Shown piece after piece: positions 1 through 64,000 of a stretch of 64,000 nucleotides of DNA. A program made the position numbers and the translations under genes. Numbering within the stretch: position 1 is the stretch's first letter; every line of letters starts with the position of its first letter. Source of the DNA: Candidatus Omnitrophota bacterium (GTDB taxonomy: Bacteria > Omnitrophota > Gorgyraeia > Zapsychrales > JBAZNR01). The notes beneath the pieces were generated by a model. It did no database searches, was not told the DNA's origin, and was given only the letters and a program-made list of their open reading frames with translations. The stretch spans positions 847,497-911,496 of the forward strand of contig JBAZNR010000001.1 of assembly GCA_041649175.1 (NCBI GenBank). Direction: 5' to 3'.

Positions 1-153
1 CCGAATCTTCCTATTGTCATGATGAGCGGTTATTCGGTCGATGAGAAGCGACGCAAAGCCGAAGAACTGGGAGCGATCGCGTGTTTAAAAAAACCGTTTG
101 AAATGGATGATATTAAAAAGGTAGTGAAGCTAGCGACAGGAAAAGAAATATAA
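1..153 (+). CDS. C-terminal end of a response-regulator receiver-domain protein (5' partial, gene begins upstream of window)
   Basis: Frame-1 translation PNLPIVMMSGY...KPFEMDDIKKVVKLA ends at TAA 151-153. The MMSGY...KPF pattern is the alpha4/beta5 region typical of CheY-like receivers. Confidence 0.55.
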   Translation, partial: PNLPIVMMSGYSVDEKRRKAEELGAIACLKKPFEMDDIKKVVKLATGKEI

Positions 154-179
154 GTTTTAATGAAAAGAAGGTAAATTTT

Positions 180-216
180 GAGCCGCGTTTTTCTAAAGAA
201 AAACGCGGCTCAACTA
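180..216. terminator. Bidirectional rho-independent terminator between convergent genes
   Basis: Perfect 14-bp inverted repeat GAGCCGCGTTTTTC-taaa-GAAAAACGCGGCTC flanked by A/T runs. It lies between the + strand receiver gene and the - strand lpd gene. Confidence 0.55.
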
Positions 217-219
217 TTT

Positions 220-1647
220 TTAAGATGTTTTTGGCGGGCGATACAAATGCGTGCTTTGTCCGAAGAATACCTCGGCTGATTCCATGAATGTTTCTGAGAG
301 TGTAGGATGAGGATGGATGCTTAATTTGATATCACTTGCCAAGGCTCCCATTTCAACGGCTAAGACCCCTTCCGAAATTAATTCTCCGGCGCCAACACCG
401 GCGATTCCGACACCTAAAACATGTTGTGTCTCCGGGTCAAGGATAAGCTTGGTTATTCCTTCCGGCCGGTTGAGCGTTGTGGCTCGTCCGGAAGCACCCC
501 AGGGGAATTTAGTGACTTTAATGGGGCGATTTTGTTTTTGCGCTTCATTTTCAGTGAGTCCGCACCAGGCAATTTCAGGATCTGTAAAAACGACAGCCGG
601 AATGGCTTTAGGTTCAAAAGCAACCTTGTGCCCTAAGATCGCTTCGACCGCTACGCGTCCTTCGTGGGAAGCTTTGTGCGCCAGCATAGGCTCTCCGGCA
701 ACATCTCCAATGGCATAAATGGATGGATCATCGGTTCGGCGTTGGGCATTAATAAGGATGAAGCCCTTTTTATCAATCTTTACTTTTGTATTTTCTAAGC
801 CCAGTCCGCTGGAATTCGGTTTTCGGCCGATAGCAATAAGGACTTTATCGAATTCCTGTTGTGTTTGTTTTTTATCGGACGCTTCAAAAGAAACCTTAAG
901 GCCGTTATTTGCTTCTTCGATTTTTGTGACTTTAGTTTCCAACAAAATATCTTGAAAGACCTTTTGTAAACGTTTTGCCAAGATATTTGTCAGGTCTTTG
1001 TCTCCTCCGGGTAAAAGCCCAGGTGTCATTTCCACAACGGAAACCTTTGTTCCTAAGGCGGCATAAACGGTTCCTAATTCCAGTCCGATGTAGCCTCCGC
1101 CGACCACAAGAAGTGTTTTGGGAATGTCCGCTAATTCTAAGGCGGTTGTTGAATTGAGGATCCTTTTGGAATCCGGCAGGTCCGGCAAAGTGATCGGACG
1201 TGAACCTGTCGCTAGGATCGCGTGATCGAATGTCAGATTTTCTTGCGCGCCATTGGCACGGTCTATTTTAAGTGTTTTTGAGTCCACAAATGTCGCGCGG
1301 CCCTGAATGTAATTTATTTTTCGCAGTTTGCATAGCTGTCCTAAATTGCTAGTCATCTTTGAGATCATGTTTTGCTTCCAGTCGCGTATCTTTGAGGCGC
1401 TGATCGTTGGTTCGGAAAATTCAACGCCGCAGTTCTTTAATTCCCGTGCTTCGTCAAGGACTTTAGCGATATGCAAGAAAGCTTTTGAGGGAATACAGCC
1501 GCGATAAAGGCATACTCCGCCCGGATTAGATTCGGCGTCAATTAACGTGACCTCTACGCCCAGATCGGCCGCTAAAAATGCCGCGACATAACCGCCCGGC
1601 CCGGCGCCGATGACTACTAATTTTGTATGTTTGGAAATTTCGGGCAT
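220..1647 (-). CDS. lpd: Dihydrolipoyl dehydrogenase (E3 of the pyruvate dehydrogenase complex)
   Basis: 475 aa. N-terminal FAD motif VIGAGPGGY, redox-active disulfide motif GGVCLYRGCIPSK, C-terminal HPHPTLSE interface motif. Lies 5 nt downstream of the E2 gene. Confidence 0.93.
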   Translation of the reverse strand: MPEISKHTKLVVIGAGPGGYVAAFLAADLGVEVTLIDAESNPGGVCLYRGCIPSKAFLHIAKVLDEARELKNCGVEFSEPTISASKIRDWKQNMISKMTSNLGQLCKLRKINYIQGRATFVDSKTLKIDRANGAQENLTFDHAILATGSRPITLPDLPDSKRILNSTTALELADIPKTLLVVGGGYIGLELGTVYAALGTKVSVVEMTPGLLPGGDKDLTNILAKRLQKVFQDILLETKVTKIEEANNGLKVSFEASDKKQTQQEFDKVLIAIGRKPNSSGLGLENTKVKIDKKGFILINAQRRTDDPSIYAIGDVAGEPMLAHKASHEGRVAVEAILGHKVAFEPKAIPAVVFTDPEIAWCGLTENEAQKQNRPIKVTKFPWGASGRATTLNRPEGITKLILDPETQHVLGVGIAGVGAGELISEGVLAVEMGALASDIKLSIHPHPTLSETFMESAEVFFGQSTHLYRPPKTS

Positions 1648-1652
1648 ATTTT

Positions 1653-2957
1653 TTATTCCTCTAATTGCATCATAAGGGGTTGTTCGATGGCTTCAACGAT
1701 GAACCGTAAAAACCGCGCGCCGTCAGCTCCGTCAATGACGCGGTGATCATAAGACAAAGATAACGGAAGCATCAGCCGTGGCGCGCAAACAGCGCCGCTG
1801 GCATAACAAGGTTCCAAAGCGGCGCGGGAAATGCCTAAGATCGCGACCTCCGGCGAATTAACGATCGGCGTAAAATATGTTCCGCCGATACTTCCTAAAT
1901 TGGTGATGGTGAACGTTCCGCCTTGCATTTCTTCGATGGAAGTTTTCTTATTGCGGGCACGCTCGGCCATTTGCGTTAATTCAATAGATATCTCAATGAG
2001 GCTTTTCTTATCGATATCACGGATCACCGGTACTAAAAGCCCGCGGTCTGTATCAACGGCAATGCCGACGGAATAATATTTTTTCTGAATGATCTCGTTG
2101 CGTGCCATATCAATGCTGGAATTAAACTTCGGAAATGTTTTAAGGGCCGAGGCAATGACTTTTAGAATAAAAGGCGTGATGGTTAATTTTCCGCCCTTTT
2201 CCTCGACTTTTTTAGCGTAGCGTTTACGCAAAGATTCCAGATCCGTAATATCCGCTTTATCGAATTGCGTGACATGAGGAATAGTGCGCCAGGCATAGCT
2301 TAAATGTTCGGCGGCTTTGCGGCGCAGCATGCTGGTGGAAACTCGCTCGACAGATCCCCATTTAGAAAAATCAGGCAAGCTGACGGATTCAATTCCGGGG
2401 CCGCTTTGCAATTCTGTATTGATCCGCTTGGAAAACGCTTTGACATCATCCAGTGAAATGCGTCCGCCGGGCCCGCTTCCGGGAACGCGGGCAATATCAA
2501 TGCCGATCTCCCGGGCAAATCGGCGTACGGATGGGGCAGCCGCGACATCTTTAGGTTTTTCAGTTGCTGGCTCTACCTTGTGAGCGGATGGCTGAGGTGT
2601 TGATATCTTTTCTTCGCGAGCAGCAAGAAAAGGCTCAGGAATTTTTACGGTTTCTTTTTTTGCTTCCGAAACAGGGGCTGCTGTTTTAACCGGAGCAGGA
2701 GATTCTTTTAAGGCAGCTGCGCCGGCTTCAATTTTCAAAATCAACTGGCCGATCTTAACTTCCTGTCCTTGTTTAACAAGGATCTCTTTAACGACTCCGC
2801 CAATGGAAGCCGGGATTTCTAAAACCGCTTTATCAGTTTCTAATTCCAAAACAGGCTGATCGGCACCAATGGAGTCGCCGACTTTGACCATGATTTTGGT
2901 GGCAATGCCGGATTTAATGTTTTCGCCTAAGCCGGGAAGTTTGAATTCGGTTAACAC
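1653..2957 (-). CDS. aceF: Dihydrolipoamide acetyltransferase (E2 of the pyruvate dehydrogenase complex)
   Basis: 434 aa. N-terminal lipoyl domain with lipoyl-lysine motif ETDKAVLEIPA, Ala/Pro-rich linker, catalytic domain with DHRVIDGA active-site motif. Confidence 0.9.
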   Translation of the reverse strand: MLTEFKLPGLGENIKSGIATKIMVKVGDSIGADQPVLELETDKAVLEIPASIGGVVKEILVKQGQEVKIGQLILKIEAGAAALKESPAPVKTAAPVSEAKKETVKIPEPFLAAREEKISTPQPSAHKVEPATEKPKDVAAAPSVRRFAREIGIDIARVPGSGPGGRISLDDVKAFSKRINTELQSGPGIESVSLPDFSKWGSVERVSTSMLRRKAAEHLSYAWRTIPHVTQFDKADITDLESLRKRYAKKVEEKGGKLTITPFILKVIASALKTFPKFNSSIDMARNEIIQKKYYSVGIAVDTDRGLLVPVIRDIDKKSLIEISIELTQMAERARNKKTSIEEMQGGTFTITNLGSIGGTYFTPIVNSPEVAILGISRAALEPCYASGAVCAPRLMLPLSLSYDHRVIDGADGARFLRFIVEAIEQPLMMQLEE

Positions 2958-2972
2958 GCCAAGATCCTTTCT

Positions 2973-5657
2973 TTATGCCGTATGCGGATTAAGTTTCTCG
3001 GGATCGATCTTCATATCTTTGATAGCTTTTTCAATGATGTCGGATTTGATCAGCTTTTCTTTGGCTAAACCAACCAGGGTTGCCAAAACGATATAGCGGG
3101 CATCAACTTCAAAGAAGTCGCGTAAAGATTTTCGGCTTTCACTGCGGCCAAATCCGTCGGTCCCAAGCGCTAAGAATTGCCCGGGGATCCATCGCGCGAT
3201 CGCGTTGGGAAGCGCTTTTAAATAATCAGATGCCGCCACAAAAACTCCGGTTTCTTTAGAAAGGCACTGTGCGATATAGGAAGTTCTTTGTTTCTCTTGA
3301 GGATGAAGCATGTTCCAACGTTCTGTCTCAACGGCATCTTGATGGAGTTCTTTATAGCTTGTGACGCTCCAAACATTAGCCGAGACGTTGTATTGTTCTT
3401 CCAAAATAACCTGAGCTTTAATAACCTCGTTCATAATAGCGCCGCTGCCAAAAAGATTAGCGTGTAATTTTCCGCTCTTCTTCTGGGACGATTTAAATTG
3501 ATACATTCCTTTCAAAATGCCTTCTTTAATACCGTCTCCTTGCGGCATAGCCGGCATGGAATAATTTTCGTTTCCGACGGTTAAGTAATAGAAAATATCT
3601 TCTTGATTTTCATACATGCGCCGGATCCCGTCGCGGATAATGACAGCTAATTCATACGCGAAAGCCGGATCGTAAGCTTTGAGATTTGGGATAACCAGAG
3701 CCGTTAAATGGCTATGGCCGTCTTGATGTTGAAGCCCTTCGCCGGCCAAAGTGGTGCGTCCGGCGGTCGCTCCGATTAAAAATCCTCGGCAACGCAGATC
3801 GCCCGCCGCCCAGAACAAGTCTCCCACGCGCTGATAACCGAACATGGAATAGTAGGCAAAAAACGGGATCGTGTTGATGCCATGCGTCGAGTAAGAGGTT
3901 CCCGCGGCGATAAACGAGGAAATAGCGCCCGCTTCCGTAATGCCTTCTTCCAAGATTTGGCCGTTTTTTGCCTCTTTGTAATAAATAAAACTATCGGCAT
4001 CAACCGGTTCATAAAGCTGTCCGACGTGAGAATAGATTCCGCATTGACGAAAGAGGGCTTCCATCCCGAATGTTCTGGCTTCATCGGGAATGATGGGAAC
4101 GATGAATTTTCCAATATTTTCATCGCGCAATAATTTGGTTAAAATGCGCACATAAACCATGGTGGTGGACACCTCGCGTCCCTCGGTGCCCTTATAAAAT
4201 TCTTCAAAAGTTTCTTCGGGCGGCGTTTGAATGGGCGTACTTTTTGCTCTTCGCGAGGGAAGATATCCGCCGAGTTTTTGACGGCATTCGTGAAGGTATT
4301 TCATTTCCGCCGAATCCTCCGCCGGTTTATAGAACGGCGCTTGAGCGACTTCATCATCCGAAATAGGGATACCGAACCGCGCTCTAAATTCGCGCAGTTC
4401 ATCTTCGTTCATTTTCTTTTGTTGATGAGTGATATTTTTACCTTCGCCGCTTTCGCCAAGCCCGTAACCCTTGATGGTTTTGGCGATGATAACGGTTGGT
4501 GAACCGCGATGGTCAATGGCGGCTTTAAAAGCGGCGTAGACTTTTTCGGGGTCGTGGCCGCCGCGTTTCATTCTTCGAATTTGTTCATCGGATAAACCTT
4601 TAACCAGCTCCAATAATCGTGGGTCTTTGCCGAAGAAATGCTCGCGGATGTATTTCCCGCTTTCAACGACATATTTTTGATATTGGCCGTCCACAACCTC
4701 ACCCATGCGTTTAACCAATAATCCTTCTGAATCTTTTGCTAAAAGCGGGTCCCAGTCATTGCCCCAGACAACTTTGATAACATTCCATCCGGCGCCGCGA
4801 AAGGCAGCTTCCAGTTCCTGGATAATTTTTCCGTTGCCGCGTACCGGTCCGTCAAGTCGCTGTAAGTTACAGTTGACAACAAAGACAAGATTGTCTAATT
4901 TTTCTCGGGAGGCCATGGTGAGGGCGCCTAATGATTCCGGTTCGTCAGATTCACCGTCACCCATAAAAACCCAAACTTTTGCATCCGAACGTGATTTCAA
5001 TCCGCGGTCTTCCAAGTAACGGTTAAATCGCGCTTGGTAAATGGACATAATAGGCCCCAGGCCCATGGAAACGGTTGGAAATTGCCAGAAATCAGGCATC
5101 AGCCACGGATGCGGATAAGAACATAATCCGCCGCCTGGCTTTAATTCCCGTCGGAAATTCTCTAATTGTTCGGCGCTTAGGCGTCCTTCTAGAAAGGCAC
5201 GGGCATAGATCCCGGGAGACGCATGCCCTTGAAAATAGACCAAATCGCCTTCTTGATTCTCGTTTCTTCCGCGGAAAAAATGATTAAATCCGATCTCAAA
5301 AAGGGTAGCCGCCGAAGCGTAGGTGGAAATATGCCCGCCAATACCGTTTTCAACACGGTTGGCCCGCACGACCATGGCCATGGCATTCCAACGGACAATA
5401 CTTTTGATGCGGCGTTCAATATCTCTATTGCCTGGGAAAGGAGGCTGTTTTTCAGCCGGAATGGTGTTGATATAGGGTGTGTTAACGCCAAAAGGGACCT
5501 GAATTCCGGCTTGTTGGGCGCGAATTTTTAACTGTTGTAGAATGTATTGAGCTTTTTGGGGCGGCTCATGCTCCAAAAGGTAATCTAAGGAGCTAAGCCA
5601 TTCTTTGATCTCAACATCATCTATACTGTGGTAATCGTGATTTACCGCATCATCCAT
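2973..5657 (-). CDS. aceE: Pyruvate dehydrogenase E1 component, homodimeric AceE type
   Basis: About 894 aa, the length and composition of a single-chain E1 (thiamine diphosphate binding region, transketolase-like domains). The track ORF extends to 5774, but the ATG at 5655-5657 (MDDAVNHDY...) is preceded by AAAGAGGAAA 7 nt upstream. Alternative starts are 5690 or 5774. Confidence 0.88.
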   Translation of the reverse strand: MDDAVNHDYHSIDDVEIKEWLSSLDYLLEHEPPQKAQYILQQLKIRAQQAGIQVPFGVNTPYINTIPAEKQPPFPGNRDIERRIKSIVRWNAMAMVVRANRVENGIGGHISTYASAATLFEIGFNHFFRGRNENQEGDLVYFQGHASPGIYARAFLEGRLSAEQLENFRRELKPGGGLCSYPHPWLMPDFWQFPTVSMGLGPIMSIYQARFNRYLEDRGLKSRSDAKVWVFMGDGESDEPESLGALTMASREKLDNLVFVVNCNLQRLDGPVRGNGKIIQELEAAFRGAGWNVIKVVWGNDWDPLLAKDSEGLLVKRMGEVVDGQYQKYVVESGKYIREHFFGKDPRLLELVKGLSDEQIRRMKRGGHDPEKVYAAFKAAIDHRGSPTVIIAKTIKGYGLGESGEGKNITHQQKKMNEDELREFRARFGIPISDDEVAQAPFYKPAEDSAEMKYLHECRQKLGGYLPSRRAKSTPIQTPPEETFEEFYKGTEGREVSTTMVYVRILTKLLRDENIGKFIVPIIPDEARTFGMEALFRQCGIYSHVGQLYEPVDADSFIYYKEAKNGQILEEGITEAGAISSFIAAGTSYSTHGINTIPFFAYYSMFGYQRVGDLFWAAGDLRCRGFLIGATAGRTTLAGEGLQHQDGHSHLTALVIPNLKAYDPAFAYELAVIIRDGIRRMYENQEDIFYYLTVGNENYSMPAMPQGDGIKEGILKGMYQFKSSQKKSGKLHANLFGSGAIMNEVIKAQVILEEQYNVSANVWSVTSYKELHQDAVETERWNMLHPQEKQRTSYIAQCLSKETGVFVAASDYLKALPNAIARWIPGQFLALGTDGFGRSESRKSLRDFFEVDARYIVLATLVGLAKEKLIKSDIIEKAIKDMKIDPEKLNPHTA

Positions 5658-5996
5658 CTTGATTTCCTCTTTATTGGTTGAAAAAGACATCGGGTAATTT
5701 CGGGACCTTCCATGACAGGGAGAAGACAAGGTCAAAAGCAGGGTTATTGTATTATGGAATTTCTGTTCGTGCAAGGATAATTTGGTTAAAAAGAGCCTTA
5801 CTTAAAGTGCTTTTTGAGTTCTTGGCAGAAAATTTGGAAGAACAAAGTCAAATATTGCCTTTCTCCCATTGGTTTTAAGGCCGTCATAAGCTATGCGTAA
5901 GTCAATAAAGAGGTTTTTTAAGTTGAACGAAACCCATAAGTTAACTAAAATGATAAACAATATATAGGAAACGTTCAAAGAAAACGGGTCTATCGC

Positions 5997-6707
5997 ATGC
6001 GAGCTATTGTTGTTATTCCTACTTACAATGAAAAAGGCAATATTGATCGCCTTATCGGTGATATTTTGCTTGCGGATCCCTTGATCTGCGTTGTCATTGT
6101 CGATGATTCTTCTCCGGACGGAACCGGGCAAATAGTAGAAAACTTACGCAAAGGTAACTCCAGGGTTCACTTGATCACAAGGCCGCAGAAATCCGGCCGA
6201 GCAAAATCTGACTTAGAAGGTTATCGATATGCTTTAGACCGTGGATTTGATGTTATTTTCTCAATGGATGCCGATTTTTCTCACCAGCCGAAGGATATCC
6301 CTAGGTTTTTGGAAAAAATAAAAAGTTCTGATATTGTTATCGGGTCCAGGCTTATAGCTGGAGGCCAGATCCAGGGACGAGGTTTTTTAAGAAATATCTT
6401 AACTCGATTGGCCAATTTCTATGTTCGGATATTTTTAGGATTTGAAATTCATGATTGGACATCCGGATTTCGATGTTATCGGCGCGAGGTTTTAGCAGCG
6501 CTTCCTTTGGATAAAATGATCTCGCGGGGGCCATCACTTTTAGAAGAGATCCTATTTTTATGCCGCCAAAAAGGCGCCAAGGCCGTTGAAATCCCCGTTG
6601 TTTTTGTTGACCGCGAACAAGGAATATCAAAATTAAAATTAGAAGAGCTCATCGAAGTCTTTGGATTAGTTCTAACATTAAGGTTTAGAAAATGCCTAAC
6701 TTCTTAG
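5997..6707 (+). CDS. GT2-family polyprenyl-phosphate sugar synthase (Dpm1 / polyprenol-phosphate mannosyltransferase-like), no C-terminal TM
   Basis: 236 aa; AIVVIPTYNEKGNI ... DDSSPDGTG ... DADFSH motifs of GT-A dolichol-phosphate-mannose synthase-like enzymes. The stop overlaps the start of the next gene. Confidence 0.8.
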   Translation: MRAIVVIPTYNEKGNIDRLIGDILLADPLICVVIVDDSSPDGTGQIVENLRKGNSRVHLITRPQKSGRAKSDLEGYRYALDRGFDVIFSMDADFSHQPKDIPRFLEKIKSSDIVIGSRLIAGGQIQGRGFLRNILTRLANFYVRIFLGFEIHDWTSGFRCYRREVLAALPLDKMISRGPSLLEEILFLCRQKGAKAVEIPVVFVDREQGISKLKLEELIEVFGLVLTLRFRKCLTS

Positions 6708-8461
6708 GAAGCCTTTTTCCAAATAAAACATCCCGGCATGTGGTTATTCTTATCGCGCTTATCGTCGCTGTTTATGCCAATTCTTTAGGCAATGGCTTTG
6801 TTTGGGACGACTTTTTAGTGATCGCCGGAAATAATTTTGTCAAATCTTGGAGCAATTTTCCTCTGATTTTTAGCCGCGATTATTTAACTTCGCCGGATGA
6901 GGTTTCGTATTTGGGCCAATGTTTTTCAGGAGCGGGGGAAGCGACGTATCGGCCGGTCGTGACCATTTCTTATTTTGTGGATTATTTTCTTTTTGGGCGA
7001 AATCCGTTCGGATATCATTTGGTGAATTTGCTTTTTCATATTTTTAATAGCGTGCTGGCCTATTTCTTGGCGAGAATGATCTTAAAAGACGCGCGCGGCG
7101 CATTCTTTGCGGCTTTATTTTTTGGGCTGCATCCGATCCAGACGGAGGCGGTTAATAATATTTCTTTCCGGGAAGATCTGTTCGTTTTCTTTTTTGGCAT
7201 CTCGGCTTTTATTTTGTTCATAAAAGCTAAAGCGTGTTCTTTGGATCGAAAAAGGTTAATGCTTTTGTTTTCCAACCTATTATTTTTCTTAGCGCTTTTT
7301 TCTAAAGAAATGGCTGTTACTTTTCCTATTTTATTTTTACTTTATGACTATTGTTTCTGCCGCGAAGAGATAAAAGGCGGTTTTTGGAGGCACATCAAGT
7401 CTTATTACTTGGCTTATGGAGTGGTGCTGCTTTTCTTTCTATGGATATGGGCTTTTGTGATGCCTTCAGAAAATAAGCCGCTCATATATTTTGGGCAAAC
7501 GGCATGGAGTAATTTCTTAACGATGGCAAAGGTTTTCGGGATTTATGTCTTTTGGATGTTTATTCCGGTCAATATTCACGGAACAGTTCCGGATTTTTCT
7601 ATCGCAGAATTTTCTTTATGGTCCATTGAAGTTATTGCGGCGATAATGGCCTTACTATTCTTGATGTATTGTGTTGCAAGATTCTGGCAAAGGCATAGAG
7701 TTGTTTCATTCGGCATTCTCTGGTTTTTCATAGCATTGTTTCCGGTTGCTAATATATTTCCAATCCAGAATATTATCGCTTGCCGGTATCTTTATTTTCC
7801 GTCTTTTGGGTTTTTCCTTATCTTCGCTTATGGTTTACGGCAGTTAACTTCTCTGAAAGTAAGATACATCACTGTTGGCTTCCCGCGGCGAATCGAAATT
7901 CTTATTCTTGTGGGCGTAATGATAGTTTACGGGATAGTGACTCCTTTAAGAAATTCGGCCTGGCGTAACAACGATACGTTTTATGAGGACATTTATTCTT
8001 ATTATCCTCAAAAAGAATGGATCCATCGAAGCCTGGCTGGTTCTTTTATCAGAAAAGGGATGATAGAAGAAGCTATCTTGGAATTTAAGATCGCAGGAAT
8101 ATTAGATCCCAAGAATAGCGAAACTTCAGGTTTCCTGGCGCGGCTATATTTGCGACAAGGGAAGATCAATGAAGCTATTCATGAACTTAGGAAAACCATT
8201 GCTTTGGATGAAAGCAATGTTTTTGCCCGTAACGCATTGTGCGGCTTGCATGGGGCGGAAGGTGATTGTCGGAAAGCAATAGCATGCTTTGAGGATTTGA
8301 TCGTAAAAAGCCCGGAATTTCTAGATGGGCATTATAATTTAGGGATCGCCTATCAACATTGCGGGGAAGATCAAAAGGCGAAAAAGGCTTTTGAAGAATT
8401 GCTGCGCCGCGATCCCAAATATCCAAACATTTGGCAGAAATTACGCGAACTAGAACACTAG
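6692..8461 (+). CDS. Polytopic membrane glycosyltransferase (TMTC/PMT_2-like, DUF1736) with C-terminal TPR repeats
   Basis: 589 aa; N-terminal about 400-aa multi-TM region carrying the family signature ...YANSLGNGFVWDD...; C-terminal about 170 aa of TPR-like repeats. Overlaps the GT2 gene by 16 nt, indicating translational coupling. Confidence 0.7.
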   Translation: MPNFLGSLFPNKTSRHVVILIALIVAVYANSLGNGFVWDDFLVIAGNNFVKSWSNFPLIFSRDYLTSPDEVSYLGQCFSGAGEATYRPVVTISYFVDYFLFGRNPFGYHLVNLLFHIFNSVLAYFLARMILKDARGAFFAALFFGLHPIQTEAVNNISFREDLFVFFFGISAFILFIKAKACSLDRKRLMLLFSNLLFFLALFSKEMAVTFPILFLLYDYCFCREEIKGGFWRHIKSYYLAYGVVLLFFLWIWAFVMPSENKPLIYFGQTAWSNFLTMAKVFGIYVFWMFIPVNIHGTVPDFSIAEFSLWSIEVIAAIMALLFLMYCVARFWQRHRVVSFGILWFFIALFPVANIFPIQNIIACRYLYFPSFGFFLIFAYGLRQLTSLKVRYITVGFPRRIEILILVGVMIVYGIVTPLRNSAWRNNDTFYEDIYSYYPQKEWIHRSLAGSFIRKGMIEEAILEFKIAGILDPKNSETSGFLARLYLRQGKINEAIHELRKTIALDESNVFARNALCGLHGAEGDCRKAIACFEDLIVKSPEFLDGHYNLGIAYQHCGEDQKAKKAFEELLRRDPKYPNIWQKLRELEH

Positions 8462-8475
8462 CTTTTTGGAAGGGT

Positions 8476-8504
8476 TTGACAGTCAAATCGTTTGTGGCTA
8501 TACT
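8476..8504 (+). promoter_or_regulatory. Consensus sigma70-type promoter: TTGACA-17 bp-TATACT
   Basis: Perfect -35 hexamer TTGACA at 8476-8481, 17-bp spacer, TATACT at 8499-8504. It lies directly downstream of the TPR-GT stop and upstream of the hairpin array and tRNA-Leu. Confidence 0.5.
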
Positions 8505-8688
8505 GGTGGCGCTGTAAATTTATAAGTTGCGCCACGCCTTGGTGGGGCGCTGTAAATTTATAAGTTGCGCCACGCCTTGGTGGGGCGCTGCAGAGTTTTC
8601 GCGCCCTCTGTCGAGGGCGCTTGAATCTTTCTCAGGGTAGCATGCAAATGTTTTGCGCCCCTACCGGGGCGCTCGAACCTTTTCTTAG
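8504..8688 (+). repeat. Tandem about 38-bp direct repeats (2.4 copies) continuing into four GC-rich stem-loops of the form (T)TGCGCC-loop-GGCGC(T)
   Basis: The unit TGGTGG(GG)CGCTGTAAATTTATAAGTTGCGCCACGCCT is repeated at 8504-8540 and 8541-8578, with a partial third copy. Two further hairpins, GCGCCCTCTGTCGAGGGCGC (about 8600-8620) and GCGCCCCTACCGGGGCGC (about 8655-8672), share the stem but differ in the loop. Each is followed by a U-rich tract. Confidence 0.6.
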
Positions 8689-8710
8689 AAAAATATTAGG
8701 GTAGGTTTTT

Positions 8711-8795
8711 GCGGAAGTGGCGGAATTGGTATACGCGTACGTCTCAGAAGCGTATGGGGAAACCCGTGAGAGTTCAAGTCTCTCCTTCCGCACCA
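8711..8795 (+). tRNA. tRNA-Leu (anticodon CAG), type II with long variable arm, CCA encoded
   Basis: Acceptor stem GCGGAAG/CTTCCGC; anticodon stem TACGT/GCGTA with loop CTCAGAA, giving anticodon CAG; variable arm TGGGGAAACCCGTGA; T-arm GAGAG-TTCAAGT-CTCTC; 3' ACCA. Confidence 0.9.
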
Positions 8796-8815
8796 ATTTT
8801 ATCGGTAATACCATT

Positions 8816-9775
8816 ATGGATTTTCTAACAAATTTCAAAACAACACTTTGGGCGACGGCTCAAATTTTTTTAATGGCTGGTTGCGGATACTTTCTGGTCA
8901 AACGCAAAACCATCGACCATGCCGGGCTTGTTTTATTAAGCAAACTGATGATCAGCCTCTTTTTTCCGCTGTTCACTTTTCATCAACTCATCACGCATTT
9001 TAGTTTTACGGCTTATCAAAATTGGTGGATCTTTCCGTTGATCAGTTTTTCTGTGACTGCGGCAGGATTTCTTTTAGGGTGGTTTGTGGCAAGGGTAGCA
9101 AAAGTTTCTCCTAAAAAAGATTTTATTGCTCTTGTTGGATTTCAGAATTCCGGCTTTATCCCTTTGATGTTGGTAATGAATTTACTTTCAGGTGAACCGG
9201 CTCAAAGGCTATACATTTATATTTTCTTATTTCTGATCGGATTTGATCTGGTGATGTGGTCTTTTGGCGTATGGTTTTTGACAAGACATAAGGCTGGAAA
9301 ATTTGAATTAAAGAATCTCATAGCGTCGCCGTTTACAGCGATCGTTCTTTCTTTGATCCTTATTGCCTTAGGCTTGAACCGTTTTATTCCGGAAGTTATT
9401 TTAAAGCCCGTTAAGATGTTCGGTGATTGCGCTCTTCCTTTAGCGGTGATGATCGTTGGAGGGAATTTAGCCATGATCGATATTTTCTCTGTCGATAAAA
9501 GAAAAGCGGCGCTGGTAACGCTGACAAAATTAGTTTTGCTTCCGCTTCTTGCTTTTAGTTTCATTCTAGCTTTTAAAACCTATGGGCTGATCGGTTTTCT
9601 GATCTTGCTTCAGGCGTGTGTCCCTAGCGCTAATTCTTTGTCGGTCATTTCCCGCCGCCATGAACTGGAAGATAAATTCCTCAACCAAGGTATTTTCTTC
9701 ACCAATGCTTTAAGTATTTTTACACTGCCGTTTTTTTTAACATTCTACCGGCAATTGGGATTGCTCAATTATTGA
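8816..9775 (+). CDS. AEC-family (auxin efflux carrier / malonate-type) membrane transporter
   Basis: About 320 aa and about 10 TM segments, with hydrophobic repeat architecture typical of AEC permeases. The upstream part of the track ORF (8717-8815) overlaps the tRNA and was trimmed to the first ATG after it. Confidence 0.65.
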   Translation: MDFLTNFKTTLWATAQIFLMAGCGYFLVKRKTIDHAGLVLLSKLMISLFFPLFTFHQLITHFSFTAYQNWWIFPLISFSVTAAGFLLGWFVARVAKVSPKKDFIALVGFQNSGFIPLMLVMNLLSGEPAQRLYIYIFLFLIGFDLVMWSFGVWFLTRHKAGKFELKNLIASPFTAIVLSLILIALGLNRFIPEVILKPVKMFGDCALPLAVMIVGGNLAMIDIFSVDKRKAALVTLTKLVLLPLLAFSFILAFKTYGLIGFLILLQACVPSANSLSVISRRHELEDKFLNQGIFFTNALSIFTLPFFLTFYRQLGLLNY

Positions 9776-9776
9776 T

Positions 9777-10232
9777 ATGGAACCAAAATATTTAGCCAGC
9801 AATAAGAAAGCCTTTCACAATTTTTCTCTTTTAGAAAAATGGGAATGCGGAATTATTTTAAAGGGAAGTGAAGTGAAATCATTGCGCGCGAGTGAAGTGA
9901 ACTTTGCGGATAGTTTTGCTCGCATGGAAGATGGCGTGATCGTTCTTTTTAATTTGCATATCGCGCCTTACGCGCAATCAAGCGAAATGGCTTTAGAGCC
10001 CGATCGGCCGCGTAAACTTTTGTTGCATAAAAAGGAAATTGAGAAAATCTCTGCTGTTGTCTCTCAAAAAGGCTTAACGCTTATCCCGACCAGGATCTAT
10101 TTTAATAAACGCGGGCTTGCTAAAGTTGAATTGGCTTTAGGCCGGCCTAAGAAACTTTTTGACAAGCGTGATGACATTAAGAAACGCGATGTTGATCGTG
10201 AATTAAAACGTGCGACGCGCCGCGGGAAATAG
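9777..10232 (+). CDS. smpB: SsrA-binding protein SmpB
   Basis: 151 aa. KGSEVKSLRA ... NLHIAPY ... LLLHKKEI and a basic C-terminal tail, matching SmpB. tmRNA is present at 15007. Confidence 0.93.
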   Translation: MEPKYLASNKKAFHNFSLLEKWECGIILKGSEVKSLRASEVNFADSFARMEDGVIVLFNLHIAPYAQSSEMALEPDRPRKLLLHKKEIEKISAVVSQKGLTLIPTRIYFNKRGLAKVELALGRPKKLFDKRDDIKKRDVDRELKRATRRGK

Positions 10233-10239
10233 GGAAGTT

Positions 10240-12189
10240 TTAAACGAGTGCGGGATTTTTTGTTTCGGCTGTTGTTAATCCAAACGTAAAGCCTTGCTTG
10301 ACCTGTTCGATCAGAATAGGAAGAACTTTCAAATAGTCACCGACAATTCCATAATCTGCCGCATTAAAGATATTTGAATGCGCGTCAATATTGACCGCAA
10401 GGATCTTTCCTGATTCTTTCATCCCACTGATGTGTTGGATAGCACCGGAGATGGCAACGGCGACGTAAACTTTAGGGCGTACCGTTTTTCCGGTTTGCCC
10501 GACCTGACGGCTGTAAGGCGCGTAACCATGATCGACGGCTTGCCGGCTGGCGCCCCAGTCAGCTTTGATGCCTTTGTCTTGCAAGGCTTTGACAAGATCT
10601 TTGATGAGCTTGAATTCATCTAATTCTCCGCAAGGACGTCCGCCGGAGATGATGATCTCGGCGTTAAAAAGGCTTTGTCCGCCGCTTTCTTTTCGTTCTG
10701 TTTCTAAAATCTCCACAAGAAAATCTTCTTTGCTTAAAACGGGGTGGAATTCAGAAACCTTTCCTTGTCGTTCCGGATCTGGTTTTAGCGCTTCGAAAGT
10801 TCCCGGGCGGGCGGTGGCCATTTGCGGGCACCAAAATCCGATAATGGTCGCTAATTTACTTTCACCGTAAGTGGGGCGAATGGCTTCCAAACAAGGGGCA
10901 AAAATAGATTTTAAACGTTTATTGACAAAATCTCCGATACGTAAAATTGTGCAATCTGCCGTAACACCCGCGCGAAGGCGGCTGGCCAAACGCGGAGCGA
11001 GTTCTCGGCCGGATGTTGTTGCGCCAAATAAAGCGATTTCCGGACGGCGCTGTTTAGAAACCTGCGTAATAACGGAAGCAAAAGGCAAAATAGAATATTC
11101 TTTAAGCCGAGGATCATTAACAACAATCACTTCATCGGCTCCGTGCGCGATAACTTGTTGCGCTAAGGAAGTAACATTATCTCCGATAATAACGGAGGTA
11201 ACGGTTGTTTTTAATTCATCGGCGAGTTTTCTAGCCGGATTTAAAATTTCTAAAGAAGAACGGGCGACCGTATTTCCGTACACTTCAACCCACGTTAAAA
11301 TTCCGCTGGCGCCGTTACGAAAATCAACACGAGGAAATTTATCTTCTTTGGGCGCTTGTTCTTCTTCATTGGTTTCTTCTTTAGGCGTGTGCGATTGTTT
11401 AGACGCTTCGCTAAAAACACGGGTAAGATCGGTGTCAATTTTTTGCTCATCGATCATTTGAACCGGTGGACGATTATGGACAACGTTTACCGCCTTGGCG
11501 ACAACGGTTGGAGAACCGGCGAGTCCAACGGTGTCGGGGCTTAATCCGATCTGATCGAGCGTGAATGTTTCAATGGCAATTTGTTTTGATTTGATCGCGC
11601 CGGCTAAAGACGGCCTTCGGGCGTGGACAGCTGTCGGAGCGATGGAAATAATGCAGGGAATCGGTACTTTGAGGGTTTGATGTCCACCTTCGATCATTCG
11701 CCGTACTTTTAAATGATCTCCGCAATATTCAACATGTTCTACGAAGGTGGCTTGAGGAATTCCAAGATTCTCGGCTGTTTGCGAAGGAACGTGCGCGGTA
11801 TCGCCGTCGCTTGTTTGCCGTCCGGCGAAAATAATGAATTTATTATCTTTAGGAATAAGAGAACTTTTTAATAGTGTGGCGATGGCAAGGCCGGTGGCGA
11901 ATGTATCGGAACCGCCTAAACGCCTATCAGAAAGAAGAACGGCGCGGTCATAACCCATAGAAATTGATTTGCGAAGAGATTGTTCAAAGCTTGGCGGCCC
12001 CATGGAAACAACAATTAATTCCGCGTCGGGAACGTGTTTTTTTATCTGCAGGCCTTGTTCTAAGCCGAAAGAACAATCCACGTTAATGATGGATTTTGCT
12101 TTTGTGCGATCCATCAAGCCGTCGGAGCCCATGCGCATTTCTGACGCGACGGGAACTTGCTTCATGAGACTAAAAACTTTTAAACTCAT
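10240..12189 (-). CDS. Fused electron transfer flavoprotein, N-terminal beta subunit and C-terminal alpha subunit (EtfB-EtfA)
   Basis: The N-terminal half (MSLKVFSLMKQVP...) is EtfB-like. A low-complexity acidic linker is followed by an EtfA-like half with its C-terminal FAD-binding region (...AVAISGAIQHISGMKESGKILAVNIDAHSNIF...). The start is trimmed to the ATG at 12187-12189, preceded by GAGGAT. Confidence 0.85.
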   Translation of the reverse strand: MSLKVFSLMKQVPVASEMRMGSDGLMDRTKAKSIINVDCSFGLEQGLQIKKHVPDAELIVVSMGPPSFEQSLRKSISMGYDRAVLLSDRRLGGSDTFATGLAIATLLKSSLIPKDNKFIIFAGRQTSDGDTAHVPSQTAENLGIPQATFVEHVEYCGDHLKVRRMIEGGHQTLKVPIPCIISIAPTAVHARRPSLAGAIKSKQIAIETFTLDQIGLSPDTVGLAGSPTVVAKAVNVVHNRPPVQMIDEQKIDTDLTRVFSEASKQSHTPKEETNEEEQAPKEDKFPRVDFRNGASGILTWVEVYGNTVARSSLEILNPARKLADELKTTVTSVIIGDNVTSLAQQVIAHGADEVIVVNDPRLKEYSILPFASVITQVSKQRRPEIALFGATTSGRELAPRLASRLRAGVTADCTILRIGDFVNKRLKSIFAPCLEAIRPTYGESKLATIIGFWCPQMATARPGTFEALKPDPERQGKVSEFHPVLSKEDFLVEILETERKESGGQSLFNAEIIISGGRPCGELDEFKLIKDLVKALQDKGIKADWGASRQAVDHGYAPYSRQVGQTGKTVRPKVYVAVAISGAIQHISGMKESGKILAVNIDAHSNIFNAADYGIVGDYLKVLPILIEQVKQGFTFGLTTAETKNPALV

Positions 12190-12196
12190 AACATCC

Positions 12197-13894
12197 TCAC
12201 ATATTTTCGTATTCTGGGCCATCGCCGCCATAGGGCGTTGTCCAGGTAACATTGCACATTGGGTCTACAATATCGCACGTTTTACAATGCACGCAATTTG
12301 ATGAGTGAAGTTTTAATCCTTTTTTTCCTGTTTTAGCGTCGGCGGAAATTTCAAAAACCTGCGCGGGACAATATCGCTGGCAGGGAGCGTGAAAATCCTC
12401 AATACATGTTTCGCAGCTTTTGGCGCTGGGAACAACGATGTGGCTGGGTTGTTCTTCGTCGTGTTTTGTGCCAGAAAAAAAGATATCTGTTTCCTTATCA
12501 AAGGTCAGTTTTTTATCAAAGATCAGAGCCTCTTTATTTCTCTCTAAGAATGTTTTTCCCTTAAATTCTTTAACCGGCTGATAATGTTTGTAATCTTCTT
12601 CTATTTTTAGCCGTCCGCTAAACGATAGCCCGCGTCCGCCGGTTAGAATCTGTGTTCCAAATTGCAACATTCCTAAAAATAAATTAGTTTTGAAGGCTTG
12701 GCGGAAATTTCTCACCACATAAAGCTCTTTAAAGGACTGGCTTTTTTTGAATAATTCTTCGTAAAGGCTTAGTTGCCGGGAAGAGGTATCGTTTTTCTTG
12801 ACGGCCTCAAAAGCGGTTTTGGCCGCCATCATTCCGGATTGAATGGCTAAATGAATTCCTTTTAAGCTCGGCATAGCCAGAAAGCCGGCCGAATCTCCGA
12901 CGATCAGGGCATTGTCATGATAAAGCTTCGGCATGGAGAAAAATCCGCCTTCGGGAATTGTTTTAGCGCCGTAACGTAAAAGCTTTCCTTTTTCTATAAG
13001 CTTGGAAACAAATGGATGTTTTTTGTAAACCTGAAAAGCGTGGTGTGTGTCAAAGGTAGTGTCTTTAGAATCGAGCCCGACCACTAAGCCGATGGCCACA
13101 AGGTTTTTGCTTAAAGCGTAAATAAAACCGCCGCCGAATTGATCAAATTTTAACGGGAAACCGAGCGTGTGAGCGATGTAACCTACGGGAAGTACTCCTT
13201 CCGGGATCTCCCAGATTTCTTTGACACCTAAAGAATAAACTTGCGGATTGCGATCTTTATCTAAGTCAAATTTCTTAATTAGTGTTTTTGTTAAGCTTCC
13301 GCGCGTGCCTTCGGCGAAAATGGTAATCTTAGCCCGAATATCCGTAGCGGGCTGGTAATTTTCCATTGGCGTTCCGTGAGCATCGATACCGGAAGCTCCG
13401 GTGCGCACACCGGACACTTTGCCATTTTCATAAAGAATTTCATGTCCGTTAAAACCGGAGAAGACCTGAATACCTTTTTTCTCAGCGATCTCAGAAAGCC
13501 AGCGTACGATTTTTCCTAAAGAAGCAATATAGTTTCCCTTATTTCCCATATAAGGCGGGTGAAAAGGCAGGGCAAAAGACTTATTTTTTGTAAAAAATTG
13601 AACGTCTTCTTTAAGGACCGGGGTTTCAAACGGGATGTCTTTTTCTTGAATGTCCGGCAAAAGCTCGCGAAGCCCAACGGGGTTAATGACAGCCCCCGAA
13701 AGGGTGTGATTTCCCATAGCATTGGCTTTTTCTAAGAGAAGAATACGAGGAGAAAGCTTGGCTGGGACGGACTTTTCGTTTTCCGCGGATTCATTATGCT
13801 TTTTAACAAGATCAGCGAGGTGAATAGCCGTAGACAATCCGGCAGGCCCGCCGCCAATGATCAAAATATCAGTTTCAATAACAGGATTTTTCAT
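12197..13894 (-). CDS. Electron-transferring-flavoprotein:quinone oxidoreductase (ETF-QO / FixC-FixX-like) with C-terminal 4Fe-4S ferredoxin domain
   Basis: 565 aa. FAD motif ILIIGGGPAGLSTA; C-terminal cysteine cluster CETC...CPAQVF...CVHCKTCDIVDP. Sits directly upstream of etfBA on the same strand. Confidence 0.88.
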   Translation of the reverse strand: MKNPVIETDILIIGGGPAGLSTAIHLADLVKKHNESAENEKSVPAKLSPRILLLEKANAMGNHTLSGAVINPVGLRELLPDIQEKDIPFETPVLKEDVQFFTKNKSFALPFHPPYMGNKGNYIASLGKIVRWLSEIAEKKGIQVFSGFNGHEILYENGKVSGVRTGASGIDAHGTPMENYQPATDIRAKITIFAEGTRGSLTKTLIKKFDLDKDRNPQVYSLGVKEIWEIPEGVLPVGYIAHTLGFPLKFDQFGGGFIYALSKNLVAIGLVVGLDSKDTTFDTHHAFQVYKKHPFVSKLIEKGKLLRYGAKTIPEGGFFSMPKLYHDNALIVGDSAGFLAMPSLKGIHLAIQSGMMAAKTAFEAVKKNDTSSRQLSLYEELFKKSQSFKELYVVRNFRQAFKTNLFLGMLQFGTQILTGGRGLSFSGRLKIEEDYKHYQPVKEFKGKTFLERNKEALIFDKKLTFDKETDIFFSGTKHDEEQPSHIVVPSAKSCETCIEDFHAPCQRYCPAQVFEISADAKTGKKGLKLHSSNCVHCKTCDIVDPMCNVTWTTPYGGDGPEYENM

Positions 13895-14006
13895 AAATTT
13901 AATACAGTTAAGTTATCACAAATTTGTACTTTTACAAATAAATTTGTTAATTTTAAAAATGTCGCAGGAGTCTAGTTTTGTGCCTTTTAAAAATTCTGGG
14001 AGGCCT

Positions 14007-14828
14007 TTAAAAGGCTTGAAGATAGGAATTGACCCTTTTTTTCCATCCCGGAAGCCATTTTTCTTCGTTACGCTGCGCCGGAGAATTCTTGACACGTTCC
14101 TCCAATAGTCTGCCCGCGATCTGCGCAAATTCTTCCAAGGCTTTCGCGCTATCTTCTTGCATTGTCATTTCACTTAATATTTGCAGAAGGCCCCAGCCCT
14201 GGTTTTGATAGCGCTCGGAGGGCAAAACACCCAATCCTTTAAAATTGATATAATCCATAAGCGCGTAAATTCCTGATGGGGTAGAGCTCAAAAGGTAAAA
14301 TTGCTTTGATATCTTAGGACGGTCTTGATCTTTAGCGAACTGTATTAGAGTAGGCAAGGCTTCGTTAAGGCGGGTAAGGAGAAAGGAATACTGATCTGAT
14401 TTTGTTCTGACAAGAAGATCTTGCAGGTCTAAAATCCTGGGATCTTGGGGATCTTTAAGAAAATCTTGGCGGCTATTCCAGGGACAGGGCGGTTTAGGAT
14501 TTTGGGTAAGCCAGCCGGGAGGCGTATTTCCTTTTGATTCAAGGTAGTTTAGCAGCTTGATAAAGCTTTCCTCAAAGGGTCCGCTTGTGGCGGCCGGATA
14601 CCAAATAAAATGTCCGACGCCCAGCGAAAGAAAATCTTCGCCCTCATTCCAGGTTAACAAACATTTATTTTGGTCGGAGCACTCGTTTTGAAATATTCGT
14701 TCGCCGATCTTGAAAACTTGTTCATCGGACAATGTAATATCTTGGGCGCTGGCGTAAGGAAAAAAAGCCCAGAGAACAAAAAATATAGAAATGAAAAGTA
14801 GTTTCTTTGCCATGGAGGATCTCTTCAA
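14007..14828 (-). CDS. Secreted protein of unknown function (cleavable signal peptide)
   Basis: 273 aa. The N-terminus MKRSSMAKKLLFISIFFVLWAFFPYASAQ is a typical Sec signal. No family recognised by eye. First gene of the minus-strand unit containing ETF-QO and etfBA. Confidence 0.55.
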   Translation of the reverse strand: MKRSSMAKKLLFISIFFVLWAFFPYASAQDITLSDEQVFKIGERIFQNECSDQNKCLLTWNEGEDFLSLGVGHFIWYPAATSGPFEESFIKLLNYLESKGNTPPGWLTQNPKPPCPWNSRQDFLKDPQDPRILDLQDLLVRTKSDQYSFLLTRLNEALPTLIQFAKDQDRPKISKQFYLLSSTPSGIYALMDYINFKGLGVLPSERYQNQGWGLLQILSEMTMQEDSAKALEEFAQIAGRLLEERVKNSPAQRNEEKWLPGWKKRVNSYLQAF

Positions 14829-14937
14829 TTAAATAAAAGAAGTTTCTAGTTAACAGGAAATCTATCTTAACATTTTATAGGGTGAAAATAAAGCCCCGTG
14901 GGTTCACGAAATAACTTTGTGGGAAGCCGGAATAAAT

Positions 14938-14966
14938 TTGCAAATCCCGCAACTTGGAATTATAAT
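14938..14966 (+). promoter_or_regulatory. sigma70-type promoter TTGCAA-17-TATAAT upstream of tmRNA
   Basis: -35 TTGCAA at 14938-14943 and -10 TATAAT at 14961-14966, about 40 nt upstream of the mature tmRNA 5' end. Confidence 0.45.
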
Positions 14967-15006
14967 TATCACGCTTTAGATGTAGATCGTTGCTCTTTAA
15001 AAATTT

Positions 15007-15399
15007 GGGGGTGAAATGGTCTCGACTTGAGTTCGACGCTATTTAGGTGGCATGCCGGGGAAGCTTGGTCGGCCCCGATATCAATCCAAGCACACATAAA
15101 CGCAAATAACGACGCGTTCATTGCAGAGGCCGAGGCTATCGCCAACGGCGCTGCAACAGTTGCCGTCTAATAACACGGCACCTTCTTATCTTACTTCGCC
15201 TGCGGGTGGGTAAGAAGCCGATAGCAGGATAGTGGTTGTTTACGCTTTTTAAATAACCATGAAATTCTAAGAAGCTAGTTCTGCCGACATTTGTTTGTTT
15301 GCAGGGAAGCGGAATGAAGTTTCAAAAAACAAAATAAGCATGTAGAGGCCTTTATGGTGTAATTCAAGGACCGGGGTTCGATTCCCCGCACCTCCACCA
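15007..15399 (+). ncRNA. ssrA: tmRNA (SsrA), transfer-messenger RNA
   Basis: 5' GGGGGUG pairs with 3' CACCUCC-A-CCA to form the tRNA-like acceptor stem. The 3' T-arm is GGACCGGGGUUCGAUUCCCCG. An internal tag reading frame (...GCAAAUAACGACGCG...GUUGCCGUC UAAUAA, peptide ending ...AATVAV) closes with tandem stops. smpB lies 5 kb away. Confidence 0.9.
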
Positions 15400-15414
15400 T
15401 TTCTTTCCTTAAAT

Positions 15415-15448
15415 GAAAAACCTCCCACCCCATCGGGCGGAGGTTTTT
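15415..15448. terminator. Intrinsic terminator after tmRNA (bidirectional, A-run/T-run flanked)
   Basis: AAAAA-CCTCCCACCC-catc-GGGCGGAGG-TTTTT immediately after the tmRNA CCA end. Confidence 0.6.
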
Positions 15449-15544
15449 CATCCTACAGAAAAAAGAAATGGTGTCCTGACGAGGCTCCGACCGAGTCAGG
15501 ACACAGGATATTTCAACGGTGAAGGCGTCAAAATTTCGAGCAAC

Positions 15545-15655
15545 AGATACCGCAATTACTTGCTCCGGGTTAGCCCATCGGACCCTTCCAAGTGTTATGT
15601 CGGAATCACGCAAAATATCGAAAAGAGACTTGCCGAGTATAATAAAATCCTATAA
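15545..15655 (+). pseudogene. Truncated remnant of a small GIY-YIG nuclease-family gene
   Basis: Frame translation ...RYRNYLLRVSPSDPSKCYVGITQNIEKRLAEYNKIL* carries the GIY (YLLRV) and YIG (YVGIT..RL.EYN) motifs of the GIY-YIG N-terminus but has no start codon at the motif and stops right after it. Lies immediately 3' of tmRNA. Confidence 0.3.
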
Positions 15656-15667
15656 ACAGACCCCCAG

Positions 15668-15710
15668 CACCTGAAAAATATTGACAAAAAAATATTTCAG
15701 GTGTATTAAA
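15668..15710 (+). promoter_or_regulatory. Promoter (TTGACA ... TATTAA) embedded in a 13-15-bp inverted repeat, candidate operator upstream of the GGDEF gene
   Basis: CACCTGAAAAATATT-gacaaaaa-AATATTTCAGGTG. The -35 TTGACA (15681-15686) spans the left arm and loop. TG-n-TATTAA follows the right arm (15702-15709). Confidence 0.4.
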
Positions 15711-15830
15711 TAGGTAGTTGTTCTGGTATTTTTCAAATCCAATATTTCTGCTGTTGCTCACTTTCAGCACCACTCGCAAATACGTTTCTTAGAAAAATTA
15801 TCTCAAAAGAATTTCTAGCCAAAACTTTTC

Positions 15831-18146
15831 ATGAAAACCAGACCGTTTTTCATTCCAAAAGAATGGCTGTCAAGGACCGCAATCCTTGCTGTTGTGTACT
15901 GCATTGTGGCTTGCGCGAGCCTATCGCTGGCTCTTCCCAAAACAAATGTCTCGCCTGTTTGGCCTCCCTCGGGTATTGCTTTTGCGGCTATTTTGCTTTT
16001 TGGGTACCGCATCTGGCCCGGTATCGCGTTAGGATCGTTCCTTGCGAATGTGATCACTTTCGTTGCTAATGGAACGACGAGCGTGCCGCTGGCTATTACT
16101 GCTTCTTTTTTTATCGGGATCGGGAATGCTTTAGAAGCATTATCGGGCATGGTGCTTTTAAAGTTTTTTCTTGGTTCTCAGAATCCTCTTAGCTGCAGTA
16201 AAAATGTTCTTAAGTTTATTTTTGTCGCACTTTTGGCGCCTATTGTAAGTTGTACGATCGGGCCAACTGTTATCTGCCTTTTAAAAATAGTTCCTTGGGA
16301 TATTTATTTAACGATCTGGCATACATGGTGGTCGGGCGATGCCACCGGGATCTTGATCTTTACTCCTATTTTACTTACCTGGTATAAAGATTCCGGAGAA
16401 GAGTGGACGATAACGCAGTTCGTTCAATCCATAACTTCACTGGCGCTTTTGTTTGTTGTCAGCCTCTTGATATTTGGAGGGAAACCGCAGCTAAGGGCGA
16501 TCTATTCTTCTTTTACCTTTATTCTCATACCGATCATTGTATGGACGGCATTTCGATTTGGGCAAAGAGGCGTGGCGCTATCTATGCTTGTTATTCTGGG
16601 AACAGCCATCTGGAAGACAGTCCATGGATTTGGCCCTTTTGCCGTTGGGTCAATGAATGAATCGCTGGTCCTCTTGCAATCTTTCATAGGTGTTGTCGCT
16701 GTTACGGGATTAATCCTGGCTGCATTGCTTGCGGATCGCCGTAACGCGGAAGAGATCTCAAGGCAATTAGCCGCTATTGTGGATTCTTCCGATGATGCCA
16801 TTATCGGCAAAACGTTAAACGGCAATATCATCAGTTGGAATAAGGGCGCTGAACAGCTTTATGGTTTTAAATCCGAAGAAGTTTTAGGCCAATTCATAGG
16901 TATTCTTACGCCGGATGGAAAATTAGATGAGGCCTCTGAGATTTTGAATCATATCAGCCGAGGAGATAAGGTAGATCATTATGTAACGCAGCGCAAGTGT
17001 AAAGATGGAAAGATCATTTATGTCTCCTTAACGATCTCGCCGGTTTTTAACGCGGCCGGAAAGCTTATTGGCGCGTCATCGATCGCGCGAGATGTTACGG
17101 ATAGAATTACGGCAGACAATAATCTAAAAATCCTAAAAAATCAACTGGAGTTTGAGAAAACCAAGCTAGAAGAAGTTTTAAATATCGAAGAAGGCCTTAA
17201 TACGATCATCAATTCAGAAAAATTAATTGATTTTATTGTTTTAAAAACAGCGCAAGTTTTAGACGCTGAGCGATGTTCCTTGATGCTGATTGATGAACAT
17301 GCCCAAGAGTTGTGCATTAAAGGGCATAGGGACTTGGGAGAGAATATTGTTAAGAGAAATCGTTTAAAGGTTGGAATGCCTATTGCGGGCCAAGTGGCTC
17401 AAGACGGGGAACCTATCCTGGTTACTGATATTGAATCGGATAGCCGTTTTGCCAGAAAAAACAGGGCTTCCTGCAAAAGCAAATCATTTTTAATCGCTCC
17501 CATCAAGTTAGATCGTCATGTGATGGGAGTGATCAATGTGACCGATAAAAATTCCCTTGGCAAAGATGGCGTATTCTCTGAAATAGATCTAAAAATTCTT
17601 TGCATGATCAGCCGTCAAGTCGCTGTCGCTATTGAGAATGCCAAGCTTTATCGAGAATTAAATTATCTCACAGTCACTGACCCGATGACAAATATGTATA
17701 ATTATCGTTATTTTACGAAAAGTTTAGACCATGAAATCATGCGGCTTAAACGCCACCCAGGGTCATTATGCCTGCTGATGATGGATGTTGATAATTTCAA
17801 AGTTTATAACGATACATTTGGCCATCAAGAAGGGGATAAATTGCTTAGAACAATCGGACAGGCTCTTGCTAAGACATTAAGAGATACAGATGTGGCATGC
17901 CGTTATGCGGGTGATGAGTTTGTGGCCATTTTGCCTCATACAGCTATTTCTCAGGCAAAAATTGTTGCGGAGAAAATCAAAAGAAAAATAGAGAGCATTT
18001 CTTCTAAGGAAAAAATAACTCTTAGCATTGGCATTGCCAATTATACAGACCCTTCGGACAGATATGACCTGATCTTAAAAGCGGACACCGCCTTATATGC
18101 CGCTAAGAAAAACGGTAAAAATAAAGTTCATGCCCACCATGAATAA
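15831..18146 (+). CDS. Membrane sensor diguanylate cyclase: MASE1 - PAS - GAF - GGDEF (motif variant AGDEF)
   Basis: 771 aa. The N-terminal about 300-aa polytopic MASE1-like domain carries the VWPPSGIAFAAILLFGYRIWPGI signature. A PAS domain (...IIGKTLNGNIISWNKGAEQLYGF...) and a GAF domain follow. The GGDEF domain has DVDNFKVYNDTFGHQEGD, an I-site-like RDTD and an active-site motif RYAGDEF. Confidence 0.85.
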   Translation: MKTRPFFIPKEWLSRTAILAVVYCIVACASLSLALPKTNVSPVWPPSGIAFAAILLFGYRIWPGIALGSFLANVITFVANGTTSVPLAITASFFIGIGNALEALSGMVLLKFFLGSQNPLSCSKNVLKFIFVALLAPIVSCTIGPTVICLLKIVPWDIYLTIWHTWWSGDATGILIFTPILLTWYKDSGEEWTITQFVQSITSLALLFVVSLLIFGGKPQLRAIYSSFTFILIPIIVWTAFRFGQRGVALSMLVILGTAIWKTVHGFGPFAVGSMNESLVLLQSFIGVVAVTGLILAALLADRRNAEEISRQLAAIVDSSDDAIIGKTLNGNIISWNKGAEQLYGFKSEEVLGQFIGILTPDGKLDEASEILNHISRGDKVDHYVTQRKCKDGKIIYVSLTISPVFNAAGKLIGASSIARDVTDRITADNNLKILKNQLEFEKTKLEEVLNIEEGLNTIINSEKLIDFIVLKTAQVLDAERCSLMLIDEHAQELCIKGHRDLGENIVKRNRLKVGMPIAGQVAQDGEPILVTDIESDSRFARKNRASCKSKSFLIAPIKLDRHVMGVINVTDKNSLGKDGVFSEIDLKILCMISRQVAVAIENAKLYRELNYLTVTDPMTNMYNYRYFTKSLDHEIMRLKRHPGSLCLLMMDVDNFKVYNDTFGHQEGDKLLRTIGQALAKTLRDTDVACRYAGDEFVAILPHTAISQAKIVAEKIKRKIESISSKEKITLSIGIANYTDPSDRYDLILKADTALYAAKKNGKNKVHAHHE

Positions 18147-18199
18147 GTGATAAAACCTGGTTTTAAGATCGGGGAAGTCGGGCGTTACTAAAAAAAATC

Positions 18200-18228
18200 T
18201 TGACACATAAAATAAAATCGGTATTATA
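18200..18228 (+). promoter_or_regulatory. sigma70-type promoter TTGACA-16-TATTAT in the GGDEF 3' intergenic region
   Basis: TTGACA at 18200-18205 and TATTAT at 18222-18227. Followed about 60 nt later by a terminator-like hairpin. Confidence 0.4.
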
Positions 18229-18287
18229 AACCGTATATAAGTACTCAGTTGACGTATTTAAACCAGCGGTCAGCGATCTTGAATCCA

Positions 18288-18322
18288 GAGCCCACACTTT
18301 AGAAAATGTTTGGGCTTTTTTT
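18288..18322 (+). terminator. Terminator-like hairpin with 7-T run
   Basis: AGCCCACAC-tttagaaaatg-TTTGGGCT followed by TTTTTTT. Shares the 13-mer AATCCAGAGCCCA (18282-18294) with the hairpin at 18627. Confidence 0.5.
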
Positions 18323-18354
18323 AATAATAAGGTGATAGTCTTTACAGCGATCCA

Positions 18355-18585
18355 ATGAAAGAAAAAACCATAGAAAGAAACGGAGAAAAGATCATCGAGG
18401 TCCGCTCGGATGGCGGGAAGCTCCTTTTTATCAAAACAAAAACGGGATATGAAATGAAGTGTCCCCGGACCAAGACGATCTGCTTGGTCAAATATGAAGA
18501 AATGCTGAAAGATTGCGTGAAATGTTTAGAAGAAAATGTTGGTAGGGAAGATTTGCTGAGTTTTATCGAGAAGGATCATAAGTAG
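18355..18585 (+). CDS. Small hypothetical protein with a Cys4 (CX6C...CX2C) arrangement
   Basis: 76 aa. MKEKTIERNGEKIIEV...KCPRTKTICLVKYEEMLKDCVKCLEE. Poor Shine-Dalgarno sequence. Flanked by two related hairpin elements. Coding status uncertain. Confidence 0.35.
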   Translation: MKEKTIERNGEKIIEVRSDGGKLLFIKTKTGYEMKCPRTKTICLVKYEEMLKDCVKCLEENVGREDLLSFIEKDHK

Positions 18586-18632
18586 ACGTACGTTGATTTA
18601 AAGTTTGTTAGCGGCCGGAGATTTTAAATCCA

Positions 18633-18674
18633 GAGCCCATTTCAAATCATGATTTGAAATGGGCTCCTTGTTTT
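18633..18674 (+). terminator. Strong intrinsic terminator (perfect 17-bp palindrome plus T-run)
   Basis: GAGCCCATTTCAAATCA|TGATTTGAAATGGGCTC followed by CTTGTTTT. Preceded by the same 13-mer AATCCAGAGCCCA as at 18282. Confidence 0.7.
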
Positions 18675-18712
18675 AGAAAATTTTATCAATCACGATTAAG
18701 AGCGGAGGAAAA

Positions 18713-20092
18713 ATGAAAGTATTGCTTAGAAGTGTTTGCGTAGTGCTTTTTTTGACAATTTTTCTATCGTGGCCTGTCGGAGCCGAAACAATAGAAGACA
18801 TTAAAGTGATGATGGATCAGATGAAAACAGATTATGAAACACGCATCAAAGAATTAGAAGGGAAAGTTGAGGCGCTGGGTGTTCAACAAAAAAAGGATAG
18901 CGCCAAGATCAGTGAAGTCGCAACAAAGCACGAAGAACAAGTTGCTCAAATAGAGCAAAAAATCGAAAACACAGCGCTGGATGTTGAATACGTAGGCCGC
19001 GATAAAGCTCCGGTTGGTCGAGGTGGCCTTCTGGTAAAAAATCCTTTTGGTTTTGGAAATGTGTCAGTGGGCGGCTACGTGGATCTGGAGTATGGTGATT
19101 TTGAAAATACCAATTCTGCTTTTACTCAACATCGCTGGGTTATTAATATTGGCGCATTTCCGCACGAGCGTTTACGCTTTAACTCGGAACTTGAAATCGA
19201 ATATGGCGGCCCTAACGTGCCCAATGCGGACGGAGAAGTTAAGGTGGAGCAAGCTTATGTGGATTATATGATCTCTAATCCGATCAATTTAAGGGCCGGC
19301 GCTATTTTAGTTCCGTTCGGCAGGTATAATCTTTATCATGATTCTGATCTGCAAAATTTGACCGATCGTCCGATCATGGCCAAAGATATTATTCCAACGA
19401 CGTGGACCGAAGCCGGAGCGGGGATTTTTGGCCAATTTAATCCTGTCTTTGGAACGTATGAAGACCTGGATCTGAAATATGAACTTTACGTAGTAAATGG
19501 TTTGGATGCAGGATTTTCAGATACCGGATTAGGCGGCGGCCGCCCGGGTTTAAAGGCGGACAATAATGACGACAAATCGGTCGTCGGCCGTTTGGCCGTA
19601 AGTCCTTTTCTCAATCAAGAATTTGGTGTTAGCGGCTACTGGGGAGAATACAATACGACCAATGATGATATCGCTGGGGTTGGATTAGATGCGCTAACGA
19701 CATTTGGGCCGTTTGAACTGATCAATGAGTATGCCTATTTCAGTGTGGAAGAATCTGATAATGTTGATGTGGCTAATTTCTTTCAAGGTGCCTACAGCCA
19801 ATTGAACTATCATTTTTGGCCGAAATTCTTGGACCATTCATTCTTGGGACGAGGATTTCAAGATCCTAAGCTGACATTAGTCGGCCGTTATGATTGGGTT
19901 CTTATCGGGGATGATACCGATAGCTCATCTTCGGATAATAATGAAGAGACTCGTTGGACGATGGGCATTAATTATCGGCCCATTGATAATTTTGTATTTA
20001 AACTGGAATATCAATGGAATCAAACGACGGACGAGGCTTTGGAGCGCGGAGATAATAACGGGTTTCTTACTTCAGTGGCGATTGGATTCTAG
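18713..20092 (+). CDS. Putative outer-membrane beta-barrel porin (OprO/P-like) with N-terminal coiled-coil
   Basis: 459 aa. Signal peptide (...SWPVGA|ETIED), about 70 aa of heptad-like coiled coil, then alternating-hydrophobic beta-strand-rich sequence ending in ...SVAIGF (C-terminal Phe typical of OMPs). Good Shine-Dalgarno sequence GGAGGAAAAATG. Confidence 0.5.
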   Translation: MKVLLRSVCVVLFLTIFLSWPVGAETIEDIKVMMDQMKTDYETRIKELEGKVEALGVQQKKDSAKISEVATKHEEQVAQIEQKIENTALDVEYVGRDKAPVGRGGLLVKNPFGFGNVSVGGYVDLEYGDFENTNSAFTQHRWVINIGAFPHERLRFNSELEIEYGGPNVPNADGEVKVEQAYVDYMISNPINLRAGAILVPFGRYNLYHDSDLQNLTDRPIMAKDIIPTTWTEAGAGIFGQFNPVFGTYEDLDLKYELYVVNGLDAGFSDTGLGGGRPGLKADNNDDKSVVGRLAVSPFLNQEFGVSGYWGEYNTTNDDIAGVGLDALTTFGPFELINEYAYFSVEESDNVDVANFFQGAYSQLNYHFWPKFLDHSFLGRGFQDPKLTLVGRYDWVLIGDDTDSSSSDNNEETRWTMGINYRPIDNFVFKLEYQWNQTTDEALERGDNNGFLTSVAIGF

Positions 20093-20583
20093 TGGTTATC
20101 CCTCGGCAATTTAAAACGATCTCTTTTCAGGCTCTTTGTGTTCCGGCCATTGTTCTTGTGGTCGGGGCGCAGGGACTTGCCGCGGTCTATCTATCTATTG
20201 AGGAAGCGCAGCAAGCGATTTTCCCGGGAGAAACCTTTACCGTGGTTGAGCTTAATAAAAAACCGAAAATTTGGCGCGCGAGCCAAGGCGGGTTTTTCAT
20301 CATCGATAAAGTGATCGGAAAACATGAATGGATCACCTATGCGTTAGGCATAAATCCGGACGGAAGCATTCGTCAAATTGAGATCATGGAATACAGGGAA
20401 GCGTATGGCTTTGAAGTCTGTCAGAAAAAATGGCGAAAACAATTTATCGGAAAAACAAACACAGCGGCTCTAAAACTTAATGCGGATATCAAAAACATTA
20501 GCGGAGCAACATTATCCTGCCGCCACGTAACGGATGGCGTCAAAGACCTCATGGAGCTTTATGAAACTGTCCTTAAGAAATGA
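20092..20583 (+). CDS. FMN-binding-domain protein (FMN_bind, flavinylation substrate) with N-terminal signal/anchor
   Basis: 163 aa. N-terminal hydrophobic segment. C-terminal ...NISGATLSCRHV matches the [S/T]GAT flavinylation motif of NqrC/RnfG-type FMN_bind domains. GTG start overlaps the porin stop (TAGTG). Confidence 0.65.
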   Translation: MVIPRQFKTISFQALCVPAIVLVVGAQGLAAVYLSIEEAQQAIFPGETFTVVELNKKPKIWRASQGGFFIIDKVIGKHEWITYALGINPDGSIRQIEIMEYREAYGFEVCQKKWRKQFIGKTNTAALKLNADIKNISGATLSCRHVTDGVKDLMELYETVLKK

Positions 20584-21466
20584 GATCCGGCGCTGCCGTC
20601 CTTTGCTAGGGACGTTTGTGGAAATAACGGTAGAAAATGACGGGGCCGAAAAAGCGCAAAAGGCGATTGACCACGCTTTTTCGGCCCTTGAACGCATTCA
20701 TAAGCTCATGAGTTTCCATGCTGCTGACAGCGAAGTTTCGAAGCTTAATCGCTTGGCTTTTGATCAACCTGTTCGTGTCAGCCTGCCAACATATAATGTT
20801 CTTAAACAGGCTAAAAAAATCTATCAGCTTACCAAAGGTATTTTTGATATTGCTATTGCGCCGGAATTAATGCGTTGGAAATTTTTGCCGTGCCATTCAT
20901 TTCTTAAGAAACGTTCGAGATATTCCGGCAGTACGCGGGACATCAAACTTTTTCCGAACAGATCTGTTCGTTTCTTGCGTCCTTTGCAAATAGATTTAGG
21001 CGGCATTGCGAAAGGATTTGCCGTTGATGAAGCCGTGAGAGTTTTAAAAGAAAATGGCATCAAGAGCGGCTTGGTCAACGCGGGAGGAGATCTGCGTTGT
21101 TTTGGCGAGCAGTCACATTCCATTTGGATCCGTCATCCCAAAAACCATGATCAATTTATTTCTTTTCCTGCCGCCCAAAATCTTTCTCTCGCTACTTCGG
21201 CTAATTCTTATCAGGGGCGATGGAAAAAAACGGGATGCGTACACGTTGATGGACAAAGCCGCCAGCCGTTATTTCGCTCCTTTAGTGTTTCGGTATACGC
21301 TGGTTCATGCCTTATCGCTGACGCGTTGACCAAGGTTGTCCTTGCTATCGGGGAAAGGTCCAATCCTCTTCTGGAGAAGTTAAATGCCGCGGCTTTTATC
21401 GTTCAGGCGGATGACAAAATATTATGTTACAATAAAGAAACTTATGAAAAATTATATTCGTTTTAG
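20561..21466 (+). CDS. apbE: FAD:protein FMN transferase (ApbE family)
   Basis: About 301 aa. Conserved ApbE motifs LGTFVEI, GIFDIAIAPEL, DLGGIAKGFAVDEA and NAGGD. Start trimmed to the ATG at 20561, which overlaps the preceding gene by 23 nt. No obvious signal peptide. Confidence 0.85.
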   Translation: MKLSLRNEIRRCRPLLGTFVEITVENDGAEKAQKAIDHAFSALERIHKLMSFHAADSEVSKLNRLAFDQPVRVSLPTYNVLKQAKKIYQLTKGIFDIAIAPELMRWKFLPCHSFLKKRSRYSGSTRDIKLFPNRSVRFLRPLQIDLGGIAKGFAVDEAVRVLKENGIKSGLVNAGGDLRCFGEQSHSIWIRHPKNHDQFISFPAAQNLSLATSANSYQGRWKKTGCVHVDGQSRQPLFRSFSVSVYAGSCLIADALTKVVLAIGERSNPLLEKLNAAAFIVQADDKILCYNKETYEKLYSF

Positions 21467-21893
21467 CCCTAATTTAAGAAAATGGTTTTACGGCATATTC
21501 GGCCTATTATTTCTTTCCGGTTTTTTATGGATTGTGGTGCACAATTTTCTCGCCGGAGCTGATGATTTTGATGCGCCGCAAAGTTTTTTTAAAACCTGGC
21601 TTCTTAAGATTCACGGCGCCGGCGCAATGGCTTCTTTAGTCATATTCGGTGTCTTAATTCCGTCTCATATGCGCCGTGGTTGGCAACAAAATCGAAACAG
21701 AACGACCGCTGTTGTGATGATCCTAGCGTGCTTTCTATTAATTGTCAGCGGATACGCATTGTATTATTGCGGCAGTGAAGAATTGCGCTTGTTCGTTAGC
21801 AGTTTTCACTCTTGGGTGGGATGTGTATTGCCGCTTTTGCTCATCTGGCATATTGCCAGGGGGCGTAAAAGCAACTCTGCGCCGCGCGCGTGA
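21444..21893 (+). CDS. Small 4-TM histidine-rich membrane protein (DUF4405 / cytochrome-b-like candidate)
   Basis: Four predicted TM helices with conserved-looking His residues (VVHNF, KIHGAG, PSHMRRG, IWHIARG). Overlaps the end of apbE. Start choice uncertain (alternatives 21384 or 21411). Confidence 0.45.
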   Translation: MKNYIRFSPNLRKWFYGIFGLLFLSGFLWIVVHNFLAGADDFDAPQSFFKTWLLKIHGAGAMASLVIFGVLIPSHMRRGWQQNRNRTTAVVMILACFLLIVSGYALYYCGSEELRLFVSSFHSWVGCVLPLLLIWHIARGRKSNSAPRA

Positions 21894-21954
21894 GCGAAAA
21901 TCAATGAATATTCAATCTCTCCTGATCGCCTTCCGCTTCTTTGTACATTAAAAA

Positions 21955-21982
21955 TTGTAAATCTGAAATGTTTTGATATAAT
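21955..21982 (+). promoter_or_regulatory. sigma70-type promoter TTGTAA-16-TATAAT upstream of the otsA leader
   Basis: TTGTAA at 21955-21960 and TATAAT at 21977-21982. About 125 nt upstream of the otsA ATG, with two hairpins in between. Confidence 0.4.
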
Positions 21983-22047
21983 AAACGAGCAATTTAAAAA
22001 ATTTCACGGGTTCGGAAGAATTATTCTTTCGAAGGATTTTGATGGTC

Positions 22048-22089
22048 GGGCCGCCATCTGATAAACAATCAGATGGCGGCCCGTTTTTT
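22048..22089 (+). terminator. Intrinsic terminator hairpin (14-bp stem plus T6) located 18 nt upstream of the otsA Shine-Dalgarno sequence
   Basis: GGGCCGCCATCTGA-taaacaa-TCAGATGGCGGCCC-G-TTTTTT, followed by AGGAG and ATG at 22107. Confidence 0.65.
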
Positions 22090-22106
22090 AAAATAGGAGT
22101 TAAATA

Positions 22107-24353
22107 ATGAAAATAACTTTAAGGCTTATTTTTTCTTTGATCTTCATTGTGGCTATCGTTGCGTTTTCTTTTTCATTTTGGCAAGCACGCCAAGAAGAGG
22201 AGCGCCTAAAAAGCGAACTGGAGAGAAGAGCTAATATAGTTGCCGACAGCTTAAAAATGTCAGTTGAGCCGTTGCTGCTCATGGATGACCAGAAGCATCT
22301 TCATCGCATTGTTGATAAGTTTTCTAACAGAGAGAGGCTTGTTGGCATTGCTATCCACGATGTCCAGGAAAATCTCATTTTAGCTTCAGCCGATCTTCAG
22401 GCGCAATTGCAAAGAAATCCCAAAGTCATTGCGCCTAATATCCAAGAAGTTGAGAGATCGAACACCGAACGTGGCAAATTCATTAATTTTGGAAAACAGC
22501 AGTTGCACGCTTATTCGGTTCCGCTATTAGCAAATGAAAAAACCAGCCATGTGCTGACCATTTTTCATGACGCGGCCTATATCCAGGACCGGGTGGAGAG
22601 AATTTGGGTCAATAGTTTTTGGAGAGCTTTGATACAAGCTTTTCTGATCTCCCTTGCGACCATGATCCTTGTTTACCTTAATATCATGGCTCCGATTAAA
22701 AAAACAACCGAATGGATAAAGAAGATCAGGAAGGGGGAATCTCCGGAAAAGCTAGATCTTAAAGGACAACAACTTTTGGGGCCCTTGGCAAAAGAGATCA
22801 CCAAAATGGCTAAGAGTTTAGAGGGGGCTAGGCTTTCGGCGGAAGAAGAAGCGCGGTTGCGCCACACCACAGAATCTCTTTGGACACCAGAACGGTTAAA
22901 GGAATTTGTAAAAGATAAGTTGCAGGGACGGCCGCTTTTTGTGGTTTCAAACCGTGAGCCGTATATGCACATCAAAAAAGGAAAAGAGATCGGATACATT
23001 GTTCCGGCTAGCGGGCTTGTGACGGCGATCGAGCCGGTGTTAAAGGCCTGCGGGGGTACTTGGATCGCTCAGGGGAGCGGTGATGCCGATCGTGAGATGG
23101 TGGATAAAAATGATAAATTAAGAGTTCCTCCGGAAGAGCCGCAATATGTATTAAGGCGAATTTGGATCGAAAAAGAACTAGAAGACGGATTTTATTCCGG
23201 ATTTTCCAACGAAGGATTGTGGCCTCTTTGTCATATTGCGCATACTCGGCCCATTTTCAGAGAAAAAGATTGGTTGGCTTATATGGCGGTCAACGAACAA
23301 TTTGCTTCGGCCGTTATTAAGGAATTGGAAGGAATTCCCGAGCCTAATGTGCTTATTCAAGATTATCATTTTGCTTTGCTTCCCGGAATGATCAAGGCCC
23401 AGCGCCCGGACGCGCGAGTAGCTATTTTTTGGCATATTCCGTGGCCCAATCCGGAATCGTTCGGTATTTGCCCTTGGCAAAAAGAAATTTTACAGGGAAT
23501 GTTGGGCGCGGACATTGTTGGTTTTCACACCCAATTTCACTGTAATAATTTCGCGGAAACAGTAGACCGGTTTTTGGAATCTCGTATTGACTACGAACAT
23601 TTTACGGTTAATCGGGAGGGACATACGTCCTGGATCAAACCTTTCCCTATCAGCATTGATTCTAATTTAGCCGGCAATACTTCTCTGGAGATCAAAGAAA
23701 CAAAAGAAAGCCTCTTACGGAAATATAATATTCAAGCGGATTATATGGGAGTAGGCGTGGACCGTTTGGATTATACCAAAGGAATTGTTGAGAGGTTTCG
23801 TGCTGTTGAAAGTTTCTTGGAAAAAAATCCGCAATATGTCGGAAAGTTTACTTTTGTAGAGCTGGGAGCTCCTAGCCGGACGATGATCGCTAAGTATAAG
23901 GAGTTTGTGGATGATGTTATTCAGGTTACCGAAAAGATCAACGCGCGGTTTAGAACGAAAACATGGCAGCCGATCTTATTTTTAATGAAGCATCATAGTC
24001 ATGCGGAGATCTTACCGTTTTACAGAGCGGCCGATGTGTGTTTGGTAACTTCTTTGCATGACGGGATGAATTTAGTTGCTAAAGAATTCGTGTCTGCTCG
24101 CGATGATGAAAAGGGTGTTTTAGTTTTAAGCCAGTTTACCGGAGCGGCACGTGAATTGCGGGATGCCCTCATTGTTAATCCTTATGATATCGGACAAACT
24201 GCTGAGGCTATCAAAGTCGCTTTAGAAATGCCGGCATCAGAGCAGAAGGAAAGAATGGAGAGCATGAGAGGATTGCTTAAAGATCATAATATTTATCGTT
24301 GGGCCAGCGCGCTAGTCGGAGAGCTTGCCCAAGTGAGGTTGAACAAAACTTAA
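22107..24353 (+). CDS. otsA: Trehalose-6-phosphate synthase (GT20, OtsA) fused to an N-terminal TM - periplasmic sensor - TM - HAMP module
   Basis: 748 aa. Residues 1-270 carry TM1 ([19 protein letters not shown]), an about 145-aa extracytoplasmic domain, TM2, and a HAMP-like amphipathic linker ([16 protein letters not shown]...[14 protein letters not shown]). Residues 270-748 are a complete GT20 domain (FVVSNREPY..., GGLVTAIEP, ...[11 protein letters not shown]...). Confidence 0.85.
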
Positions 24354-24359
24354 AAAAAT

Positions 24360-25190
24360 ATGGTGAATTCTCAAAGAAGCCGAAAAAATTTCCTGGAGTA
24401 TCAGGATAATTTCAAAGACCTGTTTTGCAAAAGCGATCTCATGCTTTTTTTAGATTTTGACGGAACCCTTGCTGCTATTGTCGGCCATTACAAAAATGCC
24501 AGGATCCTTCAAAAAAGTAAAATGCTCTTGGAGCAAATAGCTAAAAGTTCTCAGTGTTATGTGGCGATCGTAAGCGGCCGGGCATTGCTTGATGTTAAAA
24601 AACGTGTTGGCTTGAAGAATGTCATATATGCAGGAAATCATGGTTTGGAAGTCGCGGGCCCCGGCCTCAAGCGCACATTATTTGTTAAGACGGATGTAAA
24701 GAAAGTATTAAGAAAAATAAAGACGGACCTGACAAAAAGTATCGGCAGAACAAAAGGTATTCTCATTGAAGATAAAACATTAACGCTTAGCGTTCATTAC
24801 CGTCGGGTTAGCCGTGAGGACCTGACTTTGTTTAAACAGATATTCTGGAAAAATGTTCGGCCCTATCTTAAAAGCCGGGCCATTGAGGTTCATGAAGGAA
24901 AGAAAGTTCTTGAGATCAAACCGATGGCTAAGTGGAACAAGGGCAGTATCGTTTTATGGCTTATCGGCCGTTTACAAAAAAATATCCGTCGCCGGAAATT
25001 CTTTCCTATTTTTATTGGTGATGATGCGACCGACGAAACTGCCTTTGCCGCTTTAAGAGATAAAGGGCTTTGTATCCGTGTCGGGCGCAGCAAGGCGTCA
25101 GCGGCGCAGTATCGTTTAAACAGCATTGATCACGTAGCGCAATTTTTAAAGATCATTTTAGATTCTACGAGCAGGCATACTCTCAAGTAA
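24360..25190 (+). CDS. otsB: Trehalose-6-phosphate phosphatase (HAD superfamily, OtsB)
   Basis: 276 aa. HAD motif I FLDFDGTLA, motif III/IV ...IGDDATDE. Directly downstream of otsA. Confidence 0.85.
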   Translation: MVNSQRSRKNFLEYQDNFKDLFCKSDLMLFLDFDGTLAAIVGHYKNARILQKSKMLLEQIAKSSQCYVAIVSGRALLDVKKRVGLKNVIYAGNHGLEVAGPGLKRTLFVKTDVKKVLRKIKTDLTKSIGRTKGILIEDKTLTLSVHYRRVSREDLTLFKQIFWKNVRPYLKSRAIEVHEGKKVLEIKPMAKWNKGSIVLWLIGRLQKNIRRRKFFPIFIGDDATDETAFAALRDKGLCIRVGRSKASAAQYRLNSIDHVAQFLKIILDSTSRHTLK

Positions 25191-25240
25191 GGAGAAAGGC
25201 TTCTTTACTTGTCAGAAAATAAAACTTTGGGGGTGTTAGC

Positions 25241-27064
25241 ATGAACTATGCTGTAATCGGAAATTGTACGAGTGCTGCCTTGGTCAGCCCGGAATGTTCG
25301 ATCGATTGGCTGTGTCTGCCGTTTTTTGACTCACCGTCATTATTTGGCCGCCTTTTAGATGATCAAAAGGGAGGATACTTTCGTATTTGGGCGGAAGATA
25401 TCTTGGATGTAAAGCAGCAGTATGTGCATCGTTCTCCAATTTTGAAAACAAAATTCACGACAAAAAGCGGGATTTTTGAAGTGGCAGACTATATGCCTCG
25501 TTTTTTGGCGCATGACGGCGAAGTGATGTGCCCTCCAGAAATTCATCGCAATATCCATTTGCTTGAGGGCAATCCGCGCTTGATCGCCGAATTAAAGCCG
25601 TGCCCTAATTATGGGCTGGCGCCGGGAAGTTTTCTTGCGTCCCCAGATCACCTTAAGATCAATTCCACAAAAGGCGAGTATAACAGTTTTTATCTATATT
25701 CAAATTTAGATTTTGAAAAAATTTTGCAGGGAAAACCAATCGAGCTAAAGGCATCCTCGTATTTCGTGCTTTCCTATCATGAAAAATTAATACCCGTAAC
25801 GCAGGAACGGATCTATTTGGAATATGAGCGGACAAAAAGTTATTGGATGGACTGGGCTTATCGCGCTAAAGCTCCGGAGAAATACCGCGAGATCGTGCTT
25901 CGCTCGATTATTACTCTTAAGCTGCTGATGTTCCAAAGAACAGGGGCTTTTGTTGCGGCTCCGACTACATCATTGCCGGAGATCAAAGGCGGGACAAGGA
26001 ATTGGGATTATCGGTTTTGCTGGGTGCGGGACGCGAGTATGATCATTGATCTTTTTGCCCGCATCGGGCATGTTATTGCGTCGGAGAATTTCATCAAGTT
26101 CATTTTAGGAAGAATGTTATTAAAAAATGAAAACATCTCTGTTATGTACGGGATCAACGGTGAGCGTGATATTCGGGAACAAACACTTGATCATTTAAGC
26201 GGCCATGAAGGCTCCAGCCCGGTTAGGATCGGTAATGCGGCGCATCAACAGCGGCAAAATGATGTTTACGGCGAACTGATCGAAGCCATTTATTCGTATT
26301 ACATTATTAACGCTAGAAATCAGAAGAATTTTGATGAAGAACTTTGGACTGTTGTCCGTTCTTTAGCGAACCGTGCTATTGAAACATGGCAAGAGCCGGA
26401 TTGCGGTATTTGGGAACGCCGAGGGCCGATGCAGCATTTTGTTCATTCAAAAATGATGAACTGGGTGGCGCTGGACAGGGCTGTAAAGATCAGCCGGTTT
26501 ATCGGTAAAGAAAAAAATGTAAAGAGGTATTTAAAGGTTGCGGATGAAATTAAAAAAGATGTTTTAAAAAATGGCTGGGATCCGGAATTGAACAGTTTTG
26601 TCATGTTCTACGGCTCTAAAGACCTTGATGCGTCAAATCTTTTAATGCTGCATTACGGATTTTTAGACATCGCTGATCCGCGGATCGTTGGAACTGTTGA
26701 GGCGGCGTATCATAAACTTTTACGCGATGGATTTGTTATGCGCTATACAGCCGAAGACGAATTTGGCGTTCCTCAAAATGCGTTCATCGTTTGTACATTT
26801 TGGCTGATCGATGCGCTTTATCTGATCGGCCGAGAACAAGAAGCGCGGGAAATGTTCCATCGGGTGATAGGCTGTGCGAATAAATTTGGGCTTTTGTCTG
26901 AAACCATTGAACCTAAGACCGGTATGTTGAGAGGTAATTTCCCTCAGGGATATTCGCATCTGGCGTTGATCCAGACGGCGTTTCTTTTAGAAACAAATTA
27001 TCAGTGGAATGATGAAAACCGGCCTGTTCCTCCCAGTGATGCCGGCAGTAGCGAGAAAAATTGA
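25241..27064 (+). CDS. Glycoside hydrolase family 15 protein (glucoamylase / trehalase-type)
   Basis: 607 aa. GH15 signature ...NWDYRFCWVRDAS... and (alpha/alpha)6-barrel-like C-terminal region. Its position after otsAB suggests a trehalase role. Confidence 0.8.
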   Translation: MNYAVIGNCTSAALVSPECSIDWLCLPFFDSPSLFGRLLDDQKGGYFRIWAEDILDVKQQYVHRSPILKTKFTTKSGIFEVADYMPRFLAHDGEVMCPPEIHRNIHLLEGNPRLIAELKPCPNYGLAPGSFLASPDHLKINSTKGEYNSFYLYSNLDFEKILQGKPIELKASSYFVLSYHEKLIPVTQERIYLEYERTKSYWMDWAYRAKAPEKYREIVLRSIITLKLLMFQRTGAFVAAPTTSLPEIKGGTRNWDYRFCWVRDASMIIDLFARIGHVIASENFIKFILGRMLLKNENISVMYGINGERDIREQTLDHLSGHEGSSPVRIGNAAHQQRQNDVYGELIEAIYSYYIINARNQKNFDEELWTVVRSLANRAIETWQEPDCGIWERRGPMQHFVHSKMMNWVALDRAVKISRFIGKEKNVKRYLKVADEIKKDVLKNGWDPELNSFVMFYGSKDLDASNLLMLHYGFLDIADPRIVGTVEAAYHKLLRDGFVMRYTAEDEFGVPQNAFIVCTFWLIDALYLIGREQEAREMFHRVIGCANKFGLLSETIEPKTGMLRGNFPQGYSHLALIQTAFLLETNYQWNDENRPVPPSDAGSSEKN

Positions 27065-27226
27065 TGAGGCTAAGCGGCTGGATATTGATGATCTTAAGTT
27101 GGACGCTTATTATTGGTATGGCGACATTCTGTTTTCGGAAAATATTCCAGAAAGATAAAGTAGACTGATTATAAATCTCCCAAAGTGTTCTTGAGAACAG
27201 GGAGTTAAAAAATAAAAAGGAGCAGT

Positions 27227-28309
27227 GTGATGGTTTTGGTTTTTTGTTTGCTTTTAATTGCGGGAATTATCGGAGGGCAGCTTTTTGATGTATCAGCATC
27301 TAAAGACGTATTGTCTTTCATTACATCGGTCTGCTTGGCTTATATCATGATCGAAGTGGGGCTCGAATTCTCCGTTGATAAAAGAAAAATAAGAAGCTAT
27401 GAATGGGATGCGTGCGTTGCATTTATTGCGGCCGCTCTTCCTACTCTTTTATGGTTTTTATATTTTAGCTTTGTGATGCAGCATCCTTGGCGTCCGTCGA
27501 TGGTTGCCGGGCTTTCTGCGGCTCCAACATCCGCTGGAGTCCTTTTCTCGATGTTGTTGGCCGCAGGATTGGGGGCAACATGGGTTTTTCAAAAAGCCCG
27601 GACATTGGCGGTGTTAGACGATCTAGCGACGATCTTATTGCTGACACCCTTAGGGATCATTATTCATGGATTTGAGATCAAGTCTATTATCGTTCTTGCC
27701 TTGATCGGATTATTTTTGTTCGCTTCTTTTCGGTGGCAAAACACAATTCTATGGCCCACGGGGGAAAAATGGCTTTTATTGTACGGATTTGTTTTAACAG
27801 CCATCGTCTTTTTTGCTAAAGAGACAACGAATATACATCTCGAGGTCCTTATTCCGGCCTTTATGTGGGGCTGCCTTGTTCATTTGCAGAAGAAACATCA
27901 CACGGAAAAATCTCCGCCACACAATATTTCTTTGGATTCCGCCGTTAAGGGGATTTTTATGATCCTCGTTGGGTTTTCTTTTCCGAGAATTGAGATCGGA
28001 GCCGTTCCTTGGGGCATGACGGTTGCTCATGTTGTCGCGCTTACCATATTATCCAATATAGGAAAATGTTTTTCCGCGTTTTGTTATCGTCGAGAAGCCT
28101 CTTTAAAAGAACGACTGGCTTTAAGTGTTGCGATGTTCCCGCGAGGCGAAGTAGGAGCCGCGGTTTTATTGATCGGCCTTGGATATGGTTTTGGCGGCTA
28201 TGTGAGCTCTTTGGCGCTTTTAAGTTTGGCACTTAATCTTGTTCTAACCGGCGTTTTTATCGGTGTTGTTATGCATCTTTTGCGAAAAGAACCAGGAACA
28301 TCCGTTTGA
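27227..28309 (+). CDS. Polytopic membrane protein, cation:proton antiporter (CPA/Kef-like) family candidate
   Basis: 360 aa, about 10 TM helices. A ...EVGLEFSVDKRK... segment resembles the conserved loop of Na+(K+)/H+ exchangers. Assignment by eye only. Confidence 0.4.
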   Translation: MMVLVFCLLLIAGIIGGQLFDVSASKDVLSFITSVCLAYIMIEVGLEFSVDKRKIRSYEWDACVAFIAAALPTLLWFLYFSFVMQHPWRPSMVAGLSAAPTSAGVLFSMLLAAGLGATWVFQKARTLAVLDDLATILLLTPLGIIIHGFEIKSIIVLALIGLFLFASFRWQNTILWPTGEKWLLLYGFVLTAIVFFAKETTNIHLEVLIPAFMWGCLVHLQKKHHTEKSPPHNISLDSAVKGIFMILVGFSFPRIEIGAVPWGMTVAHVVALTILSNIGKCFSAFCYRREASLKERLALSVAMFPRGEVGAAVLLIGLGYGFGGYVSSLALLSLALNLVLTGVFIGVVMHLLRKEPGTSV

Positions 28310-28537
28310 TTTTAAGGAAATGCATACCGGATGTTAAGATAAGCCTTATTCCATCCTGCTGTTTTTATCTGATAAAGAGACTATTTACATATTGACGATT
28401 ATTTTATTTTACGATAATCTATATTCTGTTTTGTTTCCCTTAAAAAGTATTTCCTAAAAGTAGTTTTTCCTCATTGATCCTGGGCAGTTCAGAAAAACAA
28501 AAAGTCAAAAATCCCGTTTATCTCATGAGGAGAAACT

Positions 28538-31500
28538 ATGCAAAGAATATCCCCTTGGCTAGCTTTTGCCGCTGTATTGTTGTCCTTTGTCTTTAATCAT
28601 TCCCATCTTGATGCGAAGACCGAAGCTGAGGTCGTTGCTCCCATTACGACTGTCACTTCCGAAGATATAAACAATTTACCAAGTTCTAGAGATCTTTTGG
28701 ATCTGACAGCCATCCTTTCTAACAACAATAATAGGGAAAGTACGCCGAGGCCGCAGATGTCTAATTATCCGAATCTTAGAGGTTTTAGCGGCCCTTCTGT
28801 TTTAGGTTGTCCTCACCAATCTCAATCGCGGATAAAAGACAGTGTAAATTGGAGCGGATTTGGAAGCGGGTTAGGGCCCAACTTTCATTATCAGCCGCCG
28901 GCTGCTTCCAACCAAGGACAGGATTTAAATACCATTGACCGGGAGTTGATTGAACGGGTTGGAATTAATTTAAGCCCGGACTTTAAGAAATATTCCGGCG
29001 GAGGAATGACGCAGATCGATCCTCCGGCGCAAACACAAACGCCGGGGTTGTCCGGCGATGATGACTATGAAATTAAATATACCGAAGAAGAATTAGCCGA
29101 GATGGCCGAAATCCCGACCGCGGAGGATATTCGCCGCATCAATACTGATCCCTTTGGCGAGATGGAACAGCGCAAGGCCGAGCGAGCATCATCGCAAGAA
29201 CAAGTACAGCAGCCGGTCGCATCAGGCCCTATTGCTCCGCAGGGCTTAACGCAAGAAGATGCCGAAAAACTTTCCGCCGCATTTTTAGTGACCGATGATG
29301 CGAACGTCAATCAAGAATATCAAAATAATTTACGAAACATTCAACAGCAGCATGTGGCTCAAGCCGAAGAAGAAAAACATAAACTGGCTCAGTATCACGA
29401 ACAAGAACAGCGCGCGCTTCAAATGGAGCAAGACCGTTTGGACCGTTTAGCGGCACTTGACCATGCGCAAGAAAATCGTGAAATCCAACAAGCTAGTCAA
29501 CGGGATAGCATGCGCGAAGAAGTTGTCCGGCGCACCCAGGAAATTTTGAATACGACGGAAGATTATATCAATAATGCGGGTTCTTATGATCCGTATATTT
29601 TAAAGTGGGTCAGCATTGCCGCCGAAATGCAGCATCAAACAAAGAAATTAGCGGATAGCTGTTTGCGCGATCAAATGCGCGCGCAAGCCAAATTAAAAGC
29701 GCTTGAAGAGTGGGAGCAGGCTCATGCCCAAGAAGTTGCCGAAAATCCTCACCTTAAAAAAGCTCTTTTGAATATGAAATTCGCGGCTCAAATGTTGTAT
29801 TGGGACGCGGAATTAGTCTGGCTTTCTACCAAAGAGCTTGTTTTATACGGCGCGATGATCGACGTGGGAACTTTTGTTTTTACCAGCATTGGGAAAGCTT
29901 TAGGTGTTGCCAAGACAGCCGCGCAAGAAGCGGCCATGCGTGTCACGCTTAATGCCGCGCGTAAACCAACCGCTTATGTCGTCGGCGATGTAATGGTGAA
30001 TGCTGCCGGAAAAGGAGCCGATGAAGCCGCGGCAAGGTTTATGGGAACAGCCGGCCAGCAAGGTGTTAGGCAGGTTGCTGGGGGAGCCGCAGGGCAAGCC
30101 GCCGGAACAGGGGCCGCCGGGCAAGCCGCCGGAGAACTTGGCGATTCGACCATCGGTCAGGGAATCCGCGACATGTTGTCCGGAAGAACGCTAATGGAAA
30201 AAGAAGTTAAGATGAATCTTATTACGGAAGGTGTTCAAGCAGAAATGAATCGCATGGCGCAGGTTGCCGTCGAGACAGGAATTCCTAAAGAAGAAGTTGC
30301 TGCGGCGGTAGCCGCAGGAGACATAGATGGGCTCGCCATCAAGATCATCGAAAAACTTGGTGGCAAGATCGTTTCGTTTAAAGACGCGCGGCCGATCTTT
30401 GAGATCTCAACGCGTGCTTTGGCCGGAACGGCGACCAGCGCCGACAAAGCGGTTTTAGAAGCGCTTATTCGCCAATCGGAAGCTCAAGGCGTGAACTTCT
30501 GGGATGATTTGGCGCGTCAGGGAATTTTCGGTAATGACGGTTTTCAGCCCATTGCTACAATGGATGTTATTGCGGCTTTAAAGCGTTTAGTTACCACAGG
30601 TGTTGAAGAGGCTTTAGATAAAACGGCAAGGCTCAGTCCGGAGCAGATCCAGAACGCTCTTCAAACATCTTTACAAGGCGCTTTAGACAAAACAGCGCAG
30701 ATCGCGGTTGATAAAGCGGATGATGTGGCGACGCAAATTTTAGATAATGCCTTTGATAAAACGGTTCAGTTAACGCCTCAGCAGTTAGATCAAATGATGG
30801 CAACCGTGATCGACGGGGTTTTAGATAAAACCGTGCGGCTTTCTCCGGAATATGCCGAGCAATTCGCCAAAACTGTTGTTGATAAATTCTTAGAAAAAAC
30901 ACAAATGATGTCGCAGCAAGAGGCCATGCGTTTCGCCGAGACCGTTGCCGAAAATATTTTGGAACACACGGCACAAATGACCGAGCGGGAAGCGGCACAG
31001 TTTTTTGAAACAGTGGTCGAGAAAATAATGGATAAAACTGTTCTTTTGACCGAAAAAGAGGTGAGCGCTTTTATTAACAATGTCACCGAAGAAGTCTTCG
31101 CCAAGACATTGCATTGGAGCAAAGAAGAAACCGTGAGATTAAGTCAAAGTATCATCGACCGCTTTCTTAGTTCGGCGGCACAGCGCGCTGAGGCCAATAG
31201 TTTGCGCATGGCGGAAACGATGATCGACGACGCACTTAAAACTACGACAAAACTTGACGCCAATCAAGCCTTGCGTTTGGCAGAGACAGTTATTGACGAT
31301 GTTGCCGGTAAAACAACCATCATGACACCCGGCGGGTCTTTAGCTTTGGCGCAAACCGTTATTGATGGTATTTTAGCGAAGACAACACAGCTTTCTCAAA
31401 CAGAAGCCGCCGCTTTGGCCCAGACGGTCATTGAAAACATTATGGAAAAAACCGTTAAGATGTCTCCTATTGAAGCGGCTGCTTTAGCCGAAACGGTGAT

Positions 31501-34315
31501 TGGCGATGTTCTGGCGCGTACGGTTCAGTTAAGCGAACGGCAAATAGCGGAATTAGCCCAAACGGTCGTTGATCAAGCACTTGCCAAGACGCTAAAATTA
31601 TCGGGGCAGGAAGCATCGCAATTTGCTAAAACCGTTGGAGAAAATGTTTTAGACCGCACCGTCATTGATGATCTTGTAGGTGTGGGCAGTCAAGAAGCGT
31701 TAGAAAAAATGCCATGGAGACAATTCATTAATCATATTTATGCCTTAAGCGAAAAAGAACAGCTAGAAGGATTAGTCCAATACGCTAAAAAGATCGGCTT
31801 AACCGATGAGGCTATTAATGTAGCAAAGTCCGCCAAGGAACCTGTTTTAAATCTTTTGCGTTCTATTATCGAGAAGGAAGGCAATATCATAATTGCCGGC
31901 GCGGAAGCGAATAAAATTTTAGCTTTATCCACGCGTGTTTTAAGAAATACCGCGACCGATGCCGATATGCGGTTTTTGCAAGAAATGGTCCAAAAGTACC
32001 AGGCGCAAGGATTAGATTATTTTGCGCAGTTAGCAAAACAAGGAACGCTTTCGGTGGCGGAAGGATTTCAAAATGTTGCACAAAAAGATGTTATTGAGGC
32101 GCTAAGGAATTTTGCGCAATCCCAAACGCGCCAAGCGCTTGCCGACACCGTTAAGATTCCGTCGACAGCGGCGGCAACATCAGCCGCAAATTCGGCTTTG
32201 GATGCAACATCTCTTAATCTTGGCCTTGAAGGTTTAAGCCGTACGGGCCTTAATTACCGCCTAGATTTTAATATTCCAAAACAAACGGGAGATCTTTGGC
32301 AAGCAGCGCCGCGGTTAGATTTCTCTCAATTTTCTTATGGATCGTTTTTAAGTGATGAAAAAATTGGCGCGGCGGCCGGGCTTTCCGGCCCGATCATTAC
32401 TAGCGGTTTGTTAAATAAGGAACCGATCGTAAGCGTTTTTGACGCGGCGGGTATTCCGGTCGGGTCCGTGACGGCGAAAGATGTCAAAAGTAATCCCGCA
32501 CTCACGAGAGATTTAATTGATTTTGCTCAAAACCGCAGCCTTGCGGGACAGCGTGATTATTTTCGTGATTGGTCTGGCGGATTAGGATATAACTTCGGGC
32601 CTAAAGATGTAACTGCCATTGATCTGCGGGGTTCAAATGCGGATTTTATGCGAAGCAACTTGGGCCGTATCCCGGGCGGTATTGATTACGCGTCGACATT
32701 GGTTCCGCAATTAGGTATGGGGCAAGATGATCTAGGTATTCTTTCCGACGGGATTAATCATCAGCTTGTCAATCGCGCCTCACCGGAAAACTTTTTTGAT
32801 CCTTTCCATTGTTGCGGTGTTGTTTATTTGGACGAGCCTGTTTTCTTAAGAGAGGTTTTAGCGCCTAAAAAAGAAACTCCGGCGGAAGCGATCGTGCCGA
32901 ACGATCCGCTTTACCTTGATCTCGTTCACCAAAAGAAAATGGGTGGTAAATCTGGGAAACCTGTTGTGGTTATGGGTAGCGGAATGAAGATGCAAGGTGA
33001 AATTTTAGGCGTCGTGTTAGGTGGCAGTGATAAAAATGAAGAAAAGATCAAAGACCAATGGGGTATTAGGGAAGTTGGCTTTACGCCAAAAACAAACGCG
33101 GATTCCGCGTGGAATTTGGTAGATGCTCAAAAGAAAAATGTCTTAATCGCGGTAATCGATTCCGGATTGGACCTCGAGCATCCCGACGGCCCGCAATATA
33201 TTTGGACAAATCCTAAAGAAATCCCGGACAATAATATCGATGATGATCAAAACGGCTACGTGGATGATGTCCATGGATGGAATTTTCTAGATAATAATAA
33301 TGATCTTAGGGATTTTAAAGGCCACGGAACAAATGTTTCCGGGATCATTGCCGCTAAAGCGGATAACGGTATTGGTATTGCCGGTATTAATCCGGGCGCG
33401 CAGATCATGGTTTTAAAAGTCGTTAATCCCGATGGAAGAGCGAACAGCATAAATATTTACCGGGCGTTTCGTTACGCGGCTGATCACGGAGCGCGTATTA
33501 TCAATATTTCCCTTGGCGATGTCGGTGTTTCAAAGTTAGAGCAGTTAGCTGTTAATTATGCGTACGCGAAAGGTGTTTTTATCGTGGCAGCTTCCGGTAA
33601 TGATAATGAATTTATCGGGCTTTACGGGCCTGCTTCGGCAAAACATGTTTTTTCCGTTGGAAGCCAAGATTTTGAGGGGACGCGCAGCACCGTTTCGAAT
33701 TGGGGGCCGAATTTAGGTCTCATTGCTCCGGGAGAACAGATCTATACGCTTCACTCGCAAGATGCTAAATGGGAAGGAAATCCGAAAGCCAAAGAAAAGT
33801 ATTATTTCAGAGTCTCCGGAACTTCTTTTTCCGCGCCGATCGTTGCGGCGACAGCGTCTTTGTTGTTAGCTAAAGATCCTAACCTAACCCATGATCAACT
33901 GCGCGGCATTTTGATCAACTCGGCCAAGGACATGAAGGACAGCGGTTGGGATGGTTTGACCGGAGGTGGTTCTTTGGATGCGGTCGCAGCACTAGAAGCA
34001 AACATTCAAGATGTTTTTGTGGTCCAGCTGACCGAATTAAGGATAAATCCCGAGGATAACAAGGAAGTTTCTTTGGATGTTTTTGGAACTGTTTATGGTG
34101 ATGTGAGTGATTTTATTGTTGAGCTCGGACGGGGAAGAAATCCGTCGGGCTGGACGAAGATCGCCGGTCCTTTTACGCAGCCGGCTAATGCCAACTGGTT
34201 GTGCCGTGTAAAAAAAGAACTACTTCGCGGTAGTAAAGACTGGAATGTCCGCATTACGGCGACAGATAAAAAAGGACAGACAAAAACAGCACAATCACTG
34301 GTAGTCGTAAAATAA
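28538..34315 (+). CDS. Giant secreted subtilisin-like serine protease (S8) with a long N-terminal coiled-coil/repeat region
   Basis: 1925 aa. Signal peptide; Gln-rich coiled-coil (about aa 220-400); Ala/Gly-rich tract; about 15 tandem 23-aa repeats (aa about 690-1045); a roughly 70-aa domain duplicated on both sides of the repeat array. The C-terminal S8 catalytic domain has Asp (VIDSGLD), His (HGTNVSGII) and Ser (GTSFSAPIVAA) triad motifs. Confidence 0.85.
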   Translation: MQRISPWLAFAAVLLSFVFNHSHLDAKTEAEVVAPITTVTSEDINNLPSSRDLLDLTAILSNNNNRESTPRPQMSNYPNLRGFSGPSVLGCPHQSQSRIKDSVNWSGFGSGLGPNFHYQPPAASNQGQDLNTIDRELIERVGINLSPDFKKYSGGGMTQIDPPAQTQTPGLSGDDDYEIKYTEEELAEMAEIPTAEDIRRINTDPFGEMEQRKAERASSQEQVQQPVASGPIAPQGLTQEDAEKLSAAFLVTDDANVNQEYQNNLRNIQQQHVAQAEEEKHKLAQYHEQEQRALQMEQDRLDRLAALDHAQENREIQQASQRDSMREEVVRRTQEILNTTEDYINNAGSYDPYILKWVSIAAEMQHQTKKLADSCLRDQMRAQAKLKALEEWEQAHAQEVAENPHLKKALLNMKFAAQMLYWDAELVWLSTKELVLYGAMIDVGTFVFTSIGKALGVAKTAAQEAAMRVTLNAARKPTAYVVGDVMVNAAGKGADEAAARFMGTAGQQGVRQVAGGAAGQAAGTGAAGQAAGELGDSTIGQGIRDMLSGRTLMEKEVKMNLITEGVQAEMNRMAQVAVETGIPKEEVAAAVAAGDIDGLAIKIIEKLGGKIVSFKDARPIFEISTRALAGTATSADKAVLEALIRQSEAQGVNFWDDLARQGIFGNDGFQPIATMDVIAALKRLVTTGVEEALDKTARLSPEQIQNALQTSLQGALDKTAQIAVDKADDVATQILDNAFDKTVQLTPQQLDQMMATVIDGVLDKTVRLSPEYAEQFAKTVVDKFLEKTQMMSQQEAMRFAETVAENILEHTAQMTEREAAQFFETVVEKIMDKTVLLTEKEVSAFINNVTEEVFAKTLHWSKEETVRLSQSIIDRFLSSAAQRAEANSLRMAETMIDDALKTTTKLDANQALRLAETVIDDVAGKTTIMTPGGSLALAQTVIDGILAKTTQLSQTEAAALAQTVIENIMEKTVKMSPIEAAALAETVIGDVLARTVQLSERQIAELAQTVVDQALAKTLKLSGQEASQFAKTVGENVLDRTVIDDLVGVGSQEALEKMPWRQFINHIYALSEKEQLEGLVQYAKKIGLTDEAINVAKSAKEPVLNLLRSIIEKEGNIIIAGAEANKILALSTRVLRNTATDADMRFLQEMVQKYQAQGLDYFAQLAKQGTLSVAEGFQNVAQKDVIEALRNFAQSQTRQALADTVKIPSTAAATSAANSALDATSLNLGLEGLSRTGLNYRLDFNIPKQTGDLWQAAPRLDFSQFSYGSFLSDEKIGAAAGLSGPIITSGLLNKEPIVSVFDAAGIPVGSVTAKDVKSNPALTRDLIDFAQNRSLAGQRDYFRDWSGGLGYNFGPKDVTAIDLRGSNADFMRSNLGRIPGGIDYASTLVPQLGMGQDDLGILSDGINHQLVNRASPENFFDPFHCCGVVYLDEPVFLREVLAPKKETPAEAIVPNDPLYLDLVHQKKMGGKSGKPVVVMGSGMKMQGEILGVVLGGSDKNEEKIKDQWGIREVGFTPKTNADSAWNLVDAQKKNVLIAVIDSGLDLEHPDGPQYIWTNPKEIPDNNIDDDQNGYVDDVHGWNFLDNNNDLRDFKGHGTNVSGIIAAKADNGIGIAGINPGAQIMVLKVVNPDGRANSINIYRAFRYAADHGARIINISLGDVGVSKLEQLAVNYAYAKGVFIVAASGNDNEFIGLYGPASAKHVFSVGSQDFEGTRSTVSNWGPNLGLIAPGEQIYTLHSQDAKWEGNPKAKEKYYFRVSGTSFSAPIVAATASLLLAKDPNLTHDQLRGILINSAKDMKDSGWDGLTGGGSLDAVAALEANIQDVFVVQLTELRINPEDNKEVSLDVFGTVYGDVSDFIVELGRGRNPSGWTKIAGPFTQPANANWLCRVKKELLRGSKDWNVRITATDKKGQTKTAQSLVVVK
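30600..31670 (+). repeat. Intragenic tandem array of about 15 degenerate 69-bp (23-aa) repeats, consensus phi-D-x-phi-L-D-K-T-x-x-L-S-x-x-E-A-x-x-phi-A-x-T-V
   Basis: Consecutive 23-residue units, e.g. IDGILAKTTQLSQTEAAALAQTV / IENIMEKTVKMSPIEAAALAETV / IGDVLARTVQLSERQIAELAQTV. Diverged at the DNA level, so not a recent amplification. Confidence 0.7.
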
Positions 34316-34343
34316 TTCTTAATTTCTAAAAGGAGAAAGTGCG

Positions 34344-34901
34344 ATGTCTAAAACGAAAATAACCGCTTGCATCATAGGATTGTTACTTATTTCCTCGCCG
34401 GTCGCTCATGCCGCAACATTTAAAATTGATCCCGGCCGGTCAACATTGATCTTTAAAATAAAACAATTATCTATTGATACCGTCGGGGCTTTCACGCGAT
34501 TTCGCGGAACGATGGAATTAAATAGCGACAATACGCAGCCAACAGATCTTAAAGCCACTGTTGATCTAAAAAGTGTTAATACCCGTCAAAGCCAACGGGA
34601 TGAAGATCTTTTAGGGCAAGACATCTTTAACGCGGCTAAATTTCCGGCGGCAAAATTTGTTTCTAAGAAAATTGACGGCCAAAAGATATCAGGGGAATTG
34701 ACGTTGCGTGGTGTTACAAAACCGGTGAGTTTTAATTATCAATTGGGAAAAGTTGAAAATAAAAACGTTTCTATTTCTGCTCGGGGAACAATTCGCCCCA
34801 AAGACTTCGGCATCACGTTCAACCGGGCCTTAGAAAAAGGCAAACCGCTTCTTGGCGATTCGGTTGAAATTGTTGTGGAAGCCGTGGGCATTCTGCAATA
34901 G
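34344..34901 (+). CDS. YceI-like family periplasmic protein (polyisoprenoid-binding fold)
   Basis: 185 aa. Signal peptide. ...TFKIDPGRSTLIFKIKQLSIDTVGAFTRFRGTMELN... is typical of YceI-like domains. 28 nt downstream of the protease gene, with a Shine-Dalgarno sequence present. Confidence 0.65.
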   Translation: MSKTKITACIIGLLLISSPVAHAATFKIDPGRSTLIFKIKQLSIDTVGAFTRFRGTMELNSDNTQPTDLKATVDLKSVNTRQSQRDEDLLGQDIFNAAKFPAAKFVSKKIDGQKISGELTLRGVTKPVSFNYQLGKVENKNVSISARGTIRPKDFGITFNRALEKGKPLLGDSVEIVVEAVGILQ

Positions 34902-34977
34902 AATATTCCAATCATATCTGTAGAAAATCATAAGAAACTGTTTAGTTTTTTAGCCCTTTCATTTTTCCAGAAACTTT

Positions 34978-35454
34978 ATGAAGAATATTAATGCGTATTT
35001 TATGAAGTTAGCGATCCAAAAGGCCAGCCAAGGCGTTCAAAAAGGGCAAACGCCTTTCGGCGCGTGTATCGTTAAAAACGGCAAAGTGATCGCCTGCGCC
35101 CATAATACGGTTTGGAAGACGTCCGATAGCACGGCGCACGCGGAAATCAATGCTATCCGCTTGGCTTGCCGAAAATTAAAGACCATCAATCTATCCAAAT
35201 GCGTGATGTATTCGACCTGTGAACCGTGCCCGATGTGTTTTAGCGCTTGCCATTGGGCCGGGATCTCGAAGATTATTTTTGGCGCGCAGATCAAAGACGC
35301 GAAAAGATTTGGGTTCAACGAGCTGAGTGTTTCTTGCGCGACGATGAAGTCGCGTGGACATAGCAAGGTTCAATTGCAAGCGGGATGTTGCGCAAAAGAA
35401 AACCTGAATGTCTTTCGCTGTTGGTCCAAGCAAAAAAATAAAAAAGCTTATTAA
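34978..35454 (+). CDS. Zinc-dependent nucleoside/nucleotide deaminase of the CDA fold (TadA / guanine deaminase GuaD-like)
   Basis: 158 aa. HAEINAI zinc-binding His/Glu motif and ...TCEPCPMC... zinc-binding cysteine pair. Confidence 0.7.
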   Translation: MKNINAYFMKLAIQKASQGVQKGQTPFGACIVKNGKVIACAHNTVWKTSDSTAHAEINAIRLACRKLKTINLSKCVMYSTCEPCPMCFSACHWAGISKIIFGAQIKDAKRFGFNELSVSCATMKSRGHSKVQLQAGCCAKENLNVFRCWSKQKNKKAY

Positions 35455-35478
35455 CTTTTGTGATTTGCATTTATTTAA

Positions 35479-36789
<1,311 letters not shown>

Positions 36790-36812
36790 TTATAAAGGGA
36801 AAGTGTTTTACA

Positions 36813-37910
36813 ATGTTGAGCCGGAAATCATTCTTTGTTTTTTCTTTACTGATTTGTTTAACTATTAACAGCACAGCTTATGGACAAGGAGAAGCGATGG
36901 CTGATAAACATAAAAGTAGTAAAACACCAATTTGTGATCTTCCTTTAAGCGACGCGCAGCTTAAAAAGATCCTAACGCCGGAGCAATACCGGGTGATGAA
37001 AGAAAACGGAACGGAGCTACCCTTTGCTAATCCTTTTTGGAATAATAAAAAGGAAGGGATCTATGTGGATGCGATCACCGGGGATCCACTATTTAGCTCG
37101 ACGGATAAATTTGATTCCGGGACCGGCTGGCCGAGTTTTATCAAGCCGATCGATAAAGATGTGATCGTAGAGAAAGAGGATGAAAGCCACGGGATGCAGC
37201 GCATCGAGGCGCGTTCCAAGAAAAGTGACTCGCATTTAGGGCATGTCTTTGATGATGGGCCAAGCCCGACGGGATTGCGCTATTGCATTAATTCGGCGGC
37301 GCTTAAATTTATTCCGTTGGAAGAGATGAGTAAAAAAGGATACGAGGCGTATTTATATTTGTTCGAAAAGGATCCGAAAAGTGATAAAGCCAACAACGTG
37401 AGCAAAAAAACCCAAACGGCGACTTTTGGCATGGGATGTTTTTGGGGTGTTGAGTCAATTTTCCGGCAAGTGAAAGGCGTTTTGGATGTGTCGGTCGGAT
37501 ACATGGGGGGAAGTTTAAGAAATCCAACCTATGAAGATGTATGCACAAATATGACCGGCCATGCGGAAGTGGCTCAAATTATTTTTGACTCAGAAAAAGT
37601 TTCCTATGATCAGCTTTTGGAAGTTTTCTGGAATAATCATAATCCGACGACGTTAAATCAGCAAGGGCCGGATGTTGGGACGCAATATCGCTCGGTTATT
37701 TTTTATCATACGCCGGAGCAGGAAAAAATTGCGCTCGCATCTAAAAAGGCGATGGAAAGATCCGGCGAATTTGATTATCCTATTGTGACCGAAATATCTA
37801 AGGCTAAGGAATTCTATAAGGCGGAAGAATATCATCAGCGTTATTTTGAAAAACAGGGCATTGCGGAACCCATTTGCCATATTCCCAGAAAAAAGAAAGT
37901 GTCCAAGTAG
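36813..37910 (+). CDS. msrAB: Secreted bifunctional methionine sulfoxide reductase, MsrB (N-terminal) fused to MsrA (C-terminal)
   Basis: 365 aa. Signal peptide. MsrB motifs GTGWPSF ... [10 protein letters not shown] ... RYCINSAAL. MsrA motifs [12 protein letters not shown] ... [11 protein letters not shown]. Confidence 0.9.
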
Positions 37911-37913
37911 ATA

Positions 37914-38630
37914 ATGGCACAAAAATTATTCCTTATTCCTAATTTTTTGCATGAAACATCCGGATCTGATGTGATGCCGGGATATATTAAGGAAATGATC
38001 AAACATGTGCGCGCTTTTTTGGCAGAAGACCAAAAAAGCGCGCAACGTTTTCTAAGGAAGATCGATTCTGCTTTTCCTCTTACCGAATGCCAATTCTTTT
38101 CGCTTAATGAACATACTAAGAAAAACGAAGCCGAAGAATATTTAAACATGTGCTTTGGCCAAGACATTGGCATTATTTCCGAATGCGGTATGCCTTGCGT
38201 GGCTGATCCGGGCGCGGATATTGTTTTGTTGGCTCATCAAAAGGATATGGAAATTATTCCTTTGATCGGCCCCTCATCCATTTTTCTCGCGCTTTGCGCT
38301 TCAGGCCTTAACGGACAGAATTTCTCCTTCAATGGATATTTACCCAAAGAACGCGATGAGCGCCTAAAGAAAATCAAATTTCTTGAACAGCGCTCGAACC
38401 AGGAAGGCCAAACCCAGATCTTTATGGAAACGCCTTATCGCAATGAACATTTATTTGAAGATATTCTTTCCTCTTGCCGCGAAACAACATGGCTTTGCGT
38501 GGCCTGCGATTTAACTTCTCCAACCCAAATGGTGAAAACTTTATCTATTAAAAACTGGAAAAAAGAAAAACCATCGCTCAATAAAAGACCCGCTATATTT
38601 CTTATTCAAACCCTAAGCCCTAATCCCTAA
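37914..38630 (+). CDS. SAM-dependent methyltransferase of the tetrapyrrole-methylase superfamily (RsmI-like)
   Basis: 238 aa. ...LFLIPNFL... N-terminus and ...ISECGMPCVADPGADIV... ...GPSSIFLALCASGL... motifs resemble RsmI/YraL-type 2'-O-methyltransferases. Confidence 0.5.
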   Translation: MAQKLFLIPNFLHETSGSDVMPGYIKEMIKHVRAFLAEDQKSAQRFLRKIDSAFPLTECQFFSLNEHTKKNEAEEYLNMCFGQDIGIISECGMPCVADPGADIVLLAHQKDMEIIPLIGPSSIFLALCASGLNGQNFSFNGYLPKERDERLKKIKFLEQRSNQEGQTQIFMETPYRNEHLFEDILSSCRETTWLCVACDLTSPTQMVKTLSIKNWKKEKPSLNKRPAIFLIQTLSPNP

Positions 38631-38638
38631 AAGCTTCT

Positions 38639-39292
38639 ATGTGTGGACGCTATTCTTTTATCAAAACAAACGCTAAAGAATTGGCTGAGCGTTTTGATCT
38701 TCTTGATCTTTCCATAAATGTGAAGCCTGATCATAATATTGCGCCGCTAGCCCAAGTTCCTGTTATTCTGAACACTTCTCCGAGGAGCTTAACGCTTCTT
38801 CGTTGGGGCCTTATTCCTTATTGGGCTAAAGATAAAGCGATCGGCAATAAGATGATCAATGCCCGTGCTGAAACGATCTTTGAAAAACCGTCTTTTAAAG
38901 ACCCTATCAGCCAAAAAAGATGTTTAATTTTAGCGGATGCGTTCTTTGAATGGAAAAAAGGGGGAACAAAAAAGAAGCCGTATAAAATTTCTCTTAAAAG
39001 TCAAGAGCCTTTTGCTTTTGCCGGGATTTGGGATCGTTGGATTTCTGGCGGCGAAGAGATCTTAAGCTGTTCCATCGTGACCACCGAACCAAATTCGCTT
39101 ATCGCTCCTATCCATCATCGTATGCCGGTTATCTTGCCGAAAGATTGCGAACAAAAATGGCTCAGCCGTCTTTCCCGGAAAGATATTGAGTTATTCTTAA
39201 AGCCGTTTGATAACAGTCAAATGAGCGTTGAGCCTGCCTTAAGCAATAATAACCCTTTGGAAGTTCCGATAATGGCTTCCTGGCCGTCATAA
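38639..39292 (+). CDS. yedK: SOS-response-associated peptidase (SRAP, YedK/HMCES family), abasic-site DNA-protein crosslinking protein
   Basis: 217 aa. Starts MCGRYS (catalytic Cys2). ...ADAFFEWKK... ...FAFAGIWD... ...HHRMPVIL... are the conserved SRAP motifs. Confidence 0.85.
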   Translation: MCGRYSFIKTNAKELAERFDLLDLSINVKPDHNIAPLAQVPVILNTSPRSLTLLRWGLIPYWAKDKAIGNKMINARAETIFEKPSFKDPISQKRCLILADAFFEWKKGGTKKKPYKISLKSQEPFAFAGIWDRWISGGEEILSCSIVTTEPNSLIAPIHHRMPVILPKDCEQKWLSRLSRKDIELFLKPFDNSQMSVEPALSNNNPLEVPIMASWPS

Positions 39293-39393
39293 TAAAATCA
39301 ATATACGCGCTATAGACAGCGATTGATGTGCGTATTAGAATGAATAAGCCCGAACATAAAACTCATTAAAGTGAAAAGATTTCGAAAAAAACG

Positions 39394-39735
39394 ATGAAAG
39401 AACGACGCGCCTTCCCAAGATTGCCCGTAGAATTACCGGCTCGCTGTGAATTATCCGGATCCCGCAATGCACCTTTTCCGGCGCTCGTCATTAATGTCGG
39501 GCACCAGGGGATCTGTATTACCGCTAAGCCTAAGCTAGAGCTTGAACAATTCTTGATCCTCCATATCCAAGTCAAACATAATGAAACAATGGTTATCAAA
39601 TCCCGAGTTGTCTGGTGCGAAGATATTGCCGGAACAGTCCAGCACAAAATCGGCCTTAAGATCATCAGCGCCAAGCCGGAAGATATTATGCGGCTTGTAC
39701 ATCTTTATCCGACGGAAAGCGAGGGAAAGGCATGA
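39394..39735 (+). CDS. PilZ-domain protein (c-di-GMP receptor candidate)
   Basis: 113 aa. N-terminal RRAFPR (RxxxR) and downstream ...INVGHQGICI... ((D/N)xSxxG-like) PilZ motifs. Stop overlaps the start of the next receiver gene. Confidence 0.55.
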   Translation: MKERRAFPRLPVELPARCELSGSRNAPFPALVINVGHQGICITAKPKLELEQFLILHIQVKHNETMVIKSRVVWCEDIAGTVQHKIGLKIISAKPEDIMRLVHLYPTESEGKA

Positions 39736-40091
39736 AAACGATTTTGGTTGTCGATGACGAACGTGATATTGTCAATACGTTGAAAGCTCGTTTAGAAGCT
39801 AATCAGTACAAGGTTTTGACCGCTTATGACGGCGATGAGGGCTTAAAATCCGTGGATCAAGAAAATCCGGATCTCATTATTTTGGATATTGGCATGCCCA
39901 AGATGGACGGATATACGTTTGTGCGCGAATTGCGAAGCAATGACTTAACATCTCGCATTCCGGTCGTGATCCTAACAGCCAAAGATAGACTGCAGGATAT
40001 TTTTAAACTAGAAGGCGTTAAAGATTATATTGTTAAGCCTTATGACTCGGCGGATCTCTTATCTAGAGTTAAAAAGATCTTGGGCGAGTAG
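39732..40091 (+). CDS. Stand-alone response-regulator receiver domain (CheY-like)
   Basis: 119 aa. ILVVDDE ... phospho-acceptor D in ...LIILDIGMP... ... T/K motifs VVILTAK...KP. Confidence 0.85.
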   Translation: MKTILVVDDERDIVNTLKARLEANQYKVLTAYDGDEGLKSVDQENPDLIILDIGMPKMDGYTFVRELRSNDLTSRIPVVILTAKDRLQDIFKLEGVKDYIVKPYDSADLLSRVKKILGE

Positions 40092-40142
40092 AAACATACT
40101 TAGCGAAAACCTTTCCTGCTGCATGTTCCCGAATTTAAAACA

Positions 40143-41276
40143 ATGATCGAAAATTCAGTTAATCACCGGCATTATCCTTTTCTTGATGGGTTTAGGGCGG
40201 TCGCTATTCTTGGCGTTTTACTAGCGCATATCGTTCTTTTTTTTGGCATCAAGTCTATGCCGGGAGCTATTTGCCGGGCGTTTACTCTCGTAGGGTCGCT
40301 GGGGCATTTAGGTGTTGATATATTTTTTGTTATCAGCGGTTTTCTCATTACGGGCGTTTTAATAAAAGATTTTGAGTCCAGTGCTGTTGACATCAAGCGT
40401 TTTTATGTACGAAGATTTTTTAAGATCATACCTCAGTACCTGCTTGTCGTTGTGCTTGGTTTAGGCCTGCTGGAATTATTAAAAATAAAATTCGGATTTA
40501 ATAAATATTATGGGCCGATATCCTATGCCGGCTATTTTCTGTATTTCCAGAATTATGTTAAACCGATCTTTACCTTGGCGCATGGTTGGTCTTTAGCCAT
40601 TGAAGAGCATTACTACCTTCTTTATCCGCTTTTTGTCCAAGGCGTGTTTTTTGTAAGCCGTCATCCCATGAGGCGACGCCAACTTCTTATCGGTGCCTGT
40701 ATTTTCTTGATCATTTTGACGATCGCGGGACGCCACAGTGCCGGCGGTCAGGACTTCTTATCCTCATGGCTGAGAGTGCGCGAGTACGAGCTAACAACTC
40801 TTTATCGCATTGATGCCATTATGTTTGGGTGTCTATTAAAGTTCCTTGAACCATTTTATGAGAATATTTCTTCCAAGATAAAAATTTTCTTTAGTTCAGG
40901 GATGTTCTTAGCTGGCGCCGGAATTGCTTTTTACCTAGCAAGCGCCATCCAGGAAGATCACAGTTTGCTTTGTTGGGATAAATATGTTTTAGCCTATCTT
41001 GCGACCGGATTTGTTTTTTTGGCTGTTTATGTAGGAGGCGTAAGGTCATTAAATTTTATTTTTGAGAATAAGCTCATAAGGTCTATCGGCGTTATTTCCT
41101 ATGCGCTGTACCTTTGGCACTATCCGCTGATCATCCTTTTTTCTAAGGGAATTCCGGTATTTGGTGTTTGGATTTGCCTATCGTCTTATTTAATCGCGAC
41201 ATTTGTTATCGGGTATTTATCCACCAACATTATTGAGAAATATTTCTTGAAGATAAGAGATAAAATAGCCCCTTAG
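40143..41276 (+). CDS. Acyltransferase family 3 (OafA/YrhL-type) integral membrane protein
   Basis: 377 aa, about 10 TM. The N-terminal ...FLDGFRAVAILGVLLAHI... is the acyltransferase_3 signature. Confidence 0.75.
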   Translation: MIENSVNHRHYPFLDGFRAVAILGVLLAHIVLFFGIKSMPGAICRAFTLVGSLGHLGVDIFFVISGFLITGVLIKDFESSAVDIKRFYVRRFFKIIPQYLLVVVLGLGLLELLKIKFGFNKYYGPISYAGYFLYFQNYVKPIFTLAHGWSLAIEEHYYLLYPLFVQGVFFVSRHPMRRRQLLIGACIFLIILTIAGRHSAGGQDFLSSWLRVREYELTTLYRIDAIMFGCLLKFLEPFYENISSKIKIFFSSGMFLAGAGIAFYLASAIQEDHSLLCWDKYVLAYLATGFVFLAVYVGGVRSLNFIFENKLIRSIGVISYALYLWHYPLIILFSKGIPVFGVWICLSSYLIATFVIGYLSTNIIEKYFLKIRDKIAP

Positions 41277-41309
41277 GATGCAAGCATATCTTTATTGAGA
41301 GATTGAATA

Positions 41310-42071
41310 ATGACAACAGCTCCATTTTTAAAACCTTTTGAACCGCCCGAGCTATTATCCGTTTGCCGACGCGCCGGGAAGGCTATCGGTGATTATCAGA
41401 TGATCGGTGCCGGTGATAAAATCGCGGTGGCGGTTTCCGGAGGGAAAGACAGTATTTCGCTTCTGCATGTTTTACGGCGCTTAAGAAAAGTTTCTCCGGT
41501 CAAATTTGATTTTACGGCTGTTCATATTGATTTTGAATTTTCCGATTTTAATCCTCAGAAGCTGATCGAATATTTGGAGCGTGAGGGATTTTCCTATTGC
41601 GTGGAAAAAGTTACATCGCTCAAAGGCGAACAATGGGAGGAGATCGACTGTTTTTGGTGGTCGTGGAATAGGCGCAAAGCTCTTTTTGAATTCGCCGAAA
41701 GGCAAGGCTTTACCAAGATCGCCTTCGGCCACCATATGGATGATATTGTGGAGACGATCATTCTTAATCAATTTTACCGCGGCGAGATAGGAGCGATGCG
41801 CCCCAAGCAAGTCCTTTTCGATGGGAAAATCACCGTTATTCGCCCTCTAGCTTATGAGCGGGAAGAAAATATGCGCGTTTTAGCGCAAAAACTAGACATT
41901 CAATCGATCGGTGGCCAATCCAAATGCGCCAATGACGAAACGTCTCACCGGATGCTCATCAAAAAGATGCTGCATCAATTTGAGCAGGACAATCCGCAGG
42001 TCATCAAGAATATTTTCCGCAGTCTTCAGAATATTAAAACGGAATATTTACTGGATAAAGAAAAGAAATAG
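41310..42071 (+). CDS. PP-loop ATP pyrophosphatase (TtcA/TilS-like tRNA-modification enzyme)
   Basis: 253 aa. SGGKDS PP-loop at ...IAVAVSGGKDSISLLHVL... and GHHMDDIVETI motif. Confidence 0.6.
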   Translation: MTTAPFLKPFEPPELLSVCRRAGKAIGDYQMIGAGDKIAVAVSGGKDSISLLHVLRRLRKVSPVKFDFTAVHIDFEFSDFNPQKLIEYLEREGFSYCVEKVTSLKGEQWEEIDCFWWSWNRRKALFEFAERQGFTKIAFGHHMDDIVETIILNQFYRGEIGAMRPKQVLFDGKITVIRPLAYEREENMRVLAQKLDIQSIGGQSKCANDETSHRMLIKKMLHQFEQDNPQVIKNIFRSLQNIKTEYLLDKEKK

Positions 42072-42085
42072 AGGCTCTTAGTCTC

Positions 42086-42700
42086 ATGGAACGAATGAAC
42101 GCGATCCTAAACTTTTGGTTTGAGAATATCAGCGACGAAACGCATATTGATAAAAACAAAATGCCGTTTAAGAAATGGTTTATGAAAGACAAGAACTTTG
42201 ACGCGCAAATAAAGAAAGAATTTGAACCCGATCTTGGACTGGTGAAATCGGGTGGATATAAGATGTGGGAAAAATCTTCGCGTGGAAGATTGGCGCTCAT
42301 TATTCTTTGTGATCAGTTGTCCCGCAATATGTATCGCGATAGTTCACGTATGTTCGAAACGGATCCGTTGGCTTTGGAATTGTCTTTGCGCTCAGTTAAC
42401 GATCGATCTGACGAGGAGCTTAGGTTGATCGAGAGGGTTTTTCTGTATATGCCATTTCAGCATGCGGAAGATCTAAAAATTCAGGAAATTTCGCTTAAAG
42501 TTTTTTCTGAACTTGTCCAAGAAGTCCGGATAAAAAATCCCGGCAATGTTTCCTATTATGAATATACGCTTCAATTTGCCAAGCGGCATTTTGACATTAT
42601 TAAAAGGTTTAACCGCTTTCCTCACCGTAATAAAATCTTAGGACGCGCGTCAACTTTGGAAGAGCAGGAATTCTTAAAGAATCCGGGATCGGGATTTTAA
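42086..42700 (+). CDS. DUF924-family protein
   Basis: 204 aa. ...LIILCDQLSRNMYRDSSRMFETDPLAL... matches the conserved core of DUF924. Confidence 0.5.
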   Translation: MERMNAILNFWFENISDETHIDKNKMPFKKWFMKDKNFDAQIKKEFEPDLGLVKSGGYKMWEKSSRGRLALIILCDQLSRNMYRDSSRMFETDPLALELSLRSVNDRSDEELRLIERVFLYMPFQHAEDLKIQEISLKVFSELVQEVRIKNPGNVSYYEYTLQFAKRHFDIIKRFNRFPHRNKILGRASTLEEQEFLKNPGSGF

Positions 42701-42702
42701 AA

Positions 42703-43131
42703 ATGAGAAAAAAGATTAAAATACTGTGTTTTTCTTTATTCTTCTTAAGTTTGTGCTGGGTTTTGCCCGGCTGCGCGCAAAAAACCGGTATTTCATTAAG
42801 CTCCGAAAATCAAATCGCCCAGGCCTTTCAAAAAGGCGAATCAAACTTTTTTGTTGAGTCAAAAGGCACCGTAGAAAAGCTTTTGTCCGATGATGAAAAA
42901 GGGAGCCGTCATCAACGGTTTTTGCTTCGCCTAAATAATGGCCATGTTATTTTAATTGCGCATAATATTGATCTAGCGCCGCGCGTTGATTTATTGAAAG
43001 CGGGTGATGAAGTTTCTTTTCGCGGCGAATATGAATGGAATAATAAAGGCGGCGTTGTCCACTGGACGCATTATGACCCCAAAGGCCGTAAAGGCGGCTG
43101 GCTTGAGCACGGCGGGCATCGTTATCAATAA
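42703..43131 (+). CDS. Small lipoprotein (DUF3465-like)
   Basis: 142 aa. Lipobox ...LPGCAQ. ...SRHQRFLLRLNNGHVILIAHNIDLAPRV...GEYEWNNKGGVVHWTHYDP... resembles DUF3465. Confidence 0.45.
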   Translation: MRKKIKILCFSLFFLSLCWVLPGCAQKTGISLSSENQIAQAFQKGESNFFVESKGTVEKLLSDDEKGSRHQRFLLRLNNGHVILIAHNIDLAPRVDLLKAGDEVSFRGEYEWNNKGGVVHWTHYDPKGRKGGWLEHGGHRYQ

Positions 43132-43183
43132 AATATAATAGTTTTATTTTCGTTATCAGGCTTTGTGATAGAATAATTTTTAC

Positions 43184-44551
43184 ATGCGTAAAATTATTCT
43201 CGTGATTTTTTTCTTTATCCTCGGGCATTCTTCCCTTTGGGCGCAGGAAAAACTGTATTATGCCGCGCCAACTCTCCTTCCTAATACAACCAGAGAAATG
43301 AAAACGGCCGGTTTTTGGATCAGCCGGCATCCCGACCCGGATAGGATTATCTTAAGCTCATCGGAAATTATTAAGTTTAACGAACGCCTGGAAAGCCCTT
43401 TGAATCTTAATAAAGATATTCTTAAGACTTCTTCTGTTGTATCTGGCGATGATCTTAAGAAGACCTTAGAGGGATGGATCGGGGATTTTAAAGGAAAGAA
43501 TTTCTACCATCATGATGGAACGAAGGCCGACGATGATTATTATGAAAGTATAAAAATAAGAATGAACCTCGGCGCGATCTCTAAAGAGATCGCGCCGCAA
43601 TTTGGGCTGATCGTTCGTTTTGCCGATCAGCGTTTCTTTCCTGCCGCAGAGCCGCTTTACCGTAATTTAGGCGACTACGATTTTGATGAGCTGCAAAATA
43701 GCGATCTGGATATCGCGACAGCTGTTGTTATTTTGCACCAAAGCCTGGATAAAAATTGGTATTTTGTCCAATCCAGTATTAGTGAAGGTTGGGTTCAAAA
43801 AGAAACAGTTGCCGTTACAACGCGTGACGAATTAAAGAAGTTTGCATCAAAACTTCCGTTTGCCGTCGTCGTAAATCCTAAAGCTGATATTTATTTAGAC
43901 AAAGAGCTAACGCATTATCATGATTATGCGCGCATGGGCGCTAAATTCCCAATGCATGGCAAAAGTGCTTTGGATAAAATCGGTATTCTTTTACCCGTTC
44001 GAACCAGCGAGGGGGCCTTGGCTCTCAAAAGTGCTCATCTGCGAAAAGAAGATGCTCATGCCGGTTATTTTTCGTTTACGGCGAGAAATATTATTGACCA
44101 GGCTTTTAAATTGCTTAATGCTCCTTACGGCTGGGGCGGGATGCGCGGCGAACAAGATTGTTCCCGCTTTTTGCACCAAGTTTTTGATACCGTCGGAATT
44201 AATCTGCCGCGTAACTCCAAAGAACAAATTCAATCCGGACATTTGCTTGGTGAGTTTTTTAACGACACAACAGATGAGCAAAAACTTTTGTTGATGAAAA
44301 AAGAAGCCGTGGGTGGCATAACGTTTTTTGGGATCAGAGGCCACATTATGTTGTTTTTGGGAACGGTTGAGGAAAATCCTTTTGTCATTCATGCCACCTG
44401 GGGCTATCGGGAGAAACAGGGCTCAGAAGAAGTTACTCGCGTCATTAATCGTGTTTGTGTTTCGGATCTTTCTTTAGGGAAGAATTCCAGCCGAGGATCA
44501 CTTTTACAGCGGATCAATAAAATCATGACATTTTCTCATCTCCAGCAATGA
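43184..44551 (+). CDS. Secreted NlpC/P60-family peptidoglycan endopeptidase with N-terminal SH3b-like region (YkfC-like gamma-D-Glu-L-Lys endopeptidase candidate)
   Basis: 455 aa. Signal peptide. C-terminal NlpC/P60 core ...APYGWGGMRGEQDCSRFLHQVF... with catalytic Cys, and a downstream His. Followed by the epimerase gene with a 4-nt overlap. Confidence 0.65.
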   Translation: MRKIILVIFFFILGHSSLWAQEKLYYAAPTLLPNTTREMKTAGFWISRHPDPDRIILSSSEIIKFNERLESPLNLNKDILKTSSVVSGDDLKKTLEGWIGDFKGKNFYHHDGTKADDDYYESIKIRMNLGAISKEIAPQFGLIVRFADQRFFPAAEPLYRNLGDYDFDELQNSDLDIATAVVILHQSLDKNWYFVQSSISEGWVQKETVAVTTRDELKKFASKLPFAVVVNPKADIYLDKELTHYHDYARMGAKFPMHGKSALDKIGILLPVRTSEGALALKSAHLRKEDAHAGYFSFTARNIIDQAFKLLNAPYGWGGMRGEQDCSRFLHQVFDTVGINLPRNSKEQIQSGHLLGEFFNDTTDEQKLLLMKKEAVGGITFFGIRGHIMLFLGTVEENPFVIHATWGYREKQGSEEVTRVINRVCVSDLSLGKNSSRGSLLQRINKIMTFSHLQQ

Positions 44552-45618
44552 ACACTTTTATAAAAAACGTTAAAGTTTCCGTTGTTAAAGCGCCTCTTAT
44601 CCAGTCGTTTCGCACTGCCAAGGGAACGCACGATTTCCTTGAAAACATTTTCTTTACTATCACGCTTACCGACGGTACCAAAGGTTTCGGAGAAGCGGCG
44701 GTCGCACAGCACATTACCGGAGAAACGATTGAGCAGACACTGCGTCATTTAAGATCCATCAAAAATGAGATCATCGGAAAAGAAATTTTTGATTATCTGG
44801 CCATTTCTTTATCATTGTACGGAAGATTTTCTGCCAATCGTTGCGCTATCGCGGCTGTTGAAATGGCCTTGCTGGATGCCTTAACCAGAAAGATCAATGT
44901 TCCTTTATGGCGGTTTTTTGGGCCTAGCCCTAAGAAGATCACCAGTGATGTCACCATCGTGATCGCCGATCTAAACGAAACGGAAAAAATGACGCAGCGG
45001 TTTTTTCGGCAGGGTTTTCGCGCTTTTAAGATAAAAGTCGGGCGTGATTTCGACTTAGACATTAAAAGAGTTTTATTGATCAAAAAGATCATCCGTAACT
45101 GTGAATTCTATATTGATGCCAATCAAGGGTATTCGGCCGATGAAACACTTTCCTTTGTTAAAACACTGAGGCGTTTTAAAGCCATTCCTTCCTTGATCGA
45201 ACAGCCCGTTCCTAAAAAAGACTGGGAAGGATTAAAGAAGGTTACTCGGCTTAGCAAAATTGCTGTTTGTGCCGATGAAAGCGTTTCAACCTTGGTAGAT
45301 GCCAATAAAGCTATTCGTGAAAAAGCCTGTCATGCGGTGAATATCAAGCCGATGAAATTCGGGCTTTTGCAAGCCAGGGAAGTCGCGCATTTGTGCAAAG
45401 CTAACCGGATAAAGCTGATGATGGGCGGCATGATGGAAACGTCTCTAGCCATGACAGCTTCGGCACATTTAGCCGCCGGATTAGGTTACTTTGACTTCAT
45501 TGATCTTGATACGCCTTTTTTTATTAAAGGAAAATACGCCGGTAGCCCTTACCTGAGCCATAGCGGAACATATGATTTAAGCTCAGCCAAGCCGGGCATC
45601 GGGATCCAGTTTAAGTAA
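44548..45618 (+). CDS. L-Ala-D/L-Glu dipeptide epimerase (enolase superfamily, YkfB-like)
   Basis: 356 aa. Enolase-superfamily metal ligand and base motifs ...FKIKVG..., ...YIDANQGY..., ...LIEQP..., ...ADES... . Gene order with the NlpC/P60 gene mirrors the Bacillus ykfB-ykfC arrangement. Confidence 0.75.
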   Translation: MNTFIKNVKVSVVKAPLIQSFRTAKGTHDFLENIFFTITLTDGTKGFGEAAVAQHITGETIEQTLRHLRSIKNEIIGKEIFDYLAISLSLYGRFSANRCAIAAVEMALLDALTRKINVPLWRFFGPSPKKITSDVTIVIADLNETEKMTQRFFRQGFRAFKIKVGRDFDLDIKRVLLIKKIIRNCEFYIDANQGYSADETLSFVKTLRRFKAIPSLIEQPVPKKDWEGLKKVTRLSKIAVCADESVSTLVDANKAIREKACHAVNIKPMKFGLLQAREVAHLCKANRIKLMMGGMMETSLAMTASAHLAAGLGYFDFIDLDTPFFIKGKYAGSPYLSHSGTYDLSSAKPGIGIQFK

Positions 45619-45642
45619 ATCCATTAAGGAGAGAATGATCTT

Positions 45643-46632
45643 ATGAAAATGGGAGCAACGCTTATTTTAACGCGTCAAGAGATAGCGCGCTTGATCAATA
45701 TGAAAAAGGCGATTCGCGTTGTTGAAGAAGCTTTTTATCAATATGGATTGGATCGTGTGCAGATGCCGGCAAAGATCTATTTGGACTTAAAAAAATTCCA
45801 AGGTGATTTCCGCGCTATGCCGGCGTATATTGAAAAATTCAAACTCTGCACGCTTAAATGGGTAAATGCCCATCCAAGAAACAAGAAGTTTGGATTTCCG
45901 TCGGTCATGGCCGTTATTATTTTAAGCGATCCTAAAAATGGTTTTCCTTTAAGTATTTTGGATGGAACATTATTAACCAGTTTTCGCACCGGAGCGGGAG
46001 CGGCGGTCGCGGCAAAATATTTAGCTAGGAAGAATTCTTCCGTTGTGGGATTGGTTGGGTGCGGGGTTCAAGCGCATACCCAGCTTTTGGGCCTGCGGGA
46101 GGTTTTAAAGATAAAGGAAGTGAAAGTTTTTGATCAACAAACGGTTTTGGCTAGAAAATTTATTTCGCAGATGCAAGTGAAACAAGAAAAGATGTCGGTA
46201 GCGCGAGATATTAAAAGTTGTGTTGAAGGATGTGATGTTATTGTGACGACGACTCCCTCGCGAAAACCGATCGTTCAATGGGGATGGATCAAAAAAGGGG
46301 CGCATATCAATGCCGTGGGTGCTGATGCTAAGGGCAAGCAAGAACTTGACCCGATGATCCTTAAAAGATCCAAAGTTGTAGTTGATGATTGGGCTCAAGC
46401 GTCGCATAGCGGAGAGATCAATGTTCCCGTCAGTAAAGGTTTTATAACGAAGAAAAATATCTACGCGACCTTAGGAGAAATTGTTGCCGGGCGGAAAAAA
46501 GGGCGGGCTTCTTCTAATGAAGTCACTGTTTTTGACTCTACGGGTTTAGCCATCCAAGATGTTGCGGTAGCTCAAGTGGCCTATCAGGCGGCGGTTCGGC
46601 AAAAAATCGGTACCAAGATTAGAATCATTTGA
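45643..46632 (+). CDS. Ornithine cyclodeaminase / mu-crystallin family NAD-dependent enzyme
   Basis: 329 aa. Rossmann motif ...VGLVGCGVQA... and overall OCD/mu-crystallin pattern. Confidence 0.7.
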   Translation: MKMGATLILTRQEIARLINMKKAIRVVEEAFYQYGLDRVQMPAKIYLDLKKFQGDFRAMPAYIEKFKLCTLKWVNAHPRNKKFGFPSVMAVIILSDPKNGFPLSILDGTLLTSFRTGAGAAVAAKYLARKNSSVVGLVGCGVQAHTQLLGLREVLKIKEVKVFDQQTVLARKFISQMQVKQEKMSVARDIKSCVEGCDVIVTTTPSRKPIVQWGWIKKGAHINAVGADAKGKQELDPMILKRSKVVVDDWAQASHSGEINVPVSKGFITKKNIYATLGEIVAGRKKGRASSNEVTVFDSTGLAIQDVAVAQVAYQAAVRQKIGTKIRII

Positions 46633-47801
46633 TGACCCAAAATCATTTTTTTATTGTTTGCGTTCTTCTGGCCATTGAGATCTTTATTCTTGTTATTTCT
46701 TCGCATAGAAATTTTAAACGTTACTTTCAGCTCCTTCCTTCCGTCTTCTGGATCTATTTTCTGCCGATGCTGGCTTCTACTCTTGGTGTTATTGACGGGA
46801 AAAACCCTCTTTACGCGAAATTAACGACGTATCTTTTGCCGCCCAGCCTTTTTATTTTACTCATGACAGTGGATGTGCGGGCGATTTTGCGTTTAGGCAA
46901 AATCGCCCTGATCATGTTCTTCGCGGGAAGCCTAGGGATCGTCTTGGGAGCGCCGTTGGTATTTTCTCTTTTTAAAAAATGGATCGGAGCGGATTTCTGG
47001 TCCGGATTTGGCGCGCTTTCCGGTTCTTGGAGCGGGGGAAGTGCCAATATGATCGCTGTTAAAGAATCTTTGAATGTACCCGACCCTATTTTTCTTCCGA
47101 TGGTGGTTGTGGATACGGTTGTTCCATATTTTTGGATGGGTATTCTGGTAGCCTTGTCAGGTCTTCAGATTTATTTTGACCGGTGGAACCGCTCGGATAG
47201 AGCGGTATTGGATGAATTAGGGCAAAGGGTTGCAACCATATTTATCCAAGAAAAGAAAATAAGATTTGGCGCGACAATCCTTATTCTGGCTTTAGCGGCC
47301 TTTGCCGGATACCTTGCGCAATTTCTCGCAGAATTCCTTCCTGTTATTGAAGACATGATCTCAACTTATGCGTGGACGATCATTCTCGTGTCTTTTTTAG
47401 GGATCTCGCTTTCCTTTACTCCGGCAAGAAATTTAGAGCGATTTCATTCGACAAAAATAGGGTATTTTCTTTTGTATTTTGTTCTTACCTCTATCGGCGC
47501 GAGGGCAGATCTAAGCAATATCCCATCTTCAGCTATTTTGATCTTAGCGGGATTTCTTATTGTTTTTATCCATTTTATTTTTCTCCTCACTGTGGCAAAA
47601 ATGATCAAAGCTCCGTTTTTCTTGGTGGCGACTGCCAGTCAGGCTAATATCGGCGGGGTAGCCTCGGCTCCTATCGTTGCTGAAATATACCAGTCGGGCC
47701 TTGCTTCGGTGGGATTGCTTCTGGCTATCCTTGGGAATATTGTCGGCACTTACTTTGGAATTATTGCCGGACAACTTTGCAGGGCCTTTTCGTCCGGGTA
47801 G
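46629..47801 (+). CDS. Polytopic membrane protein (DUF819-like, putative transporter)
   Basis: 390 aa, about 11 TM. Translationally coupled to the OCD gene by a 4-nt overlap. Confidence 0.4.
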   Translation: MMTQNHFFIVCVLLAIEIFILVISSHRNFKRYFQLLPSVFWIYFLPMLASTLGVIDGKNPLYAKLTTYLLPPSLFILLMTVDVRAILRLGKIALIMFFAGSLGIVLGAPLVFSLFKKWIGADFWSGFGALSGSWSGGSANMIAVKESLNVPDPIFLPMVVVDTVVPYFWMGILVALSGLQIYFDRWNRSDRAVLDELGQRVATIFIQEKKIRFGATILILALAAFAGYLAQFLAEFLPVIEDMISTYAWTIILVSFLGISLSFTPARNLERFHSTKIGYFLLYFVLTSIGARADLSNIPSSAILILAGFLIVFIHFIFLLTVAKMIKAPFFLVATASQANIGGVASAPIVAEIYQSGLASVGLLLAILGNIVGTYFGIIAGQLCRAFSSG

Positions 47802-47833
47802 CTCGCAGTATTTCTTTGCTGGTCATTAATTTC

Positions 47834-47862
47834 TTGACAAATAGGAAAAATATTCCATAATT
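47834..47862 (+). promoter_or_regulatory. sigma70-type promoter TTGACA-16-CATAAT upstream of the receiver gene at 48018
   Basis: TTGACA at 47834-47839 and CATAAT at 47856-47861. Confidence 0.4.
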
Positions 47863-48017
47863 AGAACTAAGAGAAAAAGTGGAACAATAGGAATTATGGA
47901 GGTTTTTATGCTTCCGATCCATGCTGCTACTGAAGTGCCTTATTCCCGCAGTTACCTTGCCGTTATAGTGATCCCATTGATATTCTCAAATAATCTCCGA
48001 TGCTTTTCTAAGAAAGG

Positions 48018-48404
48018 ATGTTTTTAATGAAAAAGAAAAAAATCCTCATTATTGATGATGACGACGGAATGCGTAGCGCTATTCGGAGGTTTCTGGCCGC
48101 AGAAGGAAAATACGAAATTGACGAAGTGTCAGACGGGTCTATGGTCGAAGAAAAGATCAAGCAATTTTCTCCGCAGCTTCTTCTTTTGGATATCCGCATG
48201 CCGGAAAAAGACGGCTATGAGGTTTGTTTAAGTATCCGCAGAAATGCCAGTTTAAACAATATTAAGATCATCGCGATGTCCGGATTAGCCGGCAATATCG
48301 GGGATGCGATCATTCGAGCTTTGGGGGCCGACTGTTTTTTTGAGAAACCGTTTGATAATGAAAAACTAAAAGCTAAGATCGCGGAGCTTCTGGGGGACGA
48401 ATAA
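48018..48404 (+). CDS. Stand-alone response-regulator receiver domain
   Basis: 128 aa. ILIIDDDDG ... LLLLDIRMP ... IAMSG...KP. Confidence 0.85.
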   Translation: MFLMKKKKILIIDDDDGMRSAIRRFLAAEGKYEIDEVSDGSMVEEKIKQFSPQLLLLDIRMPEKDGYEVCLSIRRNASLNNIKIIAMSGLAGNIGDAIIRALGADCFFEKPFDNEKLKAKIAELLGDE

Positions 48405-48405
48405 C

Positions 48406-48984
48406 ATGGATGACAGGCCTTTGACAACAGGAGAAATAGCTCAGTATTGCCATGTGACACATCGGGCTGTTTTAAAATGGGTTGTGTCCGGAAAATTAAA
48501 AGCTTATCGTACTCCCGGAAAGCATAGCAGGGTAGCATTGCAAGACTTTTTGGTTTTCCTCAGGAAATACAGCATGCCTGTCCCGCAAGAAATCGCGCAA
48601 CAACTGTCTACATTCCGAGAAAAAAAGAAAAAGATCCTCATTGTTGATGATGATAAGGAAATGAGCAATTCTATCAAAAGAGCATTTTATAACGATGACA
48701 GCTATGAGATCGAAGTGGCCTATGACGGGTTTAGTGCCGGCCAGAAATATTCAGAATATAATCCTGACTTGATCATTTTAGATATAAAAATGCCCGGACT
48801 AGACGGGTATGAAGTTTGTTCGCGCATTCGAAAAACCAATAAGGATGTTAAGATCCTGTCTATCTCCGGATTTGCCGATCTGGATGGCATAGAAAAGATG
48901 ATAAAACTCGGAGCTAATGATTATTTGGCTAAGCCTTTTACCAATCGTTTTTTAAAAACAAAGATCCAGAAATTGTTGGAGTGA
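48406..48984 (+). CDS. Response regulator with N-terminal excisionase/MerR-type helix-turn-helix and C-terminal receiver domain
   Basis: 192 aa. The N-terminal LTTGEIAQYCHVTHRAVLKWVVSGKLKAY is an HTH_17-like DNA-binding motif. The C-terminal KILIVDDD...LIILDIKMP...ILSISG...AKPF is a receiver. Start is 2 nt after the previous receiver gene. Confidence 0.7.
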   Translation: MDDRPLTTGEIAQYCHVTHRAVLKWVVSGKLKAYRTPGKHSRVALQDFLVFLRKYSMPVPQEIAQQLSTFREKKKKILIVDDDKEMSNSIKRAFYNDDSYEIEVAYDGFSAGQKYSEYNPDLIILDIKMPGLDGYEVCSRIRKTNKDVKILSISGFADLDGIEKMIKLGANDYLAKPFTNRFLKTKIQKLLE

Positions 48985-49053
48985 ACCGGTCAAACGCGAT
49001 GATCCGCATTTATTCATTATCAAACTACAATACCACTAAACCATGAGGATCGC

Positions 49054-52000
49054 ATGATGGAAAGCTTCTTTAAAGGAGAAATGGATTATATTTACTTTAT
49101 TTATGGACTAGGATTCCTTGTTCTGGCATCTATCTCTTTTATTTTGCAGCGAAAAAATTCTCCTCAGATTTCTTGGTTTTGGTTAGGAATGTTTGGGATC
49201 GTTCATGGAGCAGCCGAATGGTTTGTTCTAGCCAGTTTTTATACCAGCAATGTTCAGACCCTTGAGCTGATATCGAGGATCTTATCCATTGCTTCATTTG
49301 CCATATTAGTGAAATTTGGATTTGAGAATACTGCGCCATTGTCGGGACGCAGGGGCAATATCCTGATAGGGATCTTATTATTATGTGTTGTCTTCGCCGG
49401 ACAAATGTTGGCAGGATCGTTGGGGGCGGACATATTATCACGATATTTCCTAGGATTTCCGGGGGGAGTCTTTGCCGCTATTGTTATTTTTATTAAGGCC
49501 AAAGAGCAAAAGAAGTACGGATGGCATTGGCTTTCCTTGGCAGGCTTGTTTTTCGGGCTGTATGCTTTTACGCAGATCATGGTTCCTCGGGCAGATTTTT
49601 TCCCCGCGTCATCGTTGAATTCTCAAATATTTATGGAAACCTTGGGATTTCCGGTCCAGTTAGCGCGTGCCGCGTTGACTTTCCTTATCGCTATGTTCGC
49701 GTGGGCTTTTTGGTGGATCAGCACAGAAATTGAACATCAACGCAATCATAAAGTTTCGTTCCGTTATCTTGTTTTTCTTTCCCTTTTTGTTCTGACGATC
49801 ATCGTCTTTGGATGGATATTTACCGCGTTGATCGGCCAGCAGGGAAAGAATTCAATGCGCGAAGAGATGCTCAATCGAGCAAAGATCGCCGCCGCGGCTT
49901 TAAATCCTAGCGAGATTGCCGTGCTGGAGGGAAACGATCAGGACATCAATAAGGCGGAATTTCAGCATATTCGGACCCGGCTGATGGCTATGCGTTTTGC
50001 CAGCGGAGAGTTTAGATTTATTTACTTGATGGGATATCGTAATGGTGAAGTGTTCTTTCTTGCGGACTCTGAACCGTCTCAATCGGAAGATTATTCGCCT
50101 CCCGGCCAGGTCTATACGGAAGCAACACCAGAAATGATCCAGTCTTTTTCAACCGGAAGATCATTTGTGGAAGGCCCTTGGACCGACCGCTGGGGGACAT
50201 GGGTTTCGGCGTTTGCTCCGATCAGGAGCTCAGCCAATGATCAAGTTGTTGCTCTTTTAGGCATTGATCTGGATTCAGGAGACTGGGAGAGCATTATTTT
50301 TAAAAGCCGGCTTATTGGTGTTTTGTTTACTCTTATTTTGTGCTTGGTCGTTATCGGATTTTCTATTTTCTCGATCTTTATGCGGGAATCTTCGATAAAG
50401 ATCGCGGCGTCGGAAGACCGGTTCCGGACTATTTTTGAGAAAGCACCGGAGGGAGTCTTTATTTTTAATGCGGACGATCAGCGTATCTTGGAGGCGAATC
50501 CGTTTGTTTCCGATGCTTTGGGCCATCATCGCAGCGAGTTGCTTAACATGACCTTTGACCAGCTTTTTCCCGGGCTTAAATTGGGAAAAGATTATAAAAG
50601 CGACTTTGGAGAAGATGGCCCGGGATTAATTTTCACGGAAGAATGCCAATTCCAGAAGAAAGATTTTTCACTTGTGGATTTTGAACTAACGGGGATCGGA
50701 TTGAAATTTCACGATAAAAATAGCATCTTGGTTTTTATGCGTGATGTTTCTCAGCGAAAGCATGTCGAAGAAATACTAAAACGAAATGAGGAATATTATC
50801 GTTCTCTTATAGAAAATGCTCTGGATATCATTACGATCGTTGATGAAGCGGGAATTATCCGCTATATAAGCGCTTCTGCTTTTGATGCCCTTGGTTATTA
50901 TCCGGAAGACTTGATCGGGAAAAACGCTTTTGATTTTATCTATTACGATGATATCCCTAAAATGCAACTTCACTTGATCCAGATCCTTAAAGATCCGCAG
51001 GCGCTTCGCTTGGATACGTTTCGTTTTCGCCATCGGGACGGGTCATGGCGCATCTTGGAATCTAAAGGGCAAAACCGTCTTACGGACCCTGATGTAAAAG
51101 GCATTGTCCTTAATTCCCGAGATGTTACAGCACGCAGGAAAACAGAAGATCGGATCGACAAGTTGAATAATTGCCTTGTTGAGTTAGGAACCAACTCGGA
51201 TGAAAATATCAATAAACTTGTCGCGCTTTGCGGAGAGCTTTTAGGTGCAAGTTGTGCGCTTTACAACTCTCTTCAGGAAGGGCTTCTATGCTCTGTGGGA
51301 AGATGGCAGACGCCGGAAGATTTCAATCCAAAAGATAAGCCCGAGGGCCACATCTGTTTTGATGTTATCAAAAAGTCATCCGAAGAAGTCATTGTTATTC
51401 AAGATCTGCCCAATACACCCTATGCCCAAAGTGATCCCAATGTTAAGAAATATGGGCTCAAGACATATATCGGAAAAGCTATTAAATGTTCTGATGTTTA
51501 TACCGGCTCTTTGTGCCTTGTTTACCAAAAAGACTTTGTGCCTGCCGATGAGGACAAGAAGCTTTTTGGTATTATTGCCTCAGCAATAAGCCTGGAAGAA
51601 GAGCGGCGTTTTTCAAGAAAGAAGATTCAAGAACAGGTTTTCTTTCTCCAAAGGCTGATCGACGCGTTTCCCAATCCTGTATTTTATAAAGATACTAATT
51701 TTCGCTATACCGGGTTTAACCAAGCATTTCAAGATTTTCTTGGGCTCCCCAAAGAGCAGGTCATAGGAAAAACAGTCCGCGATGTTGTTGCGCCGGCAGA
51801 TGCCGAAAAACATAATCAAAAAGACACAGATCTTTTGAATAGCAAAAGTGATACCATCCAGATCTACGAAATGGATATGAAAAGTTCAGATGGAAATGCC
51901 CACCGTGTTGTTGTTTACAAGGCATTATTCTTTAGCGCGGACGGCTCTTTAGGAGGTATTGTCGGAACGATCGTTGATATCACCGAACGTAAAAGAATTG

Positions 52001-53664
52001 AAGAAAAGATATCAGAGATCCAGCGCCAACAGGAAGCCTTGCTTAATAATATTCCTGATATCGCCTGGCTTAAAGATAAAGAAAGCCGGATCGTTAATGC
52101 CAATGAGGCTTTTTGCAAGTCTTGCGGCCTTAACCCAAAAGATGTCATTGGAAAAAATGACTTTGAACTTTGGCCGAAAGACTTAGCGGAAAAATACCGG
52201 GCGGATGACATTGAAGTTATGAACAGCCGGGTGCGGAAAGTCATGGAAGAGCCCATTGAACATAAGTCCGGAAAAAGAGAATGGATCGAAACGATCAAGA
52301 CACCCGTTTTTAGCCCTCAGGGTGAAATATTGGGAAGCGTTGGTATCGGACGGGATATCACTCAACGTAAGAAAGCGGAAGAAGAGATCCGGAAGTTATT
52401 GCGTGCTATTGAGCAAAGCCCCAGTTCGGTTGTTATCACGAACACTTCCGGAAACATTGAATACGTTAATCCGAAATTCTCTGAAGCGACCGGGTATAGT
52501 TTTTCGGAGGCCATAGGGAAAAATCCTAGAATTCTAAAATCAGGAGAAACTTCTTCGGATGAATACAAAGGGCTATGGGAAGCGATCACCAGCGGTCAAG
52601 AATGGCGAGGGATATTCCATAACAAAAGAAAGAACGGAGAATTATTCTGGGAGTCGGCTTCTATTTCTCCGGTCCGCAACATTGATGGTGTCATCACGCA
52701 TTTTGTCGCGATCAAAGAAGATATTACGGAACAAAAAAAGATGAGCGATGAGCTTCTCCTAAGAAATCAGGAACTTATCAAAAGAGAAGAAGAGCTTAGC
52801 AAAGCATTGGGTGATCTCAAAATGGCACACGGAGAATTGAAAAATACCCAAAACCAGCTTCTTCAGGCCGAAAAGTTAGCCGCCATCGGGCAATTAGCGG
52901 CGGGCGTTGCGCATGAGATCAATAATCCGCTAGGATTTATCAGTAGCAACCTCGAGACCTTAGAGCAGTATATTGACAGCTATCTAGAGATCTTGCGCGC
53001 GACGGAAGAGCTAAAAATGTCGGTCGGGGAAAAGGACTTAAAAGAGGCGAATGCTATTCGCCAGAAAATTACTCAACTGGAGAAAGATAAGAATTTTGAT
53101 TTTATCGTTTCTGACGTGGCTAATTTGATCAAAGAATCAAAAGGCGGCATTGACCGTATTAAAAGGATCGTTAAAGATTTAAGAACATTCGCTCGTGATG
53201 ATAAAGATGTGATGAGTCTATCCAGCGTGGAAGAAGTTTTAGACGGGGTTATCAATATTGTCTGGAACGAGATCAAATACAAGGCAGATCTGCATAAAGA
53301 ATATGGACAGGCTCCGGCGGTGCAATGCAATGCGCAAAGGCTGGGCCAGGTTTTCATGAATATTCTGGTGAACGCCGTTCAGGCGATCAGAGAAAAAGGA
53401 ACGATCAACATCAAAACGTTCTTTGACCAGAAAAATGTTTATGTGGAAATTGAAGACAGCGGAAGCGGCATTGCCAAAGAAGATATTCTTAAGATATTTG
53501 ATCCGTTCTTTACTACAAAACCTGTTGGAAAAGGGACCGGGCTGGGTTTAAGCATTAGTTATGATATTATCAAAAAACACGGCGGAGAAATAAAGGTTGA
53601 GTCAGAGCCCGGGAAGGGGTCAAAATTTACGGTCGTTTTGCCCCGAGGGGCTTCGAAAGCATAG
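49054..53664 (+). CDS. Giant multi-sensor histidine kinase: N-terminal polytopic membrane domain, extracytoplasmic Cache-like domain, at least four PAS/PAC domains, a GAF-like domain, HisKA and HATPase_c
   Basis: 1536 aa. About 7 TM helices in the first 260 aa; a periplasmic segment (...FRFIYLMGYRNGEVFFLADSEP...WTDRWGTWVSAFAPI...) between TMs; repeated PAS cores (...GIIRYISASAFDALGY..., ...FYKDTNFRYTGFNQAFQDFLG..., ...AWLKDKESRIVNANEAFCKSCG..., ...VVITNTSGNIEYVNPKFSEATGY...). H-box LAAGVAHEINNPLGF. G-boxes ...IEDSGSGI... and ...GTGLGLSIS... Confidence 0.9.
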   Translation: MMESFFKGEMDYIYFIYGLGFLVLASISFILQRKNSPQISWFWLGMFGIVHGAAEWFVLASFYTSNVQTLELISRILSIASFAILVKFGFENTAPLSGRRGNILIGILLLCVVFAGQMLAGSLGADILSRYFLGFPGGVFAAIVIFIKAKEQKKYGWHWLSLAGLFFGLYAFTQIMVPRADFFPASSLNSQIFMETLGFPVQLARAALTFLIAMFAWAFWWISTEIEHQRNHKVSFRYLVFLSLFVLTIIVFGWIFTALIGQQGKNSMREEMLNRAKIAAAALNPSEIAVLEGNDQDINKAEFQHIRTRLMAMRFASGEFRFIYLMGYRNGEVFFLADSEPSQSEDYSPPGQVYTEATPEMIQSFSTGRSFVEGPWTDRWGTWVSAFAPIRSSANDQVVALLGIDLDSGDWESIIFKSRLIGVLFTLILCLVVIGFSIFSIFMRESSIKIAASEDRFRTIFEKAPEGVFIFNADDQRILEANPFVSDALGHHRSELLNMTFDQLFPGLKLGKDYKSDFGEDGPGLIFTEECQFQKKDFSLVDFELTGIGLKFHDKNSILVFMRDVSQRKHVEEILKRNEEYYRSLIENALDIITIVDEAGIIRYISASAFDALGYYPEDLIGKNAFDFIYYDDIPKMQLHLIQILKDPQALRLDTFRFRHRDGSWRILESKGQNRLTDPDVKGIVLNSRDVTARRKTEDRIDKLNNCLVELGTNSDENINKLVALCGELLGASCALYNSLQEGLLCSVGRWQTPEDFNPKDKPEGHICFDVIKKSSEEVIVIQDLPNTPYAQSDPNVKKYGLKTYIGKAIKCSDVYTGSLCLVYQKDFVPADEDKKLFGIIASAISLEEERRFSRKKIQEQVFFLQRLIDAFPNPVFYKDTNFRYTGFNQAFQDFLGLPKEQVIGKTVRDVVAPADAEKHNQKDTDLLNSKSDTIQIYEMDMKSSDGNAHRVVVYKALFFSADGSLGGIVGTIVDITERKRIEEKISEIQRQQEALLNNIPDIAWLKDKESRIVNANEAFCKSCGLNPKDVIGKNDFELWPKDLAEKYRADDIEVMNSRVRKVMEEPIEHKSGKREWIETIKTPVFSPQGEILGSVGIGRDITQRKKAEEEIRKLLRAIEQSPSSVVITNTSGNIEYVNPKFSEATGYSFSEAIGKNPRILKSGETSSDEYKGLWEAITSGQEWRGIFHNKRKNGELFWESASISPVRNIDGVITHFVAIKEDITEQKKMSDELLLRNQELIKREEELSKALGDLKMAHGELKNTQNQLLQAEKLAAIGQLAAGVAHEINNPLGFISSNLETLEQYIDSYLEILRATEELKMSVGEKDLKEANAIRQKITQLEKDKNFDFIVSDVANLIKESKGGIDRIKRIVKDLRTFARDDKDVMSLSSVEEVLDGVINIVWNEIKYKADLHKEYGQAPAVQCNAQRLGQVFMNILVNAVQAIREKGTINIKTFFDQKNVYVEIEDSGSGIAKEDILKIFDPFFTTKPVGKGTGLGLSISYDIIKKHGGEIKVESEPGKGSKFTVVLPRGASKA

Positions 53665-53696
53665 ATTTATTTCCTTGTTTTTGTTAGGGTTGCTGC

Positions 53697-53724
53697 TTGA
53701 CAGGGTTTTTATACCCCTTATAAT
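53697..53724 (+). promoter_or_regulatory. Perfect-consensus sigma70 promoter TTGACA-16-TATAAT upstream of the receiver gene at 53764
   Basis: TTGACA at 53697-53702 and TATAAT at 53719-53724. Confidence 0.5.
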
Positions 53725-53763
53725 GGAGAAGTTAAAATCATCATTTATGGCAAGGGGTAGCCC

Positions 53764-54123
53764 ATGAAAAAACACATTTTAGTTGTAGACGACGATCCAA
53801 CAAGCAATGCCTTGGTGAGCCTTTTATTGAAGGCCAATGAGTTTGATGTTTCCGTCGCAACGGACGGAGAAGAAGGCTTGGAAAAGGCCGGTTCAAACAA
53901 ACCGGATCTGATCGTTTTGGATGTTATGATGCCCAAAATGGACGGCTATACGTTTTTAAGGAAGCTCAAACAGATCAACGCCCTTGCTATCCCGCCTGTT
54001 ATTATGTTGACTTCCAAAGACAAAATGGAAGAAACATTTAAACTGGAAGGCGTTGCCGCGTATTTTGTTAAACCTTTGGAAACGGATAAATTTTTAACGA
54101 AAGTCATCGAATGTTTAAAGTAG
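53764..54123 (+). CDS. Stand-alone response-regulator receiver domain
   Basis: 119 aa. ILVVDDD ... LIVLDVMMP ... IMLTSK ... KP. Confidence 0.85.
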   Translation: MKKHILVVDDDPTSNALVSLLLKANEFDVSVATDGEEGLEKAGSNKPDLIVLDVMMPKMDGYTFLRKLKQINALAIPPVIMLTSKDKMEETFKLEGVAAYFVKPLETDKFLTKVIECLK

Positions 54124-54175
54124 ATCTTTCCTGTCGCCGCATTCTTTCAACCAACTTAATTCATCGAAGGTAAAA

Positions 54176-55249
54176 ATGGAAATTGGAATTGTCGGGCTTC
54201 CCAATGTGGGCAAGTCCACGCTTTTTAACGCATTGACCGGAGCCGGCGCGGCGGCGGCGAATTTTCCGTTTACGACGATCGAACCTAATATTGGCATTGT
54301 TCCTTTGCCGGATGAGAGGCTTAATCGTTTGGCAGAAAAATTCAACAGCCAAAAGATAACACCATCGGGAATTCGTTTTGTGGATATTGCCGGTTTGGTC
54401 AAGGGCGCAAGCCAAGGAGAAGGGCTGGGAAATCAATTTTTAGGCAATATCCGCGCGGTGGATGCCGTGGCTCATGTGGTGCGTTGTTTCCAGGATGATA
54501 ATGTCATCAGCGTTTTAGAACGCCTGGATCCTTCCAATGCGATCGATATCATTGATACTGAACTTTTACTATCTGACATGCAGCAAGCTCAGAAAGCTGC
54601 GGAAAAATTCCGCGGGCCGGCTCAATCAGGTGATAAAAAAGCTAAAGAAAAGATTTCTTTACTGGAAAGTGCCTTAGAGGCTTTTAACCAAGGAAAGCCG
54701 GCCCGTCATTTAAATTTGCCGGAAGAATTCTTGAACGAGTTTCAGTTCTTAACGGCTAAGCCGATCCTTTTTATCGCTAATACCGGCGAGGATAAAGTTC
54801 CTCAGGAATTATTATTGCCAATTGAGGAGCGCGCCAAAAAAGAAAAGGCTGAAGTGGTCGCATTGTGCGCCAAGATGGAAGCAGAAATTTTGCAATTACC
54901 CGAAGAAGAGCGCCGGGCTTATTATGACGCCGCCGGGATCACCTCGCCGGGATTAGCGCGCTTGGCCCAAACCGGTCGTCATTTACTTAAATTAGTTTGT
55001 TTCTTTACGGCTGGGCCCAAAGAAGCGCGGGCATGGCTTGTTCCGCAAGGGACACGGGCTGTTAAGGCTGCCGGAAAGATCCATACGGATATTGAGCGTG
55101 GTTTTATCCGTGCCGAAATTTATCAATATGATGATCTCATGAATTTGGGAAGCTACAAAGCTGTTCAGGAAAAAGGATTAGTCCGCCTAGAAGGTAAAGA
55201 TTACGAGATCAAAGAAGGCGATGTTGTTTATTTCAGGTTTTCTGTTTGA
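54176..55249 (+). CDS. ychF: Ribosome-binding ATPase YchF (Obg-family P-loop GTPase/ATPase)
   Basis: 357 aa. MEIGIVGLPNVGKSTLFNALT G1 motif, C-terminal TGS domain. Confidence 0.93.
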   Translation: MEIGIVGLPNVGKSTLFNALTGAGAAAANFPFTTIEPNIGIVPLPDERLNRLAEKFNSQKITPSGIRFVDIAGLVKGASQGEGLGNQFLGNIRAVDAVAHVVRCFQDDNVISVLERLDPSNAIDIIDTELLLSDMQQAQKAAEKFRGPAQSGDKKAKEKISLLESALEAFNQGKPARHLNLPEEFLNEFQFLTAKPILFIANTGEDKVPQELLLPIEERAKKEKAEVVALCAKMEAEILQLPEEERRAYYDAAGITSPGLARLAQTGRHLLKLVCFFTAGPKEARAWLVPQGTRAVKAAGKIHTDIERGFIRAEIYQYDDLMNLGSYKAVQEKGLVRLEGKDYEIKEGDVVYFRFSV

Positions 55250-55278
55250 GCTTATTAAAATCAAGGAGAGTGCAGAAA

Positions 55279-55662
55279 ATGGAAAAGAAAGTCGTCAAAG
55301 CCTGTAAAGCTCCGCAACCTATCGGGCCTTATCATCAAGCCGTGTCAACGGGAAGTTTGGTTTATACATCCGGACAAATTGCCATTGATCCTAAAACTGG
55401 TGAACTGTGCCAAGGGGCCGTGGCTGATCAGGCGCGCCTTGTGCTGAATAATCTTAAAGGTATTTTGGAAGATGCCGGCTCGTCGTTAGAAAAGGTTATT
55501 AAAACGACGGTGTTTTTAAAGAATATGGGTGATTTTGCCGAGATGAATAAAGTTTATGCAGAATTTTTCAAAGCCGAGCAAGCTCCGGCGCGTTCTACCG
55601 TTGAGGTGGCTAGGCTGCCGAAGGATGTTTTGGTCGAAATTGAAGCAGTGGCGATCATTTAG
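55279..55662 (+). CDS. ridA: RidA (YjgF/L-PSP) family enamine/imine deaminase
   Basis: 127 aa from the ATG at 55279, with AAGGAGAG 8 nt upstream. ...PIGPYHQAV...SGQIAIDP... ...ARSTVEVARLP... conserved RidA motifs. Confidence 0.85.
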   Translation: MEKKVVKACKAPQPIGPYHQAVSTGSLVYTSGQIAIDPKTGELCQGAVADQARLVLNNLKGILEDAGSSLEKVIKTTVFLKNMGDFAEMNKVYAEFFKAEQAPARSTVEVARLPKDVLVEIEAVAII

Positions 55663-55689
55663 AATAGCAGATCTTAACAGCACGATACA

Positions 55690-57513
55690 ATGGACGGACA
55701 AAAAAATAAAATAATCCTCTTCTCCTTGTCAGCATTCTTATTTGCTTTATGTTTTTTCTTCCAGTTTCTTACTCCGCAAGTTGTTTCTTGGCTTTATAGT
55801 CACCACCATATTGAACTTCTCAATCACATTACACGCACTCAAGACGTGCAAACGCTTGCCTTTTACATTGGCCAATCAGAACATTTTTTATCGGGGCCTT
55901 TATCTTGTCTTTTTGGCGCGTGGTTTTTGATCGTTTTCTTTTTGTCTAATCCCAAAAGAATGACTCCTCAATTCTTTGGCATTAGTATTTTTTTATTCCT
56001 GCTGATAACAAAATTTCCAATTCTTTTTTATCCGCCTTATGGCGGGGACGCGATCACCGGACCCTTTGCGGAAGCAACGTGGTTGGCGCGCCACAACTTT
56101 GATTACCAGGGGCTTTTGCAGCAACCAAGCTATATGGGCGGCGGAGCAAAAGTTTACGCGGTCAGCATCTATCCTTCCTTTCTGGCTTTGCAAATGAAAC
56201 TTATTGCCGACGCGCGATGGTTCCTTTTTGTCAATCATCTGATCGTTTTTATTTTAGCCGCTCTTATTTTACGGCTTTTGTATTGTGTATTTTTAAAGTT
56301 ATTCCGACAAGAGATCGCTGTTCTTTTATCTCTTGCCATATTTTCTCTTTCCTTATTCCAAAGCCAAACGGAAATGATCAATATGGAAATTCCGTGTTTA
56401 TTTCTTACGGTCCTTTCGGCTTATTATTTGGTTCAAGAAAAAATAAAATTAGCAAGCCTTGCCGCTATCGCTGCGGTTGTCGTCAAAGGTTTTGGAGTGG
56501 TGGCCTGCGGCGCTGTTGGGATCATAACGGTCGTTTTGTTTTTATTTTCTCCTCGATATAAATTTAAGTGGCCTGTGCTTTTATGGGGGTTATCGGCATT
56601 GTTAAGCGGTATTATCATTGTCCTTGCTTCAAAATGGATCATTGGCAGTGGCATGGTCGGCGCTATTAAGATCTTTTCGTTTAGCCTTTGGGATGATGTG
56701 ATGTTTCGCCTTTTTATGGGCATATTTCTCTTAAGCATCCTTAATATCCTCAGAATTTATTTATATGAAAAGAAACATAAAAGCCTCGGGAGCGTTTTAT
56801 TCTCGCAGGAGAATTATTTAGCGGGGATCTTCTTCGTTTATGCCGGAATGTGGTATGCGGTTTTTATGAATTTTACATCGGTGATCCCGCGGTATTTTTT
56901 GCTTTTGGCCCCGTTTCTTTTTGCCTGTATATTTTACGGATTTTTTATTGTCATAAGATCTTCAAAAGCGCAAAGTATTATTTTGGTGATGCTGATCAGT
57001 ATTTTATCATTTTCGGCTTATGGATTATTGGAAGAGGAAGATGCCAGCGATTATTTGTATATTGAGTTAGAACGCAGCTTGGAATATCGTAATGTGTTAA
57101 AGCGTGATATCCTTTTGGCGCGGGAGATCGAAAATAATTTCTCTTCCTATGCGGTTGGAGCTCCTCCGATTATGGGGCAGATCTTGGGTGTCCCAGAATT
57201 GGGATATGTTCAAAAGAAACTAGATGTTATGGTTTATGGAATATCAAAATATTACGATGGCATAAGAGAGTTTAACGGTTTAAAGGGCTTAAATCTTGCT
57301 CAGACAGTTTGGATAGGGCAAGAAGATGGTTTTTCGAGAAGCATCGCGGATGTTTTTCCTTTTCCGGTCGATCCCAACGACCAAGTTTTAAAGACCATCG
57401 AATATGGCGATAAAAGCGCCGTTATTTTTATGGGCGGCATTGCCATCGAAAAGGCGCGCCGGGCTCTTTTTGCGACCGGAAAGCATAAAAACTTAAGTCG
57501 AAATTCCAAATAA
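55690..57513 (+). CDS. Large polytopic membrane protein with C-terminal soluble domain, candidate GT-C-fold glycosyltransferase (ArnT/PMT-like)
   Basis: 607 aa, at least 11 TM helices followed by an about 160-aa hydrophilic domain. Adjacent to an ArnC/GtrB-like GT2 gene. Assignment by architecture and context only. Confidence 0.4.
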   Translation: MDGQKNKIILFSLSAFLFALCFFFQFLTPQVVSWLYSHHHIELLNHITRTQDVQTLAFYIGQSEHFLSGPLSCLFGAWFLIVFFLSNPKRMTPQFFGISIFLFLLITKFPILFYPPYGGDAITGPFAEATWLARHNFDYQGLLQQPSYMGGGAKVYAVSIYPSFLALQMKLIADARWFLFVNHLIVFILAALILRLLYCVFLKLFRQEIAVLLSLAIFSLSLFQSQTEMINMEIPCLFLTVLSAYYLVQEKIKLASLAAIAAVVVKGFGVVACGAVGIITVVLFLFSPRYKFKWPVLLWGLSALLSGIIIVLASKWIIGSGMVGAIKIFSFSLWDDVMFRLFMGIFLLSILNILRIYLYEKKHKSLGSVLFSQENYLAGIFFVYAGMWYAVFMNFTSVIPRYFLLLAPFLFACIFYGFFIVIRSSKAQSIILVMLISILSFSAYGLLEEEDASDYLYIELERSLEYRNVLKRDILLAREIENNFSSYAVGAPPIMGQILGVPELGYVQKKLDVMVYGISKYYDGIREFNGLKGLNLAQTVWIGQEDGFSRSIADVFPFPVDPNDQVLKTIEYGDKSAVIFMGGIAIEKARRALFATGKHKNLSRNSK

Positions 57514-57579
57514 CGATTACTGCCCCTGCTCGAAAGGGTATGGTATAATGAACTTCCATTTATCGAGAGATTTTTTCCT

Positions 57580-58506
57580 ATGAATAAAACATCCATTTCG
57601 ATCGTTGTCCCCGTTTATAATTCAGAGTTGTCGCTAAGGGATCTTTGCCAGCGGTTAACGGCCGTTTTGCCTGCTGTTTCCAGCCAATTTGAGATCATCT
57701 TGGTCGATGACGCAAGCCGTGACCGGTCTTGGGAAGTTATTAAAGAGCTCGCGGGGAAAGATAAGCGTATTAAAGGCTTAAAGCTGGTTAGGAATTTTGG
57801 CCAGCATAACGCGCTTTTGTGCGGTTTACGTAAAGCCAAGCATGAAATTATCGTTACCTTAGACGACGATTTACAAAATCCTCCTGAAGAAATACCTAAA
57901 ATGATCGCGAAACTTGAAGAAGGATTTGATGTTGTCTATGGTTTTCCGCAAAAACAACAGCACGGTTTTTGGCGGGATGCGGCATCTCAATTGACAAAAA
58001 TGGTTTTACAGAATTCCATGGGTGTTGCCACGGCAAGGAACATCAGCTCATTTCGGGCATTTCGCTCTTATCTTCGTTGCGCCTTTGAAGACTATAGCGA
58101 TGCTTTTGTTTTTATTGATGTTCTGTTAACATGGGGAACATCCAAATTTACCAGTATAGCCGTACGCCATGATCCGCGCTTTAAGGGAGAATCTAATTAT
58201 ACTCTACGCAAATTGTTGATCCACGCGGCTAATTTGATCACAGGGTTCTCGACGTTGCCGTTAAGGTTGGCAAGTGTTATTGGATTTATCATGATGCTTT
58301 TTGGGGTAGGCGTCTTTATTTATGTTTTGGTGCGCTGGGCAATTGAGGGAAGCCGGGTGCCGGGTTTCCCGTTTCTGGCCAGCATTATTGCCATATTTTC
58401 CGGGGCGCAATTGTTTTCTCTCGGGATCATCGGCGAATATCTTTCCCGGATCCATTTCCGCAGCATGAAAAAGCCTGCCTACGTTATTAGAGAAACCTTA
58501 GAATAA
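57580..58506 (+). CDS. GT2-family polyprenyl-phosphate glycosyltransferase (ArnC/GtrB-like) with C-terminal TM helices
   Basis: 308 aa. ISIVVPVYNSE ... LVDDASRD ... TLDDDLQNPPEE motifs. Two C-terminal TM segments. Confidence 0.85.
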   Translation: MNKTSISIVVPVYNSELSLRDLCQRLTAVLPAVSSQFEIILVDDASRDRSWEVIKELAGKDKRIKGLKLVRNFGQHNALLCGLRKAKHEIIVTLDDDLQNPPEEIPKMIAKLEEGFDVVYGFPQKQQHGFWRDAASQLTKMVLQNSMGVATARNISSFRAFRSYLRCAFEDYSDAFVFIDVLLTWGTSKFTSIAVRHDPRFKGESNYTLRKLLIHAANLITGFSTLPLRLASVIGFIMMLFGVGVFIYVLVRWAIEGSRVPGFPFLASIIAIFSGAQLFSLGIIGEYLSRIHFRSMKKPAYVIRETLE

Positions 58507-58507
58507 A

Positions 58508-59569
58508 ATGAAATATCTCGAAACAACACATAAATTAATCAAAACGGTTTCTGCGATCGCGAGAAGATCAAAGCGCTTGACCGGTTTTTGTATCGGCAAT
58601 ACAGCCAAGATGCATGACAAAAACCTTTATTTTACGCCTATCAGGGAAACATCATTGATGGTGACGGCCGGTGTTATTGTCTATCGCCCTAAAGAAGCCG
58701 CGCAAATCACGCGCGCTATTGATGGAAAAGTAGATTATATTCTGGTGGACGCTGAAAAAAGAATTCCCGGCGTGACAACGACGAAAAACGATTGGGCCGA
58801 CCTTGAGCAAACGGTTCGAGCGGTGATCCGTAAATCAAAATTGTGGATCTATAAAAGCAATGATCTGTCAACCGAGGCGGTGGACGGGCTATTGATACAA
58901 TTAACGATGAATTCCAAATATGGCATCGCGGGCAAGAAAATAGCGGTCATTGGGGCAGGTAATTTAGGATTTAAATTAGCTTTTAAATTGATGGAACGAG
59001 GTGCTTGCGTGACCATCACTCGTCGAAATAAAGTGGCCCTTAAAACGATCACGCAGGCGCTTAATTTGATCAAATCGGAATATACGAAGTCGTCTTTAAA
59101 CGCAACGACGGATAATTTACAGGCTGTTCAAGGGGCGGAAATTTTGATCGGGACGACACCCGGAATAGCCGCAATAACCCCAGAAATGGTTGAATCTTTG
59201 GCGCCGGGTGCTATTATTATTGACGCGGGAAAAGGGACATTAAGCCTCCAAGCTATTGCCAGAGCGCAACAACGAGGATTTGAAATTTATCGCTTAGATA
59301 TTAGCGCCGCTTTTGAAGGATTGATTCATCGGCTTTGGGCGACGGAAAATGTCATCGAGAAGAAATTAGGGCGCCGCAAGTTTTGCGGGGAAATAATTGT
59401 TTCCGGCGGATTATTGGGGCGGAAAAATGAAATCATTGTCGATGATATTCGCCACCCCGGAGTTGTTTATGGAATTGCTGATGGACAAGGAGATTTCATT
59501 CGAGATTTGTCTTCTTCACAATGCTTAAGATTAAAAAAGATTTCGCAAGAAATTATCCGGTTAAAATAA
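58508..59569 (+). CDS. NAD(P)-binding Rossmann-fold protein (putative dehydrogenase, family not resolved)
   Basis: 353 aa. Central ...KKIAVIGAGNLGFKLAFKLMERGACVTI... dinucleotide-binding motif. Confidence 0.4.
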   Translation: MKYLETTHKLIKTVSAIARRSKRLTGFCIGNTAKMHDKNLYFTPIRETSLMVTAGVIVYRPKEAAQITRAIDGKVDYILVDAEKRIPGVTTTKNDWADLEQTVRAVIRKSKLWIYKSNDLSTEAVDGLLIQLTMNSKYGIAGKKIAVIGAGNLGFKLAFKLMERGACVTITRRNKVALKTITQALNLIKSEYTKSSLNATTDNLQAVQGAEILIGTTPGIAAITPEMVESLAPGAIIIDAGKGTLSLQAIARAQQRGFEIYRLDISAAFEGLIHRLWATENVIEKKLGRRKFCGEIIVSGGLLGRKNEIIVDDIRHPGVVYGIADGQGDFIRDLSSSQCLRLKKISQEIIRLK

Positions 59570-59601
59570 CATATCAAAAACCTAAGTGAAAGGAGGAAAA
59601 A

Positions 59602-59811
59602 ATGAGCGAGGAAAAGAAAGATAATCAGCAGTCTGGTTCAGATTGCTGTTCTAGTTCCAGCTGTGGCTGTTGCTGCGGCAAAAAATTGTTAGTTGGATTT
59701 GTTATTGGGGTCCTTTTAACAATAGCAGCTTTTGGGGCTTTTTCCGCAGGACAATGCATGACAATGAAGGGAAAAGTTTGCCCAATGACTCCAGCATCAA
59801 TGCAAAAGTAG
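59602..59811 (+). CDS. Small Cys-rich single-pass membrane protein
   Basis: 69 aa. Strong Shine-Dalgarno sequence AAAGGAGGAAAAAATG. N-terminal cysteine cluster DCCSSSSCGCCCG, one TM helix (LLVGFVIGVLLTIAAFGAF), and a C-terminal ...CMTMKGKVCPM. Followed by a strong terminator. Confidence 0.55.
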   Translation: MSEEKKDNQQSGSDCCSSSSCGCCCGKKLLVGFVIGVLLTIAAFGAFSAGQCMTMKGKVCPMTPASMQK

Positions 59812-59834
59812 TTAGTTGAAGTTGAAAGATAAAC

Positions 59835-59876
59835 AGCGGCCCGCCATTGGTTCAATGGCGGGCCGCTCCTTTTTCT
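59835..59876 (+). terminator. Strong intrinsic terminator (perfect 15-bp stem plus T-run)
   Basis: AGCGGCCCGCCATTG-gtt-CAATGGCGGGCCGCT followed by CCTTTTTCTC. Confidence 0.8.
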
Positions 59877-60003
59877 CAAAAGTACTTACATATGAAAAGA
59901 AATAGTAGATTTTTGAGCGTTCTCTTGGTATAAAGTAAAAAACGAAACATATCTCGCGTACTCTTACCTAGAGATATCAAACCCAGCGAAGTAACATTGC
60001 TAC

Positions 60004-61548
60004 ATGAAAAAACATAAAGAATCTATCCGAAGTCCTTCTAAACAAAAGAAATCTCCTAAAGATATATCCCGCACTAATAAGGACCAAAAGCAAGCTAACC
60101 ATCGTCATGACAAAGCTTTACGCTATGCCCAGAGGCGTTTTCGCGAATTAAGCTGTCTTTACGGCATTGAAGAGATCCGCAATAAAGAGAATTTGACGAT
60201 CCAGGAAACACTTGTCGCCGTTGTTGACCTTATTCCCGCCAGTTGGCAGTATCCGGACATTGCCTGTAGCCGCATTGCGGCCGGCGACATGGTCGTAAAA
60301 ACGAAAAATTTTCGCTTAAGCCCTTGGTGTCAACAGTCTCCTATTTTTGTTCGAGAGCAAAAAGTCGGCGTTGTTGAAGTCTATTACCTGAGAGAAAAAC
60401 CGATCAAAGACGAAGGCCCGTTCTCTAAAGAAGAACGAAGATTGATCAATACCATCGCGCAGCGTTTGGGGCTATTTCTCCAGCATCGGTTGATGAGTGA
60501 TGCTTTAAAAGCATCTTTGAAAGAATTAGCCGATATTAAATTTTCTTTGGATGTTTCTTCTATCGTGGCGATCACCGACCAGAAAGGCAAGATCACCTAC
60601 GCCAATGATAAGTTTTGTGAGATCTCTAAATATTCCCGGGAAGAACTTTTAGGACAAGATCACCGTATCATCAATTCCGGTTATCATTCCAAGGAATTCT
60701 TTGTTGATATGTGGCGCACGATCGCTTCGGGGAAAGTATGGAAAGGCGAAATACGCAATAAGGCCAAAGACGGCACGCTGTATTGGGTGGATACAACAAT
60801 CGTTCCTTTTTTGGATAAAAAAGGAAAGTCTTACCAATATGTTGTTATCCGTAATGAAATTACAAAACGGAAACAAATGGAAGAAGCTCTTAAGGAATTT
60901 CCGCAAAAGGTTATCCAGGCGCAAGAATCCGAACGTAACAAGATCTCTCGCGAGATCCATGATGATCTTGGCCAATCACTGGCTATTTTAAAAATGATGA
61001 TCCAATCAACATTCGATAATTTAGGACCAAAGCAAACGGATCCCCAGGGTTCTTACGACAAGATCATTAATTCAATTAATACCATTATCGAGAAAACCAG
61101 AAACTTAGCGTCAGGATTAAGGCCCACCGTTTTAGAGATTCTAGGACTTTCGGCGGCTGTTTCTTCCTTAACAGAAGATTTCAAATACCGCAAGAATCTT
61201 GAGATCAGATTTCGCCATGATCGGTTAGATCATTTTACATTTGAAGGAGAAGTGATCAATTTGTATCGGGTTGTCCAAGAAGCGCTTACCAATATCGTTA
61301 CCCATGCCAAGGCAACCTTGGTTGATATTGATATGCGCGAGAAACAAGGGCGCCTTTTTGTGGTGATCAAAGATAACGGGCGCGGGTTTGATTTCGAGAA
61401 GTATCATTCTCAAGATCTTCGCCAGGGAATAGGGCTATCGACCATGCAGGAGCGTATCAAGCTTTTAGGCGGAGTTTTGAAAATCGAATCGCAAGCTGGC
61501 AGAGGAACTGTTATCGCGTTTGATGTTCCCGTAAAAGCACAGGCATAA
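60004..61548 (+). CDS. Cytoplasmic PAS-domain sensor histidine kinase of the NarL-partner (HisKA_3) class
   Basis: 514 aa. Lys-rich N-terminus with no TM. PAS domain (...IVAITDQKGKITYANDKFCEISKYSREELLGQDHRIINSG...). HisKA_3 H-box REIHDDLGQSL. HATPase G-boxes ...IKDNGRGF... and ...GIGLSTMQER... Confidence 0.85.
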   Translation: MKKHKESIRSPSKQKKSPKDISRTNKDQKQANHRHDKALRYAQRRFRELSCLYGIEEIRNKENLTIQETLVAVVDLIPASWQYPDIACSRIAAGDMVVKTKNFRLSPWCQQSPIFVREQKVGVVEVYYLREKPIKDEGPFSKEERRLINTIAQRLGLFLQHRLMSDALKASLKELADIKFSLDVSSIVAITDQKGKITYANDKFCEISKYSREELLGQDHRIINSGYHSKEFFVDMWRTIASGKVWKGEIRNKAKDGTLYWVDTTIVPFLDKKGKSYQYVVIRNEITKRKQMEEALKEFPQKVIQAQESERNKISREIHDDLGQSLAILKMMIQSTFDNLGPKQTDPQGSYDKIINSINTIIEKTRNLASGLRPTVLEILGLSAAVSSLTEDFKYRKNLEIRFRHDRLDHFTFEGEVINLYRVVQEALTNIVTHAKATLVDIDMREKQGRLFVVIKDNGRGFDFEKYHSQDLRQGIGLSTMQERIKLLGGVLKIESQAGRGTVIAFDVPVKAQA

Positions 61549-61550
61549 GC

Positions 61551-62198
61551 ATGTCTAAATCTTACCGTATTATTTTAGCCGATGACCATGCGATCTTTCG
61601 CGCTGGATTAAAAAGTCTAATAGATAAAGAGGCTATCCTTAAAATTGTGGGCGAGGCAAAAGACGGCAAAGACCTTCTTGCTAAGCTAAGGTCTATTAAA
61701 TGTGATCTTGTCGTCCTTGATCTGTCCATGCCTCAGATGAGCGGCATGGAGGCTTTGCAAAGAATTCGTCAGGAGTTTCCCAGAGTCAAGATCCTAGTCC
61801 TCACCATGCAAAATGACAGCGATCATTTTAAGGCAGCCATGACTAGCGGTGCCGGCGGATATCTCTTAAAAGAAGATGCTTATGAACAGTTGGTTTTAGC
61901 CATAAAGTTGATCATGAAAAATAAGCAATACGTTTCTCCGTCACTATCGATGCTTTTAACCGAGCGGTATTTGCGCGCCTTAGACGAGCCCAGAACACCT
62001 TCTTTGGAAATTCTTACTAAGAGGGAACGGCAAGTCTTAGAATTGATCGCTAAAGAATTTCCGAACAAAAACATTGCCCAGAAATTAAAGATCAGCCTGC
62101 GGACTGTTGAGACCCACCGCGCTAATTTAACCCGGAAGCTTAACATCAAATCAACAGCCGGGCTTGTCAAATACGCCGTCTCTAAAGGGATCGAGTAG
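61551..62198 (+). CDS. NarL/FixJ-family response regulator (receiver plus LuxR-type HTH)
   Basis: 215 aa. ...IILADDH... ...LVVLDLSMP... receiver. C-terminal LTKRERQVLELIAKEFPNKNIAQKLKISLRTVETHR LuxR/GerE HTH. Start is 3 nt after the kinase stop. Confidence 0.9.
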   Translation: MSKSYRIILADDHAIFRAGLKSLIDKEAILKIVGEAKDGKDLLAKLRSIKCDLVVLDLSMPQMSGMEALQRIRQEFPRVKILVLTMQNDSDHFKAAMTSGAGGYLLKEDAYEQLVLAIKLIMKNKQYVSPSLSMLLTERYLRALDEPRTPSLEILTKRERQVLELIAKEFPNKNIAQKLKISLRTVETHRANLTRKLNIKSTAGLVKYAVSKGIE

Positions 62199-62237
62199 TC
62201 TCCTTTTTCTTCTTTTCCCGTTCTAATCTCCCCATTT

Positions 62238-62267
62238 CTACGTAGTACTACGCAGAAAGCTACGTAC
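62238..62267. promoter_or_regulatory. Pair of palindromic CTACGTA(G/C) motifs spaced 22 bp apart, candidate response-regulator operator
   Basis: CTACGTAG (62238-62245) ... CTACGTAC (62260-62267), with GTAC/TACG sub-palindromes between. Lies between the NarL-type RR gene and the two paralogous receiver genes. Confidence 0.3.
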
Positions 62268-62331
62268 ATCATCTGATTTACCGGTTTTCCCCGTAGGATA
62301 CAATATACCTAGCTATATTCAGAGGAAAACT

Positions 62332-62703
62332 ATGCCGAAAAAAATACTTCTTGTCGAAGATTATGATGAGTTCCGCGAGATGGTCAAAGTCCATCTTGTC
62401 AAACACAATAGCCAATGGGAGATCTTTGAAGCTTCTTCCGGCGAATTGGGAGTCATCAAGGCCTTAAGAGAGCATCCCGATGTTGTCTTGATGGATATCC
62501 GGCTTCCCAATATCAACGGCATCGATGCCGCCAATCAGATCAAGAAATATCTCCCTCAGGTAAAAATAATCATTCTCACGATGTTTGAAACAGATGCTTT
62601 TAAAGAAATGTTCAAAAGCGAAGATATTACGGCTTATATCGGCAAAAGCGAAATTTATGAAAAGCTTATTCCGGAGATCGAGAAGCATTTAGCTGAAGCA
62701 TAA
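62332..62703 (+). CDS. Stand-alone response-regulator receiver domain (paralog A)
   Basis: 123 aa. ILLVEDYDEF ... VVLMDIRLP ... IIILTMFE ... YIGKSEIYEKL. Confidence 0.8.
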   Translation: MPKKILLVEDYDEFREMVKVHLVKHNSQWEIFEASSGELGVIKALREHPDVVLMDIRLPNINGIDAANQIKKYLPQVKIIILTMFETDAFKEMFKSEDITAYIGKSEIYEKLIPEIEKHLAEA

Positions 62704-62730
62704 AGAGTCGCGGGATTTTTAGGAGGATGT

Positions 62731-63129
62731 ATGGAAAAACATAAAGAAAAAACAAAAAACGCCGGGATCAAAGTGCTCTTGGTGGACGACCACGAAGAGT
62801 TTCGTCTCACGGTGAAGAAATTCCTAAAAGAAAAAGGGGCGGACCTTCATGTCAGCGAGGCGGCGACGGGAGAAGACGGTGTTGAACAGGCTTTACGTAT
62901 CAAACCCGATATCGTGATCGCGGATATCGGCCTGCCTGATATAAGTGGCATTGATGCGGCGCGCCAGATCAAAAAGGCTTTGCCAAAGTGCAAGGTGATT
63001 ATGCTCACTATGTTTGAATCGGCGGCATTTAGGAATATTTATGATTTTCATGATATGGACGGATATATCGGCAAAAATGAGTTGTATGAAAAATTAATGC
63101 CTTCCATTAAGAACGCTTTAGAGAATTAG
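62731..63129 (+). CDS. Stand-alone response-regulator receiver domain (paralog B of the preceding gene)
   Basis: 132 aa. VLLVDDHEEF ... IVIADIGLP ... VIMLTMFE ... YIGKNELYEKL, colinear with paralog A. Strong Shine-Dalgarno sequence AGGAGG. Confidence 0.8.
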   Translation: MEKHKEKTKNAGIKVLLVDDHEEFRLTVKKFLKEKGADLHVSEAATGEDGVEQALRIKPDIVIADIGLPDISGIDAARQIKKALPKCKVIMLTMFESAAFRNIYDFHDMDGYIGKNELYEKLMPSIKNALEN

Positions 63130-63171
63130 CCCTTATTTTTTAAAAACAGTTTTTCCAAAACAAATTATTAA

Positions 63172-64000
<829 letters not shown>

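Follow-up and report, generated by a model that had tools for sequence, protein, structure and literature searches.

The tRNA-Leu(CAG) locus and its hairpin leader

The window, that is, the whole stretch of 64,000 nucleotides (64 kb) of Candidatus Omnitrophota DNA that was analysed, carries a tRNA-Leu(CAG) gene between a promoter and the genes of an AEC/Mem_trans transporter and of SmpB. The ~200 nt that separate the promoter from the tRNA are a leader with a 38-bp repeat and four hairpins of the form GCGCC...GGCGC (HP1 to HP4). The features of the locus are the following, with P1 and P2 denoting the two helices of a module described in the next section.

up to 8461: end of a gene for a TPR protein, 5' of the promoter; a glycosyltransferase gene also lies upstream
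8476-8504, + strand: sigma-70-type promoter, with TTGACA at 8476-8481, a spacer of 17 nt, and TATACT at 8499-8504
8508-8590, + strand: 38-bp unit GGCGCTGTAAATTTATAAGTTGCGCCACGCCTTGGTGG, 2.2 copies, 100% identical
8529-8550, + strand: HP1, GCGCC-A-CGC CUUG GUG-G-GGCGC, with 8 pairs, one A.G mismatch, and a CUUG tetraloop; -12.5 kcal/mol
8567-8588, + strand: HP2, same sequence as HP1; -12.5 kcal/mol
8601-8620, + strand: HP3, GCGCCCTC UGUC GAGGGCGC, a perfect 8-bp stem of the P1 type; -17.5 kcal/mol, z -4.9
8621-8654, + strand: tail of the HP3 module, TTGAATCTTTCTCAGGGTAGCATGCAAATGTTTT, which keeps TTGAATC, TTTCT, AGGGTAG, and GTTTT
8655-8672, + strand: HP4, GCGCCCC UACC GGGGCGC, the terminal P1 helix; -16.1 kcal/mol
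8675-8708, + strand: P2 helix, GAACCU (8675-8680) with AGGUUU (8703-8708), closing 2 nt 5' of the tRNA
8711-8795, + strand: tRNA-Leu(CAG), with the 3' CCA encoded; Rfam tRNA score 57.1 bits
8816-9775: AEC/Mem_trans transporter gene, 3' of the tRNA, with its start codon 20 nt past the tRNA
9777-10232: SmpB gene, 3' of the AEC gene
15007-15399: tmRNA

The promoter that the initial annotation placed before the tRNA is present there and matches at 11/12 positions. A promoter scan of 7500-9800 returns it as the sole promoter-like site, and four sites in the window, counted on both strands, reach at least 11/12 positions, the 8476 site among them. Transcription is expected to start near 8510-8512, as judged from the usual spacing after the -10 element. 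At the other end of the tRNA gene, neither a promoter nor a terminator was detected in the interval before the AEC gene in the window and, since this gap is only 20 nt long, AEC and smpB may be read from the tRNA-Leu(CAG) promoter. The AEC protein of the window is 100% identical to one encoded on a 1.17-Mb contig of a Candidatus Omnitrophota MAG.

The exact duplication of the 38-bp unit holds at 100% identity, but with 2.2 copies instead of the 2.4 initially given; it is the latest tandem duplication of the leader and the origin of HP1 and HP2. Likewise, the four GC-clamped stem-loops are all there, but not all on the TTGCGCC-type stem first described, because HP3 is preceded by TTC, not TTG. 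Moreover, the U-rich tract claimed after each hairpin is found after HP2, HP3, and HP4, where the T-runs begin 6-7 nt past the stems, whereas an AT-rich tract (TGTAAATTTATAAGTT) comes after HP1. When the tail of HP3 is aligned to the HP4 module and to the modules of a related locus (L129, see below), it looks by inspection like a degenerate version of the terminal module's P2 region, from which the P2 loop has been lost. HP4, in turn, aligns with the P1 helix of L129 (third hairpin), L001, L131, L132 (second hairpin), and L127.

The leader as a whole is more stable than its shuffles (z = -5.8), and its minimum-energy fold favours long-range pairing between repeat copies over the four local hairpins. 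Taken alone, HP1 and HP2 are not more stable than shuffled sequences (z -1.0), and the P2 helix of the window, with its U-rich 5' arm and a GGUAG in the 3' arm, is weak (-6.8 kcal/mol, z -1.1).

The variable leader and its P1/P2 module in related genomes

Loci for comparison were collected from a protein scan of genomes, from a scan of metagenome DNA with the 5' half of the tRNA, and from the contigs of AEC homologues, resulting in ~20 Omnitrophota loci (labelled L001 and so on). The tRNA 5'-half pattern is too permissive in the metagenomes: most of its 120 matches are unrelated tRNA-Leu genes, which were reused as negative controls. In most of the ~20 loci, tRNA-Leu(CAG) is found near AEC, smpB, and tmRNA, often on the strand opposite to AEC; L136 has no tRNA nearby. 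Every tRNA-bearing relative locus examined has TTGACA-17-TATACT upstream of tRNA-Leu(CAG), and the promoter spacer AAAAYGTTTG is kept in part. What varies is the stretch between this promoter and the tRNA, in which the number of hairpins ranges from 0 to 4 across the relatives and the window:

L125/L126 and L135: no leader hairpin; the -10 box ends 9-15 nt 5' of the tRNA
L001 and L131: one GC hairpin, GCGTCCCGCC...GGCGGGACGC, and a tail
L127: one long P1 hairpin and a tail
L132: two hairpins
L129: three hairpins, GCGCTCCC-UUCG-GGGAGCGC, GCGTCCCGC..GCGGGACGC, and GCGCTCCC-UUGC-GGGAGCGC, oriented as in the window
window: four hairpins

Two of the three hairpins of L129 carry a TCGAACC tail and one a TTGGAC tail. 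On a neighbour-joining tree of the AEC proteins, hairpins of the window type belong to the clade formed by the window, L001, L125, L127, L124, L132, and L129, and they also occur in L131; L001, with one hairpin, and L125, with none, are sisters on this tree. The AEC proteins of the genomes that bear P1 and P2 are only 55-70% identical. A second, unrelated type of leader is present in L002, L087, L133/134, and L137. Specifically, in L002, L087, and L137, the repeat units open with 10-13 nt from the 5' end of the tRNA (GCGGAAGTGG), which is the footprint expected from a duplication ending inside the tRNA, and the leader hairpin of L003 opens with GCCGGGATGG, the 5' end of its own tRNA. In trailers, GCAC(CA) motifs resembling the tRNA 3' end come after hairpins.

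The modules of the window-type leaders are homologous and can be aligned both within and between genomes, having in common a TTTY lead-in, the GCG...CGC ends of the stem, and a T-Y-G-R-A-Y-C tail. In the terminal module, the tail that follows the last hairpin (P1) pairs with the bases just 5' of the tRNA to form P2, which closes 2-3 nt short of the tRNA 5' end and is separated from P1 by 1-2 unpaired nucleotides. The two arms of P2 are as follows:

window: GAACCU / AGGUUU
L001: AAGCUU / AAGCUU
L131: GAGCUU / AAGCUC
L132: GGACUU / AAGUCC
L127: AAGUU / AACUU
L129: GAACC / GGUUC

Between these six genomes, the arms of P2 change in a compensatory manner (AACC/GGTT, AAGC/GCTT, GAGC/GCTC, GGAC/GTCC, AAGT/ACTT). 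In the six terminal modules, 89.6% of the cells are paired and both sides have changed in 9/18 pairs, which 0/500 shuffles reach; when the partners are slid by 1-3 columns as a control, pairing falls to 34-56%. The structure and covariation analysis in relatives, which the initial annotation had proposed, supports the pairing of both P1 and P2, and does so modestly, the sample being six alignable and related modules in which the P1 sequence is partly conserved (GCGTCCCGCC is the same in L001 and L131). The same two helices are returned by RNAalifold used unguided, and when the sequences are folded one at a time, P1 and then P2 come out in the window, L129, L001, and L127, four of the six genomes.

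A covariance model of the terminal module (R1), trained on the six sequences, scores 64-83 bits on them, with 70.5 for the terminal module of the window, and 23-26 bits on internal modules (23 at 8597-8640 of the window; also L129 2658-2728); nothing else of the internal-module kind was found by R1 in the window and the fetched loci. Lastly, the leader upstream of tRNA-Leu(CAG) is unusually structured with respect to unrelated tRNA-Leu genes: over the 100 nt 5' of the tRNA, the mean z is -3.2 in 13 Omnitrophota loci and -0.62 in 103 unrelated tRNA-Leu loci (Mann-Whitney p = 1.6e-5).

Comparison with described elements

In its position the array resembles the leaders and external transcribed spacers of tRNA precursors: it is non-coding, it lies on the tRNA-Leu strand behind the tRNA promoter, and it sits where RNase P would release it. 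Typical bacterial tRNA leaders are short and unstructured, whereas this one is ~200 nt long and modular, with covarying helices. A full-text literature search found no description of structured Omnitrophota tRNA leaders, and Rfam 15 reports only tRNA matches in the window leader, where the best hit to the leader itself has E > 2, far under the gathering scores, and none is to a riboswitch; no leader family was returned from the loci of seven relatives or from the scan of the whole window either. The motif AUUAGGGUAGGU resembles the T-box core, yet the Rfam scan gives no T-box match. A leader peptide was also rejected, the only open reading frames in the leader being mechanical ones with TTG or GTG starts, no ATG, and no conservation.

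In a CRISPR array, identical direct repeats 23-47 bp long alternate with unique spacers of comparable size, and cas genes are usually found close by. The leader does not conform to this layout: apart from the identical HP1 and HP2, the hairpins differ from each other in sequence, the gaps between them vary from 12 to 34 nt, two of these gaps are identical, and 0/6 neighbouring proteins scanned match a Cas family. In type III toxin-antitoxin systems, the ToxI-like antitoxin RNA has tandem repeats of ~34-36 nt behind a promoter, with a terminator and the gene of an endoribonuclease toxin after them. A ToxI-like RNA is similarly discarded, despite a period of 38 nt that compares with the 36 nt of ToxI, as there are only 2.2 exact repeats and the downstream genes encode a tRNA, the Mem_trans/AEC transporter, and SmpB, not an endoribonuclease toxin. 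Two further structural candidates concern the tRNA itself. A processing stalk between the leader and the tRNA 3' end with its trailer is significant as a predicted duplex only in L001 (z -3.0), with z -0.6 in the window and no significance in most relatives, and was rejected as a general trait. An origin of the TCGAACC tail from the tRNA T-loop was set aside because, by eye, the tails do not track the T-loop of their own tRNA and the variation is explained by P2 pairing.

Compared with the initial annotation, the points that are new are the amplification of one conserved module, a P2 helix that abuts the tRNA, and the absence of hairpins in close relatives.

Interpretation of the leader

The reading that we prefer, with a probability of about 0.5, is that the array is a structured 5' leader of pre-tRNA-Leu(CAG), particular to this lineage and expanded in tandem, that acts in cis and is removed by RNase P. 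A structured tRNA leader was among the options first proposed, and it is borne out by the homologous modules found between the same promoter and tRNA in the relatives, whose helices are maintained by compensatory changes. The module would consist of P1, a short GC-clamped hairpin with GCG...CGC ends, and of P2, an AU-rich helix placed 2-3 nt before the RNase P site, and to date it appears confined to a single tRNA of a single Omnitrophota clade. In the window, the P1 part would have been raised to four copies by tandem duplication, an origin to which the exact 38-bp repeat, the alignment of HP3 with HP4, and the identical stems of the first and third hairpins of L129 point. From the consensus promoter, the array and the tRNA would be transcribed together, the hairpins, with their stable tetraloops (CUUG in this genome, UUCG in that of L129), would fold locally during synthesis, and the entire leader would then be cut off by RNase P. 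Most likely, the hairpins, inefficient as intrinsic terminators, would hold the leader self-contained, preventing it from mispairing with the tRNA, and would set the stability of the precursor or its rate of processing. The absence of hairpins in L125/L126 and in L135 indicates that any such function is dispensable, and possibly nil; on this reading, the array is thus a new but probably non-essential structured tRNA leader.

In bacteria, leaders of tRNAs are usually regarded as short and disposable, and here a clade of the uncultured Omnitrophota keeps a modular, covarying one at a single tRNA, its copy number shifting between zero and four among genomes that are not far apart in evolution. 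If the leader is functional, it could represent an unrecognised control of tRNA supply, through RNase P gating, precursor stability, or abundant leader RNAs; if it is functionless, it is a natural example of how tandem duplication builds hairpin arrays in which pairing is kept for the sake of harmlessness. In either case, the module is a candidate for Rfam-style curation as a new RNA motif.

The functionless case is unlikely in our estimate, although rated slightly above the other alternatives. It holds that slippage and tandem duplication at a highly transcribed, hairpin-rich site generate an array that is tolerated and not used, with pairing preserved solely to avoid the mispairing with the tRNA that a GC-rich arm would cause once freed. 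This by-product would turn over fast, in agreement with a copy number of 0-4 and with sisters that have one hairpin (L001) or none (L125), and it would account for the exact and recent 38-bp duplication, for the footprints of the tRNA 5' end in the repeat units of the other leader type, and for the GCAC(CA) motifs, similar to the tRNA 3' end, that follow the trailer hairpins. Conversely, P1 and P2 persist with compensatory changes despite AEC proteins that are only 55-70% identical, P2 keeps its distance from the cleavage site across genomes, and leaders with multiple hairpins have been found in three lineages apart from each other, those of the window, L129, and L132.

Doubtful, and behind the by-product in our ranking, is a leaky attenuator, in which each hairpin with its U-run would end some of the transcripts and so lower the output of tRNA-Leu(CAG) and, in this genome, also the read-through into AEC and smpB, with pairings between the GGCGC and GCGCC arms of different hairpins as possible antiterminators. 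As in attenuators, GC stem-loops with U-rich stretches downstream lie between a promoter and a gene: TTTTC, TTTCTC, and TTTTCTT follow GC-rich stems, arms of neighbouring hairpins can form alternative helices (for example 8583-8606), no terminator separates the tRNA from AEC in the window, and hairpins with an adjoining T-run are found in the leaders of L002 and L003. The geometry, on the other hand, departs from that of terminators. Intrinsic termination requires a U-tract that abuts the hairpin, and the leader hairpins, with GC-rich stems of 7-8 bp and about -12 to -18 kcal/mol, lack a U-tract 0-2 nt from the stem, their T-runs being 6-7 nt away, which makes them at best very weak terminators. 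The window offers its own standard in the hairpins at 18633, 22048, 38009, and 59835, taken as likely terminators for their long GC stems and adjacent T-runs: their stems reach 12 bp or more, they fold at -22 to -34 kcal/mol, and the T-run comes 1-4 nt past the stem, so that the leader stems have half their length and stability. The one at 22048 overlaps a detected nhaA-I riboswitch. The leader tail TTTTTCTAAA does resemble the tails of the hairpins at 59835 (CCTTTTTCTCAAAAG) and 38009 (AACGTTTTCTAAGGA), and R1 gives a weak match of 19 bits to the hairpin at 59832; still, a terminator scan of 7500-9800 calls none of the four leader hairpins. Moreover, the first hairpins of L129 and L132 are homologous modules without any T-run, and the T-run of the terminal module is one arm, the 5' one, of the covarying P2. 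Neither a leader peptide nor another sensing element was found in the leader, and a lower output could be obtained more simply with a weaker promoter. The tandem weak terminators that had been suggested at first are not supported on these grounds, and the case cautions that a GC hairpin with a nearby T-run is not always a terminator.

Equally doubtful is that the leader serves as the source of a small RNA. RNase P would free the ~200-nt leader, or hairpin-sized pieces of it, which would end in a hairpin and a U-rich 3' tail and act in trans, whether by base pairing as an sRNA, as a sponge, or by binding a protein. The strength of the promoter and the stable tetraloops (CUUG in the window, UUCG in L129) would suit such a product, as would the end of the freed leader, where P2 followed by UUUUU, CUUUC, or similar would resemble the 3' end of an sRNA, and regulators derived from spacers of tRNA precursors are known, such as the E. 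coli 3'ETS-leuZ. The array differs from the latter in being on the 5' side and in having no conserved single-stranded seed. Loops and linkers differ among the window, L129, L001, L131, and L132, and with these single-stranded stretches not conserved there is no seed shared by the relatives, which weakens the independent small RNA of the initial annotation. A Csr/Rsm-type sponge is rejected, as the loops carry no GGA-type motifs. In addition, the copy number is zero in close relatives, and the analysis points to no partner protein or target.

A more active role of the structured leader is less probable than any of these accounts. Here, P1 and P2 would form a cis-regulatory device, either a gate for RNase P or a modifier of the polymerase comparable to put, whose dose would be adjusted through the copy number. 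A helix 2-3 nt from the cleavage site is expected to hinder RNase P, so that P2 would slow processing, which would be easier to reconcile with regulation than with a passive leader and leaves room for gating. As for the polymerase, the put antitermination RNAs of phage HK022 are two adjacent stem-loops made soon after transcription starts at a strong promoter; P1 and P2 are likewise adjacent and would be transcribed early, a likeness that serves as a lead only. Unlike put, they show no sequence relation to it and have no demonstrated terminators downstream, P1 is amplified, and P2 abuts the tRNA. Were the device real, the maturation of tRNA-Leu(CAG) in this genome would be coupled to the expression of SmpB, the trans-translation factor, there being no terminator between them.

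Returning to the structured leader, its restriction to this locus also argues against the weakest alternative, a very improbable one, namely a dispersed REP-like element or miniature mobile palindrome clustered at this site by chance, or a DNA operator of a dimeric regulator: GC-rich palindromic, non-coding units are repeated in intergenic DNA as in REP/BIME elements, and a 26-bp GGCGC-N16-GCGCC unit occurs twice just 3' of the promoter, but neither the rest of the 64-kb window nor the ~870 kb of loci fetched, flanks in the relatives included, contains another copy, all units have one orientation, the homologues always lie between this promoter and the tRNA, and the compensatory substitutions in the stems indicate that pairing, not a sequence recognised by a protein, is preserved. 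The initial annotation had likewise held the array to be neither CRISPR-like nor an obvious REP element, with dispersal of the unit as the observation that would overturn its reading. In the window, the GCGCC-N-GGCGC pattern has one extra match, a chance site at 11021, compared with 1.79 matches per shuffled 64-kb window. The leader of the tmRNA in the same window is short (~33 nt) and unstructured.

Orientation and promoter of the tRNA-Leu(CAG) cassette

In most relatives, the cassette of promoter, leader, and tRNA-Leu(CAG) is inverted with respect to the AEC transporter and smpB genes, its orientation compared with the window being opposite in the related Omnitrophota loci L001, L124-L128, and L131-L134 and the same in L129 and L135. 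From the sequence comparison, the cassette has evidently flipped as one unit in evolution. The -10 box is TATACT in all the relatives examined, and the 17-nt spacer that separates it from the -35 element (8482-8498 in the window) is partly conserved, as AAAAYGTTTGYCGR, in genomes that share just 55-70% identity in their AEC proteins; such conservation could point to a regulator site that overlaps the promoter.

Two loci carry further features. In L001, the tRNA 3' end and its trailer are present in duplicate (3437-3540 and 3620-3730), adjoining a run of N, a pattern suggestive of a footprint left by integration (att) or of faulty assembly; in the same locus, the region of P2, the helix that closes just before the tRNA 5' end, is almost complementary to the trailer (duplex of -22.6 kcal/mol, z -3.0). 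In L135, a gene for a tyrosine (phage-type) integrase (4965-5999) lies directly downstream of smpB, in the place held by tmRNA in other relatives.

A second leader type and the 3' trailers

The same tRNA-Leu(CAG) is preceded in some relatives by a leader of a second type, unrelated to the one built of P1 (the GC-clamped leader hairpin) and P2, at the following positions upstream of the tRNA:

L002, 3187-3470, minus strand: second leader type
L137, 1-290, minus strand: second leader type
L087 and L133/L134: second leader type

In L002, L087, and L137, the units of this leader open with the 5'-terminal 10-13 nt of the tRNA, GCGGAAGTGG..., and in L003 one leader hairpin likewise starts with the genome's own tRNA 5' end (GCCGGGATGG). 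At their 3' end, the second-type leaders have a hairpin with covarying arms (GCTCGAA/TTCGAGC, GCTAAA/TTTAGC, GCTCAAA/TTTGAGC); between this hairpin and the tRNA stands GAAGTAGA (or AGAA/TAGA).

Two hairpins, T1 and T2, occur in the 3' trailers (about 100 nt past the tRNA) of L087, L131, L133, L129, L127, L135, and L125. In T1, the discriminator and the CCA end of the tRNA pair with bases of the trailer, e.g. GCACCAGTCT...AGACTGGTGC. T2 has a GC clamp, and directly after it comes GCAC(CA), a sequence similar to the tRNA 3' end. R1, the covariance model of the terminal P1/P2 leader module, matches these trailer regions on the opposite strand with 20-35 bits. The window has no T1/T2 trailer hairpins because its AEC gene begins 20 nt past the tRNA.

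Terminator-like hairpins and other elements of the window

Several hairpins of the window, each with a long GC stem and a T-rich tail, were read as terminators:

178-213: hairpin read as terminator
18633-18666: hairpin read as terminator
38009-38043: hairpin read as terminator
59835-59867: hairpin read as terminator

Common to these hairpins is a tail of unusual sequence, TTTT(T)CTNAAAA or TTTTAGAAAA, 1-4 nt past the stem, and the tail motif TTTTTCTAAA also occurs in relatives, within the leader and trailer sequences of the tRNA. Further elements are:

within 18200-18670, plus strand: near-consensus promoter TTGACA-16-TATTAT
22008-22059, plus strand: nhaA-I (sodium) riboswitch (Rfam RF03057, 50.2 bits)
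22048-22082: terminator hairpin of the riboswitch, upstream of the gene at 22107-24353

Downstream of the near-consensus promoter, a small ORF (about 18355-18585) lies between two copies of an element of about 55 nt, one near 18265 and the other near 18610, which consists of AGCGGNC.G.GATYTTRAATCCAGAGCCCA, a hairpin, and a T-run.

Follow-up and report, generated by a model that had tools for sequence, protein, structure and literature searches.

What does the compact gene unit at positions 18713-21893 of this Candidatus Omnitrophota genome do? The window, meaning the whole 64,000-nucleotide stretch of DNA that was analysed, carries here four plus-strand open reading frames, each overlapping its neighbour (Table 1). 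An earlier note had described this four-gene composition and its tight coupling, both of which can be read directly from the sequence, and had proposed that the products form an envelope-spanning redox conduit. We favour, with a confidence only slightly above even, the reading that the locus forms a reductase module of the periplasm, complete in itself and most likely serving iron assimilation.

Table 1 Features of the locus and its flanks, in window coordinates
Feature	Position	Strand	Remarks
Sigma-70-type promoter-like site (TTGACA, 16 nt, TATTAT)	18200-18227	+	11/12 consensus matches; putative function
Palindromic operator-like site (AATAMGT-N8-12-ACKTAT)	18237-18258		Immediately 3′ of the -10 hexamer
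Stem-loop and U7 tract, between promoter and small ORF	18287-18322	+	Predicted fold
76-aa protein, four Cys (C36, C43, C54, C57)	18355-18585	+	NCBI: hypothetical protein
Perfect 17+17 nt hairpin, between small ORF and porin gene	18633-18666	+	Fold z-score -3.4
Outer-membrane porin	18713-20092	+	Predicted Sec signal (residues 1-24), ~60-residue helical stalk, OprO/OprP-like beta-barrel
Exported FMN_bind protein, predicted ApbE substrate (Thr140)	20092-20583	+	FMN_bind (PF04205), E 5e-11
ApbE-type FAD:protein FMN transferase, signal-less	20561-21466	+	ApbE (PF02424), E 5.7e-48
149-aa, 4-TM putative diheme cytochrome b, predicted N-in/C-in	21444-21893	+	His57, His75, His122, His136
Strong intrinsic terminator	22047-22083	+	16-bp stem, 11 GC pairs, then T6

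The last nucleotide of the porin stop codon (TAG, 20090-20092) is also the first of the GTG that opens the FMN_bind gene, and the FMN_bind and ApbE genes overlap by 23 nt, both as previously described. The overlap claimed at the third junction is also present, although its length is 23 nt rather than about 20 nt. We place the ApbE start at ATG 20561, not at the first in-frame ATG (20534), and the start of the membrane-protein gene at ATG 21444, not at the first in-frame ATG (21384), because these positions agree with the N termini of homologues and with the NCBI gene models, which use the same starts (301 and 149 aa).

The FMN_bind protein scores 43.5 bits against a PF04205 cut-off of 22, and contains the only [ST]GA[ST] motif among the five encoded proteins, SGAT at residues 137-140. 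The surrounding stretch D132-I-x-N-I-S-G-A-T140 (DxxNISGAT) is invariant or nearly so among 38 aligned homologues, with D132, G138, A139 and T140 strictly invariant, and the site aligns with the flavinylation site of RnfG. Thr140, the flavinylatable residue to which the earlier note had pointed, is the predicted site of covalent FMN attachment. Export of this protein had also been proposed, and its N terminus indeed carries a positive region followed by a hydrophobic core of 18-20 residues; across the 38 homologues the signal is of the Sec type, small residues occupy -3/-1, and no twin-Arg is conserved. The protein is thus predicted to be extracytosolic and Sec-exported.

The neighbouring ApbE protein matches its family profile with 164.2 bits (cut-off 25.6), covering positions 1-263 of 266, and aligns end to end with Vibrio cholerae ApbE (6nxi), from which it retains the His of the HxxDxxxxxP stretch, GGD and ADALT. 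In this family the His is catalytic, and the Asp and the Thr of ADALT bind Mg. A lipoprotein or Sec signal is present in most characterized ApbE proteins but does not define the family. Neither the window protein nor its counterparts in 16 of 16 loci checked have an N-terminal hydrophobic segment, in agreement with the earlier remark that no signal peptide was obvious; the reading frame opens only 10 codons 5′ of ATG 20561, and those codons encode no such segment. In all 16 loci, the signal-less ApbE is paired with an exported FMN_bind substrate.

This consistent lack of an export signal could mean that ApbE is not, or not only, a flavin transferase. It might instead bind FAD in the cytoplasm and work with the cytochrome, as an electron donor or as the protein that both supplies and hydrolyses FAD, with an exported ApbE encoded elsewhere flavinylating the FMN_bind protein. 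Some loci carry variants of the module without the apbE gene (L028, L082, L104 and L105), where ApbE supplied in trans must therefore suffice, and some ApbE relatives are FAD pyrophosphatases (PMC4767422). We nonetheless consider this arrangement very unlikely, given that the catalytic His, the Mg-binding Asp and the Thr of ADALT are all conserved, that no redox role is known for ApbE, and that tight coupling to a substrate gene usually marks a transferase as cognate to that substrate (PMC8238504).

The last gene encodes a protein with four KD-hydrophobic segments and K+R counts of 4, 4 and 4 on the N terminus, loop 2 and the C terminus, respectively. TM2 and TM4 each carry two His residues that show at least 99% conservation among 143 diverse members, so that the earlier description of a 4-TM, His-bearing membrane protein stands, and the His conservation that was to be checked is present. 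Also conserved in the family are H57-G58, H122-x3-G126 and the small residues G26, G89 and G103 on TM1 and TM3. An AF2 model forms a 4-helix bundle (pLDDT 73). From these features, we infer that the protein binds heme and is of the two-heme kind.

The family assignment is less clear-cut. The Ni_hydr_CYTB profile (PF01292, cut-off 30.1) gives 29.4 bits for the 149-aa protein and a marginal 31.9 bits (E 1.4e-07) for a 169-aa upstream-extended ORF; 65 of 121 family members match it at E ≤0.01, and the window protein shares its four TM segments and four His residues. For DUF4405 (PF14358), the earlier suggestion, the score is 15.1 bits (E 0.035), below the cut-off of 26.7, and 26 of 121 members match at E ≤0.01 (best E 2.7e-05). 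On profile scores, the protein is best placed between the two families, neither cut-off being cleanly reached, although Ni_hydr_CYTB is the better match of the two. The best structural matches are HyaC (6g94_A, TM 0.54) and cytochrome b6, all of them non-significant (E 0.88), and a PDB search with the family profile at E ≤10 returned no cytochrome b561-type chain, only photosystem II CP43 chains.

Ni_hydr_CYTB/cytochrome b561 proteins such as HyaC, FdnI and CybB share the 4-helix TM bundle and have a similar size. In FdnI and HyaC, however, TM4 carries two His residues and TM1 and TM2 one each, whereas the core of cytochrome b/b6 has a pair on each of these last two helices, TM2 and TM4, as does the window protein. 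Furthermore, HyaC and FdnI serve a hydrogenase or formate dehydrogenase, whereas the partner here is a flavoprotein. The DUF4405/FezC cytochromes b, which are associated with flavinylation and ferrosomes (Huang et al. 2024, PMC10979944) and for which heme b binding is experimentally established, resemble the window protein in being small, His-rich and encoded beside apbE, and in having four conserved His residues placed for two b hemes. They differ in having six TM segments rather than four, which, along with the profile scores, speaks against the DUF4405 assignment; moreover, their clusters encode a flavinylated flavodoxin and a flavin transporter (PMC10979944), in place of the FMN_bind and outer-membrane proteins found here.

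The first ORF had been described as a beta-barrel with an N-terminal coiled coil, its family being left between porin O/P and other outer-membrane proteins. It belongs to Porin_O_P (PF07396; E 1.1e-14, 54.9 bits against a cut-off of 20.9), and an AF2 model (pLDDT 78) agrees with that description, with a helix at residues 27-86 followed by about 18 strands. Foldseek places OprP (2o4v, E 2e-13) and OprO, porins selective for phosphate and pyrophosphate, at the top, followed by OmpM1. The protein, which is 78% identical to its orthologue in a related locus (L001), thus shares barrel fold and family with OprP and OprO and is predicted to share an N-terminal helical stalk with OmpM1-type porins, although its stalk lacks an SLH domain. 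Unlike the genes for OprP and OprO, this gene is linked with a flavoprotein gene and feoAB, not with the Pho regulon. OprP is a narrow anion channel, and a barrel of this kind is therefore too small to house a protein.

These properties bear on the idea that electrons pass from the cytochrome to the flavoprotein and then through or along the barrel, reaching an acceptor outside the cell in the manner of dissimilatory or extracellular electron transfer. The genes for porin and flavoprotein always lie side by side, often overlapping, the 60-residue periplasmic stalk could position a partner, and flavinylated outer-membrane proteins (DUF3570) are known (PMC8238504). However, in addition to its small bore, the barrel has no [ST]GA[ST] flavinylation motif; most relatives replace it with a smaller, unrelated outer-membrane protein, DUF6662 (~290 aa); among the neighbours examined there is neither a multiheme cytochrome nor any other redox protein of the extracellular kind; and gene neighbours point to uptake, not respiration. 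The envelope-spanning conduit of the earlier note is thus not borne out, and we regard it as the least probable of the readings considered here. The porin is better read as a substrate channel than as an electron conduit. An MtrCAB-like porin-cytochrome complex was separately considered and rejected, because an OprP-like barrel of about 16-18 strands cannot enclose a redox protein and the sole redox partner is a single-flavin protein of ~140 aa; the module itself contains no multiheme cytochrome gene.

The order outer-membrane protein, FMN_bind, ApbE and cytochrome recurs in about 90 non-identical loci, which answers the earlier proposal to examine co-occurrence across genomes. Counts were made over 93 non-identical loci with an FMN_bind gene, each count covering those with enough sequence; neighbours were detected by BLAST with a few query proteins, such that the counts are lower bounds, and kinship was ignored. 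ApbE follows the FMN_bind gene in at least 63 of 73 loci, the cytochrome gene lies within 1.8 kb of it in 51 of 53, and an outer-membrane protein gene precedes it in 59 of 63. Carriers include Omnitrophota, Verrucomicrobia, one named Binatia MAG, soil metagenomes and Betaproteobacteria (Ralstonia, Massilia, Herminiimonas and Burkholderiales). This arrangement is far beyond chance, and the gene cluster is real and widely conserved.

Genes for FeoAB, FTR1, Nramp, Fur, DtxR or ferritin adjoin the module in 15 of 43 loci with long flanks. Specifically, FeoA-FeoB genes lie directly 3′ of it in L001, L004, L006, L007 and L008, and further 3′ in L024; FTR1 or a cytochrome c-FTR1 fusion adjoins it in L006, L010, L020 and L057, with BLAST-level FTR1 matches in further loci. 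Upstream, there are genes for a DtxR-type repressor and ferritin (L006 and L010), for DtxR and Nramp (L021) or, directly adjacent, for Fur (L059). L105 retains only the porin-flavoprotein pair, without ApbE and cytochrome, and this pair sits beside FeoAB.

Other neighbourhoods are different. None of the iron-related families tested occurs in 24 of the 43 long-flank loci, and the 64-kb window has no iron transporter or iron regulator gene near the module, which is flanked by a diguanylate cyclase gene and a trehalose operon. In many soil loci the module lies between rpoC and rpsB. A gene of the di-heme cytochrome c peroxidase/MauG type adjoins it in Betaproteobacteria (CCP_MauG, directly upstream, in Ralstonia and Massilia), and therefore the terminal acceptor may vary by lineage; DUF2249/TusA and Fe-S assembly genes are the neighbours in L012. 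Such variety, together with the many acceptors of known flavinylated systems (PMC8238504), would fit a general periplasmic electron-supply unit that serves peroxidase, Fe(III), other metals or oxidants depending on lineage, so that the acceptor in this Omnitrophota genome need not be iron. We consider this credible but unlikely. Iron uptake and regulator genes recur beside the module far more than any other functional kind of neighbour, and they appear in several unrelated lineages and represent three transporter families. In addition, the nearly universal outer-membrane protein gene argues for a substrate imported across the outer membrane rather than for a resident periplasmic enzyme.

Even if iron is the substrate, electrons could flow in the opposite direction. 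Flavoprotein and cytochrome b would then form an electron sink through which periplasmic Fe(II) is oxidized and the quinone pool reduced, either for FTR1-type permeases, whose import is coupled to oxidation, or for Fe(II) detoxification. FTR1 systems, FtrABCD among them, are believed to require an oxidizing partner as well as an electron sink, and this need would match the FTR1 genes and fusions directly adjoining the module. A low-potential flavin is, however, a poor oxidant of Fe(II), and FeoAB and Nramp, which carry the ion in its reduced, divalent form, turn up among the neighbours as often as FTR1. Despite the precedent of P19/FTR1 clusters containing FMN_bind genes (PMC8238504), we find this reverse flow quite unlikely.

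Reduction for iron assimilation is instead suggested by the conserved gene order, the four-TM layout and conserved His residues of the cytochrome, the invariant flavinylation motif, the catalytic motifs of ApbE, the iron genes adjoining the module in relatives and the pair kept beside FeoAB. Assimilatory iron reduction has already been proposed as the task of flavinylated proteins with heme-containing membrane partners (PMC8238504). Several points weigh against this reading: the loci without nearby iron genes, including the window; the signal-less ApbE with its exported substrate; and the non-significant fold match of the cytochrome. Moreover, the module contains no electron donor gene, and electron transfer from quinol to a typical low-potential covalent FMN would be thermodynamically uphill.

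The closest described systems are those of Meheust et al. 2021 (PMC8238504), in which, as here, ApbE, an exported FMN_bind substrate and a membrane electron carrier are encoded in one cluster. Their membrane components fall into five classes (MsrQ-like, PepSY-like, NapH-like, DsbD and NQR/RNF-like), of which the MsrQ-like and PepSY-like adjoin ferrous-iron transporter genes suggesting assimilatory iron reduction. The window protein, stand-alone, of ~150 aa and with 4 TM segments, belongs to none of these. The present module also differs in its dedicated outer-membrane protein gene, its signal-less ApbE and its linked transporters, which are FeoAB, FTR1 and Nramp rather than the VIT1 and P19/FTR1 of the main text of PMC8238504, where 'FeoB' does not appear. 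A second likeness, by description, is to FrcB of Bradyrhizobium and to FoxB/FsrB (PepSY_TM), inner-membrane proteins with a diheme four-TM bundle, which reduce ferric chelates in the periplasm for Fe(II) import, for example by FeoAB (PMC8891985, PMC10760861). The predicted cytochrome resembles these, but they act alone or carry PepSY domains, without a flavinylated partner or ApbE.

The gene unit appears to extend beyond the four genes to a fifth small gene, a predicted promoter and a predicted palindromic operator-like site. The promoter-like site is the best match within 17900-22300, and similar TTGACA promoters occupy the same relative position in L001, L007, L008, L009 and L011. The palindrome, the sole match to its motif in the window (0.07 expected), recurs upstream of the module in L004, L007, L009, L011, L104 and L105, and may regulate it. 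The stem-loop with its U7 tract may be an attenuator or else form the 3′ terminus of a short RNA; L001 has a matching layout at 3474-3511, and the 30-nt 5′ flank of the stem-loop recurs at 18610-18639 with 83% identity. The 76-aa protein has no Pfam or NCBIfam match and is 70% identical over 60 aa to an equally long ORF that occupies the corresponding place in L001, where the hairpin preceding the porin gene also has a counterpart (3800-3833) with an identical GAGCCCATTTCA arm. The earlier note was silent on this conserved small gene, on the promoter and operator, and on the link to iron genes. Downstream, no other strong terminator occurs at 21893-22047, making the one in Table 1 the first past the operon; it overlaps an nhaA-I riboswitch match (22008-22059) and likely doubles as the expression platform of that riboswitch in the next operon.

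In the iron-assimilation reading, the 149-aa inner-membrane protein would place two b-type hemes between its helices TM2 and TM4: His57/His122 would bind the one close to the periplasmic face, and His75/His136 the one close to the cytoplasmic face. The protein would send electrons outward from the quinol pool or some cytoplasmic reductant; the window encodes ETF and ETF-quinone oxidoreductase, and a quinone pool is therefore implied. The acceptor would be the small exported FMN_bind protein, carrying FMN placed on Thr140 by the co-encoded ApbE. The reduced flavoprotein may then reduce Fe(III) species entering the periplasm through the dedicated, presumably trimeric, OprP-like porin. FeoB-, FTR1- or Nramp-type transporters would then import the resulting Fe(II); they are encoded beside the module in many relatives and would have to sit elsewhere in this genome. 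The combination of porin, flavoprotein, ApbE and small cytochrome has not been described before, and it would most likely serve the assimilation of iron.

An ORF listing, with the junctions read directly from the sequence, places four plus-strand genes within positions 18713–21893 of the window. In order, they encode an outer membrane porin, an FMN_bind flavoprotein, an ApbE protein and a 149-aa membrane protein, and the product of the last gene is identical to NCBI protein MFA5059682.1 (WC676_03560), from a 1.2-Mb contig of a Candidatus Omnitrophota MAG. In-frame ATG codons further upstream, at 20534 and 21384, were rejected as starts: they are unsupported by homologue N-termini and are unused in the NCBI gene models.

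The flavoprotein matches FMN_bind in Pfam (E 5e-11) and shows weak similarity to RnfG/NqrC in NCBIfam, and a word-indexed search recovers at least 2434 clusters of homologues at E values up to 1e-5. Its flavinylation stretch reads D-I-x-N-I-S-G-A-T-L-S-C-R-H, with D132, I133, N135, I136, G138, A139, T140, L141, S142 and H145 invariant among 38 aligned homologues, and Thr140 is aligned to the part of RnfG that holds its flavinylated Thr. Each of the 38 begins with a Sec-type signal in which positions −3 and −1 are small residues. A twin-Arg motif is not conserved in these 38 signal peptides, and export of a pre-folded flavoprotein by the Tat route was rejected on this ground. The only [ST]GA[ST] motif among the five locus proteins is that of the FMN_bind protein, which leaves neither the porin nor the cytochrome with a second flavinylation site. 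The subfamily-specific residues H78, E79, E97, E103, C143 and H145 might together bind a metal next to the flavin.

The small membrane protein has four hydrophobic segments, with four Lys and Arg residues each at the N-terminus, in loop 2 and at the C-terminus, and with acidic loops 1 and 3; the predicted topology is therefore N-in/C-in. An exhaustive profile search defines a family of 1450 cluster representatives at E values up to 1e-3 (821 at E up to 1e-10), mostly 135–220 aa long. Among 143 diverse members, His57 and His75 in helix 2 and His122 and His136 in helix 4 are at least 99% conserved, as are G26, G58, G69, G89, G103, G126, Y107, Y108 and R115. The predicted topology places His57 and His122 close to the periplasmic side of the membrane, and His75 and His136 close to the cytoplasmic side. 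The cytochrome b/b6 core has this design: helices 2 and 4 each bear two His residues, and small residues occupy helices 1 and 3.

The earlier note had described this last gene as DUF4405-like, an identity that we set aside: in Pfam the window protein reaches only E 0.035 against DUF4405, under the cut-off, and Ni_hydr_CYTB, itself a marginal match, fits better. At E values up to 0.01, Ni_hydr_CYTB is matched by 65 of 121 family members and DUF4405 by 26. An AF2 model shows a four-helix bundle (pLDDT 73), whose best structural matches in the PDB, HyaC cytochrome b and cytochrome b6, are not significant, and no sequence relatives among solved structures were found beyond chance matches to CP43. 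In our reading, the protein represents a small family of its own in the two-heme cytochrome b superfamily and is a clean member of neither Pfam family. The more general of our claims, that the module performs transmembrane electron transfer by means of an exported, flavinylated protein and a diheme cytochrome, is probably correct, and we hold it with more confidence than the ferric reductase reading given below.

The porin belongs to Porin_O_P (Pfam, E 1.1e-14), with a weak match to the LbtU siderophore porin in NCBIfam. Its AF2 model, built on a 50-sequence alignment (pLDDT 78), comprises a signal-peptide helix, a long helix spanning residues 27–86 and about 18 beta strands, and its best structural matches in the PDB are OprP (E 2e-13), OprO and then the stalked porin OmpM1. 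The proposed beta-barrel with a periplasmic coiled coil therefore stands. A rival reading, also put forward in the earlier note, is that the four proteins form an envelope-spanning redox conduit. The modelled fold, however, points to a narrow porin with substrate specificity, not to a sheath for a redox protein.

We gathered 105 related loci (L001 to L105, each with its own coordinates) through homologue look-ups and two collection scans, the metagenome scan being run with the FMN_bind alignment; module counts refer to 93 loci with non-identical FMN_bind genes and were made where the sequence sufficed. ApbE is the next gene after FMN_bind in at least 63 of 73 loci, and several of those that seem to lack it do so only because open frames overlap in high-GC DNA. 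The cytochrome gene is present downstream in 51 of 53 loci, and an outer membrane protein gene lies upstream in 59 of 63 (46 of the smaller, unrelated DUF6662 type and 13 Porin_O_P-like). Among the carriers named in the records are Omnitrophota, Verrucomicrobia, Ralstonia syzygii, Massilia rhizosphaerae, Herminiimonas, Burkholderiales and Binatia, and the module is widespread in soil and groundwater lineages. Other Omnitrophota carry a variant (L104 5366–7922; L105 5349–10765) in which a divergent DUF2231 membrane protein gene precedes the porin and FMN_bind genes, ApbE and the 4-TM cytochrome are absent, and FeoA-FeoB follow in L105. The DUF2231 protein has conserved-looking His residues; no homology to the cytochrome was found.

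Iron-related genes lie near the module in 15 of the 43 loci with long flanks, where by our own estimate, which ignores kinship among loci, the random expectation for a single-copy gene within 16 kb is well under 1%. FeoA-FeoB are directly downstream in L001 (an Omnitrophota relative whose porin is 78% identical), L004, L006, L007 and L008, and further downstream in L024. L006 and L010 have FTR1 downstream and a DtxR-type repressor with ferritin upstream, L021 has DtxR with Nramp upstream, and L059 has Fur upstream. FTR1 is directly upstream in L020, a cytochrome c–FTR1 fusion is upstream in L057, and further loci have BLAST-level FTR1 matches. No iron gene adjoins the module in the window, and a search for feoB elsewhere in it yielded nothing beyond a weak match to the GTPase domain near 54.2 kb, which was rejected.

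The best-supported reading, which we hold with moderate confidence, is that the module is a periplasmic ferric reductase. Electrons would pass from the diheme cytochrome b through the covalently flavinylated periplasmic protein to Fe(III) that enters via the porin, and the resulting Fe(II) would be taken up by Feo, FTR1 or Nramp. A rival reading has the electron flow reversed in the service of FTR1-type uptake. Another rival is a generic supply of periplasmic reductant to variable acceptors. The module of Ralstonia and Massilia is directly preceded, on the same strand, by a di-heme cytochrome c peroxidase/MauG-family gene (L016 3816–5252, L017 4033–5247, L018 3999–5222), and in L017 a TonB-dependent receptor gene lies downstream of it; this setting may point to an electron acceptor that is different, or additional, in the Betaproteobacteria. 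In many soil loci the module sits in the rpoC–rpsB interval, where no neighbour is informative.

The ApbE protein (Pfam, E 5.7e-48) aligns over its full length with Vibrio cholerae ApbE and keeps the His, GGD and ADALT motifs. The protein lacks a signal peptide, and its frame opens only 10 codons ahead of the start. In 16 of 16 loci, ApbE begins 10–25 residues before a conserved RR[CA]RPLLGT motif and lacks a hydrophobic stretch, so that a hidden signal peptide reached from an upstream start was rejected. Cytosolic ApbE proteins are known, and their substrates are also cytosolic (PMC12052999). The caveat previously raised, a signal-less ApbE beside an exported substrate, is thus real, because here the FMN_bind substrate is exported; this conserved mismatch of locations is the module's most unusual feature. 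A cytoplasmic ApbE in a non-transferase role is one rival explanation, to be weighed against the motifs that the protein keeps. We advance only tentatively, and consider rather unlikely, the proposal that the signal-less ApbE flavinylates its Sec substrate in the cytoplasm, either ahead of export or as it proceeds, with the FMN-bearing chain passing through SecYEG, and that with the small diheme cytochrome and dedicated porin this constitutes a new, widespread class of Feo/FTR1-linked ferric reductase. If true, this would make it unnecessary for FAD to be sent out to the periplasm.

Features of the module, its leader and the surrounding window (window coordinates)
Feature	Position	Strand	Remark
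Fused ETF beta/alpha protein (670 aa) and ETF-quinone oxidoreductase	10240–13894	−	
tmRNA gene, full length	15007–15399		167 bits; just upstream of diguanylate cyclase gene
Strong promoter-like site	18200–18227		
Recurring stem-loops, first copy	18228–18322		
Palindrome AATAMGT-N8-12-ACKTAT	18237–18258		just downstream of strong promoter
Stem-loop with U tract (intrinsic terminator)	18287–18322		about 55 nt after promoter, ahead of 76-aa ORF
76-aa ORF, four Cys (C-x6-C ... C-x2-C)	18355–18585		70% identity to L001 counterpart
Recurring stem-loops, second copy	18586–18680		
Perfect 17+17 nt hairpin	18633–18666		between 76-aa ORF and porin gene
Porin gene	18713–20092	+	junction reading
FMN_bind gene	from GTG 20092	+	overlaps porin TAG as TAGTG
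ApbE gene	from ATG 20561	+	23-nt overlap with preceding gene
Small membrane protein gene	from ATG 21444	+	23-nt overlap with preceding gene
Promoter-like site of next operon	21955–21982		
nhaA-I RNA match (RF03057)	22008–22059		50.2 bits versus gathering score 37
First strong terminator after operon	22047–22083		overlaps nhaA-I match of next operon
Trehalose operon	22107–28309		behind nhaA-I match
1925-aa protein	28538–34315		only Pfam match a C-terminal subtilase domain

The leader of the module, from promoter to hairpin, has the same layout in L001, and the small gene and upstream elements are therefore counted in the same, presumably co-transcribed, unit. The four-Cys protein has no family match, is kept at the module head in two Omnitrophota loci and is replaced at the same position by a 49-aa DUF2292 gene in other relatives; it could bind metal or act as a regulator. 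The palindrome matches once in the window (0.07 matches expected) and is present again ahead of the module, in varying orientation, in six other loci (L004 4473–4495, L007 4897–4918, L009 5006–5028, L011 784–806, L104 5160–5182, L105 5222–5243); it looks like the operator of a dimeric regulator. The copies in L104 and L105 are located past the 3′ end of the divergent DUF2231 gene.

The stem-loops recur in L001 (3412–3511, 3760–3835, 3855–3915), and their 5′ flanks hold a common 30-nt sequence (AGCGG.C...ATCCAGAGCCCA) that is 83% identical between the two window copies. A dispersed genomic repeat was rejected, as the only exact copies of ATCCAGAGCCCA are the two local ones. An Rfam search with the leader hairpins gave no match; the promoter–terminator pair and repeated stem-loops could be a short RNA or attenuator system. 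In relatives with the DUF2292 gene, an element of about 65 nt between that gene and the outer membrane protein gene is conserved (L007 5107–5180, L008 5068–5140, L011 1056–1125, L004 4655–4725). It forms two short hairpins, the second with compensatory changes (CUGU/ACAG, CUGC/GCAG, UUGC/GCAA), and has no Rfam match at gathering score or at E up to 1. This element, absent from the window, is a candidate unclassified cis-regulatory RNA.

In the window, the module is preceded by a gene for a MASE1-PAS-GAF-GGDEF protein and followed by a trehalose synthesis operon, which encodes an N-terminally extended trehalose-6-phosphate synthase, a trehalose phosphatase, a GH15 trehalase-like enzyme and a Na+/H+ exchanger. 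The nhaA-I motif ahead of this operon has been reported as a Na+-sensing riboswitch, and the pair would be a salt-sensing switch on osmoprotectant synthesis. Elsewhere, the ETF and ETF-quinone oxidoreductase genes indicate a membrane quinone pool in this Omnitrophota genome.

Full-text literature searches found no paper that combines the module's components. Meheust et al. distinguish five classes of membrane partner and suggest that they serve in iron assimilation; their main text makes no mention of FeoB, porins or b561-type partners (PMC8238504). Huang et al. establish DUF4405 and FezC as heme b cytochromes adjoining apbE; these have six transmembrane segments and other partners than the module (PMC10979944). 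With partner classes known and no paper on this combination, the module is thus a variant among known flavinylation-linked systems, not a new principle.

Little is understood of how FeoB is supplied with Fe(II) in Gram-negative bacteria when iron is in the ferric state. The module would be a dedicated, compact answer: a porin for the substrate, a flavoprotein that acts as reductase in the periplasm, and a minimal carrier of electrons with two hemes. It would also add a sixth class of membrane partner to the flavinylation-associated systems. The cytoplasmic transferase with an exported substrate bears on where and how extracytosolic flavoproteins receive their flavin, and the culturable carriers Massilia rhizosphaerae and Ralstonia syzygii make the module open to experiment.

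What the first reader, a model, noticed from the sequence alone, without database searches (positions are those of the whole stretch)
22107..24353. Trehalose-6-phosphate synthase fused to a transmembrane sensor-HAMP module
The otsA ORF is continuous for 748 aa. The first roughly 270 residues form TM1, an about 145-aa extracytoplasmic domain, TM2 and a HAMP-like linker. That is the input architecture of a histidine kinase or chemoreceptor, here joined directly to a complete GT20 catalytic domain. Canonical OtsA is a soluble enzyme of about 460 aa. The fusion implies trehalose-6-P synthesis gated directly by an extracytoplasmic signal, a one-component transmembrane signalling enzyme rather than control via a separate two-component system. 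otsB and a GH15 (trehalase-type) hydrolase follow, so synthesis and breakdown are co-located.
Basis: partly seen in the sequence, partly recalled or inferred. Interest (0 to 1): 0.72.

Follow-up and report, generated by a model that had tools for sequence, protein, structure and literature searches.

The report
Membrane sensor fused to trehalose synthase
An uncultured Omnitrophota bacterium carries a trehalose-6-phosphate synthase joined in one protein to a membrane-spanning sensor of the kind normally found on histidine kinases, and the operon sits behind a Li+/Na+-type riboswitch, so the architecture suggests (but does not show) that synthesis of this stress-protective sugar is controlled at two levels.

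Summary
Window 22107-24353(+) is one continuous 748-aa ORF: TM1 (7-25), a 147-aa PAS/Cache-like extracytoplasmic domain, TM2 (173-195), a HAMP-like helix-loop-helix (196-245), an almost invariant linker (246-276) and a complete GT20 domain with all OtsA catalytic residues. It is not an assembly artefact. An independent assembly has the identical ORF. Hundreds of ~750-aa homologues exist, and 78 of 80 related genome loci keep the module in frame with GT20. The module's closest relative by sequence and fold is the input module of WalK-type histidine kinases, but there is no kinase. Pfam HAMP is below threshold, though position, secondary structure, heptads and signature residues fit. Gating of the enzyme by the sensor is a reasonable inference and is untested. 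An nhaA-I riboswitch with an overlapping terminator lies in the otsA leader (22008-22093) and recurs in 36 of the 80 loci. The operon ends with a Na+/H+ exchanger gene. The otsA-riboswitch link is published; I found no paper on the sensor-OtsA fusion. All carriers found are metagenome-assembled genomes. Verdict: a real, conserved, apparently undescribed variant of a transmembrane receptor enzyme.

The parts
21955..21982 (+). Promoter-like site TTGTAA-16 nt-TATAAT with an extended TG; the likely start of the otsA leader transcript
   Evidence: Consensus scan, 10 of 12 matches with TG. The scan as a whole is not enriched over shuffles (18 found against 13.5 expected). The sequence is conserved in the close relative L001. 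Weak evidence.
22008..22059 (+). nhaA-I riboswitch aptamer (Rfam RF03057, the Li+-I / Na+-II class)
   Evidence: 50.2 bits against a gathering score of 37; the full model 1-55 is matched; E 5.9e-7 for the whole window. The same RNA scores above gathering in 12 of 12 related loci tested. The exact 12-nt core is present in 36 of 80 loci.
22047..22093 (+). Intrinsic terminator (16-bp stem, 11 G-C pairs, T-run) whose 5' arm overlaps the aptamer loop and the P2 3' arm; the expression platform
   Evidence: The MFE of the leader is P1 plus the terminator, -47 kcal/mol, z = -8.15. Only about 24 nt separate the stem's end (22083) from the ATG, so otsA transcription must read through it.
22095..22099 (+). 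Shine-Dalgarno AGGAG, 7 nt before the ATG
   Evidence: Read directly from the sequence.
22107..24353 (+). Sensor-HAMP-OtsA fusion gene (748 aa)
22125..22181 (+). TM1 (residues 7-25), an uncleaved signal anchor
   Evidence: Hydropathy 2.54. TM1 starts at a median of residue 7 in 220 family members.
22182..22622 (+). Extracytoplasmic PAS/Cache-like sensor domain (residues 26-172), WalK-like
   Evidence: The profile hits WalK extracellular domains 5is1/4ywz/7dud at E 3e-4 to 4e-3. Foldseek gives 4ywz TM 0.74, rmsd 3.3 A. Family members hit SMP_2 (24 of 63) and sCache_4 (10 of 63).
22623..22691 (+). TM2 (residues 173-195)
   Evidence: Hydropathy 2.09. It lies within the continuous helix 157-208 of the AF2 models.
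22692..22841 (+). HAMP-like helix-connector-helix (residues 196-245)
   Evidence: Pfam HAMP is sub-threshold at 14.5 bits. 15 of 63 family members hit it, best E 1.8e-4. hhalign to Af1503 HAMP is in register at E 3.9e-4, probability 36%. P196 and E230 are invariant and G210 nearly invariant. Periodicity peaks at 3.5 residues.
22842..22934 (+). Almost invariant linker [22 protein letters not shown] plus a short helix (residues 246-276) joining HAMP AS2 to GT20 strand beta1
   Evidence: E248, A249, L251, R252, W259, T260, R263 and L264 are invariant even at 31-40% overall N-terminal identity. No solved OtsA/Tps1 has this segment; PDB matches begin at profile position ~272-277 or later.
22935..24329 (+). 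GT20 (OtsA-type) catalytic domain (residues 277-741)
   Evidence: Pfam E 5.5e-114. PDB OtsA/Tps1 matches at E 1e-95. Catalytic and substrate residues are all conserved against E. coli OtsA.
24360..25190 (+). otsB, trehalose-6-phosphate phosphatase, 6 nt after otsA
   Evidence: TIGR00685 at 160.7 bits against a cut-off of 68; Pfam Trehalose_PPase E 6e-42.
25241..27064 (+). GH15 hydrolase with a trehalase-like N-terminal domain
   Evidence: Pfam GH15 E 3e-63 and TREH_N E 1e-14. NCBIfam TreH1 scores 426 bits, below its cut-off of 820.
27227..28309 (+). Na+/H+ exchanger family membrane protein, probably the last gene of the operon
   Evidence: Pfam PF00999 E 8.7e-15. Homologues lie next to the fused otsA in 8 related loci, upstream in 7 of them. 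In three of these (L006, L018, L019) a riboswitch copy directly precedes an ORF in the exchanger's position.

Best explanation
The gene encodes a membrane-anchored receptor enzyme. Its N-terminal 245 residues are the input module of a WalK-type sensor histidine kinase: TM1, an extracytoplasmic PAS/Cache-like domain, TM2 and HAMP. Where a kinase would have its DHp/ATPase core, an almost invariant 30-residue linker runs straight into strand beta1 of a catalytically competent OtsA. That strand ends in the Arg that binds the phosphate of glucose-6-phosphate. By analogy with other HAMP receptors (inference), the protein works as a parallel dimer. A signal at the extracytoplasmic domain or in the membrane would change HAMP helix packing. 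The linker would pass this change to the GT20 N-lobe, switching trehalose-6-P synthesis on or off without new gene expression. OtsB then makes trehalose, and the GH15 enzyme can degrade it. Transcription of the whole operon (otsA-otsB-GH15-Na+/H+ exchanger) is separately gated by an nhaA-I class riboswitch. Its aptamer competes with an intrinsic terminator, so expression should rise when cytoplasmic Li+/Na+ rises. Together this suggests a two-tier response to salt or osmotic stress. Shown here: the architecture, its conservation, the intact active site, the riboswitch and its terminator. Inferred: dimerisation, regulation of activity, the nature of the signal, and which cation the riboswitch senses.
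For: Architecture. Homology of the input module to WalK: NCBIfam WalK model positions 7-258 at E 5.8e-13; profile hit to WalK extracellular domains at E 3e-4; Foldseek best hit is a full-length WalK model, 283 columns, E 7e-11, and WalK ectodomain crystal structures give TM 0.74. HAMP features: P196 and E230 invariant and G210 nearly invariant, 3.5-residue periodicity, in-register alignment to Af1503. Selection on the module: median 60% identity in the N-terminal part against 73% in GT20 across 116 homologues, with the linker as conserved as GT20 (column conservation 0.79 against 0.80). Obligate fusion: 78 of 80 loci are in frame with GT20, and 66 are complete at 732-764 aa. In an exhaustive profile search, 44 of the 48 top representatives that extend past the module carry GT20 and none carries another output. 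A short-loop variant (P0155) keeps TM1-TM2-HAMP-linker-GT20. The enzyme is intact: R283, G303, W319, Y363, W372, D419, H443, R553, K558, R591, D652 and E660 match E. coli R9, G22, W40, Y76, W85, D130, H154, R262, K267, R300, D361 and E369, and all are invariant in the family. An otsB homologue lies downstream on the same strand in 50 of 80 loci. Riboswitch layer: and PMC9646797.
Against: There is no functional data of any kind. Pfam HAMP is below its gathering score in this protein (14.5 against 25 bits), and only 15 of 63 relatives hit it even at E < 0.1. The hhalign probability is only 36%. AF2 confidence is lowest across HAMP and the linker (pLDDT 54-67 in the full-length model, pTM 0.62), so the relative position of HAMP and GT20 is not defined. 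The conserved residues of the ectodomain look structural, and no ligand pocket was identified. NCBIfam OtsA equivalog cut-offs are not reached (424.6 against 564.85), so the exact substrate specificity is not certified. No carrier among those listed is cultured.
Confidence: 0.55

Rival explanations
1. Membrane tether or scaffold only. The N-terminal module anchors and dimerises OtsA at the inner face of the membrane, for example to place trehalose synthesis next to the membrane or to a transporter or partner protein. It transmits no signal, and the HAMP-like segment is a passive coiled-coil spacer inherited from a kinase ancestor.
For: The HAMP HMM score is sub-threshold. No ligand-binding pocket is recognisable. 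WalK's own ectodomain works partly through partner proteins, as in the PDB 9a5d WalK-YycH model that is the best structural match. Regulation is already provided by the riboswitch.
Against: A simple anchor needs one TM helix. It does not need a 147-aa folded ectodomain, a second TM helix and a helix-connector-helix with invariant P196 and E230 and nearly invariant G210, all kept across at least 8 phyla. The linker into GT20 is as conserved as GT20 itself. Variants change the sensor (duplicated, dCache_3 or deleted) but keep TM2-HAMP-linker. That modular behaviour is typical of signalling receptors.
Confidence: 0.22
2. The catalytic domain makes something other than trehalose-6-phosphate (another GT20 product such as glucosylglycerol-phosphate or a different sugar phosphate), so the system controls a different compatible solute.
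For: NCBIfam OtsA and bifunctional TPS/TPP equivalog cut-offs are not met (424.6 against 564.85; 479.6 against 634). The GgpS model also matches at 294.7 bits. The clade has its own invariant Cys/His residues that E. coli OtsA lacks at the aligned positions.
Against: The OtsA models score well above GgpS. The glucose-6-P phosphate-binding residues R283, Y363 and R591 and all UDP-glucose-binding residues are conserved. A trehalose-phosphatase that passes its equivalog cut-off (160.7 against 68) follows 6 nt downstream, and a TREH_N/GH15 enzyme comes next.
Confidence: 0.08
3. Artefact: a frameshift, mis-assembly or chimeric contig has joined a sensor kinase fragment to otsA.
For: None found.
Against: The identical ORF is present in an independent assembly. 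More than 220 full-length homologues of about 750 aa come from many samples and phyla. 78 of 80 genome loci are in frame. There is no compositional break.
Confidence: 0.01

Closest known systems
WalK (YycG)-type sensor histidine kinases, input module
   Same: The order is the same: TM1, extracytoplasmic PAS/Cache-like domain of about 150 aa, TM2, HAMP. The module is detectable by sequence (NCBIfam WalK model E 5.8e-13; PDB 5is1/4ywz E 3e-4 to 3e-3) and by fold (9a5d_A at 283 columns and E 7e-11; 4ywz TM 0.74).
   Different: There is no cytoplasmic PAS, DHp (HisKA) or HATPase domain, no phosphotransfer and no response regulator. The output is a GT-B glycosyltransferase. Identity is only about 15-17%.
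Canonical soluble OtsA / Tps1 (E. coli 1uqt/1gz5/2wtx, Candida 5hut, Mycobacterium 5jij)
   Same: The complete GT20 fold is present, with 32% identity to E. coli OtsA over 485 alignment columns. All catalytic and substrate-binding residues are conserved, and otsB is adjacent.
   Different: An extra 276 N-terminal residues place it in the membrane. The clade has invariant residues that E. coli OtsA lacks at the aligned positions (C375, H379, C455, H474, H478, C479). Scores fall below the NCBIfam equivalog cut-offs.
HAMP-containing transmembrane receptor enzymes with non-kinase outputs (e.g. mycobacterial HAMP-adenylyl cyclase Rv3645, HAMP-GGDEF proteins, HAMP-PP2C phosphatase SiaA) - named from my own knowledge; SiaA also appears as a weak NCBIfam hit
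   Same: The logic is the same: a membrane receptor with HAMP directly coupled to a catalytic domain in one polypeptide.
   Different: Those outputs make or remove signalling molecules or phosphoryl groups. Here the output is a biosynthetic enzyme of central stress metabolism. I found no paper describing HAMP-GT20 in the held library.
Salt-activated glucosylglycerol-phosphate synthase GgpS of cyanobacteria (GT20), from my own knowledge
   Same: It is a GT20 compatible-solute enzyme whose activity is switched post-translationally by salt, so there is precedent for direct biochemical control of such an enzyme.
   Different: GgpS is soluble and is reported to be controlled through ionic strength, not through a fused transmembrane sensor. 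The window protein matches OtsA models better than the GgpS model.
Li+-I (nhaA-I) and Na+-II riboswitches (White et al. 2022, PMC9646797)
   Same: The leader RNA passes the Rfam RF03057 gathering score with all conserved nucleotides. The terminator overlaps the aptamer exactly as in the validated D. propionicus Na+-II switch. That paper lists otsA after 16 of 944 nhaA-I RNAs.
   Different: The discriminator nucleotide is U (Li+-I type), not the C of Na+-II. The P1 sequence (GGGUYCGG...CCGRAGG) and the terminator platform, however, resemble Na+-II. The paper found terminator-bearing variants only in Deltaproteobacteria upstream of unknown genes. Here they occur in Omnitrophota, Elusimicrobiota and others upstream of fused otsA. 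Ligand specificity is unresolved.

Membership tests
GT20 / OtsA trehalose-6-phosphate synthase | Match to the Pfam PF00982 Glyco_transf_20 model above its gathering score over the full domain | tested here: met
   381.9 bits against a cut-off of 32.5; residues 278-741 cover profile positions 4-472 of 473.
GT20 / OtsA trehalose-6-phosphate synthase | Catalytic and substrate-binding residues of E. coli OtsA (R9, G22, W40, Y76, W85, D130, H154, R262, K267, R300, D361, E369; residue list from my knowledge of the 1GZ5/1UQU structures) | tested here: met
   They align to R283, G303, W319, Y363, W372, D419, H443, R553, K558, R591, D652 and E660. The E. coli sequence was verified as identical to PDB 2wtx/1uqt. 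All are invariant in 63 family members.
GT20 / OtsA trehalose-6-phosphate synthase | NCBIfam equivalog score (TIGR02400 OtsA) | tested here: not met
   424.6 bits against a cut-off of 564.85. PRK14501 scores 479.6 against 634. This is a divergent clade of the family.
GT20 / OtsA trehalose-6-phosphate synthase | UDP-glucose + glucose-6-P -> trehalose-6-P activity | not testable with these tools
   Needs an enzyme assay. Adjacent otsB passes its equivalog cut-off, which supports the pathway assignment.
HAMP domain | Match to Pfam PF00672 above its gathering score | tested here: not met
   14.5 bits against 25. 15 of 63 relatives hit at E < 0.1, best 1.8e-4.
HAMP domain | About 50 residues directly after the last TM helix, forming helix AS1 - connector - helix AS2 | tested here: met
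   TM2 is 173-195. In both AF2 models the helix runs to 208, followed by a loop at 209-217 and a helix from 218.
HAMP domain | Signature residues (Pro at the start of AS1, Gly at the start of the connector, Glu at the start of AS2) and heptad packing | tested here: met
   P196 and E230 are invariant and G210 nearly invariant. They align in register with P, G and E of Af1503 HAMP (the Af1503 sequence is from memory). Hydrophobic periodicity peaks at 3.5 residues in both helices.
HAMP domain | Parallel dimeric four-helix bundle | not testable with these tools
   Only monomer prediction was available. pLDDT is 54-67 in this region of the full-length model.
WalK-like extracytoplasmic PAS/Cache (sCache-type) sensor domain | Long N-terminal helix followed by an alpha/beta PAS-like fold between two TM helices; similarity to solved WalK ectodomains | tested here: met
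   The profile hits 5is1 at E 3.1e-4, 4ywz at 3.4e-3 and 7dud at 4e-3. Foldseek gives 4ywz_B E 2.5e-7, TM 0.74, rmsd 3.3 A. Family members hit SMP_2, sCache_4 and dCache models.
Sensor histidine kinase (two-component system) | HisKA/DHp and HATPase_c domains | tested here: not met
   No such Pfam or NCBIfam match exists beyond the input module; residues 277-748 are GT20. It is not a kinase.
nhaA-I RNA (Rfam RF03057; Li+-I riboswitch class) | Covariance-model score above the gathering threshold, with P1, P2 and the conserved GGGU / AGG / GGUCGGGCCGCC nucleotides | tested here: met
   50.2 bits against 37, full model matched. 13 further matches above threshold in 12 related loci.
Na+-II riboswitch (variant of nhaA-I) | C instead of U at the discriminator position (AGCCGGGCC), plus an intrinsic terminator as the expression platform (PMC9646797) | tested here: inconclusive
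   The terminator platform is present, but the discriminator is U, as in Li+-I. In the paper, the C54U mutant of the Na+-II RNA responded to Li+, Na+ and NH4+.
GH15 trehalase (TreH type) | GH15 catalytic domain plus a trehalase-like N-terminal domain; NCBIfam TreH equivalog score | tested here: inconclusive
   Pfam GH15 E 3e-63 and TREH_N E 1e-14 are met. TreH1 scores 426 bits against a cut-off of 820, which is not met.

The most novel reading that the evidence does not exclude
This is the first recognised family of transmembrane receptors whose direct output is a compatible-solute biosynthetic glycosyltransferase. A WalK-like sensor-HAMP module allosterically switches OtsA through a dedicated invariant linker. 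It acts together with a cation riboswitch (a U-discriminator, terminator-bearing nhaA-I subtype outside Deltaproteobacteria). Trehalose synthesis would then need two inputs, cytoplasmic Na+/Li+ at the RNA level and an extracytoplasmic or membrane signal at the protein level, giving a fast AND-like osmostress circuit widespread in uncultured phyla.
Probability: 0.4. Interest if true: 0.75.

Novelty: new variant of a known kind. Interest (0 to 1): 0.6.

Why it matters
Transmembrane HAMP receptors are known almost only with signalling outputs: kinases, chemoreceptor arrays, nucleotide cyclases and phosphatases. A receptor wired straight to a metabolic enzyme would show that the HAMP output mechanism can drive a GT-B glycosyltransferase. 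It would also give a simple, assayable read-out (trehalose-6-P formation) for studying transmembrane signalling. For osmoregulation, it would be a route from an envelope signal to compatible-solute synthesis that needs no transcription. This layer sits on top of an ion-sensing riboswitch whose link to otsA was noted in the literature but left unexplained. The family is widespread in Omnitrophota, Elusimicrobiota, Nitrospirota, Verrucomicrobiota, Ignavibacteriota, Bacteroidota and Acidobacteriota genomes. Every database name I saw for the full-length protein calls it a trehalose-6-phosphate synthase, and only one also mentions a membrane domain, so current annotation hides the sensor part.

Tried and rejected
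1. Frameshift or chimera: rejected.
2. A split upstream sensor gene: rejected. Stops occur in all frames, and a riboswitch/terminator plus a Shine-Dalgarno sequence occupy the upstream region.
3. Histidine kinase: rejected, since no DHp/ATPase is present.
4. A search with the N-terminal 272 aa alone returned only short contig-end fragments. It gave no information on other outputs. The exhaustive profile search lists only its top 150, so which proteins make up the weaker hits (967 at E <= 1e-10, 3922 at E <= 1e-3) is unknown. They presumably include WalK-like kinases.
5. A cultured carrier for experiments: none appeared among the best 120 hits of two searches or among the 80 GTDB loci returned. 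67 further matching genomes were not listed.
6. A fold search of the full-length model against afdb50 was not possible because the library was unavailable.
7. Inter-domain contacts (linker against GT20) could not be analysed. Model coordinates and PAE are not exposed, and no multimer prediction is offered.
8. Six searches of the held literature for a described HAMP/TM-GT20 fusion found nothing relevant. Subscription-only papers are not covered.
9. A two-mismatch search for the riboswitch core was too noisy in high-GC loci, so only exact-core and Rfam-threshold matches were used.
10. No second riboswitch lies before the window's Na+/H+ exchanger gene; there is only one RF03057 match in the window.
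Full report
**1. The observation**

Window 22107-24353(+) is a single uninterrupted ORF of 748 codons. Upstream of the ATG there are stops in all three frames, and AGGAG lies 7 nt before the start. GC content is even across the gene. Hydropathy shows two strongly hydrophobic 19-residue windows, at 7-25 and 175-193, and nothing comparable after residue 300. Basic residues cluster before TM1 and after TM2, which fits an N-in, loop-out, C-in topology. That topology places the catalytic domain in the cytoplasm, where UDP-glucose and glucose-6-P are found.

Pfam finds GT20 over residues 278-741 at E 5.5e-114. It finds HAMP over 190-239 only at 14.5 bits, against a cut-off of 25. NCBIfam aligns residues 3-250 to positions 7-258 of its WalK histidine-kinase model at E 5.8e-13, and the C-terminal part to OtsA models. 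otsB follows after 6 nt, then a GH15/TREH_N hydrolase, then a Na+/H+ exchanger family gene.

**2. Not an artefact, and not a one-off**

- The exact protein is on record from a 1.2-Mb Candidatus Omnitrophota MAG contig. It is also encoded on an independently assembled Logan contig.
- The best 120 database homologues are nearly all about 750 aa, with 97-100% coverage and 58-88% identity; five are shorter, at 79-82% coverage. They come from Omnitrophota, Kiritimatiellia, Eisenbacteria and Nitrospirae.
- A scan of one genome per GTDB species with the conserved linker peptide found 147 genomes. In the 80 loci returned, 78 have the N-terminal module in frame with GT20, and 66 are complete at 732-764 aa. 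The rest are cut by contig ends or interrupted.
- The phyla labelled include Omnitrophota, Elusimicrobiota, Nitrospirota, Verrucomicrobiota, Ignavibacteriota, Bacteroidota, Acidobacteriota, Eisenbacteria, Melainabacteria and one gammaproteobacterial MAG. All are metagenome-assembled genomes.
- A second search seeded from these other phyla again gave mostly ~750-aa proteins (five of them 810-931 aa) and no cultured organism.
- An exhaustive HMM search with the N-terminal profile found 224 cluster representatives at E <= 1e-30. Of the 48 top representatives that continue more than 40 residues beyond the module, 44 continue into GT20. The other four have Arg/Pro/Ser-rich tails typical of frameshifted translations.
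- No other output domain was seen attached to this module.

**3. What the N-terminal part is**

AlphaFold2 was run on the full-length protein (63-sequence alignment, pLDDT 81) and on the N-terminal part alone (24 sequences, pLDDT 83). Both models give the same layout:

- TM1 continues as a long helix (2-58).
- A compact alpha/beta domain follows (helix 62-72, strands 78-85 and 90-93, two helices, strands 122-155).
- A helix at 157-208 returns through the membrane as TM2.
- Then come a 9-residue loop, a helix from 218 to about 254-258, a short break, and a helix at 261-272.
- The first strand of GT20 starts at 277.

Foldseek against the PDB puts a full-length WalK model first (9a5d_A, 283 aligned columns, E 7e-11). 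WalK ectodomain crystal structures come next (4ywz, 7dud, 5is1; TM up to 0.74, rmsd 3.3 A), followed by KinD and generic PAS domains. The sequence profile independently finds the same WalK ectodomains at E 3e-4 to 4e-3. Individual family members hit SMP_2/YtjB (24 of 63), sCache_4 (10 of 63) and dCache models. The module is thus a remote homologue of the TM1-PAS/Cache-TM2-HAMP input module of WalK-type kinases.

**4. Is it HAMP?**

By Pfam's own threshold it is not, and I record that as a failed membership criterion. Everything else fits:

- The segment starts at the cytoplasmic end of TM2 and forms helix-connector-helix.
- P196 and E230 are invariant and G210 is nearly invariant in a set that goes down to 31% identity.
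- These residues align in register with the signature Pro, Gly and Glu of Af1503 HAMP, though weakly (E 3.9e-4, probability 36%).
- Both helices show hydrophobic periodicity peaking at 3.5 residues.

I call it HAMP-like, probably a divergent true HAMP.

**5. The linker**

The most conserved stretch of the whole N-terminal half is residues 245-266, [22 protein letters not shown]. E248, A249, L251, R252, W259, T260, R263 and L264 are invariant even in Bacteroidota-type members that share 31% identity elsewhere in the N-terminal part. Solved OtsA/Tps1 proteins have no counterpart; their alignments start at about residue 272-277 or later. The linker ends 5 residues before strand beta1 (LFVVSNR). 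The terminal Arg of that strand, R283, corresponds to E. coli R9, which binds the phosphate of glucose-6-P (the role of R9 is from the published E. coli structures, cited from my own knowledge). A family-specific, invariant connector between a HAMP output helix and an active-site strand is what a transmission element would look like. This is inference, not demonstration.

**6. The enzyme is intact**

I checked my recalled E. coli OtsA sequence against the PDB, and it is identical to 2wtx/1uqt over 455 residues. BLASTP then aligns residues 277-743 of the window protein to it at 32% identity. All catalytic and substrate-binding positions are conserved, and they are invariant in the 63-member alignment. 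OtsB passes its NCBIfam equivalog cut-off. An otsB homologue lies downstream on the same strand in 50 of 80 related loci, and GH15 in about 16, mostly close Omnitrophota relatives. The NCBIfam OtsA equivalog cut-off is not reached, so this is a divergent GT20 clade. A different product is possible but unlikely.

**7.

A 16-bp G+C-rich hairpin with a T-run (22047-22093) ends about 24 nt before the ATG, and a promoter-like site lies upstream of it. There is no room for a promoter after the terminator, so otsA must be transcribed through it.

Rfam identifies residues 22008-22059 as an nhaA-I RNA (RF03057): 50.2 bits against a gathering score of 37, with the full model matched. The terminator's 5' arm consists of the aptamer's conserved loop and the 3' arm of P2. 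The unliganded leader folds into P1 plus the terminator (-47 kcal/mol, z = -8.15). Ligand binding should therefore prevent termination, making this an ON switch.

What the literature says (White et al. 2022, PMC9646797):

- nhaA-I RNAs are Li+-I riboswitches.
- Rare terminator-bearing variants, found by the authors only in Deltaproteobacteria, respond to Na+ (Na+-II). They carry C rather than U at one position.
- A C-to-U mutant of that variant responds to Li+, Na+ and NH4+.
- otsA follows 16 of 944 nhaA-I RNAs. The authors speculated about either Li+ or an osmotic link.

From their construct sequences the discriminator maps to the U of GGUCGGGCC in the window RNA, which is the Li+-I type. The P1 sequence and the terminator layout, however, resemble the Na+-II example.

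Across the related loci:

- The exact 12-nt core lies upstream on the same strand in 36 of 80 loci. About 0.1 matches are expected by chance.
- In 18 loci it lies directly before the fused otsA. In others it precedes an upstream gene of the cluster. In L006, L018 and L019 the next ORF lies where a Na+/H+ exchanger homologue was found.
- All 12 loci tested pass Rfam's threshold.
- 30 of the 40 copies have a terminator hairpin that overlaps the core.

The fused-OtsA family is therefore strongly tied to this cation-riboswitch class. The paper does not mention that the OtsA is a membrane-sensor fusion.

**8. Most likely mechanism**

The protein is probably a dimeric inner-membrane receptor enzyme. 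The ectodomain or the TM helices sense an envelope, osmotic or ionic cue. HAMP converts this into a change in helix packing, and the invariant linker passes it to the GT20 N-lobe to switch trehalose-6-P synthesis. OtsB completes trehalose synthesis, and GH15 can remove trehalose afterwards. The riboswitch raises the amount of enzyme, and of a Na+/H+ exchanger, when cytoplasmic Li+/Na+ rises.

Variants support a modular receptor design. They include a duplicated ectodomain (913-931 aa), a dCache_3 ectodomain (810 aa), and a short loop in place of the ectodomain, all with TM2-HAMP-linker-GT20 retained.

I give about 0.55 to genuine signal-dependent control of activity and about 0.2 to a passive anchor or scaffold. 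Another GT20 product or an artefact gets small residual probabilities.

**9. Comparison and novelty**

It works like other HAMP receptor enzymes (cyclases, diguanylate cyclases, PP2C phosphatases), but the output is a biosynthetic GT-B glycosyltransferase. It is not a histidine kinase, because the defining domains are absent. It is a GT20 member. It is HAMP-like but fails Pfam's threshold. Six literature searches found no description of this architecture. Only open-access papers and bioRxiv were searchable. Database names are simply 'trehalose-6-phosphate synthase', apart from one JGI entry that adds 'uncharacterized membrane protein affecting hemolysin expression'. I rate it a new variant of a known kind and of moderate-to-good interest. 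The architecture is solid and widespread, the two-layer circuit is coherent and testable, and the key functional claim is still inference.

Noticed in passing
window 22008-22093 (+): An nhaA-I (RF03057) riboswitch aptamer with an overlapping intrinsic terminator lies in the otsA 5' leader. The unliganded fold favours the terminator, so this is probably a cation-induced ON switch controlling otsA-otsB-GH15-Na+/H+ exchanger.
   Followed up: yes
L001-L079 (e.g. L001:5901-5951, L016:2971-3020 and 5902-5951, L030:5443-5496): The otsA-linked nhaA-I RNAs form a distinct-looking subgroup. They have a U discriminator (Li+-I type), P1 starting GGGU[CU][CU], and a terminator platform in 30 of 40 copies. 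They occur in Omnitrophota, Elusimicrobiota and other phyla, whereas the published terminator-bearing variants (Na+-II) were reported only from Deltaproteobacteria with a C discriminator. Their ligand is unknown.
   Followed up: partly
L006:3871, L016:3005, L018:2087, L019:4849, L079:4876: In several relatives a second riboswitch copy precedes another ORF of 348-437 aa upstream of the fused otsA. In L006, L018 and L019 that ORF lies where a Na+/H+ exchanger homologue was found; the ORFs in L016 and L079 gave no exchanger match. Exchanger and trehalose genes thus appear to form a riboswitch-controlled regulon.
   Followed up: partly
window 23229-23243, 23469-23471, 23526-23543, 24039-24041 (residues C375, H376, H379, C455, H474, H478, C479, C645): The fused GT20 clade has invariant Cys/His residues that E. 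coli OtsA lacks at the aligned positions; H376 is shared, and H474 is also present in Candida Tps1. Examples are [12 protein letters not shown], where E. coli has LWPAFHYRLD, and HTQFHCNNF. These could form a metal site or a redox-sensitive site. I could not test whether they cluster in 3D.
   Followed up: no
proteins P0162, P0360, P0361 (913-931 aa), P0372 (810 aa), P0155, P0108 (894 aa): Architectural variants of the family exist: a duplicated periplasmic domain (verified for P0162; inferred from length for P0360 and P0361), a dCache_3-type ectodomain, a form with only a short loop between TM1 and TM2, and one with an additional low-molecular-weight phosphatase domain (PF01451).
   Followed up: partly
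window 18713-21893 (+): The upstream cluster encodes a phosphate-selective-type porin, an FMN-binding protein, an ApbE flavin transferase and a cytochrome b561-like membrane protein. The region between this cluster and otsA holds the riboswitch leader.
   Followed up: no
window 28538-34315 (+): A 1925-aa ORF has a long Ala/Glu/Gln-rich repetitive helical region. Its C-terminal part carries subtilisin-like Asp/His/Ser motifs (DSGLD, HGTNVSG, SGTSFSAP), read by eye and not tested with HMMs.
   Followed up: no
window 15007-15399 (+) and 8711-8792 (+): A tmRNA gene (167 bits) and a tRNA gene (57 bits) were found by the Rfam scan.
   Followed up: no
L009:733-810 (+); L025:1622-1739 (+): A c-di-GMP-I riboswitch and a 2dG-II purine-type riboswitch lie a few kb upstream of the fused otsA in two related loci. 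Their relation to the otsA cluster was not examined.
   Followed up: no
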